Source: a bacterium (GTDB lineage: Bacteria; Bacteroidota; Ignavibacteria; UBA10030). Taken from it: a stretch of 32,000 nt of DNA. Both the position numbers and the translations under genes were made by a program. Shown here in pieces: positions 1 through 32,000 of the stretch. How positions within the stretch are numbered: the first letter of the stretch is position 1; every line of letters starts with the position of its first letter. Location: NCBI GenBank assembly GCA_043803945.1, contig JAZDJN010000062.1, positions 1 through 32,000 on the forward strand. The letters run 5' to 3'. Under the pieces are notes generated by a model. That model had not been told where the DNA came from. It worked only from the letters and a program-made list of their open reading frames with translations, and made no database searches.

Positions 1-3000
1 TGCCTGACTGGAGAACTAATCCCGCCAAAGATTTCAATTCCACTCTGGTTCGACTGAATCCTGATTATAGCCTGGGTAAAGTGCAAACCTACACAATTTC
101 AATTCCACTCTGGTTCGACTGAATCGATGTATTTCTTTCCATGTCACAGGCAATCGGCGAAATTTCAATTCCACTCTGGTTCGACTGAATCGAGACCATT
201 GAACAATTAGCAGGAATTGATGAAGCCATTTCAATTCCACTCTGGTTCGACTGAATCCAACGTCAAATTTGACGCTCAGCTATGGGATGTGAAATTTCAA
301 TTCCACTCTGGTTCGACTGAATCGCAAGCCACCCACGATCGATGCGTCGTATACTATAGATTTCAATTCCACTCTGGTTCGACTGAATCGCGAATTTATC
401 GGAAGGAAACAAAATGAGATATAAAATTTCAATTCCACTCTGGTTCGACTGAATCCAAGGAGCAAAACATTTGAAGGAATCGCAGAAGCGAATTTCAATT
501 CCACTCTGGTTCGACTGAATCTAACGATACCTACCTCAAACTTCGCCTTGCTTGGTAATTTCAATTCCACTCTGGTTCGACTGAATCGGTGAACACTATA
601 ACACACCGCAAGACAGACAAGGCAATTTCAATTCCACTCTGGTTCGACTGAATCGTGATGCCTTGCCTTGCAGTTCCGCGCGTGACAGTATTTCAATTCC
701 ACTCTGGTTCGACTGAATCGACGGGAAACATTATTGGTTGACTCCACCGGAGTTGAATTTCAATTCCACTCTGGTTCGACTGAATCCCTGAAAATCGTTG
801 ACCTTTTTGCGTACGATCTCTAATTTCAATTCCACTCTGGTTCGACTGAATCGGAAGCCTTCCATTTCATTCTCATCTTTACGATGTCATTTCAATTCCA
901 CTCTGGTTCGACTGAATCTCGAGAAAAGATCAAAGAAGGTGTCCGGGAAATCAAATTTCAATTCCACTCTGGTTCGACTGAATCTATGAGCTGCACAGAA
1001 CATCGTATGCGGAGCGCCAAATTTCAATTCCACTCTGGTTCGACTGAATCTTCTGAGAGACCATCGAAGTCAGGACGTGCAGGATGATTTCAATTCCACT
1101 CTGGTTCGACTGAATCCGTTTTTAAGCCGTATGTTACGTTCACATGATGGACAATTTCAATTCCACTCTGGTTCGACTGAATCTTGAATTATTGAGAGCG
1201 AGGCAATGACGCATAACATCATTTCAATTCCACTCTGGTTCGACTGAATCCTCGTTCTTAGCACCAAAAAGAACGGCGTAAACACTATTTCAATTCCACT
1301 CTGGTTCGACTGAATCGGAAAAGAAGTGAACGAACTCCAGCGAATACGATATATTTCAATTCCACTCTGGTTCGACTGAATCTTACGGAGTATATCCTGT
1401 CCATGCAACATCAAGGATATTTCAATTCCACTCTGGTTCGACTGAATCAGCATACTGTAGATAAATGAAAGTCGAAAAAAAAATATTTCAATTCCACTCT
1501 GGTTCGACTGAATCAGCGCCCTCTCTCCGTTGATGAAGTATATCAATACAATTTCAATTCCACTCTGGTTCGACTGAATCACGTATGTCAGGGCAAGGGA
1601 TTTAAGAACATCCATCATTTCAATTCCACTCTGGTTCGACTGAATCGACAAACATACATTCGTTCCAGTATCCGCAAAACTTATTTCAATTCCACTCTGG
1701 TTCGACTGAATCGAATGGCCGCCGCTGCATTTGAAGAGCCGATGAATCATTTCAATTCCACTCTGGTTCGACTGAATCGCCGAGAGTAGAGATGTTCGCA
1801 CGGCGACCAAGTGATTTCAATTCCACTCTGGTTCGACTGAATCGGGATTAGCCCCAGCCAGCACCGCAAGGCACTACCAATTTCAATTCCACTCTGGTTC
1901 GACTGAATCCGGACATTGTGATTGGGACTTCGAGGTGATAGCGAATTTCAATTCCACTCTGGTTCGACTGAATCTAGGACGCGACTGCACTCTCTACGAA
2001 GGACGTGCGGATTTCAATTCCACTATGGTTCGACTGAATCCGTTTTGCACGAAAGGAACAATTCAGCAGAAGTATTATTTCAATTCCACTATGGTTCGAC
2101 TGAATCCCGGTCGTTCCAGCAATACCTCGTATAAATATAGCCATTTCAATTCCACTATGGTTCGACTGAATCCGAAGTTGTATAAACGTTGATCGAATAA
2201 TAACCACCTATTTCAATTCCACTATGGTTCGACTGAATCCACAGTTCCAGAATGGATTATTTCACGGGATCACTTATTTCAATTCCACTATGGTTCGACT
2301 GAATCCACTCAAATGGCCTGGGCAGGTGCCGGCGCTGCTCAGTTTCAATTCCACTCTGGTTCGACTGAATCTCAGCAGAAGGGGCAAGTGTCAAAGCACA
2401 CTACCGAGTTTCAATTCCACTCTGGTTCGACTGAATCTTATGAAATAGATGATGTGAGCCTAACCGAAGCCACGTTTCAATTCCACTCTGGTTCGACTGA
2501 ATCGAGCCAGATGGCAATGGAGGGAAAGCATCATTCTCCGTTTCAATTCCACTCTGGTTCGACTGAATCTGTAACACACCCAAAGAACTTGTTCAAGATT
2601 GGCGCGTTTCAATTCCACTCTGGTTCGACTGAATCCACGATGTAATGAATTCTTTCTGAACGGCAATTTCAGTTTCAATTCCACTCTGGTTCGACTGAAT
2701 CGAATTCTTTTCCCGATGTTCGACGGGTGTTTCTCAAGTTTCAATTCCACTCTGGTTCGACTGAATCCTGCGGGCGTAGGATCGAATCCAGGCAGGGGAG
2801 CTAGTTTCAATTCCACTCTGGTTCGACTGAATCCGATCTTCGGAGTATTGTTAGTCGTCGTTTTGGTTGCGTTTCAATTCCACTCTGGTTCGACTGAATC
2901 GAATGAAAACCTTCATGAAAATATTCATTCTTTTGAGTTTCAATTCCACTCTGGTTCGACTGAATCAATCATGTTCTACGCAACAACACCATATTCATAT

Positions 3001-5476
3001 TTGTTTCAATTCCACTCTGGTTCGACTGAATCGAACAGTTACTTATTCAGGTGGTTCAATACTTATGAGTTTCAATTCCACTCTGGTTCGACTGAATCCA
3101 GCGACAGTAGAGGTTGCTGCTTCGTTAAGTCCGGTTTCAATTCCACTCTGGTTCGACTGAATCGCAAGGATCGAGATTAAAGTCACAAGAAACACAAATG
3201 TTTCAATTCCACTCTGGTTCGACTGAATCTTCTGCGGGTATTATTACAGCAGTGCAATTTGTAGGGTTTCAATTCCACTCTGGTTCGACTGAATCAGGTA
3301 ACGATTGACGATTCAGTAAAAGTGACGTATCGTTTCAATTCCACTCTGGTTCGACTGAATCATGTTCTCATAGTGCTGATACTGTTGCTCGTAACCGGTT
3401 TCAATTCCACTCTGGTTCGACTGAATCCGATGGCGATATAACTGAGACCTCATTCGATGCCTGGTTTCAATTCCACTCTGGTTCGACTGAATCGAGGATA
3501 GTAAACACATACAGTGGAATTGCTGACAAGTTTCAATTCCAATCTGGTTCGACTGAATCCCGTATAAGCCGTTACGACTAACTTATCTGAGCTTGGTTTC
3601 AATTCCACTCTGGTTCGACTGAATCGGGATTTTGTCCGATCGGTCAAGAGATTGTTTATACGTTTCAATTCCACTCTGGTTCGACTGAATCGGTTCAGAC
3701 TCGTGCGAAACATCTCACGAGTGCAATGTTTCAATTCCACTCTGGTTCGACTGAATCTACAGCATACACATTGCCCGTTGTAGATTCTGTCGCGTTTCAA
3801 TTCCACTCTGGTTCGACTGAATCGCTAAACTTCACAAGGTCATCTTTGCCTAACATCATGTTTCAATTCCACTCTGGTTCGACTGAATCATTGCTTCTTG
3901 ATATGGAGCACCGTTGACTGATACAGTTTCAATTCCACTCTGGTTCGACTGAATCACTTCGGTGTCGAAGGCGAGTATGCTGTTCTTGTTAGTTTCAATT
4001 CCACTCTGGTTCGACTGAATCCTGAGTGACGCAAGCATTGATTATCTCTGTGAGAAGTTTCAATTCCACTCTGGTTCGACTGAATCCATCCAATCAAATT
4101 TGCCTACGATATCTAATGCACAGTTTCAATTCCACTCTGGTTCGACTGAATCTTTGTATTGTTTTATCTTCAATAGATTGAGTCACCTGTTTCAATTCCA
4201 CTCTGGTTCGACTGAATCTCCGTTAATAGACCATCTCACATTAATTGTACAATCGTTTCAATTCCACTCTGGTTCGACTGAATCGGAGGATTTCGGTATA
4301 GATACTGTATCCCATATCGTGTTTCAATTCCACTCTGGTTCGACTGAATCCCGCCCCAAAGGCATTGACCGTCGTGGCCGTCGCAGTTTCAATTCCACTC
4401 TGGTTCGACTGAATCGTAGAACCGATAATCCAATTCGACAGATTTTGAGCTGGTTTCAATTCCACTCTGGTTCGACTGAATCAAACATTTGAGCATCCAG
4501 CCACCTTTCCCGAATTATGTTTCAATTCCACTCTGGTTCGACTGAATCTATATTCGTGATACTGCCTGTATTTCTTTGCTTCGTAGTTTCAATTCCACTC
4601 TGGTTCGACTGAATCTGATGCTCGCTGATAGTTCTGCGTTGACTACTTTCCGTTTCAATTCCACTCTGGTTCGACTGAATCTGTATCTCTTCTAAAGCAT
4701 TAGCCTGACCCTTTGCAGTTTCAATTCCACTCTGGTTCGACTGAATCTACTTTTTAACGAGAGGAATGTATTTTGTGGATGTTGTTTCAATTCCACTCTG
4801 GTTCGACTGAATCAGGGATTTCTGGGCAAGTTCAGAGTTGTCACAAGATGTTTCAATTCCACTCTGGTTCGACTGAATCATCTGTTCTATATACATTTGG
4901 AACGCCCGCTACAGGGTTTCAATTCCACTCTGGTTCGACTGAATCAATAAAAATTCAACTGAGCCTGACATCGTTAAGGTAGTTTCAATTCCACTCTGGT
5001 TCGACTGAATCCAAAAATGTGTTACTGAATCGAGGATACTTATTTACGTTTCAATTCCACTCTGGTTCGACTGAATCGCGCACAAGCCACAAGTGACATT
5101 TTTGTCGTCAAACCGTTTCAATTCCACTCTGGTTCGACTGAATCCCACACTCGTAACATTCGAGAGTAGAGAAATATCGAGGTTTCAATTCCACTCTGGT
5201 TCGACTGAATCTTGTATCTCTTCTAAAGCATTAGCCTGACCCTTTGCAGTTTCAATTCCACTCTGGTTCGACTGAATCAGTCAAGGATAAAGACCGTTGA
5301 GCCATCTATTCTCAGTTTCAATTCCACTCTGGTTCGACTGAATCGAGATCGGATCGTTTTATGGTGGGACACTTTGGCACGTTTCAATTCCACTCTGGTT
5401 CGACTGAATCACCAGCGTGTCAATCGAAACAACCTGCTTTGCAATCGTTTCAATTCCACTCTGGTTCGACTGAATC
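1..5476 (-). CRISPR. CRISPR array, 83 repeats of 30 nt with 35-37 nt spacers; continues beyond the left window edge
   Basis: The unit [A/G]TTTCAATTCCACTCTGGTTCGACTGAATC recurs 83 times (first full copy 31-60, last 5447-5476) with a 65-67 nt period, separated by spacers that are all different except one re-acquired pair. Positions 1-30 are a partial spacer. The reverse complement GATTCAGTCGAACCAGAGTGGAATTGAAAC ends in ATTGAAAC, the 8-nt crRNA 5' handle typical of Cas6-processed repeats. The cas operon and the canonical repeat form lie at the right end and variant repeats at the left end, so transcription is inferred on the minus strand. Confidence 0.99.
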
Positions 5477-5576
5477 CCGCTAAAAACCCCCTAAAAAATG
5501 CCGCGCTCAGCGGTTATATTACTACTCCAATCGTCATCCTATCATTATGCAAAAACACAGGGGGTCTGACGACTTA
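5477..5576 (-). promoter_or_regulatory. CRISPR leader between the cas2 stop and the first repeat
   Basis: These are 100 A/T-rich nt between the cas2 stop (5577) and the leader-proximal repeat. The region contains a 7-bp inverted repeat ACCCCCT (5486-5492) / AGGGGGT (5559-5565) and a small hairpin CCGC-gctca-GCGG (5501-5513). The polarity follows from the repeat-variant gradient and cas orientation. I could not recognise a promoter consensus with confidence. Confidence 0.6.
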
Positions 5577-5840
5577 TTACAACACGGTCTCGCTTCCTCC
5601 TTTTTCTGTTCCTATGATCTTCTTTTCCATGCGCGATTCGTCCTCAAATTGATAAATTATTACCGAGTCTTTCTCTAGATTGATCTTCTTCTTCAATCCT
5701 ATTTCCATCTCCTTATACTTTCCCTCAGTCAACCCCCCTTCGAATACACTGTTTTGCACCCAATTCAGATATCCGCGTAAATACTTCAGCACTTTTACGA
5801 CACGTTTTTCTTCAATATCATACACCACTATCACATACAT
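5577..5840 (-). CDS. cas2: CRISPR-associated endoribonuclease Cas2
   Basis: 87 aa. MYVIVVYDI...VQNSVFEG...DSVIIYQF matches the Cas2 ferredoxin-fold pattern. It is the last gene of the operon, directly upstream of the leader. Confidence 0.95.
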   Translation of the reverse strand: MYVIVVYDIEEKRVVKVLKYLRGYLNWVQNSVFEGGLTEGKYKEMEIGLKKKINLEKDSVIIYQFEDESRMEKKIIGTEKGGSETVL

Positions 5841-5862
5841 TATTTTATACCTCTTCGTCGAT

Positions 5863-5907
5863 GAAGGTCACCTTCGGCTGTGATCTATCTAGAGAAGGTG
5901 ACCTTCT
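5863..5907. repeat. REP-A doublet (inverted pair of palindromic units) in the cas1/cas2 intergenic gap
   Basis: GAAGGTCACCTTC (5863-5875) and its exact reverse complement GAAGGTGACCTTC (5895-5907) are separated by 19 nt. The pair fills the gap between the cas1 stop (5909) and the cas2 start (5840). Confidence 0.85.
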
Positions 5908-5908
5908 A

Positions 5909-7060
5909 TTACCACCACGCCCGAAATGCTTTGTACTCTTCGCCGGAAGTTATATGGCGTACTAACTTGTATGCTTCCAACCGAATCAAATGACGGTACG
6001 AAACATTTCTGCCTAATGCACGGTGCTTGATGGTCGTCTTCAACCGCTCGTCGTATTCCTGTACAATAATTTTCCTCCCCGACTCTTCCAAATAGCAGCA
6101 ATTCAATTCCGCCTTAAAATGCTTTTCCTGAATTTGCTTTGCATTCAACAACCGAAAGATCATTCGATCCGCCAACAATGGCTTAAATATTTCAGCCAAA
6201 TCTAAAGCCAATGAATAGCGTCGTTCACCAGGTCCGTGCAAATAACTTACTGTCGGTTCCAGGTGAGTATGATAGATTTCGCTCAACACCGTGGAATATA
6301 CCAAACCGTTAGCAAACGAAATGAGTGCATTGATCGCATTATCAGGTGGATGTTTCACCCTTTTATCCAGCGCAAATTCCTGCCCCACAATTTGACCCCA
6401 ACAATTATAATAACGGTCCCGTATATTACCTTCCACTCCCATCAATTCTTTGGTCGTATCAGTGCGTGCAATGCCATCCCGTAGGTTTTCTATCTCTTCA
6501 ATCTCCGCTGTAAAGTCTATCGACTTCTCTTCCGTTCCTTTCGATGGCTTCGAATAGTATTGTAGGTTTTTGACAATGTTGTATGATGCTGCATCTATGA
6601 ACTCCCGCGCAATCATCAACCGCCTGTGTGTATCAAGATACGCCCTCACCTGCTCCACGACGGTGAACCCCGACGGCAAGTAGTCACGCGGAATGAAGCT
6701 GCCTGCATAATGTCCGTAATAATTAAACAGGTGCAGCGGAATATGATGCTGAGACAGGAAATTGAAGAATTTGCTGTTGTAATCCATCTCACCGAAACAA
6801 TAGAACGCTTCAATATCCTGCACAGGCAATGGCTTACGTGTTACTCTTCCGGTGTCCGGGTTTTTTTCACTCTCTTCCGTAAAGCCGGCAAGAATCTCTT
6901 CATCAATACCGGGATCGATGTCAGTGGAAATATCAGATGGCGGATTTCGGATAGCAGATTCTTCTTGGGGGTTAGCAGGTTTTGACACAGGTTCAAAGAA
7001 GATGGTATTATCTTTTCTTCTCAACCTGCCGGATGACATTATGTAATAAGGTCGTTTCAT
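5909..7060 (-). CDS. cas1: CRISPR-associated integrase Cas1, with an extra acidic insertion in the N-terminal domain
   Basis: 383 aa. It has the N-terminal SGRLRRKDNTIFFE and LFNYYGHYAGSF motifs, and the helical catalytic domain motifs NALISFANGL and SYLHGPGERRYSLALDLAEIFKP typical of Cas1. About 40-50 extra residues (roughly aa 25-74) lie between the first beta strands. Confidence 0.96.
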   Translation of the reverse strand: MKRPYYIMSSGRLRRKDNTIFFEPVSKPANPQEESAIRNPPSDISTDIDPGIDEEILAGFTEESEKNPDTGRVTRKPLPVQDIEAFYCFGEMDYNSKFFNFLSQHHIPLHLFNYYGHYAGSFIPRDYLPSGFTVVEQVRAYLDTHRRLMIAREFIDAASYNIVKNLQYYSKPSKGTEEKSIDFTAEIEEIENLRDGIARTDTTKELMGVEGNIRDRYYNCWGQIVGQEFALDKRVKHPPDNAINALISFANGLVYSTVLSEIYHTHLEPTVSYLHGPGERRYSLALDLAEIFKPLLADRMIFRLLNAKQIQEKHFKAELNCCYLEESGRKIIVQEYDERLKTTIKHRALGRNVSYRHLIRLEAYKLVRHITSGEEYKAFRAWW

Positions 7061-7066
7061 TTAAAT

Positions 7067-7164
7067 CGGATAGCAGATATCAAATAACAGATGACAAAAA
7101 ACAGATGACAGATGACGGATGACAAATAACAAACGACAAATGACAAATAAATAATAGCAAATTG
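7067..7164. repeat. Tandem array of 14 in-register degenerate heptamers (consensus CARATRA)
   Basis: CGGATAG CAGATAT CAAATAA CAGATGA CAAAAAA CAGATGA CAGATGA CGGATGA CAAATAA CAAACGA CAAATGA CAAATAA ATAATAG CAAATTG, with no register slip. CGGATAGCAGA (7067-7077) is the exact reverse complement of TCTGCTATCCG (7605-7615). Confidence 0.9.
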
Positions 7165-7173
7165 AATTCATAA

Positions 7174-7539
7174 TCATATAGAACGGCTGAGAAATGTTAT
7201 AAATCCGGCTGTTTGATTTATGATCGAGACACTGAGAGTGAATGCCTCCTCAAATTCGGATTGTGAGATATATTGCAGATCGAGTGCAACATAGAGTTGA
7301 CTTCTCAATTCTCCGACAGAACCTTTTGCATGATACAGGAAAGCGATGAACTCCTTTTTCGTGTGTCGTTCGTAACCCTCGGCGATATTAGACATCACGG
7401 AAACCGCTGATCGCTGCATCTGATCTTTCAGACCGTAATCGGAAGACAATTTTCCTTTTGCCGTTAATCTATAGATTATCGATGTAAGCTTCCGTGCATC
7501 CTGCCAGACAGGCATATCTTCAAATCGTTTAAACTTCAT
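7174..7539 (-). CDS. Four-helix-bundle protein (23S rRNA intervening-sequence protein family, PF05635/TIGR02436-like)
   Basis: 121 aa. WQDARKL...RSAVSVMSNIAEGYER...EFIAFLYHAKGSVGELRSQL is the signature of the IVS-encoded four-helix-bundle family. It lies between cas4 and cas1 on the same strand. Confidence 0.88.
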   Translation of the reverse strand: MKFKRFEDMPVWQDARKLTSIIYRLTAKGKLSSDYGLKDQMQRSAVSVMSNIAEGYERHTKKEFIAFLYHAKGSVGELRSQLYVALDLQYISQSEFEEAFTLSVSIINQTAGFITFLSRSI

Positions 7540-7570
7540 TTTGTTCCTTTTTATTATCAGTCTTTCGCAA

Positions 7571-7689
7571 TCTGTTATTCGCTATTAGCATTCTGCTTTT
7601 GTTTTCTGCTATCCGCTATTTGCTATCTGTCATTTTACTTATACGCTATCTGTCATATGCAATCCGTTATTCGTTATCTGCCATTTTAT
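7571..7689. repeat. Degenerate heptamer array (YYGYYAT), inverted relative to 7067-7164
   Basis: The words CTGCTAT CCGCTAT TTGCTAT CTGTCAT ... CTGTCAT ... CCGTTAT TCGTTAT CTGCCAT run with one 2-nt register slip. They are the reverse complement of the ATRRCRR words in the left array. Together the two arrays bracket the four-helix-bundle gene. Confidence 0.85.
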
Positions 7690-8202
7690 TTATACCCAGC
7701 AAAGCTCAAAATAACTGCACATCTTACAAAAGCGTCTCGATTTCTTTTCTGGTGCAGATGCGGACTCGACAACTTCTTCGATCTTTTTCAGCACTTCGAT
7801 TATTTCTTCTTCCGTTTGTTCGTTTAACTCTACAGATACCTTTTGTCTTAACTTCGGATAATCGAGTTCTCCTTTCAATCCCGACACTCCTTTTTGTTTG
7901 AGATACCATAAGTAATACAACACCTGCCACCGATGCGCTTCTTCAAGGCTGTCGGACTTCTTCACCTCGTGTAACACACCGTTCTTACTATCGATCCAAT
8001 CAATCACAATTGCGTTGTCAATCTCGATCTGTTTTTCTTTCCGTGCATAGCTTGATTCATCTATGAGCTTACCCAAGAGAACGGTATCAGACGTATGCTC
8101 CATAACCAAACCACGCGAGAATAGCCACAGTTTACGCTTGCACACAAAATAATAATTTAAATGTGTGCCGGATATATTGTGCCTGAAGGTTTCCTTCATC
8201 AT
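7690..8202 (-). CDS. cas4: CRISPR-associated exonuclease Cas4
   Basis: 170 aa. An N-terminal Cys in YYFVCKRKLW plus a C-terminal C-x2-C-x5-C (CKMCSYFELC) gives the Cas4 four-Cys cluster pattern. A RecB-like core is present (IDWID ... LHEVKKS). The first codons are encoded by a REP-A arm. Confidence 0.92.
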   Translation of the reverse strand: MMKETFRHNISGTHLNYYFVCKRKLWLFSRGLVMEHTSDTVLLGKLIDESSYARKEKQIEIDNAIVIDWIDSKNGVLHEVKKSDSLEEAHRWQVLYYLWYLKQKGVSGLKGELDYPKLRQKVSVELNEQTEEEIIEVLKKIEEVVESASAPEKKSRRFCKMCSYFELCWV

Positions 8203-8230
8203 AGGTTTAGTCAGAAAGAAGGAAACCTTC
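8185..8230. repeat. REP-A doublet spanning the RAYT stop / cas4 start junction
   Basis: GAAGGTTTCCTTC (8185-8197) and its reverse complement GAAGGAAACCTTC (8218-8230) are separated by 20 nt. The left arm encodes cas4 residues KETF. The right arm encodes the RAYT C-terminus (VEGFLL). Confidence 0.85.
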
Positions 8231-8830
8231 TACATAAGGTAACACTCTTTTCCAGTAATCTTTCTCTGCCCGCTCATCTTTCAACACCTGCTGCACAAAT
8301 TCTATATAATCCTCGCCCAAATCAGCAAAAGGTTTCCTTCCGCTTGTTAAAGGCTTCCTTCTGTTAGGAATAACCTTAGTTGAAGGAAGCCTTTTACCCA
8401 GGTACTCTACAAAGTTCGAAAACTTCCACTCCTCCGGTTCCCGCACTAATCCCGCCCTCACCGGATTCAAATGAATATAACACGCCACGTCCTGCACGGC
8501 ATCTTCCGGAACAGACTTATAACGAAATGGACCCTGAAACAAATGCCCGATATGCCCATACTTTAAATTGTATCGCTTTGCGGCAGATGTCGCCAACGCA
8601 CCCATCATATCCGACAAACAACCGCCCTGTTTCTGCAGAGCAAGGATGTGGTAATGATTCGGCATCAACGCGTACGCTGGCACAAGGACAGAATATTTAA
8701 CGGCAAGTGATTTCATCTTCCTAATAAACGCTTCATAATCCGATGCATCGGCAAAGATACGCTCTTTATCGTTCCCACGGTTATATACATGGTAAAACCG
8801 ATCATCTTCTATTTTTTCTTCTCTGTTCAT
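8207..8830 (-). CDS. REP-associated tyrosine transposase (RAYT) / IS200-like Y1 HUH transposase
   Basis: 207 aa. It has the HUH motif in MPNHYHIL, and the YIHLNPVRAGLV and EEWKFSNF segments typical of the PF01797 branch that contains RAYTs. REP-A doublets flank it on both sides. Its stop is 4 nt from the cas4 start, on the same strand. Confidence 0.85.
   Translation of the reverse strand: MNREEKIEDDRFYHVYNRGNDKERIFADASDYEAFIRKMKSLAVKYSVLVPAYALMPNHYHILALQKQGGCLSDMMGALATSAAKRYNLKYGHIGHLFQGPFRYKSVPEDAVQDVACYIHLNPVRAGLVREPEEWKFSNFVEYLGKRLPSTKVIPNRRKPLTSGRKPFADLGEDYIEFVQQVLKDERAEKDYWKRVLPYVEGFLLSD
8349..8394. repeat. REP-A-like doublet inside the 3' part of the RAYT ORF
   Basis: AAAGGCTTCCTTC (8349-8361) and its exact reverse complement GAAGGAAGCCTTT (8382-8394) are separated by 20 nt. 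It has the same arm length, spacing and GAAGG/CCTTC core as the intergenic doublets. Confidence 0.7.
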
Positions 8831-8852
8831 ATCTTTTATAGAAGGTGTAGCG

Positions 8853-8897
8853 GAAGGTTACCTTCTGCTTATTCGTGCTTAGTTGAAGGTAACCTTC
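8853..8897. repeat. REP-A doublet between cas7 and the RAYT gene
   Basis: GAAGGTTACCTTC (8853-8865) and GAAGGTAACCTTC (8885-8897) are separated by 19 nt. An additional partial arm AGAAGGTG lies at 8840-8847. Confidence 0.85.
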
Positions 8898-8927
8898 AAC
8901 CGAGGGACGAGAAATTCTTTAGCTATG

Positions 8928-9986
8928 TTATACTTGTCTTTCATAGTCGTATGCCAAAAGCATTTCCTTCAATTTGTTCTCTGCGTCATCCAATGCATTT
9001 GCCGTTCCATGCACACCTTGGATATATCCGTCACAAGGAAGAGCTATGAACAAATCCGTTCCAACTGTATCGTCAATAATAGGAATTGCATGTGGTTTCT
9101 CTGTTTCCTCTGAAAGTTTAGCACGTATTGCGCTTGCTACTTTGTTTGCGTTGTCGCTGATAGCAATAGCAAGCGTTTCCATTAGACTAAACGTGCGTGA
9201 TTGATTACTGGTAATTCTCCAATTAAGAATGCCTTTGGCAAGAGCATTAATAATTTCATTTCTTTTCTTTTTGGGACATATCAGACAACTACCGAAAGCA
9301 TTCTTAGATTCTTTCCAACCATTATCTCGGAGTTCTTTTCCAATATCATCCGTTATTTCACGTTCGTGTTTATTCAATGACACAGAAAAGAGCGTACGTA
9401 TATCTATTGCAATGTCGTACACAAATAGTCCTGCAGCTCTTGTGTTATCTTGAATAAAATTCCTGCGTGTAAGAGATATTTTTTTGTCTTCAAGAAATTT
9501 ATTGATCTCTACTTCTGACAGTTCTTTTCCGTTTGCATCACGCACTTTTACGGGATGAATATCGGGATTGCTGCTGCGATCAAATGTTAAATTCTCTCTT
9601 GCGACACTGCATAAAAGAGGATGTAATGCACGCATAGCGGAGATAGATAATGGGCTTCGTCTCTTAACTGGTGTTTCTCCAGCTTGAGCTCTCATCCAAC
9701 CTCCAAGCAATTGGTCTGTATATTTAGGATCACAAGGTGACCAAGGTTCTCCCTCACCCAAGCCGCCTTTTTCTTTTATTATTTTATTGAAAGTTATCGG
9801 TGCTTGTTGCTCTCCTAACAATTCCAAGATAGAATCTAATGCTGAACGCTTAACTTGTTGACCACTTGAATAAGGAACATACTTCCCAAATTGACTATCA
9901 TAGTATGTCTTTTGTCCTTCTTGGACACAAAACACTGTATGTTCGGCATGTCGAAGCCCGCGAAGATAAATAAATGGTGATCCCAT
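8928..9986 (-). CDS. cas7: Cas7 backbone subunit (Cst2/DevR/Csh2-like RAMP)
   Basis: 352 aa. VPYSSGQQVKRSALDSI resembles the conserved (V/I)SxQxxKRxxR segment of type I Cas7 proteins. It sits directly downstream of the large subunit. An AAGGAG Shine-Dalgarno lies about 7 nt upstream of the ATG. Confidence 0.8.
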   Translation of the reverse strand: MGSPFIYLRGLRHAEHTVFCVQEGQKTYYDSQFGKYVPYSSGQQVKRSALDSILELLGEQQAPITFNKIIKEKGGLGEGEPWSPCDPKYTDQLLGGWMRAQAGETPVKRRSPLSISAMRALHPLLCSVARENLTFDRSSNPDIHPVKVRDANGKELSEVEINKFLEDKKISLTRRNFIQDNTRAAGLFVYDIAIDIRTLFSVSLNKHEREITDDIGKELRDNGWKESKNAFGSCLICPKKKRNEIINALAKGILNWRITSNQSRTFSLMETLAIAISDNANKVASAIRAKLSEETEKPHAIPIIDDTVGTDLFIALPCDGYIQGVHGTANALDDAENKLKEMLLAYDYERQV

Positions 9987-10019
9987 GTTGGTTCTCCTTA
10001 TTTAAAGTTGTTTTTACTA

Positions 10020-11366
10020 TCAATTGGGTAATGCATATTTGAAACGCATCAGCGTTACAAAAAGCGGCACATTATCGACTGCAATATTCTCCATTAACTC
10101 ATGAACAAGAGTATTACATACTTCCCCCATCGTTGTTGGCTCTTCTTCCACAAGTTGAGTAAGCCGATCAATCAACTCTTTGCGATTTCGGGAAGACAAT
10201 AGCTCTTTTATTTCGTTATCACGCTTCACAGTTCCCTTCCTTCCTCCTTTTTCATACTTTCGAAACGCTTGAGCGGCTTTTTCTGCTAAACCAAGAAGAT
10301 TTTTGTTATTTAACATAGCGATCACCCATGTAATGTAAATTGAATAGTTAATTTTAGATTTTTCATCATCCTTAAGTTTTGGCATCTCATTTGAACTGGA
10401 TCTACCAGGCATATATTTCCACAAATCTTTTGGTTCTATAGCTTTTAAACCAATTGTTCCTTGTTCGCATGCACGTGAAAAAGGATATTGAGTTTCATAC
10501 AAAGCAACCATTTGCTTTATGCCCACAGAATCACTCTTTTTAAATATTTTATCATAGAATTCCCAAAACTTATTTACCTCCGGTAAATTAAGATTAATAA
10601 AACCAAGGGTTACGTATTTCTGTTTATCATATATATATCTCGAACTAAAAATAGTAACGTTCTCTTTCGGAAATATGCTCGACAATAAAAACAACATCTT
10701 AATCCAGCTCTGCTGTTTTAGAGCATAGTTAGCTTTTCGTTTTTCGCTGGTTTCTTTTTCTACATATTCATCCAAGAGAAATTTCTTAACTATTTTGTCT
10801 TTATTAAAAGTATGGTCAAGCCAAACACTATTCCATAGATCAATCTCATTTGGTTTTAAATCCAGCACTTTTGAGTTCAAATGTTTTCGATATTCAGACC
10901 AACCTGAATAAATCGTCCAAAGCAACTTTTCATTGTTCATATACCATACTTGTTTCCCCTCTACTTCTATCCCAAAGCCAGCCCCAATCCATGAAGAATA
11001 TATACTTTCTTTGTCCATAGGAAGAGTTAAAGATGATACTTGTCCTGAAGTATCAAAAAGGTCATTAGCAGCCGGGAACCCTATTGCAAAGCTACTATCT
11101 GGAACATCTTCTTCGATTTTTTTATTTAATTTTTCAAGTTTACGTTTTTGCTCATCTTCAAATGTTTTTATTCCCTTTCTTTCTTTAGCAGGAAGTTTCT
11201 GAACAAAAGGAGAGTTAACAATCCATTTAAAATACTTCTTATGGTTATAGAATTCTTCAAAAACTTCTTTTTTAAAGAATAATTCTGCAGATAATCTTTT
11301 ATTTTTCTTTTTATTATATATTTCTAAAAATCGCTGCCCAATAAACGATATGTACATAGCTTTCAC
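10020..11366 (-). CDS. cas8: Candidate Cascade large subunit (Cas8-like), highly divergent
   Basis: 448 aa, Lys-rich and more AT-rich than its neighbours, with no motif I can name. The call rests on position (between cas3 and cas7), size, and a helical C-terminal roughly 100 aa. The track start at 11366 is GTG, 3 nt after the cas3 stop. The ATG at 11357, preceded by AAGGTGA, is a likelier start. Confidence 0.5.
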   Translation of the reverse strand: MKAMYISFIGQRFLEIYNKKKNKRLSAELFFKKEVFEEFYNHKKYFKWIVNSPFVQKLPAKERKGIKTFEDEQKRKLEKLNKKIEEDVPDSSFAIGFPAANDLFDTSGQVSSLTLPMDKESIYSSWIGAGFGIEVEGKQVWYMNNEKLLWTIYSGWSEYRKHLNSKVLDLKPNEIDLWNSVWLDHTFNKDKIVKKFLLDEYVEKETSEKRKANYALKQQSWIKMLFLLSSIFPKENVTIFSSRYIYDKQKYVTLGFINLNLPEVNKFWEFYDKIFKKSDSVGIKQMVALYETQYPFSRACEQGTIGLKAIEPKDLWKYMPGRSSSNEMPKLKDDEKSKINYSIYITWVIAMLNNKNLLGLAEKAAQAFRKYEKGGRKGTVKRDNEIKELLSSRNRKELIDRLTQLVEEEPTTMGEVCNTLVHELMENIAVDNVPLFVTLMRFKYALPN

Positions 11367-11369
11367 CTT

Positions 11370-13505
11370 TTAGATTACAGTATCAATTTCTTTCCATTCT
11401 AAACCTACCGACGGACTATACAATTCGTCATGGACAATAATTGGGGACGTTCCATATTTTGAATATCCATAATTTGTGAACTTACGGAACCTTGCCGTTC
11501 GTGGAATCGGTATTTCCAGACTGATTCGTTGTTCGCTGTTTCCCTTTTCATATTGCTCTAAATCTGAATATCGAATCGCTGTTGCTGATTCAATGTTCAA
11601 TGCTTCCATTAGAACAGAAGAGGGGAAATGGCAAAGTTCCGTTAAAAGAAACTCATCCCTTTCCCATACTAAATGAGTATTAATGGAAATCTCTTTGAGA
11701 GTTGGAAACACTTCATCAATTATCTTTTGCAAATCACGCTCGTGTAATACTTCGTTATCCGGTAACTGCGCAAAACTTCGTTCTAGCAACTCTTGTGCAT
11801 AGGGCAAACATGCTTTGCTCTCATCAGGCGGTTCGATAACATATACTGGCTTTAATATCCTGTTCCGAACACTCTCCTCGGTTCTACGCCTGTTGATGCG
11901 TCCGAACCGTTGAATGAGACTGTCAAACGGAGCACACTCGGTTATCATCACATCAAAGCTAATGTCCAAGCTTACTTCCACTACTTGCGTTGAAACGACA
12001 ATGCAGGCTTTTGAAGAGCAATCGAATTTTTCCCGAAGTTCTTTTTCTAATTCTGCCCTATCCTGCCGTCGGAATCGGCTATGAAGAAGCATTTGCGGCA
12101 TATCGGGGAAAAGTTCACAGCATTCCTTGAAGCGTTTCTGTGCGGCATCTACTCTATTGCACACGATGAGGACTTTTTTGTTCTCTTGTAGAGCTTGTAG
12201 AATAATGCTCCGTGTTTCATCAAATGAAGAAATCTTATGAACAATGTGTCTATCGAACGTAACAAGCGTATTTTGAGGCAATGACACGGTGTATGTTTGT
12301 TTCTTCCCTCCAAGAAGTTTTAATATTTTCTTTTGCAACACCAACGGCATTGTTGCACTGCCGACATGAACTCGGCAACGCAGTTTTAACAACGCTTTGA
12401 TGATTTCTAAAACCATAGACTGCGCGATCTCGGAGTACGAATGAATTTCATCCAGGATGACATCATTCCCCATAATATCAACAGCAAGCGCTTCGAAACC
12501 ACGCGTTCCACAAATCAATGATGCCAATTGATGAGGTGTTAAGACTTTAATGGCGGCACCGACTTTATCTTGTAAAACTTTTTCTTCATACGATTCGCTT
12601 CCTTTCACTACCAATCTTGACGATGCATGAAGCACTCGTATTTCAGCTTGATTCGGAAGCTGCTGCCGAAATCGTTCGTACATAGCATTGATGGACGCTT
12701 GAAAAGGTAATGTATAAAAGACCCTGCTACTGCAACGGCGCATAAGAAAATCTGTTTTCCCCGATCCCGTTGGTGCAACAACAAGAGTATGCGGTATCTT
12801 ATCGTCGGCAGAAAGAAGGGATAAAGGAAATAGAGTATTCGACCGATTATCAAATGCTGAGAGATCGGGAGTTTGGAATATCGTTGAAATACGGACATTT
12901 GTTTTTTCGTTCAATGCAGAGGCAAAATGGTCTGCCCCAACAAGCACGCCTTTCCATTTCGACCAACCAAGTGATTTTTTTGAGCAATATTCAATAGTAT
13001 ACCGATATGCCCTCAATGCTTCATCTTTCGAAATGCTTCGCGTAGAAATACCAACATCGGACAGAATAGCAAGAGCTACAGACGACCATTCTTCCCAAGG
13101 ATCAACATGCCGTTCAAATATCTCATCGCTTCCTTCTATATTTTCTAAATCCAAGATTCCCTGTTCACGCGCATCCTGGCGAATGGAACGATGATGAGCA
13201 ACGATCATATCAACAAGTGCATTCCAATCTTTTTGCGGGAATAATGGAAGGAATAAAAGTGATGCAATTTCATGCCGGAAAGTAATGCCAAAATTATCGT
13301 TCCTATTATTTTTCAACTTTCGCTGGAAATCCGGATGCGACTTGCCAACATCATGCAAAAGCCCTCCGAGCCGTGCAAGCCTTTTATCCAATCCTGCCGA
13401 TTCGGCAACTCTTTCTGCTACAGAAGCAACATGACGTAAATGATCGGTTAAAAGTGTTCCACCATTGTTCACACTCTTAGCGTATATGTCTTGAAGCGGA
13501 TTCAT
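11370..13505 (-). CDS. cas3: Cas3 HD nuclease-helicase fusion
   Basis: 711 aa. The N-terminal HD domain has HLRHV, LLHDVGK, FRHEIAS and VAHHR. The SF2 helicase has motif I APTGSGKTD, motif II DEIHSY and motif VI-like QRFGRINRR. Confidence 0.97.
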   Translation of the reverse strand: MNPLQDIYAKSVNNGGTLLTDHLRHVASVAERVAESAGLDKRLARLGGLLHDVGKSHPDFQRKLKNNRNDNFGITFRHEIASLLFLPLFPQKDWNALVDMIVAHHRSIRQDAREQGILDLENIEGSDEIFERHVDPWEEWSSVALAILSDVGISTRSISKDEALRAYRYTIEYCSKKSLGWSKWKGVLVGADHFASALNEKTNVRISTIFQTPDLSAFDNRSNTLFPLSLLSADDKIPHTLVVAPTGSGKTDFLMRRCSSRVFYTLPFQASINAMYERFRQQLPNQAEIRVLHASSRLVVKGSESYEEKVLQDKVGAAIKVLTPHQLASLICGTRGFEALAVDIMGNDVILDEIHSYSEIAQSMVLEIIKALLKLRCRVHVGSATMPLVLQKKILKLLGGKKQTYTVSLPQNTLVTFDRHIVHKISSFDETRSIILQALQENKKVLIVCNRVDAAQKRFKECCELFPDMPQMLLHSRFRRQDRAELEKELREKFDCSSKACIVVSTQVVEVSLDISFDVMITECAPFDSLIQRFGRINRRRTEESVRNRILKPVYVIEPPDESKACLPYAQELLERSFAQLPDNEVLHERDLQKIIDEVFPTLKEISINTHLVWERDEFLLTELCHFPSSVLMEALNIESATAIRYSDLEQYEKGNSEQRISLEIPIPRTARFRKFTNYGYSKYGTSPIIVHDELYSPSVGLEWKEIDTVI

Positions 13506-14125
13506 CGAGTAGATATCTGTGATGCTAATGGGTTATTACCAACAATATGAAGCCATCCATACATCGGTTTGCTGTTATCGAAACGATTAAAGCCGACAAT
13601 GAAGGATTGCTTAGTTTTTCCAAAGCGTAATTCAAAGCCGTTAAAACCATTATCCGGTTCGTCAAATTTTTCTTCGTTTATTTTTAAGATGTGTTCGTTT
13701 GTCGGAAATTCGGCAGGCAACAGAACATCTTCATTGCGGCACAAACAAATGTGCTGCTGTATTGCCCGTTCGGCAAATTCAAGTTTGGATAAAGCTATGT
13801 AAAGAATCGGATTCAGCAGAACACCACGTATTAAAATTGACCGTGGCCTATCTATAACAACAATATTCTCTTTCTTTTTAACGGTAATATTTATACCACG
13901 CGGCTGTGTTTGTTCTTGTTGTTTTGATAGTCCGATATAAGTCAAACGATGTCGCACAATTCTTGGATCGTATTTTTTTTGTTCCAGCAATTCTGGGAAC
14001 AGTTTCTTTTCTATTCCTTCAATTATCGAAGGTGTTAGAAAGTTTTGGCTATAGGTTTCACTATCCCTCACAGCTGTCCAAGGTTTAATGAAACCGAATG
14101 GTCCTGAATACTTCACGATATACAT
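13502..14125 (-). CDS. cas5: Cas5 RAMP subunit
   Basis: 207 aa. The N-terminal GPFGFIKPW...TYSQNFLTPSIIEGI matches the Cas5 signature (F..P....sY..PtpSai.G). Its stop overlaps the cas3 start (ATGA). An AAGGAGA Shine-Dalgarno lies upstream. Confidence 0.8.
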   Translation of the reverse strand: MYIVKYSGPFGFIKPWTAVRDSETYSQNFLTPSIIEGIEKKLFPELLEQKKYDPRIVRHRLTYIGLSKQQEQTQPRGINITVKKKENIVVIDRPRSILIRGVLLNPILYIALSKLEFAERAIQQHICLCRNEDVLLPAEFPTNEHILKINEEKFDEPDNGFNGFELRFGKTKQSFIVGFNRFDNSKPMYGWLHIVGNNPLASQISTR

Positions 14126-14149
14126 TTTTCGTCTCCTTCTGGCATGGGC

Positions 14150-14195
14150 GAAGGTTACCTTCCACTATGTTAAGCTATGCGAGAAGGTAACCTTC
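14150..14195. repeat. REP-A doublet between cas6 and cas5
   Basis: GAAGGTTACCTTC (14150-14162) and GAAGGTAACCTTC (14183-14195) are separated by 20 nt. The arms are identical to those at 8853-8897, in the same relative order. Confidence 0.85.
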
Positions 14196-14203
14196 TGGCA
14201 AAT

Positions 14204-14860
14204 TTAGCAGAGCGCTCCAAAACCGCTTCCTGTTGAATGTCCGACTCCAACTTCCCAAGCAAATGCGACCGCCTCTGGTGTTCCTTCTATCATTACCGGG
14301 CAAACACTTGCTCTATTTTGAATACCTTTAATTGTGACAAGCCGTGTTTTACACTTTTCGTATGTCCTGTCAAAGAATACTTTTATCCCTTTGTTAACTA
14401 TTCCAGCTTTTTCCAATTTTGTTTTGAGCGTTGCCGTCAACACATCATCAACTCCAGAATCAGAAAACAGTAGATGCTTTATTCCTTGACCATCATATTT
14501 TTTTACAAGAACAGGTGTTGCGGTTAAAAATCTTTGATGTTCGCTGAATTTTGGTGTACCTACCATTTGTACATCGGTAATCCTCATACCGCAACAAACG
14601 TTTGGTTCCGAAAGAAGACCACTCATAACTTTTTTTGCCAGAGCCTCATTCCAGCAACTGATGAACCACTTTGCTCCTTTAGGAAAATTCAGCATGTCTT
14701 TTTCTTTTTTCCCTCCCGATAACCAGCTTAGAGAATAAAGACTGATGTCGTCATGTATTTCATTCGGACCAAGCCATTTATGAAATGCACCGATCAAAAA
14801 ATGCTGGTACTCAAAAGGTACAGGTTCAATATTCGGTGTTAAATTAAAATAGAGTCGCAT
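14204..14860 (-). CDS. cas6: Cas6 pre-crRNA endoribonuclease
   Basis: 218 aa. The C-terminal glycine-rich loop GVGHSTGSGFGAL is typical of Cas6. It is the first gene of the operon, with an AGGAGAA Shine-Dalgarno upstream. Confidence 0.85.
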   Translation of the reverse strand: MRLYFNLTPNIEPVPFEYQHFLIGAFHKWLGPNEIHDDISLYSLSWLSGGKKEKDMLNFPKGAKWFISCWNEALAKKVMSGLLSEPNVCCGMRITDVQMVGTPKFSEHQRFLTATPVLVKKYDGQGIKHLLFSDSGVDDVLTATLKTKLEKAGIVNKGIKVFFDRTYEKCKTRLVTIKGIQNRASVCPVMIEGTPEAVAFAWEVGVGHSTGSGFGALC

Positions 14861-15533
14861 CTTTGTTTTCTCCTAGTATCTCGTTATGAGCCAAGTTGTA
14901 AGCATTATCGTCTCTCGAATAATTTTCATCGCCAGATCATATACATCATTGAAATCCAAACTACTAATCAATAAAAAACCACTCTCAATACCTACCGGCA
15001 TATCAAGTGGTCATTTATTTGTGCATTTAATCACGCGTCCTCCCGAATGAAGAAGTATTCGGTTCTGTCGGCATCGAAATGTATGTAATTTTCGATCTAT
15101 CTTCAACGCTTTAACCATACCACACTTTTGTCACTCTTCTGTGACTCTTTTTGATAGATTTGCCACTTTGTTCCCAAAGTAAGTCGGTAAAAATTTACCC
15201 AATAATTATTCCGACACCACCCTTTCGACACCGCTTTACATCGAAGTAGAAATATCCACGAACCTCTATCTACCGATGATTCTAACGAGGCTCAAGGGCG
15301 TTATCGGTAAACAACCTACCATCGGACCAGGCGGTCACCATGAGTATACCAGCTATTGTATTCTGGAAACAATGGATGGCGAGATGGAAGGGACATATAT
15401 TATGCAACGCACCGAAGACAACCTCTTTACTGTGAGAATCCCAAAATTCCTCCTCAGAGCACACGCCAACTGATTGACAAGCTTTTGCTCTCCCTCTTCA
15501 CCTGCCTTCGCACTTCGTGCTCCGGCAGGCAGG

Positions 15534-15631
15534 CTCTTCATGCTTTACTCTTCACTATTTCACATTTACAATTCCCCATTTACAATTCTTCTTTTCCTTT
15601 TCAATATTTCCTTTTTCGTCGTACCTTATCC
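15534..15631. repeat. Pyrimidine-rich degenerate heptamer array (about 12-14 units), without an adjacent partner arm
   Basis: CTCTTCA TGCTTTA CTCTTCA CTATTTC ACATTTA CAATTCC CCATTTA CAATTCT TCTTTTC CTTTTCA ATATTTC CTTTTTC ... in 7-nt register. The reverse complement (GGAATTG TAAATG ...) resembles the words of the purine-rich array at 17554-17651. Confidence 0.7.
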
Positions 15632-15637
15632 TCCGCA

Positions 15638-16146
15638 ATGAAGCTCTTCTCTCAACACTATGGCGATGGGCCTCCACTGATAATCCTCCATGGATTGTTT
15701 GACTCCTCAGATAATTGGCACACACTCGCACGACGATTCAGCCAGAACTTTCGGGTCTTCACACTCGATCTGCGCAACCATGGCAGGTCTCCTCATTCAG
15801 AAGATATTAATTATGATCTGATGCGAAATGATATTCTTGAGTTTATGGAAGAACAGAGCCTGTCATTGATTCATCTCATGGGACACTCAATTGGAAGATG
15901 AATCTTGATGCCATTTTTCAGAACTATCCTTCGATTAATCGTTCCATTTCAGCTCCGACACCGTTCCCAAAACCAGTATTGTTCATTCGGGGCGGAGAAT
16001 CTGGATATATACTCGATTCCGATCTTGAATCTATCAGGACACTATTCCCGCAAGCCAATGTATTGACGATTCCGAAGGCCGGCCATTGGGTTCACGCCGA
16101 CGCACCGGACGAATTGTATCGCTCAGTACTCCAATTTCTCCTCTAA
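15638..16146 (+). pseudogene. Alpha/beta hydrolase (YbfF-like esterase) with an internal out-of-frame deletion
   Basis: The N-terminal piece 15638-15901 (LIILHGLFDSSDNWHTLA...LDLRNHGRS...MGHSIGR-stop) stops right after the nucleophile elbow GHSxG. The C-terminal piece 15898-16146 (PVLFIRGGESGYI...AGHWVHADAP) is in another frame. Together they give about 170 aa against about 255 aa expected, so roughly 85 central residues are missing. Confidence 0.75.
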
Positions 16147-16290
16147 ACTGTTCATTCCTCAAATTCCATAGATTTCTGTGGTAAGTTTCTTTGTGGAATT
16201 TTCTCTTTCAATTTTCACCTTTTTCACGTTTATTAGCCGACAAGAGATTTGTAATAACCAGCATCCCCTTCACACAATGGGAGCATCGCC

Positions 16291-17541
16291 ATGAACAATA
16301 TACTACTCGAACGCTTTTTACGTTATGTACAGATTGACACTCAATCGCAGGAGGACTCTGAAGCTTACCCCAGCACAAGTAAACAATTCGATCTGCTGAA
16401 CCTCCTTGTAAAGGAGCTCCAGGAACTCGGGTTGAGCGATGTTTCCATCGACAAGTATGGTTATGTGATGGCAACCATTCCGAGCAACCTCTCCTCTTCC
16501 CATCCGGCGTACGGCAAAGTCCCTGCAGTCGGTTTCATTGCCCACGTCGATACATCACCCTCGACATCAGGTACAAATGTGAAGCCGCAGGTTATCGAGA
16601 AGTACGCGGGCGGCGATCTCGTGCTTCCGGCCGATCCTGCTGTAATCATTAAGGAAATAGAAAACCCCGAACTAAAAAAATGTATTGGCGGCACAATCAT
16701 TACCGCCGATGGGACGACTCTCCTCGGAGCGGATAACAAAGCGGGTATCGCTATCATTATGACGGCAGCACAGACTTTGCTGCAAAATCCCTCCATCCTT
16801 CACGGCGATGTGAAAATTGGATTTACACCCGATGAAGAAGTTGGCGCCGGTACAAAATATTTTGATCTCAAAAAGTTCGGTGCACAGTTTGCCTACACGG
16901 TCGATGGCGACGCGGCCGGTGAGTTGAATAAAGAAACGTTCAGTGCTAATTCAGCCATCATCACCATCCATGGCCGGAACATCCACCCGGGAACGGCAAA
17001 AGGAATTATGGTCAACTCCATCCGAACGCTTGCCGACATCATTGTCCGGCTGCCAAAAGACATGGCGCCAGAGACTACCGAGGGGTATGAGCCTTACATC
17101 CATCCCCATGCCATCAACGGAGAAGAAGCCAAATCGACGATGAAAATGCTGTTGAGGGATTTTCGAACTGAAGGACTTGACGAACTGAAGAAACGGTTGG
17201 AAGACATTATTGCCGAAGTTCAGCCGCTGCATCCGAAAGCAACAATCGAATTGCAGATTATTGAATCCTATCGCAATATGAAAGATGGACTCGACAAGGA
17301 TCAGCGCGTACTCGATTGTTTATGGGAAGCGACAAAGAGGAGTGGATTGGAACCAGAATGGGTACCGATCCGGGGCGGTACCGATGGTTCCCGCTTGACC
17401 GCCATGGGGCTGCCAACACCAAATATTTTTACCGGTGCAAAGAACTTCCACGGAAAAACCGAATGGGCCTCATTGGAGGGGATGATGAAATCTGTCGAAA
17501 CGGTTGTGAACCTGGCACAGGTTTGGGTGGAACGCAGTTGA
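16291..17541 (+). CDS. pepT: Peptidase T (tripeptide aminopeptidase, M20B)
   Basis: 416 aa. LLERFLRYVQIDTQS, FIAHVDTSP, LLGADNKAGIA and FTPDEEVG match the PepT pattern. Confidence 0.9.
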   Translation: MNNILLERFLRYVQIDTQSQEDSEAYPSTSKQFDLLNLLVKELQELGLSDVSIDKYGYVMATIPSNLSSSHPAYGKVPAVGFIAHVDTSPSTSGTNVKPQVIEKYAGGDLVLPADPAVIIKEIENPELKKCIGGTIITADGTTLLGADNKAGIAIIMTAAQTLLQNPSILHGDVKIGFTPDEEVGAGTKYFDLKKFGAQFAYTVDGDAAGELNKETFSANSAIITIHGRNIHPGTAKGIMVNSIRTLADIIVRLPKDMAPETTEGYEPYIHPHAINGEEAKSTMKMLLRDFRTEGLDELKKRLEDIIAEVQPLHPKATIELQIIESYRNMKDGLDKDQRVLDCLWEATKRSGLEPEWVPIRGGTDGSRLTAMGLPTPNIFTGAKNFHGKTEWASLEGMMKSVETVVNLAQVWVERS

Positions 17542-17553
17542 AAATGCGGAATT

Positions 17554-17728
17554 GGAAATGTTGATTAGGGAATGGGGAGGAAGGAGGAAGACGAGAGAGG
17601 TAAGAAGCAAAAAGGAAAAAGTGAGAAGTTAAAAGTGACAAAATGAGAGATCCTCTTTTTCCTCTCTCTGCTGTCATCATTCTTCTCTCACATCTCTTTT
17701 CCATCTCCCGTCTGCCTTCCACGGTCTA
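17554..17728. repeat. Gene-less dyad: 14 purine-rich heptamers abutting about 11 pyrimidine-rich heptamers
   Basis: The left arm is 17554-17651: GGAAATG TTGATTA GGGAATG GGGAGGA AGGAGGA AGACGAG AGAGGTA AGAAGCA AAAAGGA AAAAGTG AGAAGTT AAAAGTG ACAAAAT GAGAGAT. The right arm starts at 17652: CCTCTTT TTCCTCT CTCTGCT GTCATCA TTCTTCT CTCACAT CTCTTTT CCATCTC CCGTCTG CCTTCCA. The arms are partly complementary (GGAAGG 17579-17584 / CCTTCC 17715-17720; GTGAGAAG 17621-17628 / CTTCTCTCAC 17682-17691). Confidence 0.7.
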
Positions 17729-17769
17729 CCGCAATAAGTTCTTTGCTTTAAAAACAAAAAGGAGATCAT

Positions 17770-19773
17770 ATGGAGCATAGTACAACCGCAAGCAGTAATC
17801 TTCCAGCGAATGCGTACAAAGAATTAAAGGAGGGCGAAGAGTATCGTCCGATTATGGTGCCTGAGCAAACCTATGCAGAGGTGACACCCTGGTCTGTTGT
17901 CTGGGGACTCATCATGGCTGTGCTCTTCACGGCGGCGGCGGCCTATTCCGGATTGAAGATCGGGCAGGTGTTTGAAGCTGCAATTCCGATTGCAATTCTT
18001 GCTGTTGGTGTTTCGAACCTTGCCAAGAAAAAAGGGGCATTGGGAGAGAATGTGATCATTCAATCAATCGGGGCCTGCTCGGGCGTCGTGGTGGCAGGTG
18101 CAATCTTCACCATCCCTGCACTCTACATCCTTGAGCTTCCTATAAGCTTTTTCCAGATGTTTATGGCGTCGGCGCTTGGTGGTTTTCTGGGGATACTCTT
18201 TCTTATCCCCTTCAGAAAATACTTCGTTAAAGATATGCATGGAAAGCTTCCCTTCCCCGAAGGAACGGCAACAACCGAGATTCTCGTTGCTGGCGAGCGG
18301 GGCGGCGATCAGGCAAAGGTTCTCGCTATCAGCGCGCTGATCGGCGGAGTCTTCGATTTCTGTTTCAGCGCCTTCGGTTGGTGGGCCGAGACAATCACGA
18401 CAAGGATGTTTGCCTGGGGACAGACTATAGCCGGCGAAATAAAGATGGTCTTTAAATTCAATGTGTCGGCAATGATTTTCGGCATCGGTTATATTATTGG
18501 ATTGAAGTATGCCGCGATTATTTGCGCCGGTTCCTTCCTTTCCTGGTTTGTGCTGGTCCCTCTTTTTAATGAGATCGGGCAATCTCTTACCTCACCGCTC
18601 GGTGCAACCGCAACAAAGCTGATTTCACAGATGTCACCGGAAGAAATATTCCGCGGGTATGTCCGGCAAATCGGCATTGGGGGTATAGCCATGGCCGGTG
18701 TTGTTGGAATTCTCCGATCGTCAAAAATTATTGCAGGAGCGTTCAAGCTGGCAGCCAAGGAGATCTTCCACCATGAGACCGGGACGGAGACTGAAACTAT
18801 CCGTACTCAAACTGATTTGAGAATGCTCTGGATTGTCACACTGATCATTCTCACTGCTCTTCTGATCTTCGTTTTCTTTTATATCGGCGTTGTCTTCAAT
18901 CTCATCCATGCCATTGTCGGGTTATTAATTGTTCTGGTAATCTCATTTCTCTTTACGACGGTCGCAGCGAATGCTATTGCCATAGTCGGTACCAATCCTG
19001 TTTCCGGTATGACGCTGATGACGCTCATCATTTCATCATTTATCCTGACTTCAGTTGGGCTCAGCGGCAACGAGGGTATCATCAGTGCAATGATTATCGG
19101 AGGCGTCGTCTGCACAGCGTTGTCCGTGGCGGGCAGCTTCATCACTGATCTGAAGATTGGGTACTGGCTTGGATCGACACCGAAGAAACAGGAATCGTGG
19201 AAATTTCTCGGCGTGCTCTTATCAGCGGCGACAGTAGGCGGAGTGATATTGCTGCTCAATGAAGCGTACGGTTTCAAGGGCGACAAGGCAATGGTGGCAC
19301 CGCAGGCAAATGCCATGGCTGCTGTGATCCAGCCGTTGATGTCGAATGTCCCAACACCATGGATCCTGTATATTGCCGGAGCAGTGATTTCTCTTCTTAT
19401 GGTCGTGCTTAAAGTACCACCGCTGGCATTCGCACTCGGGATGTATATACCACAGGAATTGAATACACCTCTTCTCGTTGGCGGGTTTGTTGCTTGGTGG
19501 GTCTCAAACCGGTCGAAGGATGAAACGCTGAACAACGCACGATTTCAGCGCGGAACGCTCATTGCCTCAGGACTCATAGCCGGTGGCGCTCTGCTTGGTG
19601 TTCTCAATGCATTTCTTAAGTTTACCGATCTGCAGCTCTGGGAGTTTGGATACAGCAATTTGTTCCTCACACACTGGGCAGAATCTTCGAACGGTGAGCT
19701 TATGGGACTGGGTATGTTTGCGCTGCTTTTCGTTTATGTCATGTGGGACTCAATGCGCGGTAAACCGGAGTAA
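17770..19773 (+). CDS. OPT-family oligopeptide transporter
   Basis: 667 aa polytopic membrane protein with many hydrophobic segments throughout. The overall length and the N-terminal Y(K/R)ELxxxxEYRP...TPWSV region resemble bacterial OPT transporters. It is adjacent to pepT. Confidence 0.8.
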   Translation: MEHSTTASSNLPANAYKELKEGEEYRPIMVPEQTYAEVTPWSVVWGLIMAVLFTAAAAYSGLKIGQVFEAAIPIAILAVGVSNLAKKKGALGENVIIQSIGACSGVVVAGAIFTIPALYILELPISFFQMFMASALGGFLGILFLIPFRKYFVKDMHGKLPFPEGTATTEILVAGERGGDQAKVLAISALIGGVFDFCFSAFGWWAETITTRMFAWGQTIAGEIKMVFKFNVSAMIFGIGYIIGLKYAAIICAGSFLSWFVLVPLFNEIGQSLTSPLGATATKLISQMSPEEIFRGYVRQIGIGGIAMAGVVGILRSSKIIAGAFKLAAKEIFHHETGTETETIRTQTDLRMLWIVTLIILTALLIFVFFYIGVVFNLIHAIVGLLIVLVISFLFTTVAANAIAIVGTNPVSGMTLMTLIISSFILTSVGLSGNEGIISAMIIGGVVCTALSVAGSFITDLKIGYWLGSTPKKQESWKFLGVLLSAATVGGVILLLNEAYGFKGDKAMVAPQANAMAAVIQPLMSNVPTPWILYIAGAVISLLMVVLKVPPLAFALGMYIPQELNTPLLVGGFVAWWVSNRSKDETLNNARFQRGTLIASGLIAGGALLGVLNAFLKFTDLQLWEFGYSNLFLTHWAESSNGELMGLGMFALLFVYVMWDSMRGKPE

Positions 19774-19783
19774 GTGCCCACGT

Positions 19784-19834
19784 GAGAAGTCTGTCTTCTC
19801 CCAAAGATCAATCTCTATTAGAAGACAGACTTCT
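19784..19834. repeat. REP-B doublet downstream of the OPT transporter gene
   Basis: GAGAAGTCTGTCTTCTC (19784-19800) and AGAAGACAGACTTCT (19820-19834) are inverted copies separated by 19 nt. Confidence 0.85.
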
Positions 19835-19919
19835 TATCATTGTCTTGCCCCATCTTTTCCACGGGGGTCCCTGACAGCCTGGCAAAAAGGAAGTCGGAAG
19901 GGTTTCTAATTTCACAAGG

Positions 19920-19998
19920 GAGTCAGAAACCACTTCCTGACTCTCTCAGGAATTATGAGGGATTATTTTAACAAGGGGGTCAGGAACCATTTCCTGAC
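19920..19998. repeat. Two tandem hairpin units upstream of RAYT-2
   Basis: GAGTCAGAAA-CCAC-TTCCTGACTC (19920-19943; 9 of 10 bp) and GTCAGGAA-CCAT-TTCCTGAC (19979-19998; 8 of 8 bp). Each is preceded by ACAAGGG(A/G)G, so this is a direct repeat of a hairpin unit of about 30 nt. Confidence 0.8.
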
Positions 19999-20043
19999 TC
20001 ATAGACAAGAATCGTTACTCATCACCTCAGGGAGGAGGCAGTT

Positions 20044-20595
20044 ATGGGTTTACGAGGAAGGCAACTAATCTCAAGCACCGACCATCTTTTTTTCGTTACC
20101 ACTACCGTAGTAAATTCCATTCGCATCTTTCAAGAGGATCGTTTCTGCTCTCTCCTGATCCAGAATATCAAGCACTACCAAAAACGGTATCAATTCGAGA
20201 TTTATGGATATGTTATTATGCCTTCTCATTTTCATTGGATCGTTGAAGTTGATCATCGATATGGCACTATCTCAGGAATTATGAGGGATTTGAAAAAATA
20301 TTCCGCGTGGGATATTATGGAGGCAGTAGAGAATGAACAGCGGTTAGACCTTCTCGAACAATTTCGTAATGCAGCAGCGGGATACAAAAACCAGCATCGA
20401 AAATTCTGGATGGATAGATTTGATGATGAAGTGATACACAATGAAGGGATGCTCCGTACCAAATTGGAGTATATTCATTACAATCCTGTAAAGGCGGGTC
20501 TTGTATTAAATCCTGAAGACTATCGCTATTCGAGTACAAGGAATTATATCTGCAATGATCATAGTATTCTTCAGGTGAAAACGGATTGGTGGTAA
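20044..20595 (+). CDS. Second REP-associated tyrosine transposase (RAYT) / IS200-like Y1 HUH transposase
   Basis: 183 aa. It has the HUH motif in MPSHFHWIV and the motifs YIHYNPVKAGLV and PEDYRYSS. It is flanked by REP-B doublets and by a 16-nt direct repeat GTCCCTGACAGCCTGG (19867-19882 and 20635-20650). Confidence 0.85.
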   Translation: MGLRGRQLISSTDHLFFVTTTVVNSIRIFQEDRFCSLLIQNIKHYQKRYQFEIYGYVIMPSHFHWIVEVDHRYGTISGIMRDLKKYSAWDIMEAVENEQRLDLLEQFRNAAAGYKNQHRKFWMDRFDDEVIHNEGMLRTKLEYIHYNPVKAGLVLNPEDYRYSSTRNYICNDHSILQVKTDWW

Positions 20596-20621
20596 CAGAA
20601 ATTTTAGTTTAAAAGAATCTA

Positions 20622-20645
20622 CTGTCAGGGAGTGGTCCCTGACAG
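20622..20645. repeat. Perfect 10-bp hairpin just downstream of RAYT-2
   Basis: CTGTCAGGGA-gtgg-TCCCTGACAG. Its 3' arm is part of the 16-nt direct repeat also found at 19867-19882. Confidence 0.8.
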
Positions 20646-20675
20646 CCTGGTTGGAGGTTGGAAGATTCCGACTGC

Positions 20676-20725
20676 AGAAGTCTGTCTTCTTCAAAGGATT
20701 AACCTCTGTGAGAAGACAGACCTCT
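20676..20725. repeat. REP-B doublet
   Basis: AGAAGTCTGTCTTCT (20676-20690) and AGAAGACAGACCTCT (20711-20725) are separated by 20 nt. It is preceded by ACTGCAG, as is the next copy. Confidence 0.85.
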
Positions 20726-20765
20726 AATAAAAAACCTGGCAGCCTGCTTGGTAGGGTCTAACTGC

Positions 20766-20815
20766 AGAAGTTTGTCTTCTTCCAATGGTCAATCGCTGAT
20801 AGAAGACAGACTTCT
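20766..20815. repeat. REP-B doublet overlapping the stop codon of the TrmH-family gene
   Basis: AGAAGTTTGTCTTCT (20766-20780) and AGAAGACAGACTTCT (20801-20815) are separated by 20 nt. With 20676-20725 it forms a tandem cluster with a unit of about 90 bp (BIME-like). Confidence 0.85.
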
Positions 20816-21647
20816 ACTCAAGGTCACGTTGCCGGAAGATTTCCCATAAGAAGATCGCCATCGCGTTGGCGACGTTGAGTGAGTCAACGGAATGTTGAAG
20901 CGGAATATGGAGCGTCTGTGTACAGAGTTCCAGGACTTCTGGTGTCAATCCTGTATCTTCATTCCCCATCACCAGACAGACTTTTCCCCGAAGATTTGAA
21001 TTCTGCAATGGTACGGATCCAGCCGGGTGAGCACCAATGATCTGGACATTCCATTCCTCTTTGAGGTTGCGAAGTGTGTTTGCCAAGGAGGGAGCATGAT
21101 ACACACGCTGCTGAAATAGCGCACCCATAGAATTCCGTACAGCGCGCCGATAATATGGGCTAGCCGAAGATTCGCCGGCAATTACCAGGTTCACTCCGAA
21201 TGCAACGCTATTCCGGATCATCACCCCGATATTATCCGGATTCATCAGTCGATCCAACGCAAGCAGCAAACAGCTTTCAGGATGTTCGTTCAATACCGCA
21301 TGTGGTGCAACATCGGGCGGAACCCTGGCCAGCGCAAGCACAGGCTGCTGCACATCATATCCGACAAGATCAGCCATAACCTCACGATCGGTAAGATAAG
21401 TCTCCAGACTCAAAAATCGCGAGGAAGGAATCCTGGATTGCAGCCATTCCAATACTTGTTGTGTAGTAAGAATGGAAACCACATTGATGGCAGACTCCAG
21501 CAATCGATGGACAACTCTTTTTCCTTCAGCCAGGAAGAGCCCATCGCGTTGAAGCTCATAGGTATGTTTTCGCACCCGATACGGTTGGAGCGAAAGCAGA
21601 TTCAGGTCATCACCTGAAATGTGTCTGGCAAGAGGAAGAGTATCCAT
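20814..21647 (-). CDS. TrmH/SpoU-family RNA 2'-O-methyltransferase
   Basis: 277 aa. The C-terminal SpoU methylase motifs are present: LVMGNEDTGLTPEVL and IPL..SVDSLNVANAMAIFLWE. Confidence 0.85.
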   Translation of the reverse strand: MDTLPLARHISGDDLNLLSLQPYRVRKHTYELQRDGLFLAEGKRVVHRLLESAINVVSILTTQQVLEWLQSRIPSSRFLSLETYLTDREVMADLVGYDVQQPVLALARVPPDVAPHAVLNEHPESCLLLALDRLMNPDNIGVMIRNSVAFGVNLVIAGESSASPYYRRAVRNSMGALFQQRVYHAPSLANTLRNLKEEWNVQIIGAHPAGSVPLQNSNLRGKVCLVMGNEDTGLTPEVLELCTQTLHIPLQHSVDSLNVANAMAIFLWEIFRQRDLE

Positions 21648-21803
21648 AGATGTTTCTATTATCTTTACAAATTATCATTCATGCAAGAAGTGCTTCCTCA
21701 TTTGAATTATCCCATATCTCTATCATCTTCCGAAAAAAGAAAAAATTGACTGTCACCACGAAGATCATTACTTTTTTCCCATCAGGTTTCAAAGGAGATC
21801 ACT

Positions 21804-23426
21804 ATGGATGAAGAGCAGGTTCTTGCAGCGTTGGCAAAGATTGAACAACGGGTAACCCGGATTGAAGAACATCTTGATCTGCATTCAGAACAAGAGGAAG
21901 AGAAGGTTCAGGCAGCCGTACCAACCTCCGCGTCTGATCCCGAGAGTGATGAAGATGAACTCGAGTATGAACTCGGGCAAAGTTGGTTTGCCAAAGCCGG
22001 CATCGTCGCACTCGCACTCGGAGTGATTTTTATTCTCACTTTTCCCTTTGCAGATATTCCATCGATAGCATTTGCGCTGCTCGGCTATGGTCTCGCCGGC
22101 GGGATGTTTGCTCTCGCTCATCTCTGGCGGCAGTCGTTACTCCTCATCTCTAACTATCTCCGTGGTGCTGCACTAGCCCTACTCTATTTCGCAACACTTC
22201 GCCTGTACTTCTTTGGAGAAACACCTGCGCTCACCACCGGTACACTGCCGGAAATTCTTCCACTGGTCGCAGCAGCGTCGTTTGTATTCCTTCTGGCGAT
22301 TCGCCGCCAGTCAGTTTACCTGACGGCACTTGCATTTATCACCGGTTTTGTCACGCTCATCGTTATCGATCAACTATTCTTCACGTTCCTTGGAATCGCG
22401 CTGCTCGCGGTGATAGCAACACTCTTGTATTTGCGGTTCACATGGACCTGGATCGTGGTTCTGAGCATGGTGTGCGGTTACCTCACTCATCTGTTATGGG
22501 CATTGAACAATCCGGTTCTCGGGCATTCCATTCAATTTCTCACTTCACCTCAATTCAACATTTTTCTCTTGCTGGTGTACGTTTCCATTTTCGCATCAGC
22601 GCCGTTATTACGCCCAGATCGCTCCCGTGAACAGTACAGCGTCGTGTTCATCAATGCCTTAAATGGCGCTCTTGGCTACGGAACACTGCTTATCTTCACG
22701 CTGGTTGCATACCACGACATTCGGATGATCGTTCAAATCGCCTCATCCTGTCTTCTGCTCTGTATTGCAATCCTCTTCTGGGTTCGGGAACAGAGCCGTT
22801 ATTCGACATTTATTTACGCGATGCTTGGCTATCAGGCATTGAGCATTGCTCTGTTGTTCTCCTTCGGCGTTCCTGAAGTCTTTGTTCTGCTGTCGCTCCA
22901 AAGTTTGCTCGTTGTCGCTACGGCAATTCTTTTCCGCTCACGATTTATCATCGTCGCAAACTTCATCATCTATCTATTCATTGTCACCGGCTATCTGGTT
23001 GTGGCGGAGCAAGAGACGGGCATCAGCATTGGATTTGGCATCGTGGCGCTGCTCAGTGCACGAATTCTTAACTGGAAGAAGGAACGGCTGGAGCTCCAAA
23101 CTGAAATGATGAGAAACGCCTACCTGGTTTCTGCATTCCTGGTGTTTCCCTATTCGTTGTATCACCTGGTACCGCAGGGGTATGTGGCACTTGCATGGGT
23201 TGCTGTTGCCCTTTTCTATTACTTTATGAACACCATCATCAAAAATCAGAAGTACCGGTGGATGGGTCACCTGACACTCATTCTCACCGCACTGTACGTT
23301 CTGGTTATTGGGATTATCCAGCTTGAGCTGATCTTCCGTGTGATCTCATTTCTCGTCCTTGGCATTGTTCTTCTCTCGGTTTCTATTTTCTTTACCCGCT
23401 TGCGGCTCAAAAAGCGGAAGCAATAA
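21804..23426 (+). CDS. Polytopic membrane protein, DUF2339-like
   Basis: 540 aa. A short N-terminal coiled/acidic segment (LAKIEQRVTRIEEHL, acidic linker) is followed by more than 12 hydrophobic helices, the architecture I associate with DUF2339. There are no catalytic motifs. Confidence 0.55.
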   Translation: MDEEQVLAALAKIEQRVTRIEEHLDLHSEQEEEKVQAAVPTSASDPESDEDELEYELGQSWFAKAGIVALALGVIFILTFPFADIPSIAFALLGYGLAGGMFALAHLWRQSLLLISNYLRGAALALLYFATLRLYFFGETPALTTGTLPEILPLVAAASFVFLLAIRRQSVYLTALAFITGFVTLIVIDQLFFTFLGIALLAVIATLLYLRFTWTWIVVLSMVCGYLTHLLWALNNPVLGHSIQFLTSPQFNIFLLLVYVSIFASAPLLRPDRSREQYSVVFINALNGALGYGTLLIFTLVAYHDIRMIVQIASSCLLLCIAILFWVREQSRYSTFIYAMLGYQALSIALLFSFGVPEVFVLLSLQSLLVVATAILFRSRFIIVANFIIYLFIVTGYLVVAEQETGISIGFGIVALLSARILNWKKERLELQTEMMRNAYLVSAFLVFPYSLYHLVPQGYVALAWVAVALFYYFMNTIIKNQKYRWMGHLTLILTALYVLVIGIIQLELIFRVISFLVLGIVLLSVSIFFTRLRLKKRKQ

Positions 23427-23794
23427 TCATGGAGTGAGAATCCTCTTTTTAATCACACCGGAAGTATGTTTGGGATTGTCCAAAATGTATCACGCGGGTG
23501 TCACGGTCCATACCGTGATACTTGAAATCTGAACATTTTCCACAACATGCGTCACGAAATCCCTGCCCGCAACTACGCACCTTTCTGGCAAGGAGAATAC
23601 TCCCGAGAAATGCTTTTGTCTTTAGCATTTTTCACCGCGTAATTGTCGCACCCTGAGTAGCAACTTTAGAATATGATCTCATGCTGGAATTTTTCCCCGT
23701 TTTCTTCTACATTCATCCTGGAATCCAAACAACTACTATGCTGGGCCTTCGTCGTACATTCATCAGCATTTTCTCTCATACTACTGGAGGACTC

Positions 23795-25291
23795 ATGAAC
23801 AAAACTCACATACGCGCTATTGTCGTAACGCTTGTTCTGCTGGCAATAGCGGCAACGCTTGCATTTTCACAAAGCCTTGAACAAAAGGTGAAAGTGCACA
23901 AACTCAAAAATGGGTTCACGGTGATCTTCATCGAGAACCACGACTCGCCGACCTTTTTTGGTGTCTATGGTTTTAAAGTGGGCGCAGTTGATGAACCACC
24001 CGGCATTACGGGCACAGCTCACTTGTTCGAACATATGGCATTCAAAGGCACGCCCAAAATCGGGACGTCCGATTTCCAGAAAGAAAAACCGATTATGGAG
24101 CAATCCAACAAAGTCGGAAGAGAATTAAGCCAGGAGTTGGTTAAAGGCCCTGCAGCCGACAAAGAAAAAGTCAAAAGACTTTCCGATGAATTGCTCAAAC
24201 TCGATAAAGAACAGAAGCAATATGTGGTGAAGGATGAAATCGATCAGATCTATGCCGGTGTCGGCGGGACTGGACTGAATGCCTCGACCGGAAACGATGT
24301 AACACAGTACATCATCAGCCTGCCATCCAATCGATTTGAACTATACTGTCTCGTGGAATCGGAGCGGATGAAAAATGCCGTTCTGCGCGAGTTCTATACA
24401 GAACGCAGCGTCATTCAGGAAGAACGCAAGCAAACGACCGATGCAAGTCCGGCACGCATGCTCTCGGAAATGTTCATGGCCTCCGCCTTTATGGCCCATC
24501 AGTATAATCATCCGGTGGTTGGCTGGGCATCCGATATCAATTCAGTGACACTGGAAGAAGCAACTGCTTTCAAACAGAAATATTACACACCAAACAATTG
24601 TGTCTTAGCCATCGCCGGAGATGTCTATCCCGAAAAGGCAATTCCTCTCATCGAACAATACTTCAGCGACTGGCCGCGCGGCGACGATCCACCGCTGGTG
24701 AGGACGGTCGAGCCAAAGCAGCTTGGCGAACGCAGAGTGAAGTACGAAGCCGATGCCGAACCGCAGCTCATGATAGGATTTCATAAACCGACATTCCCGC
24801 ATAAAGATGATGCGGTCTTATCCAGCATTGCCACCCTCCTTTCGTCCGGCCGAACTTCGATCTTCTATAAAGATCTTGTCCGGGATAAACAGCTTGCCGC
24901 GAACGTGATGGCCTCAGCAACATACCCGGGTTCACGATACGACAATTTATTCGTAGTGATGGGGTCGCCGCGGAATCCCAATACCAATGAAACCCTTGAA
25001 AAGGCAATCATGGAACATCTTGAGAAACTCAAAACCGAACCCGTCAGCGAGAAGGAATTACAGAAGGTGAAGAACAATCTTGAAGCAAATTACCTTCGGG
25101 CCATGCAATCGAACCGCGGATTGGCCTCTACGCTGCTTCGGTATCAGTTGCTCTTTGATGATTGGAAGCTGTACTTAAAATCCAAGGAGATGATCAGCGC
25201 GGTAACGCCTCAGAATATTATGGAGTGTGCGAAAAAGTATTTCACCAGCGAGAATAAGACCGTTGGTTATCTGATCAAGAAATCAAAGTAA
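23795..25291 (+). CDS. M16 (pitrilysin-family) zinc peptidase, active subunit
   Basis: The inverted zinc motif HxxEH is present in GTAHLFEHMAFKGT. A signal peptide MNKTHIRAIVVTLVLLAIAATLAFSQ starts at the ATG at 23795, preceded by GGAGG. The track ORF start at 23681 is probably too far upstream. Confidence 0.88.
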   Translation: MNKTHIRAIVVTLVLLAIAATLAFSQSLEQKVKVHKLKNGFTVIFIENHDSPTFFGVYGFKVGAVDEPPGITGTAHLFEHMAFKGTPKIGTSDFQKEKPIMEQSNKVGRELSQELVKGPAADKEKVKRLSDELLKLDKEQKQYVVKDEIDQIYAGVGGTGLNASTGNDVTQYIISLPSNRFELYCLVESERMKNAVLREFYTERSVIQEERKQTTDASPARMLSEMFMASAFMAHQYNHPVVGWASDINSVTLEEATAFKQKYYTPNNCVLAIAGDVYPEKAIPLIEQYFSDWPRGDDPPLVRTVEPKQLGERRVKYEADAEPQLMIGFHKPTFPHKDDAVLSSIATLLSSGRTSIFYKDLVRDKQLAANVMASATYPGSRYDNLFVVMGSPRNPNTNETLEKAIMEHLEKLKTEPVSEKELQKVKNNLEANYLRAMQSNRGLASTLLRYQLLFDDWKLYLKSKEMISAVTPQNIMECAKKYFTSENKTVGYLIKKSK

Positions 25292-25295
25292 ATGA

Positions 25296-26753
25296 ATGAA
25301 GGACACGACTATGAACACCCAACGAATCGTTACTGCAATACTGTTCATCTGTGCATTGTTCCTTTGCTCATTTGCCCTTGCACAGAAACACCCACGGGAG
25401 CTTCCCGAACCAAAGCCGCTCTCCTTTAAACCTACAAAGCCGGTGCAATTTACCGTTGCCAACGGTATCCAGGTGTACTACTTCGAAGATAAAAATCTTC
25501 CGTTGATTTCTCTCAACGCCATATTCAAAGGCGGCGGATTGTACGAATCTCAGGAGAAAGCCGGACTCGCCTCGATGACCGGTTCCATCATGCGCACCGG
25601 AGGCACAAAAACTCTCACGGGCGACCAGATGGATGAAGAACTCGAATTCCTCGCTGCCTCAGTAAGTTCGAATATGGGCGATGAATACGCGAATGTCCGT
25701 GCCAACTGTTTGACAAAAGATTTTAAGAGAGTTCTTGAGCTTTTCGCCGATGTCATTATGAATCCCGAGTTCCGTCAGGATAAAATCGATCTCGAGAAAA
25801 ACCAGGCCAAGGAAAGTATCCGCCGACGCTGGGAGCAACCCGCTTCAACGGCGCGGCTGCTCTTCTCCGATCAAATGTTCGGTGGTACACCATACGGTTA
25901 TCGAACGACATTCAAATCCCTGAATTCCATTACGCGAGAAGATCTCAGAGCATTCCACGCACGATTCTTCGCTCCCAATAATATGACCATCAGTATCGTC
26001 GGAGACATCTCTCAGGCTGACGCAAAGAAGATGCTTGAGCAGGTATTCAAGAGCTGGCTGAAAACGAAAGTCGACCTGCCCGAAATTTCAAAACTGACGG
26101 AGAAAGCAGATGGAACAGTCTATTATGCTCAGCGTGAAACACCACAGGCAAGCATGGTCCTTGGGCACCTCGGTGTTAAACGCGGAAATCCCGATGAGTT
26201 TAAATTGAGTGTGATGAACGATATGTTCGGCGGTGGCGGATTTACTGCACGGCTGATGAAAGAGATTCGTTCAAATCGCGGCCTGACATACGGCATCTAT
26301 GGCGGCGTGCAATCTGGCCGTGACCGCGGGCTCTTTCAGGTCTCCTCACAGCTCAAAGCAGCCAAATTCGTCGAGGCGATTACACTCGTGAAGGACATCA
26401 TCAAGGATATGCAGAATAATCCTGTCCCCGATGAAGAGCTCACGCTTTCGAAAAAATCATTGATCAACAGCTTCGTGTTCCAGTTTGAATCGAAGGCAAG
26501 CATCGCTCAACAAACGATGATGCTGAAGTTGAATGGCTATCCGGATAACTACCTTGACACCTACGTCGAGAATATCTCGAAGGTCACGAAGAAGGATATC
26601 CAGGATGTTGCCAAGAAGTATATGGATCTCGACAAGATGATGCTGGTGGTGGTTGGAAATGACAAGATGTTCGATAAACCGCTTTCCACACTCGGCAAGG
26701 TAAAAGAGATCGATTACAAAAAGATTGCCGAAGAAGAAAAGGCTGAAAAGTAA
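25296..26753 (+). CDS. M16-family peptidase, non-catalytic partner subunit
   Basis: 485 aa with a signal peptide and M16-like length and layout, but no HxxEH motif. It starts 4 nt after the active subunit stop, the typical paired arrangement. Confidence 0.8.
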   Translation: MKDTTMNTQRIVTAILFICALFLCSFALAQKHPRELPEPKPLSFKPTKPVQFTVANGIQVYYFEDKNLPLISLNAIFKGGGLYESQEKAGLASMTGSIMRTGGTKTLTGDQMDEELEFLAASVSSNMGDEYANVRANCLTKDFKRVLELFADVIMNPEFRQDKIDLEKNQAKESIRRRWEQPASTARLLFSDQMFGGTPYGYRTTFKSLNSITREDLRAFHARFFAPNNMTISIVGDISQADAKKMLEQVFKSWLKTKVDLPEISKLTEKADGTVYYAQRETPQASMVLGHLGVKRGNPDEFKLSVMNDMFGGGGFTARLMKEIRSNRGLTYGIYGGVQSGRDRGLFQVSSQLKAAKFVEAITLVKDIIKDMQNNPVPDEELTLSKKSLINSFVFQFESKASIAQQTMMLKLNGYPDNYLDTYVENISKVTKKDIQDVAKKYMDLDKMMLVVVGNDKMFDKPLSTLGKVKEIDYKKIAEEEKAEK

Positions 26754-26770
26754 GAATAAAAGATATCCAG

Positions 26771-26798
26771 GGGCAGCACGTTGCACCGCGTGCTGCCC
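26771..26798 (+). terminator. Candidate terminator hairpin after the M16 pair
   Basis: GGGCAGCACG-ttgcaccg-CGTGCTGCCC is a perfect 10-bp GC-rich stem 18 nt after the stop. No U-tract follows, so function is uncertain. Confidence 0.45.
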
Positions 26799-26822
26799 TC
26801 AGGAGTACAGGTAATAATTCCT

Positions 26823-26921
26823 TCCACGAAGAGACACGAATCTTCACGAAGTTTATCTTTGCAGTGTATCATTTCCACTATGAAAATAATACACTGTTTT
26901 AACTTCGTGTAACTTCGTGGA
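26823..26921. promoter_or_regulatory. Cluster of five CACGAA(G) motifs in nested inverted symmetry, upstream of the LTD protein gene
   Basis: TCCACGAAG, ACACGAAT and TCACGAAGTT (26823-26853) face AACTTCGTG and AACTTCGTGGA (26901-21). An inner inverted repeat CAGTGTAT (26862-26869) / ATACACTG (26889-26896) surrounds an AT-rich core. Confidence 0.4.
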
Positions 26922-26959
26922 TACATAGTGAAGAGGAATCACATTCAAGGAGAATTGTT

Positions 26960-28714
26960 ATGAAGAAGACCTGTCTGCTTCTTGTTATACTCATTGCCTC
27001 GGGCAATGCCCAAACCCAACATCTGTCTCTCAGTGAAAACTTCGACCGGATTACAGCACCGCTTCTGCCCAATGGCTGGAGGACAAGTTCAAACCGTTCT
27101 GCCATGGGAGATTTTATTACCACCTCATCTTCTTCCCGCTCCCAGCCAAACACTCTCATCAGCACAAACGCAACAATTACGCAAACACTTACTTCTCCGG
27201 TGTTCGATTTCACAAATCTGGTGCCGGATAAACTAGAGTTATGGATCTCCCGCTCCAGCACCCACACCGCACCATTGCTCGTTGAAGCTTCTCTGGATAG
27301 CGGACGAACATACGGAATCATCGTAAGCGATACTCTTCAAAACAATGGATCATCGGGGTATCAGCAATTTTCACTGACGCTCCCTGCCACCTTTATCAAT
27401 CAACCGGCAGTATCGTTTCGCTGGCGGCTTATCGGCAACCTGAGCGGAGGAACAACCGGCACCTTTCGAATGGACGATATCACCATCACCATTTCAGCAA
27501 TGAACGACTTCGCTCTCATTTCATTACAAGCGATTCCGTTCTTTCGGCTTAACGGACTTCAGCAACAGATTCTCGATGGCTATAACATCGATGCGACCGT
27601 TAAGAATGTAGGAAGGATCGCCGCTGCTCGATTTGCCGTGCAGTTCTTTCTTGACAAAAACAATAATGGCCGTGCTGACACCGACGAACAATTTGCACAG
27701 CTTGATGCAGGACCTCTGGCAATTGCCGATACAGCAATTATCGAGGCCAGGCTTCAATCACTCACACCCGGTCAGCACCGCTGCATTGCTGTACTTGAGT
27801 ATCCTCCCGATGGGAATTCCTTGAATGATACAGCATCGGTGCTGATCACTGCTGGAGCCGATCCTGGCTCGATCATTGTTAATGAGATTATGTTTGATCC
27901 TTTAGAAGGACAGAATGAATGGATAGAATTCTACAACCGGAGCGGAACAGCGATCGATGTGACTCAATGGAAAATCGCAGAGAATTCTGCAGGAGATCAA
28001 TCTGTATCCCAACTTTCGGTTCAGAGCAACACGATTCATCCCAAAGAATATCTTCTCCTTGCTGCAGACTCGACTATTCTTCTGGCTTTTCCCTATCTCA
28101 GAAATCCAGACAGCTCAATTCATCTGTGTATACGTAACCGGAGCAGCGGATTCAACCTCAACAACAGCGGCGACGACCTCTATCTTCTTGATGCAACAAA
28201 TCAGGTGATCGACCATCTCTCCTATTCACCATCGTGGCATTATCCAGACCTTATTCAGACGCGCGGGATTTCATTGGAGCGTATCAGCCCGGAGATTCAT
28301 TCAACCGAGAAGAGTAATTGGAGTTCCTCGTCATCTTCTCTCGGAGGGACACCGGGAAAGTCCAATAGTATTCTAGCCAGGGCTCTGCCCAGCGCTGCCA
28401 CACTCTCGCTGCATCCCAATCCTTTTTCACCCGACAATGATGGATTTGAAGATCATTGCATCATCCAATATCGCCTTCCACTTAAGACCTCACTGCTGCG
28501 CATCAGAGTCTATGATACACAGGGGCGGCTGATCAGGCGGTTGAGCGAATCCGCATTAAGCGGTTCAACCGGCGAAATTATCTGGGACGGATTTGATGAT
28601 GAGAAACGGCGTGCAAGGATAGGTCCCCATATCATCTTCCTCGAAGCAATCGACAGCCAGGGAGGAATGCTGGCAACAGCAAAGGCAGTGGTTGTGGTGG
28701 CAACGAAGTTCTGA
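26960..28714 (+). CDS. Secreted lamin-tail-domain (LTD) protein with a T9SS type-B/CHU_C-like C-terminal domain
   Basis: 584 aa. It has a signal peptide MKKTCLLLVILIASGNAQ and an LTD-like segment IIVNEIMFDPLEGQNEWIEFYNRSGTAIDVTQWKI. The C-terminal NPFSPDNDGFEDHC...IRVYDTQGRLIRRL...IWDG resembles the PNxFSPNGDGxND sorting-domain pattern. Confidence 0.7.
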   Translation: MKKTCLLLVILIASGNAQTQHLSLSENFDRITAPLLPNGWRTSSNRSAMGDFITTSSSSRSQPNTLISTNATITQTLTSPVFDFTNLVPDKLELWISRSSTHTAPLLVEASLDSGRTYGIIVSDTLQNNGSSGYQQFSLTLPATFINQPAVSFRWRLIGNLSGGTTGTFRMDDITITISAMNDFALISLQAIPFFRLNGLQQQILDGYNIDATVKNVGRIAAARFAVQFFLDKNNNGRADTDEQFAQLDAGPLAIADTAIIEARLQSLTPGQHRCIAVLEYPPDGNSLNDTASVLITAGADPGSIIVNEIMFDPLEGQNEWIEFYNRSGTAIDVTQWKIAENSAGDQSVSQLSVQSNTIHPKEYLLLAADSTILLAFPYLRNPDSSIHLCIRNRSSGFNLNNSGDDLYLLDATNQVIDHLSYSPSWHYPDLIQTRGISLERISPEIHSTEKSNWSSSSSSLGGTPGKSNSILARALPSAATLSLHPNPFSPDNDGFEDHCIIQYRLPLKTSLLRIRVYDTQGRLIRRLSESALSGSTGEIIWDGFDDEKRRARIGPHIIFLEAIDSQGGMLATAKAVVVVATKF

Positions 28715-28804
28715 TGAGCAGTGCTACATACACCTGGACAGAGCGAACAAACATCTCTATATTCAGGTAGTTCGATTGAATTCAGTATTTCGATGGACGT
28801 CTGA

Positions 28805-29233
28805 CATGAACATACACTCCCTCACCTGAACACCGTTGCCGAAGTGTATCGAACCACAGGAACGATCTGGGAAAATTACTCTCCCGACGCTCAAGAGCCG
28901 GGCCGCAATACCGACGGCAAACTTGTTATGAAAGATTTTGTGGGTTGGAGTGGCATTGGGCCAATCCTTTACTTCATGGAATATGCCGTAGGGATTAAAG
29001 CAAATGCCGACGCTAACGCATTATACTGGCAGCTTGAATCGAAGAAGCGGGTCGGTTGTGAAGGTTACAGGTTCAACGACCATGTCATCTCCCTGATCGC
29101 AGAGAAGTCAGAAAAAAACCATCGGAAGATTTCCATCGAATCGAACGGAGTTTTTCTCTTGCATCTTCGGACAGGGAACATGAGCAAAACCTATTCGATC
29201 CACGAAGGTCGGAATGAATTGATCATCCGGTAA
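28805..29233 (+). pseudogene. C-terminal remnant of a glycoside hydrolase (GH63/trehalase-like (alpha/alpha)6 barrel family)
   Basis: The open frame begins right after a stop at 28802-28804 and has no plausible full-length N-terminus. VYRTTGTIWENYSPD...KDFVGWSGIGPILYFMEY matches the C-terminal conserved block of this hydrolase class. About 140 aa remain, against more than 400 aa expected. Confidence 0.55.
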
Positions 29234-29531
29234 GCCGATTCTTCACTCGATGACGACTTTGAATGAAGAGCTGTCTTCTGTATATTATCGTCGAGCGCTA
29301 TACCATAGCGAGAAAGTTTGGCGAAATACCCCGTAAATACAGCGAAGAAAATATATGGTAACATTCCAATACTTTAATGATAGGACTGGAGTTATCCCGC
29401 GAGAATACATTGAATCAAAACTAAAAGAATTGCGGGATTAAGGTGTGGAGAGACGATAGCTACTCCTACAAAGAGAACACTGAGGAAGAGCATCTAGAAA
29501 AATCAAATTAATCCTGAGCTAACACCTGAAT

Positions 29532-32000
29532 ATGAGTGATCTTGAAAATATCACTAAGCGATTCGAAGGGCAGTTGGACCTGATTATTCAGAAGCATCAA
29601 TCGGGTAATGGCGGTATCCGTACTTCACTTGCGTTGACCAGGAGGATCGATCAACTGATCGCTTCGCTCGTTGAACGGTTAAATGCGAAAGAGAGAAAAT
29701 CCCTTTGTGTTGTGGCGCTCGGAGGATATGGCCGCAAAGAACTCTGCTTTTACTCCGACATCGACATTATGGTTCTCACGACCGACGAGGAAAGTAAGGT
29801 GATGGTCCAAGGAGCCATTGAAGGATTCCTCCATGCACTCTTTAATGCGGATCTCGATATCGGTCACAGTGTCCGGACAATTCCGGAATGCCTTGAGGTG
29901 GCGGAAACGGATTTCGACATTTTCACCGCGCTGCTGGAATCCCGATTTATCGCCGGCAACCGGAGCATCCTTCTTCGACTCCTTGCACTGTATAAGCCTT
30001 TGAAGCGAGGCGCAAAATCGGCAGACCTCGTTATGCAGTTACTGGCCTCCACTGAGGTACGCCGCGCAAAATACGGAAATTCGACAAAGCTGCTCGAGCC
30101 GAATGTGAAGAACAGTGCCGGCGGATTGCGCGACTTGCACTCCATCCACTGGCTTCTGCGCGGAACAGGTATTCAGCCTTTGTCATCAACGCTTGCTCCG
30201 AATCAAACCGGGATGCTTCAAATGCTCTCATCCCCGCTTATCAAAAAGCAATTTCATCCTCGCTTCATTCGTTCCGTGGTCCATTCGTTTGATTTCCTCC
30301 AGCGCTGCCGGAATGAGATGCATCTTCAATCCAGGTCGCTGCATGACATGCTCGAATTCAACCTTCAGCGCCAGGTCGCCGATGCCCTGCACCATCACGC
30401 AACCCCAACCCGCACCAGCGTTGAGCGGTTTATGCAGGAGTACTACATCAGCACGCGGGTCATCTATCATTTTTCCGAACAAATGCTCGACTGGGTCAAG
30501 GATCATTTCCTTGCCAAAGTGCCGCACCAACCGGTACGGCAGTTGGATAGGAACTTTATCCTTCGCGGAAACCATCTCGATGTTCATGCCCGCCGCTTCA
30601 CCGTCACAAATGAACTTGCTCTCCGGGCATTTTTTTACAGCATTACCGTGCATGCTTCTCTGACCCCCCGGCTCGAAGATACGCTCTCGCATAATGTGAA
30701 GCTTTTTAAACCTTTAAAATCTTCTGTCGAGACAGGATTATTTCGAACATTGCTGCGGCAGGAGCGTGGGGTAAGCCACGCACTTCATACGATGAATGCG
30801 ATGGGAATTCTCTCACGCTGGATACCGGAATGGCGCGATCTTGTCGCCTTCTTCCAGCACAATCAATATCACTATTATACGGCTGACGAACATACGCTGC
30901 GGGTGCTTGCCAATCTTGAAGGACTTGCCGCTGCACAAAATATTTTCGGTGAGGTCTTCCGTAAGATTCCTCAGCGCGACACACTCTATCTTGCCGCATT
31001 ACTCCATGATATTGCCAAACCTCAGCGGATTGGCGATCATGAAATCATTGGAGTAGATATGGCAAGAAAGATTCTTGAACGTATGCGTTCAACGGATGTG
31101 CAGAAGGATGTCCTCTTCCTTGTTCGTCATCACCTCACGATGGAACAGGTCGCCTTTCGGCGGAACCTCCATGACCCTCAAACGATTATGGACTTTGCTG
31201 AAACGTTCGAAACATCCAATCAACTTGATATGCTCTACGTCCTAACCTACGCCGATCTCTGTGCAGTCAATAGAAATGTCTGGAGCGAGTGGAAAGGATC
31301 GCTCCTCCAGGAACTCTATCAATGGACACGGGAGGTGCTCGACAAATCGCTTTCTTCAACGGACTATCATCGGGAAGAACGGCTGCGGTACCAGGATCAT
31401 GTGGAGAGAGTTGTTGAACAGCTTACCGCGACACTCTCCGAATCTGATGCACGGGACCATATCGAATCGTTCGATAGCGCTGAGTACCTCAAGACTTTCG
31501 AGACTGAGGAGATTGCCGAGCATATCCATCGGATCGGTACACAGGAAAAAGTTTCCGTTCTCTTCGACCACCAGGCAGGGCACACCGCCGTAACTGTCAT
31601 TGCGCACGATGAACCGTTCGCCCTGTCAAGATTTTGCGGTGTGTTGAGTGCCAACGACGCGAATATCCTCGATGCCCATATATTCACCCGGAACGATGGA
31701 ATCATCATCGATCAGTTTCGTGTGGCAGACTTCATCACCGGCACTCATATCAATGAAACCCAGTGTGATCGGATCCGGAATGATTTGAAAAGCATTTTCG
31801 CGGAACAATCCGATATCGAGCACCTCCTCGCACGCCACCGGATGAAGTGGAAACGGCGTGCAAAACCTTTGAACCCGAATATCCGGATCGATGTGGAGTT
31901 TGAAGATCATCCACGCTACACGATCATCGATGTTTACGCTCCCGACATGCTCGGATTCTTGTACCGGATCACTTCGTGCATGTCATCGCTGGGATTAAAT
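29532..32000 (+). CDS. glnD: [Protein-PII] uridylyltransferase / uridylyl-removing enzyme (GlnD family), 3' end beyond the window
   Basis: It is not in the ORF track because no stop is reached. My manual translation from the ATG at 29532 stays open for 823 codons to the window edge. It has a nucleotidyltransferase motif (VALGGYGRKELCFYSDIDIMVL, NVKNSAGGLRDLH), an HD domain (YYTADEHTL...LLHDIAKP) and then ACT-like segments (VTVIAHDEPFALSRFCGVL; TIIDVYAPDMLGFLYRIT). Confidence 0.82.
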   Translation, partial: MSDLENITKRFEGQLDLIIQKHQSGNGGIRTSLALTRRIDQLIASLVERLNAKERKSLCVVALGGYGRKELCFYSDIDIMVLTTDEESKVMVQGAIEGFLHALFNADLDIGHSVRTIPECLEVAETDFDIFTALLESRFIAGNRSILLRLLALYKPLKRGAKSADLVMQLLASTEVRRAKYGNSTKLLEPNVKNSAGGLRDLHSIHWLLRGTGIQPLSSTLAPNQTGMLQMLSSPLIKKQFHPRFIRSVVHSFDFLQRCRNEMHLQSRSLHDMLEFNLQRQVADALHHHATPTRTSVERFMQEYYISTRVIYHFSEQMLDWVKDHFLAKVPHQPVRQLDRNFILRGNHLDVHARRFTVTNELALRAFFYSITVHASLTPRLEDTLSHNVKLFKPLKSSVETGLFRTLLRQERGVSHALHTMNAMGILSRWIPEWRDLVAFFQHNQYHYYTADEHTLRVLANLEGLAAAQNIFGEVFRKIPQRDTLYLAALLHDIAKPQRIGDHEIIGVDMARKILERMRSTDVQKDVLFLVRHHLTMEQVAFRRNLHDPQTIMDFAETFETSNQLDMLYVLTYADLCAVNRNVWSEWKGSLLQELYQWTREVLDKSLSSTDYHREERLRYQDHVERVVEQLTATLSESDARDHIESFDSAEYLKTFETEEIAEHIHRIGTQEKVSVLFDHQAGHTAVTVIAHDEPFALSRFCGVLSANDANILDAHIFTRNDGIIIDQFRVADFITGTHINETQCDRIRNDLKSIFAEQSDIEHLLARHRMKWKRRAKPLNPNIRIDVEFEDHPRYTIIDVYAPDMLGFLYRITSCMSSLGLN

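Follow-up and report, generated by a model that had tools for sequence, protein, structure and literature searches.

A CRISPR-Cas locus assigned to the Cas8b6 variant of type I-B, with cas5 and cas3 ahead of cas8b

Genes and features of the locus

In the window, i.e. the whole stretch of 32,000 nucleotides analysed here (contig JAZDJN010000062.1), the ORF map reveals a CRISPR-Cas locus on the minus strand with the order cas6-cas5-cas3-cas8b-cas7-RAYT-cas4-four-helix-bundle gene-cas1-cas2-leader-array (Table 1). ORFs and order match the original prediction, and the families were confirmed by NCBIfam, Pfam and PADLOC. The eight cas genes are all intact, each falling into an I-B profile family. 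The stop codon of cas5 overlaps the start codon of cas3 as ATGA, as read directly in the sequence (...ACTCGATGAATCC...), and the ORF map of the window contains no separate cas11 ORF, both as predicted. In contrast, the 3-nt gap proposed between cas3 and cas8 is an artefact, because the mechanically derived ORF begins at a GTG at 11366. The start codon of cas8 is the ATG at 11357; the window protein and the 70 homologues aligned with it, 71 sequences in total, all begin (MY.S...) at the corresponding Met. The real gap measures 12 nt and includes a Shine-Dalgarno-like AGGTGA motif.

Table 1. Features of the CRISPR-Cas locus in window coordinates.
Feature	Position	Strand	Length	Description	Profiles or basis
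cas6	14204-14860	-	218 aa	pre-crRNA endoribonuclease	TIGR01877, PADLOC Cas6b
cas5	13502-14125	-	207 aa		PADLOC PDLC01480, PDLC02093
cas3	11370-13505	-	711 aa	fused HD nuclease and SF2 helicase	TIGR01587, TIGR01596, PDLC02079
cas8b	10020-11357	-	445 aa	large subunit of the Cas8b6 kind, from the conserved ATG	PADLOC PDLC01511
cas8 N-terminal-domain cassette	10437-11264	-	residues about 32-307		DNA comparison with L002, L003, L023
Cas11-like C-terminal helical bundle of Cas8 (predicted)	10020-10412	-	residues 316-445		AF2 helices 332-442
cas7	8928-9986	-	352 aa	backbone subunit	PADLOC PDLC01493
RAYT	8207-8830	-	207 aa	REP-associated tyrosine transposase; inserted, non-cas	NF047646, PF01797
cas4	7690-8202	-	170 aa		PF01930, TIGR00372, PADLOC Cas4b
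four-helix-bundle gene	7174-7539	-	121 aa	23S rRNA-IVS protein family; inserted, non-cas	TIGR02436, PF05635
cas1	5909-7060	-	383 aa	I-B type	TIGR03641, PADLOC Cas1b
cas2	5577-5840	-	87 aa		TIGR01573, PF09827, PADLOC Cas2b
leader	5477-5576	-	100 nt	between cas2 stop and first repeat	
CRISPR array	31-5476	-	at least 83 repeats	transcribed from the 5476 side	

Cas3 is the predicted HD-helicase fusion. The HD residues (50-51), Walker A (APTGSGKT, 244), DEIH (352), SAT (383) and motif VI (QRFGRINR, 532) are all intact in one protein, which scores 209.7 bits on the helicase model TIGR01587 and 76.3 bits on the HD model TIGR01596. Cas6 exceeds the cut-off of TIGR01877 (75.3 versus 58.65 bits) and matches PADLOC Cas6b (PDLC02101) over its full length with 288 bits. 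Among the adaptation proteins, Cas1 passes the type I-B model TIGR03641 (cas1_HMARI) with 438.7 bits at a cut-off of 304.1 and reaches 467 bits on PADLOC Cas1b. Cas4 is recognised by PF01930 (194 bits), TIGR00372 (98.6 bits) and PADLOC Cas4b (221 bits), and its motifs, with Cys residues at 21, 159, 162 and 168, are intact. Cas2 scores 52, 82 and 110 bits on TIGR01573, PF09827 and PADLOC Cas2b, respectively.

The 83 repeats within the window are 30 nt long and separated by spacers of 35-37 nt. The array extends beyond the start of the window, since bases 1-30 constitute a partial spacer. On the transcribed strand the repeat reads GATTCAGTCGAACCAGAGTGGAATTGAAAC and closes with ATTGAAAC, the I-B-like ending noted before. 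The 48 repeats on the leader side begin with G on the plus strand, all but one of them (47) being identical. The 35 repeats on the trailer side (31-2305) share a terminal variant, an A on the plus strand corresponding to ...GAAAT on the RNA strand, and five of these (2011-2305) bear a further C-to-A change. This repeat polarity fits a leader at 5477. From cas1 and cas2 across the leader into the first repeat, the DNA is conserved with two related loci, L002 and L023 (82-84% identity). A sigma-70 scan of the leader performed no better than chance, so that it yielded no promoter. Six spacers compared with IMG/VR and the complete array compared with GenBank phages yielded no protospacer.

Relation to type I-B and to other subtypes

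In canonical I-B loci the genes are ordered cas6-cas8b-cas7-cas5-cas3, an arrangement that is typical of the subtype and not defining. Canonical I-C loci are ordered cas3-cas5-cas8c-cas7-cas4-cas1-cas2 and lack cas6, pre-crRNA being processed by Cas5. The ORF map bears out that the locus in the window follows neither textbook order. With canonical I-B systems (Clostridium kluyveri, Haloferax or Thermotoga type; Cas8b1, Cas8b2) it shares the gene set, the lack of a separate cas11, an I-B-type Cas1 and a repeat ending in ATTGAAAC. Unlike in these systems, cas5 and cas3 lie ahead of cas8b and cas7, and Cas8, Cas7 and Cas5 have diverged beyond the reach of the I-B models of Pfam and NCBIfam. The I-B-like gene content (Cas6, fused Cas3, Cas4 and I-B-type Cas1) is likewise upheld by PADLOC, whose I-B models match all eight Cas proteins over their full length.

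The large subunit, in which no family motif had been recognised, has no match in Pfam or NCBIfam either, and NCBI labels it 'hypothetical protein'. Its sole PADLOC match is PDLC01511 ('Cas8b; CAS-I-B; effector_LS') with 395 bits, spanning residues 4-446 and profile positions 1-416 of 419; it matched no Cas8c profile. Cas7 matches PADLOC Cas7b (PDLC01493) over its full length with 553 bits; in Pfam and NCBIfam it gives only a weak DevR match. Cas5 finds no Pfam, NCBIfam or PDB sequence match. It is a predicted Cas5 on the basis of two PADLOC profiles, PDLC01480 ('Cas5, CAS-I-B effector_G5', 256 bits) and PDLC02093 (Cas5b, 252 bits), and of homology (52-53% identity) to the product of a Bacteroides fragilis gene classified as cas5 according to PMC5704556. 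Neither the sequences nor the profiles of Cas8, Cas7 and Cas5 matched any PDB chain, Cascade subunits included.

The closest described counterpart is the type IB locus of B. fragilis, which was reported to differ in order from the canon (Tajkarimi & Wexler 2017, PMC5704556). According to that paper, the source of the label cas8b6 used here, Makarova et al. 2015 classed three 'hypotheticals' as cas5, cas7 and cas8b6. The gene lengths given there for cas5 (564 bp) and cas1 (1014 bp) agree with the locus of B. fragilis YCH46 (L020, AP006841.1), which encodes Cas6 (223 aa), Cas5 (187), Cas3 (719), Cas8 (441), Cas7 (352), Cas4 (170), Cas1 (337) and Cas2 (87), followed by the array. Like the window, YCH46 is ordered cas6-cas5-cas3-cas8b-cas7-cas4-cas1-cas2-leader-array with similar protein sizes, a cas5/cas3 overlap and few nucleotides between cas3 and cas8. 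Its proteins match the same PADLOC profiles, and both large subunits match PDLC01511 only. The two large subunits are 33% identical end to end (BLASTP, E 3e-70; hhalign probability 100%), and Cas7 is 54% identical to BAD49295.1 of YCH46. The repeats share the 3′ end GGAATTGAAA(C/T), which is common to all relatives. The differences are a protein identity of only 33-54%, a repeat of 29 nt versus 30 nt in the window, the two inserted genes of the window, and an additional acidic and Pro-rich stretch in the N-terminal part of the window Cas1 (about 47 aa, residues about 25-75). Moreover, the host phylum is given as different, and the loci closest to the window come from Ignavibacteriales MAGs. 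The window itself probably belongs to an Ignavibacteriota-like genome.

The same order is found in all eight distinct complete relatives fetched. Loci sharing it are L001-L003 (Ignavibacteriales, Ignavibacteriota MAGs), L004 (a SusD-containing genome), L006, L020 and L023; L005 duplicates L004, L007 is a partial duplicate of L006, and L019, L021 and L022 are identical to L020 across the cas operon. The original prediction had left undecided whether the locus is a catalogued variant or a new arrangement. Cas5, Cas7 and the product of 10020-11366 score as I-B and the YCH46 reference locus has the same gene order, so that the first option stands and the second falls. Judged by sequence comparison, the order cas6-cas5-cas3-cas8-cas7 is already published and not a new arrangement. 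An uncatalogued type I arrangement or subtype could be argued from the lack of a Pfam or NCBIfam model for Cas5 and the large subunit, the weak DevR match of Cas7, the 'hypothetical protein' label and the absence of a solved structure related by sequence. Novelty is nevertheless refuted because the I-B profiles match at full length with high scores, the order of YCH46 is identical and was published in 2017 as cas8b6; in addition, the family has thousands of members (4563 clusters for Cas7 at E <= 1e-5). We regard this alternative as extremely improbable. Thus, we are highly confident that the window carries an intact type I-B locus of the Cas8b6 variant known from B. fragilis, with conserved gene order and probably ordinary type I-B function.

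Under a second alternative, the effector module is evolutionarily related to type I-C and has acquired cas6 as well as an adaptation module of I-B type; the I-B label would then be mere convention. With I-C systems of the Desulfovibrio vulgaris or Bacillus halodurans type the locus shares a cas5 that precedes cas8-cas7-cas4-cas1-cas2 and, probably, a Cas11 produced internally from cas8. The AF2 model of Cas8 (pLDDT 89.6, pTM 0.88) weakly resembles I-C Cascade chains of a suitable size: its top three Foldseek matches are all type I-C Cascade chains (8dex_I, 8g9t_K and 7kha_I) of 417, 582 and 385 residues, lengths that fit a large subunit. Furthermore, Cas8a or Cas8c is nearer to certain Cas8b variants than other Cas8b variants are (PMC13199841). 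These fold matches are weak, however (E 0.036 to 0.79, TM about 0.2-0.25). The Cas7 model (pLDDT 86.4) shows no preference for I-C, matching Cas7 of I-A, I-E and I-B-CAST Cascades with E values of 1e-9 to 1e-7. Cas3 scores 978 (PDLC02079) and 390 bits on Cas3b profiles compared with 160 bits on Cas3c, and Cas1 fails the I-C model (162.5 bits, cut-off 385) and also stays below the cut-offs of the I-D and Myxan models. Unlike I-C loci, the window has a stand-alone cas6 and places cas3 between cas5 and cas8. A type I-C origin of the effector module is therefore unlikely in our view, and assignment to the Cas8b6 variant of I-B is preferred.

Two named groups had been suggested as possible homes of the locus. 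The Myxan-type I-B system (Cas8b3/Cmx8) of Synechocystis PCC 6714 (PMC11096372) resembles the locus in its divergent large subunit and in an internal Cas11, which is predicted for the locus. That suggestion did not hold: Cas1 scores 132.6 bits on the MYXAN model TIGR03983 at a cut-off of 358, no PDB chain matches, and the large subunit of the Synechocystis complex has 70 kDa versus about 52 kDa calculated for the 445 residues of the window protein. The Cascade chains of Synechocystis, if contained in the PDB copy searched, gave no sequence match to Cas8, Cas7 or Cas5 of the window. As for a PGING/Csp-type locus, NCBIfam, in which inclusion of the Csp models is unconfirmed, matched neither Cas5 nor the large subunit and returned the weak DevR match for Cas7.

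Inserted genes and expected function

Two non-cas genes interrupt the operon on its own strand, the RAYT in the cas7-cas4 spacer and the four-helix-bundle gene in the cas4-cas1 spacer. The RAYT scores 63 bits on NF047646, under the cut-off of 80, and 33 bits on PF01797; palindromes of the GAAGGNNNCCTTC type flank it at about 8831-8927 and at about 8215-8440. The four-helix-bundle gene scores 111.6 bits on TIGR02436 and 119 bits on PF05635 and lies between two arrays of degenerate heptamers in inverted orientation (7055-7162 and 7555-7695). The eight distinct complete relatives lack both genes; in L002 and L023, for instance, cas7 and cas4 are adjacent. Placed between the effector genes and cas1-cas2, the two genes, together with the palindromes, could weaken transcription of the adaptation genes.

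A copy that is decaying or only partly functional owing to these foreign genes would be in accordance with the splitting of cas7 from cas4 and of cas4 from cas1, with the absence of both insertions from the eight relatives, and with the truncated versions of the Cas8b6 system that occur in B. fragilis strains. On the other hand, no cas ORF is truncated and their motifs are intact, both insertions are intergenic and co-oriented with the operon, and the long array has uniform repeats on the leader side as well as a protospacer acquired twice near the leader with an offset of 1 nt. Decay is thus a doubtful explanation, and we favour an intact locus.

The locus likely mediates ordinary type I-B interference and adaptation; the catalytic motifs checked are all intact. 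By established type I biology, transcription of the array would start from the leader, and Cas6 would cleave the repeats 8 nt upstream of their 3′ ends to leave the 5′ handle AUUGAAAC. Cas5 is expected to cap this handle while multiple Cas7 subunits coat the spacer. The N-terminal domain of Cas8b would read the PAM and its Cas11-like C-terminal domain would form the belly of the complex; extra copies of the latter domain may arise from the internal Met316. R-loop formation would then recruit the HD-helicase Cas3 to degrade the target, and Cas1, Cas2 and Cas4 would integrate new spacers next to the leader.

Apparent mosaic structure of cas8

In passing, we noticed that cas8 reads as a recombination mosaic. 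The cassette encoding the N-terminal domain cannot be aligned with the DNA of L002 and L003 (38-63% identity; 32% at the protein level), whereas both of its flanks are about 90% identical to these loci. Compared with L023, the cassette is 93-100% identical, i.e. more similar than its flanks.

A tentative reading, somewhat short of an even chance in our estimation, is that cas8 of the Cas8b6 family consists of two independently inherited modules: an N-terminal cassette swapped between loci, with a breakpoint shortly ahead of the codon for a conserved internal Met, and a Cas11-like C-terminal domain inherited together with cas7. In other type I systems the PAM is read by the N-terminal domain of the large subunit. 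If the swap alters PAM specificity or evades anti-CRISPRs, it would amount to a natural re-targeting of Cascade that leaves the remaining complex untouched. If the reading is true, the cassette swap would offer a ready-made design rule for engineering a very abundant I-B variant.

The C-terminal helical bundle of Cas8 appears Cas11-like and is possibly translated separately from Met316; internal translation of Cas11 has been documented in other I-B systems (PMC11096372, PMC13199841, PMC11899642). Met316 is present in 57 of the 71 aligned sequences, and the recombination breakpoints lie 24-42 nt upstream of its codon.

Gene order and subtype assignment

Ten ORFs occupy the minus strand within 5477-14860. 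Read on that strand, they follow the order claimed in the original prediction, from cas6 through cas5, cas3, cas8, cas7, a gene for a REP-associated tyrosine transposase (RAYT), cas4, a four-helix-bundle gene and cas1 to cas2. All ORFs of the locus are full length, Cas3 possesses its HD, Walker A, DEIH, SAT and VI motifs, and Cas4 retains its four cysteines. The cas5 stop codon overlaps with the cas3 start in the sequence ATGA. The 3-nt distance initially stated for cas3 and cas8 depends on the GTG at 11366. As homologues start at the ATG at 11357, which is preceded by AGGTGA, the true gap is 12 nt. The corresponding methionine is the start in the window protein and in each of the 70 homologues aligned with it (71 of 71). 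Scanning 5300-15400 for sigma-70 promoters and terminators yielded counts no higher than in shuffled controls.

Positions of the genes, leader and array of the CRISPR-Cas locus
Feature	Position	Strand	Remarks
cas6	14204-14860	minus
cas5	13502-14125	minus	207-aa product
cas3	11370-13505	minus
Large subunit (cas8b)	10020-11366; 10020-11357	minus	mechanical ORF; from conserved ATG
cas7	8928-9986	minus	352-aa product
RAYT-like Y1 transposase	8207-8830	minus
cas4	7690-8202	minus
Four-helix-bundle gene	7174-7539	minus
cas1	5909-7060	minus
cas2	5577-5840	minus
Leader	5477-5576		100 nt, downstream of ORFs
CRISPR array	31-5476		83 repeats of 30 nt, 35-37-nt spacers; runs past window start

Profile searches with NCBIfam and Pfam confirmed Cas6, the HD and helicase parts of Cas3, Cas4, Cas1 and Cas2 as well as the RAYT and the four-helix-bundle protein, a member of the 23S rRNA-IVS family. 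Applied to all ten ORFs, both libraries found nothing for Cas5 or the 448-aa Cas8, which explains why the large subunit was not recognised at first. Cas7 gave a weak, sub-threshold DevR match alone, and Pfam found nothing in six Cas5 homologues. PADLOC assigned the proteins to type I-B. Cas5 matched 'CAS-I-B effector_G5' (256 bits) and the large subunit 'CAS-I-B effector_LS' (395 bits, covering the whole protein), accompanied by Cas7b (553 bits), Cas6b (288 bits), Cas3b (978 bits), Cas4b, Cas1b and Cas2b. Cas1 scored above the cut-off of the I-B-specific model TIGR03641 (438.7 versus 304.1 bits) and below cut-off on the I-C, I-D and Myxan models. In public records, the large subunit is a 'hypothetical protein', and Cas7 is now named (8928-14125; protein matches P0121-P0240). 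As Pfam and NCBIfam lack models for two proteins of this very large family, Cas5 and Cas8b6, and hardly pick up its Cas7, pipelines and readers relying on them will keep re-discovering it as odd.

Scanning one genome per species with a degenerate pattern uncovered three relatives of the large subunit (L001-L003), all from Ignavibacteriales or Ignavibacteriota MAGs. By tblastn, each of these loci is arranged cas6-cas5-cas3-cas8-cas7-cas4-cas1-cas2, with neither the RAYT nor the four-helix-bundle gene. The Cas7 family comprises 4563 clusters at E <= 1e-5. The identical gene order was found in two more distant members. One, L004, resides on a contig of 3.5 Mb that also encodes SusD and glycoside hydrolases and is duplicated on a second contig (L005); the other, L006, belongs to a MAG labelled Bacillota and has a partial duplicate (L007).

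The type IB locus of Bacteroides fragilis has been described as cas6 (TM1814), hypothetical (cas5), cas3, two further hypotheticals, cas4, cas1, cas2 and array (Tajkarimi & Wexler 2017, PMC5704556). The same report points out that this order departs from the canonical one; according to it, the three hypotheticals were classified by Makarova et al. 2015 as cas5, cas7 and cas8b6. Human-gut metagenome contigs retrieved with the leader sequence that PMC5704556 gives for B. fragilis show the truncated cas6-cas5'-'cas1-cas2 form, as in that study. This form prevails among the leader-bearing contigs (L009, L011-L015, L017 and L018); L018 retains cas7-cas4-cas1-cas2 and carries unrelated ORFs in place of cas8 and cas3. 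The Cas7 of the gut contig with cas7-cas4-cas1-cas2 is identical to BAD49295.1 of strain YCH46, and contigs encoding this protein led to the YCH46 sequence AP006841.1. Its locus reads cas6 (223 aa), cas5 (187 aa, 564 bp), cas3 (719 aa), cas8 (441 aa), cas7 (352 aa), cas4 (170 aa), cas1 (337 aa, 1014 bp), cas2 (87 aa) and array, with cas5 and cas1 lengths agreeing with those quoted in PMC5704556.

The YCH46 proteins and those of the window match exactly the same PADLOC profiles. Their large subunits align from end to end with 33% identity (E 3e-70; hhalign probability 100%). A repeat 3' end of GGAATTGAAA(C/T) is common to the window, B. fragilis and the loci of all the other relatives. Cas5, Cas7 and the 10020-11366 product thus score within I-B, a subtype with a published reference locus of the same order, and the suggestion of a possibly new arrangement is not supported. 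The architecture is a known one within I-B, the Cas8b6 or B. fragilis type, present here in a new host background and with two passenger insertions. The gene order as such matters little, being one more instance of a published, catalogued architecture. Cas8b variants receive no discussion in the 2025 classification update or in its supplement.

Close to the N-terminus, Cas1 of the window contains an extra acidic and proline-rich segment of ~47 aa (residues ~25-75) in comparison with the 337-338-aa Cas1 proteins of B. fragilis and L004. Most of this segment is common to the close relatives L002 and L023 (375 aa).

Structure and mosaicism of the large subunit

AlphaFold2 produced a confident model of the large subunit from 71 sequences (pLDDT 89.6, pTM 0.88), in which an alpha/beta N-terminal part is followed by a C-terminal helical bundle (residues 332-442). 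The best three PDB matches in Foldseek, 8dex_I, 8g9t_K and 7kha_I, are all type I-C Cascade chains, and their lengths of 417, 582 and 385 residues fit a large subunit; the matches are weak (E 0.036 to 0.79, TM at most 0.25). The Cas7 model (pLDDT 86.4) matched Cas7 of I-A, I-E and I-B-CAST Cascades with E values of 1e-9 to 1e-7. Sequence searches of the PDB with single proteins and family profiles of Cas8, Cas7 and Cas5 detected no relatives; the Cas8b6 variant is therefore one without a solved structure. Experimental data on the PAM, structure or interference of this variant were not found in the literature, and a search for experimental work with Bacteroides-type I-B returned nothing relevant. 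PMC13199841 lists ten I-B systems for which a PAM profile exists, and these represent Cas8b1 to Cas8b3 only.

Comparison of window positions 10020-11357 (minus strand) with three related loci (L002, 9950-12450; L003, 7585-10080; L023, 7080-9600) revealed an uneven distribution of similarity. Against L002 and L003, DNA identity stays near 90% from cas6 across cas5 and cas3 to roughly codon 31 of cas8. No DNA alignment is possible from 11264 to 10437, corresponding to Cas8 residues ~32-307, where the proteins are 32% identical. DNA identity of 90-98% resumes from 10436 (L002) or 10454 (L003) and extends through the Cas8 C-terminal domain, itself 88-89% identical at the protein level, and cas7. 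The pattern is reversed in the comparison with L023. Here, the N-terminal domain is 95% identical and its DNA 93-100%, above the flanks, while identity drops to 42-78% in the distal C-terminal domain and over the first two-thirds of cas7. An assembly chimera as the source of this pattern was rejected, as the junction seen in the window is covered, at 95% identity, by an independent contig (P0127). Similar discordance occurs in the alignment of 71 sequences, where 30 pairs reach 80% identity or more in the C-terminal domain and 13 of these do not exceed 40% in the N-terminal domain. Judged from these alignments, cas8 is a three-way recombination mosaic. A literature search on Cas8 domain recombination returned nothing relevant. 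The domain mosaic may be the sole part of the finding deserving follow-up, and could guide experimental work on PAM, structure and interference of the Cas8b6 variant.

The Met316 codon (10410-10412) is located just ahead of the C-terminal helical bundle, 24-42 nt downstream of the recombination breakpoint, and 57 of the 71 sequences in the alignment have a methionine at this position. Internal translation of Cas11 is known from other I-B systems (PMC11096372, PMC13199841, PMC11899642). Met316, preceded by no clear Shine-Dalgarno motif, is a candidate start of a separately translated Cas11-like protein (10020-10412).

CRISPR array and proposed mode of action

On the transcribed strand, the repeat reads GATTCAGTCGAACCAGAGTGGAATTGAAAC. 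The array has a block structure. Forty-eight leader-side repeats (2342-5476) start with G on the plus strand, and all except one with an internal substitution (3530-3559) are identical (47/48). The 35 trailer-side repeats (31-2305) carry a terminal variant starting with A, five of them (2011-2305) together with an additional C-to-A change. Confinement of the terminal variant to the trailer side fits the proposed polarity. One protospacer is represented twice, by a 36-nt and a 37-nt spacer (4682-4717 and 5212-5248) that are distinguished by a single additional base at one end and separated by eight repeat-spacer units. This indicates two independent acquisitions.

Neither the whole array searched against 50,697 GenBank phages nor six spacer cores searched against IMG/VR gave a protospacer match, so that a PAM could not be inferred. 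Self-targeting spacers or spacers in common with related loci were not found, and Rfam, CRISPR-DR models included, matched no family in the whole window at gathering thresholds.

Judging by established type I biology, the array would be transcribed from the leader and each repeat cut by Cas6. Cas5, Cas7 and Cas8b would assemble on the crRNA, whose handle would be AUUGAAAC (8 nt). Cas3 would be recruited upon PAM-dependent formation of an R-loop, and Cas1, Cas2 and Cas4 would add new spacers. The observations on the locus itself concern its integrity alone, as reflected by motifs, full-length ORFs, uniform leader-side repeats and the double acquisition.

Passenger genes and flanking region

The two passenger genes are oriented like the operon, lie within intergenic spacers and are missing from each of the eight distinct, complete relatives retrieved. 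The RAYT-like Y1 transposase gene between cas7 and cas4 is bordered on both sides by GAAGGNNNCCTTC-type palindromes (8207-8927). A second, divergent Y1 transposase (20044-20595), 24% identical to the RAYT, is encoded 11 kb away on the opposite strand. Between cas4 and cas1, the four-helix-bundle gene is enclosed by inverted arrays of degenerate heptamers (7055-7162 and 7555-7695) with 7-nt and 14-nt units of the CAAATGA and ACAGATG types, whose 45-nt arms are 73% complementary. Gene and arrays together resemble a small cassette, mobile or structured.

The flanking genes (14900-32000) code for peptidases, an OPT transporter and a SpoU methylase. Neither synteny nor DNA similarity was found between this region and the flanks of the loci L001-L004, L006 and L023; thus, the genomic surroundings of the locus are not the same in its closest relatives. 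An alpha/beta-hydrolase ORF adjoining cas6 (15356-16146) matches the first 79 of 245 profile positions alone and abuts a second short ORF (15898-16146), and may be a frameshifted pseudogene.

Follow-up and report, generated by a model that had tools for sequence, protein, structure and literature searches.

The 32,000-nt stretch of DNA analysed here (hereafter, the window) contains a type I-B CRISPR-Cas operon in which a RAYT gene and its two flanking REPINs are inserted as a cassette between cas7b and cas4. With the insertion, cas4 lost its original 5' end and now begins at an ATG that the right REPIN carries in its loop. RAYTs are viewed as domesticated transposases that occur in single copy and are passed on vertically, and whose benefit to the host and routes between genomes are unclear; their hallmarks are that each REP family of a genome has a single RAYT, accompanied by tens to hundreds of REPINs, and that the enzyme binds and cleaves its REP as single-stranded DNA. 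Here, a RAYT cassette has settled in a defence operon that moves horizontally, where it gives a neighbouring gene its start codon; its REPINs have also spread to gaps of the operon and even to coding frames. The cassette is probably a selfish or hitchhiking element held in place by translational coupling. If the RAYT-cas4 pairing is only hitchhiking, it provides a concrete route for the spread of RAYTs and REPINs and a clear example of a selfish element made hard to lose by translational coupling. A functional pairing would define a new enzyme class for CRISPR adaptation and a first cellular role for RAYTs. In both cases, natural loci that have or lack a RAYT at 90-95% protein identity make the pairing easy to test.

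The host operon is a type I-B CRISPR-Cas system with a full effector set, Cas4-Cas1-Cas2 and an array (Table 1). Besides Cas7b, PADLOC identifies Cas8b (8e-119), Cas5 of type I-B (5e-77), Cas6b (1e-86) and Cas3b (5e-295). Counts of promoter-like and terminator-like sites between 5400 and 15400 are no higher than the shuffled expectation, and the scan is therefore uninformative on transcription units. Apart from chance matches of 16-17 nt, the spacers have no counterpart in the RAYT, in the REPs, elsewhere in the window or in the comparison loci. A second small inserted gene, encoding a 23S_rRNA_IVP four-helix bundle, is found in the adaptation module; the orthologous loci L014 and L013 lack it, and L001, L007, L008, L010, L011 and L122 carry it.

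Table 1 Features of the cas operon and of the inserted cassette in the window
Feature	Position	Strand	Description
CRISPR array	1 to ~5476		83 repeats; leader between cas2 and array
cas2	5577-5840	(-)	97% identical to an ORF called CRISPR_Cas2 by Pfam
REPIN of cas1-cas2 gap	5863-5906	(-)	begins 2 nt past cas1 stop
cas1	5909-7060	(-)	Pfam
23S_rRNA_IVP / four-helix-bundle gene	7174-7539	(-)	between cas4 and cas1; PF05635, E = 1e-34; TIGR02436
cas4	7690-8202	(-)	intact, 170 aa; Pfam Cas_Cas4, E = 2.5e-57
Right REPIN	8185-8230	(-)	spans RAYT 3' end and cas4 5' end
RAYT gene (class A)	8207-8830	(-)	207-aa Y1/HUH ORF; Pfam Y1_Tnp
Degenerate REPIN	8328-8394	(-)	in frame within RAYT ORF; arms 8349-8361 and 8382-8394, extra arm 8328-8340
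Left REPIN of cassette	8853-8897	(-)	cas7-RAYT gap; arms GAAGGTTACCTTC and GAAGGTAACCTTC; 13-bp stem, 19-nt loop
cas7b	8928-9986	(-)	last gene of effector module, upstream flank of insertion; PADLOC Cas7b, E = 7e-167
REPIN of cas6-cas5 gap	14150-14195	(-)	begins 8 nt past cas6 stop

The RAYT ORF, situated between cas7b and cas4 on the strand of the cas genes, encodes a protein with the HUH motif PNHYHIL and the motif CYIHLNPVRAGL, which bears the catalytic tyrosine (Y-x-x-x-N-P type). The Pfam Y1_Tnp profile matches it with 33.2 bits for a cutoff of 23. The search for homologs returned 2182 proteins; in a set of 57 homologs, H59, H61, N122 and P123 never vary, and Y118 is kept in at least 90%. 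With the AlphaFold model (pLDDT 89.3), the first-ranked Foldseek match is 4ER8, TnpA_REP with a REP hairpin (E = 1.4e-8, TM 0.70, rmsd 3.1), and IS200/IS605 TnpA structures come next (E = 1e-6 or weaker). As modelled, the fold is nearer to TnpA_REP than to IS200 TnpA. When the PDB was searched by sequence alone, 4ER8 was the sole match, a weak one (E = 0.07). Unlike a TnpA_REP equivalog, the protein stays under the 80-bit cutoff of NCBIfam REP_Tyr_transpos (63.1 bits, E = 2.5e-17, residues 8-138 covered), which points to a divergent subclass and not to a different fold. The motifs listed for TnpA_Y1 subclass 2.1 (RAYT group 1) are NH[YF]H, FQ and Y[IV]HLNP (Quentin et al. 2018 PMC6006769; Bertels et al. 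2017 PMC5581495). The NHYH, FQ and YIHLNP motifs and the C-terminal extension of the window RAYT resemble this subclass, an assignment made by motifs alone. CRISPR or cas neighbours are not mentioned in either of these two papers. A second RAYT, unrelated to the cas-linked one, is located elsewhere in the window (20044-20595; NCBIfam REP_Tyr_transpos, 121.7 bits).

The REP unit GAAGG-NNN-CCTTC occurs in eight exact copies in the window, for 0.07 expected, a count reached by none of 100 shuffles. All eight copies pair into four inverted doublets (5863/5894, 8185/8218, 8853/8885 and 14150/14183). The REPIN stems are perfect over 13 bp; their fold energies lie between -19 and -23 kcal/mol and their z values between -2.3 and -4.5. 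The central triplets vary among doublets, yet they are always complementary inside one doublet. The REP core of the window RAYT also flanks relatives of 78%, 65%, 40% and 37% identity. We considered a resemblance of the REP to the CRISPR repeat; compared by eye, the CRISPR repeat and the REP core show no similarity.

The left REPIN, the RNA fold of which has a z of -4.5, also precedes the RAYT start in L001, L003 and L034. The REPINs of the cas1-cas2 and cas6-cas5 gaps are both absent from L014, L013 and L001. The cas1-cas2 gap is REP-free in these three loci, and much shorter too in L014 and L013, where the cas6-cas5 gap measures ~15 nt and is likewise REP-free. The degenerate REPIN codes for RAYT residues ~146-168 and folds with -21.8 kcal/mol. 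The segment that it encodes (residues 148-165) is the sole low-confidence loop of the AlphaFold model, with a pLDDT below 50. This insertion is missing from the 65%-identical RAYT of L003 and shorter in that of L001.

The right REPIN joins the cassette to cas4. Its left arm encodes the RAYT C-terminus V-E-G-F-L-L and its right arm encodes K-E-T-F of Cas4 (residues 3-6 of MMKETFR), while its loop contains the RAYT stop codon (8207-8209) and the first cas4 ATG (8200-8202), leaving a gap of 4 nt between the two. As RNA, this REPIN is predicted to form a hairpin of -19 to -22.6 kcal/mol (z = -3.6). The start codon and the first seven codons of cas4 are cassette sequence, and no other canonical cas4 start is found in frame between the upstream stop and the conserved ISGTH. 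In addition, Cas4 of L014 and L013 can be aligned with that of the window only from the I10 codon on. The window Cas4 is 95% identical to that of L001. The end sequence of the right REPIN, ATGATGAAGGAAACCTTCAG, also occurs in the non-cas cassette of L003, and a variant of it is found in L034. A sequence-only reading of this DNA had described a 207-aa HUH RAYT between cas7 and cas4, bounded by REP doublets at 8185-8230 and 8853-8897, with a stop codon 4 nt from the cas4 ATG and with the first of these doublets coding on both sides (VEGFLL and KETF). The gene is borne out by the ORF, its motifs, Pfam and the structural match to 4ER8, the bounding doublets by the exact REP count, the spacing by the coordinates and the double coding by translation. 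That reading had overlooked the degenerate REPIN inside the RAYT ORF, the REPINs of the cas1-cas2 and cas6-cas5 gaps and the second RAYT.

Orthologous operons show the locus without the cassette. In the closest one, L014 (Cas7 95%, Cas4 90% and Cas1 91% identical to those of the window), cas7 is directly followed by cas4, without RAYT, REP or IVP gene. The same direct succession is observed in L013, L016, L017 and L031; the cas7-cas4 spacing is 30-60 nt in L014 and L013. Alignment with these two loci delimits a clean block of ~740 nt, present only in the window and in L001. No conserved target sequence was seen when the left junctions were compared among the window, L001, L003, L034 and L015.

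Relatives of the window RAYT, referred to as class A, are mostly found away from cas genes. Only one of 80 RAYT-anchored metagenome loci is cas-linked, and the other 79 have no cas gene within 8 kb. Class A thus falls outside what neighbourhood surveys such as bioRxiv 10.1101/270033 understand by a CRISPR-linked accessory gene, a family with most of its members beside cas genes or arrays. The 65%-identical RAYT of L003 has ROK and LptD as neighbours. Both L003 and L034 display a left REPIN, a RAYT and a right REPIN that overlaps the RAYT stop and ends in TGATGAAGGAAACCTTCAG or a variant of it. The same cassette with the same ends therefore exists at non-cas loci. No near-identical second copy of the RAYT was found in the window or the comparison loci, the closest relative being 78% identical.

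This comparison supports the view that the cassette of the window is a plain insertion tolerated in the operon, which was the conservative proposal of the sequence-only reading. Its speculative proposal, a functional coupling between the RAYT and the adaptation genes, is not supported for the window RAYT, given the RAYT-free orthologs and the non-cas relatives. As for the comparison of related operons that it had put forward to decide between the two, the part favouring plain insertion stands (RAYT-free orthologs, relatives at unrelated loci), and on the other side RAYT-type genes recur before cas4, with one lineage co-diverging with Cas4. Hence, given this recurrence, the presence of RAYT-free orthologs is too simple a test for functional coupling.

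These features can be assembled as follows. The cassette probably entered a type I-B operon at its short cas7b-cas4 spacer, and did so in a recent ancestor of an Ignavibacteriales-like lineage. Two more gaps of the operon and, in frame, the RAYT gene itself have also received REPINs of this family. Judging from the sequence, the RAYT would have no promoter of its own and would be read from the cas operon transcript. The 13-bp hairpin of the right REPIN is predicted to conceal cas4 codons 3-7 and may open only when the ribosome that finishes the RAYT melts the left arm. Such a ribosome-gated opening would couple Cas4 translation to RAYT translation. Because of this coupling and of the captured start codon, clean loss of the cassette would be costly, creating a ratchet that requires no biochemical partnership. 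The ratchet would also account for RAYT-cas4 pairs that persist and move together elsewhere. The RAYT itself would nick and rejoin single-stranded REP hairpins, spreading or maintaining REPINs locally, and would give no help in spacer acquisition. Finally, the gap before cas4, one of the few real intergenic gaps in such operons, may be a preferred and permissive landing site; different RAYT lineages would therefore be found there in related loci.

The cassette has counterparts among known systems. As in the REPtron/BIME system of E. coli TnpA_REP (4ER8) and the REPIN-RAYT systems of Pseudomonas (PMC3116915, PMC3337134, PMC3479197), the protein has a Y1/HUH fold with HUH and Y-x-x-x-N-P motifs, and inverted REP doublets, which form long hairpins, lie on both sides of the gene, with more copies nearby. 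In contrast to those of E. coli and Pseudomonas, the REP unit of the window is only 13 nt long (GAAGG-N3-CCTTC), lacks the 5' GTAG foot and has unconserved loops. One REPIN lies in frame inside the RAYT and another overlaps the RAYT stop and the start of the neighbouring gene, two arrangements that set the window apart from these systems. The RAYT also lies within a cas operon, co-oriented with it, and not in its own extragenic REP cluster.

The cassette shares several traits with IS200/IS605 elements (IS608, ISDra2): the transposase fold, as indicated by the next-best Foldseek matches, hairpins at both gene ends, no target duplication seen at the junctions, and occurrence as a unit at different loci. 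However, it has no tnpB or iscB partner, its ends are perfect inverted doublets and not distinct left and right imperfect hairpins, its flanking repeats also occur alone, and no near-identical copies were seen, the 65-78% identical relatives coming from other genomes. The cassette thus lacks the marks of an IS200/IS605 insertion sequence: it has no tnpB-like ORF, both ends are inverted doublets of one type, and no near-identical copy was found in the window or the comparison loci.

The slot before cas4 does not look random. Of 26 species-level loci of Ignavibacteriota/Bacteroidota, 7 have a RAYT-type gene immediately upstream of cas4, in the same orientation and often overlapping it (naive binomial P about 1e-6, or 4e-4 to 3e-3 for 5-6 presumed independent events, values that carry no phylogeny correction). 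At least three unrelated RAYT lineages, with differing REP types, share this slot. Among them, the cas4-linked class-B genes (NHVH, WQ, Y.xNNP) resemble subclass 2.4 (RAYT group 4), again as judged from motifs. Class-B RAYT and Cas4 distances are correlated (Mantel r = 0.87, P = 0.0005) and of similar size, which indicates that class-B RAYTs are as constrained as Cas4. The pairing of class-B RAYT and cas4 is kept beside type I as well as type III modules. In some of these loci type III genes come after cas4, and L001 and L122 have a foreign cas3 attached on the upstream side of the Y1 gene. In a sample of seven class-B relatives, five lie in cas loci and four overlap the cas4 start; this sample is biased, since it consists of the top matches to a profile built from cas-linked members. 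The HUH and tyrosine catalytic motifs are intact in nearly all cas-linked copies.

Such regularities are what would be expected if RAYT-type Y1/HUH enzymes genuinely served as accessory components in the Cas4-containing adaptation modules of Ignavibacteriota and their relatives. These enzymes would nick or bind ssDNA or hairpins, for example of rolling-circle, conjugative or ssDNA-phage intermediates, and would either supply Cas4-Cas1-Cas2 with 3'-overhang substrates or resolve intermediates of integration; the window RAYT would be a replacement in the same functional slot. The recurrent adjacency, extending to the four overlapping class-B relatives, the convergence of three lineages on one slot, the upkeep of the pair beside different effector modules and downstream of a foreign cas3, the co-divergence of RAYT and Cas4 at similar distances, and the conserved catalytic motifs all argue for this role. 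Like Cas4-Cas1 fusions, RT-Cas1, DnaQ-Cas2 and Csn2, the RAYT is a nuclease-type gene placed tightly beside cas4-cas1-cas2 in the same orientation, and the class-B lineage is inherited together with cas4.

Several observations nevertheless make an accessory role rather unlikely. L014 works without any RAYT gene, and L012 and L013 lack one too; the gene is frameshifted in L022 and a broken, partial duplicate of it is found in L129. Contrary to the adaptation add-ons, the RAYT is not fused to its neighbour, is absent from the nearest orthologs and belongs to a family living mainly away from cas genes, overwhelmingly so for class A; even in class B, non-cas members are nested among the cas-linked ones. 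A query concatenating a class-B RAYT with Cas4 retrieved no intact Y1-Cas4 fusion. The only protein spanning both, P0241, was rejected as a gene-caller read-through of the broken 3' half of a duplicated RAYT into cas4. The window RAYT is also under weaker constraint than the cas genes: its dN/dS relative to L001 is 0.31 for the catalytic domain (residues 1-143) and 0.57 for the C-terminus, versus 0.087 for cas4, 0.046 for cas1 and 0.071 for the IVP gene. In addition, neighbouring gaps of such operons are occupied by other selfish-looking small genes (IVP, PDDEXK_3, MNT-like and TumE), 26 of 28 small cassettes lying inside cas spans, and the RAYT genes retain their own REPs, as ordinary RAYTs do. 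Moreover, no adaptation step is known to need an HUH nuclease. The sequence-only reading had stated that RAYTs have no described link to CRISPR adaptation genes, and this agrees with our searches: no description linking RAYT/Y1 proteins (COG1943, PF01797) to CRISPR or Cas4, and no published case of a RAYT as an adaptation add-on, was found in the literature searched. Scans of viral contigs for carriage by phages or other mobile elements detected only two distant class-B relatives and no relative of the window Cas4.

A broader form of this idea is that RAYTs, as a hitherto unrecognised partner, have been recruited by Cas4 time and again in the adaptation modules of type I (and hybrid I/III) systems of Ignavibacteriota/Bacteroidota, are inherited with it as a two-gene unit and process ssDNA or hairpins for spacer capture; the window would show one lineage replacing another. 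We regard this form as unlikely.

Another explanation shifts the benefit from the enzyme to the hairpins. Located after cas6, cas7 and cas1, the REPINs could act as protectors of mRNA 3' ends or as translation dampers, keeping expression of the effector module high and that of the adaptation module low, and the RAYT would be retained in cis as their keeper. In agreement with this, all four exact REPINs of the window are in gaps of the cas operon, starting 2, 8 and 30 nt after the cas1, cas6 and cas7 stops or lying across the RAYT stop; none is found in the 17 kb of non-cas sequence, and the folds are stable. E. coli REP elements stabilise upstream mRNA and lower translation when they are near a stop codon, which also fits. 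On the other hand, these hairpins are missing from L014 and from most orthologous operons, and class-B loci do not have REPs spread over several operon gaps. In every known system REPINs gather close to their RAYT, and local hopping therefore accounts for the pattern with no need for a host benefit. Overall, useful hairpins are a quite unlikely reason for the presence of the cassette. Roles of REPs are summarised in PMC3733652 and PMC3479197.

An assembly or binning artefact, with a chimeric contig joining a RAYT locus to a cas operon, might be invoked as the window and all comparison loci are metagenome assemblies and REP repeats can cause misjoins, but it is extremely improbable: the same cas7-remnant/REPIN/RAYT/REPIN/cas4 junctions are present in the independent assemblies L001 (JGI 3300031551) and L002 (JGI 3300031337), which come from other samples and differ by ordinary point substitutions, and the reading frames are continuous over both junctions.

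In the window, the ORF between cas7 and cas4 is confirmed as a RAYT (REP-associated tyrosine transposase of the Y1/HUH type) by its motifs, profile match, predicted fold and flanking REPINs (inverted doublets of REP palindromes). The sequence-only reading had named it so, and its anatomy of the cassette proved correct on re-check in motifs, REP doublets, 4-nt gap and coding arms. The ORF contains the HUH motif PNHYHIL and CYIHLNPVRAGL, in agreement with subclass 2.1 of Quentin et al. (PMC6006769). It matches Pfam Y1_Tnp over the gathering score, and NCBIfam REP_Tyr_transpos at 63 bits, below the equivalog cutoff of 80. Its database relatives (2182) are frequently annotated as 'REP element-mobilizing transposase RayT'. 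An AlphaFold model, obtained from an input alignment with 57 homologs, has a mean pLDDT of 89.3. Its top PDB match is 4ER8 (E = 1.4e-8, TM 0.70), the E. coli REP-associated tyrosine transposase in complex with a REP hairpin, followed by IS200/IS605 TnpA structures.

All relevant genes are on the minus strand. PADLOC models recognize the effector genes with E-values of 1e-77 to 1e-295, and the calls listed in the table therefore identify a type I-B system. Within the array, one 36-37-nt spacer and its repeat occur twice (4682-4747 and 5213-5278), 100% identical over 66 nt and 8 units apart. Near its N-terminus, Cas1 carries a clade-wide acidic low-complexity insertion (6850-7000, residues about 20-70) whose length varies by locus; it is 8 residues shorter in the comparison locus L008, and the L013 alignment is interrupted at the same place.

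Features of the CRISPR-cas operon and of the REPIN-RAYT cassette
Feature	Position	Strand	Annotation or location
CRISPR array	1 to about 5476		83 repeats; then leader
cas2	5577-5840	-	
REPIN	5863/5894		cas1/cas2 gap
cas1	5909-7060	-	
23S_rRNA_IVP/four-helix-bundle gene (IVP)	7174-7539	-	121 aa
cas4	7690-8202	-	
REPIN	8185/8218 (8185-8230)		RAYT 3' end / cas4 start
RAYT ORF	8207-8830	-	207 aa
REPIN	8853/8885		cas7-RAYT gap
cas7	8928-9986	-	PADLOC Cas7b
cas8	10020-11366	-	PADLOC Cas8b
cas3	11370-13505	-	PADLOC Cas3b
cas5	13502-14125	-	PADLOC Cas5 (I-B)
REPIN	14150/14183		cas6/cas5 gap
cas6	14204-14860	-	PADLOC Cas6b

The REP unit GAAGG-NNN-CCTTC occurs in eight exact copies in the 32-kb window, against 0.07 expected by chance. 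These are always paired, inverted and 31-33 nt apart start to start, and the doublets fit the REPIN definition of Bertels and Rainey (PMC3116915). Central triplets are complementary within each pair (TCA/TGA, TTT/AAA and, twice, TTA/TAA); therefore each pair makes a perfect 13-bp stem, with an unconserved loop of 18-20 nt. Predicted folding energies are -19 to -23 kcal/mol (z = -2.3 to -4.5 versus shuffles). In addition, a degenerate REPIN overlooked by the sequence-only reading lies in frame within the RAYT ORF (8349-8394, with an additional arm at 8328). This element corresponds to residues about 146-168, the sole disordered stretch of the model, and is missing in a 65%-identical RAYT relative. 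In L008, cas1 carries an in-frame REPIN at 4716-4761 (AAAGGTTTCCTTC...GAAGGAAACCTTT), which explains 10 inserted residues (KGFL...EGNL) that the window Cas1 lacks.

Comparison with related operons gives good support to the cassette being an insertion, the ordinary explanation at this locus and the conservative option of the initial reading. Scanning one genome for each GTDB species with Cas1 as the anchor yielded 29 loci, nearly all from Ignavibacteriota or 'Bacteroidota' MAGs. The closest operon, L014 (Cas7 95%, Cas3 91%, Cas4 90%, Cas1 91%), has the gene order of the window, with cas4 following cas7 after about 30 nt, and contains no RAYT, IVP gene or REP. L013 (Cas7 90%) also has no RAYT, with one REP left in the cas7-cas4 gap, and cas4 directly follows cas7 in L016, L017 and L031. 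In a four-way DNA alignment, a sharply bounded stretch of about 740 nt is exclusive to the window and L001, and homology picks up again at the Cas4 I10 codon. A 65%-identical RAYT is found at a non-cas site in L003, between the unrelated genes ROK and LptD. The REPINs of the cas1/cas2 and cas6/cas5 gaps are insertions too: the orthologous gaps of L014 and L013 span 2-23 nt and have no REP, and the cas1/cas2 gap of L001 (Cas1 95%, Cas2 97% identical to the window) is 45 nt long, also without REP.

The insertion extends into cas4. In the 8185-8230 REPIN, the left arm codes for RAYT VEGFLL, the loop contains the RAYT stop codon and the first cas4 ATG, 4 nt apart, and the right arm codes for Cas4 KETF. 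Between the upstream stop of the cas4 frame and the conserved ISGTH, the two REPIN ATGs are the only canonical starts, and the cassette end sequence TGATGAAGGAAACCTTCAG also terminates the L003 cassette (a variant occurs in L034). Therefore, cassette DNA supplies the start codon of Cas4 and its first seven codons. Such capture of a cas4 start codon by a REPIN is new. In the RAYT-free ortholog L014 (9483-9516), no ATG, GTG or TTG is present from the upstream in-frame stop to the conserved ITGTH, only CTG or ATA.

The most likely mechanism, which we regard as probable, is a selfish or hitchhiking insertion held by RAYT-cas4 translational coupling. A resident REPIN-RAYT unit, selfish or domesticated, would have entered the operon at one of its rare true intergenic gaps. 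The RAYT would then be read from the cas transcript; promoter and terminator signals in a scan of 5400-15400 stay at chance level. In the predicted fold of the right REPIN, the stem takes up codons 3-7 of cas4 and the ATG falls in the hairpin loop. To finish the RAYT ORF, a ribosome would have to melt the left arm, which would free the cas4 start and couple Cas4 translation to that of RAYT. With the original cas4 start lost, exact excision of the cassette would silence cas4. This start-codon ratchet could account for RAYT-cas4 pairs being kept for long and transferred together, with no need for shared biochemistry. In the window/L014 operon family, Cas4 initiation may need coupling to the upstream gene. 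The predicted RAYT activity is nicking and rejoining of REP hairpins; recently arrived REPINs, both those in nearby gaps and the in-frame ones of the window RAYT and L008 cas1, would fit it.

RAYT-cas4 adjacency is recurrent. A search of the 29 loci with an HMM of RAYT homologs and Pfam found Y1 genes in nine (L004, L007, L008, L009, L010, L015 with two, L019, L022 and L024), all ten genes being co-oriented with the cas genes. In seven cases, 0-180 nt separate the gene from the conserved Cas4 core downstream of it, which makes 7 of the 26 loci with this region visible (naive binomial P = 1e-6, or 4e-4 to 3e-3 if only 5-6 independent events are presumed). The genes represent different lineages. 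L008 and L015 hold relatives of the window's class-A RAYT, 37-40% identical to it, whose REPs are likewise GAAGG-N3-CCTTC, and L015 also holds an IS200-like gene. A further lineage, class B (RRHLPH...IMPNHVH...FWQxESYDH...YVLNNPVKAG), has GTAG-footed palindromes next to the gene and, in frame, within it, in agreement with TnpA_REP subclass 2.4 of Quentin et al. (PMC6006769). Seven database relatives of class B were picked solely for long contigs. Because cas-linked members had supplied the query profile, this sample is skewed to their clade; five of the seven lie in cas loci, and four overlap or abut cas4 (L113-115, L116-117, L121, L125-126). These loci include some where type III genes follow cas4 and others with the cas3-cas8-cas7 module of the window; by neighbour joining, the two non-cas relatives branch among cas-linked members. 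Class-B RAYT and Cas4 distances are similar in size and correlated over eight pairs (Mantel r = 0.87, P = 0.0005). In the Cas4 tree, the window's clade is mostly RAYT-linked, with L012, L013 and L014 as exceptions. In both classes, the RAYT 3' REP adjoins the point where the conserved Cas4 core begins; in many cases it is translated and extends Cas4 at the N-terminus. This recurrent, partly co-diverging adjacency in Ignavibacteriota and relatives is new. Among individual class-B arrangements, two cas4 copies flank the RAYT in L004 (7765-10001), and two RAYT genes plus a DUF1841 gene lie between cas7 and cas4 in L116 (4554-6642). The class-B relative P0268 (374 aa) has a long tandem array of the 12-residue unit VDGTGVPSDxTQ where other class-B RAYTs carry in-frame REP insertions.

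Recurrence in several lineages and class-B co-divergence could also reflect an accessory role of RAYT in CRISPR adaptation. We consider this unlikely, given the turnover of the slot, empty of RAYT in the nearest orthologs, the frameshifted RAYT of L022 and the duplicated, broken 3' half in L129. Furthermore, a concatenated RAYT + Cas4 query retrieved no intact fusion protein, nearby gaps hold other small genes, and literature searches returned no paper that connects Cas4 or adaptation with RAYTs or Y1 transposases, as the first reading had also supposed. Exaptation of the REPIN hairpins to tune the effector:adaptation expression ratio seems improbable. A chimeric contig is effectively ruled out, since L001 and L002, independent assemblies from two other samples, have the same junctions (Cas4 and Cas1 95% identical, RAYT just 78%).

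In a RAYT-anchored metagenome scan of class A, only one of 80 loci was cas-adjacent, on the contig of L001. Between window and L001, the RAYT catalytic domain has a dN/dS of 0.31 and the RAYT C-terminus one of 0.57, versus 0.087 for cas4 and 0.046 for cas1; at 0.071, the IVP gene is under strong purifying selection. In L001, a very different cas3 (25% identity) adjoins a 44-residue cas7 C-terminal remnant just upstream of the cassette; therefore, the adaptation module including RAYT recombined onto another effector module. Such remnants (44-66 residues) separate a foreign cas3 from the RAYT in L001 (2332-2463, class A) and L122 (4727-4924, class B), which places the breakpoint of these joinings inside cas7.

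IVP, PDDEXK_3, MNT and TumE are small genes of a kind scattered through genomes. IVP genes occupy adaptation-module gaps in seven loci. The window copy (Avd-like; region 7063-7684), between cas4 and cas1, has A/T-rich inverted and direct repeats on its flanks. L014 and L013 lack the gene; L001, L007, L008, L010, L011 and L122 also carry IVP in the cas4/cas1 gap, and L023 has it in the cas1/cas2 gap instead. PDDEXK_3 (PF13366) is found in the cas4/cas1 and cas1/cas2 gaps of 7-8 loci (including L012, L016, L018, L020, L021, L022 and L024). MNT-type nucleotidyltransferase genes are present in four loci (L006, L020, L021, L030), in three of them upstream of cas4, each with a small unannotated ORF behind it, and in L006 in the cas4-cas1 gap; a TumE toxin gene precedes cas4 in L027. 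RAYT, IVP and PDDEXK_3 cassettes fall within cas spans in 26 of 28 cases, the spans making up 56% of sequence (P = 3e-5). Together with the variety of small genes in the gaps, this indicates that the operons collect passengers in general, and the adaptation modules of the sampled loci are a sink for them.

The 32 kb hold two RAYT systems. The second, unrelated RAYT (ORF 20044-20595, plus strand; region 19785-20815) matches NCBIfam REP_Tyr_transpos at 121.7 bits, over the cutoff. Its REPIN family, AGAAGTCTGTCTTCT...AGAAGACAGACTTCT, is found at 19785-19834, 20676-20725 and 20766-20815, with further GGGAGTCAG-type hairpins at 19907-20000.
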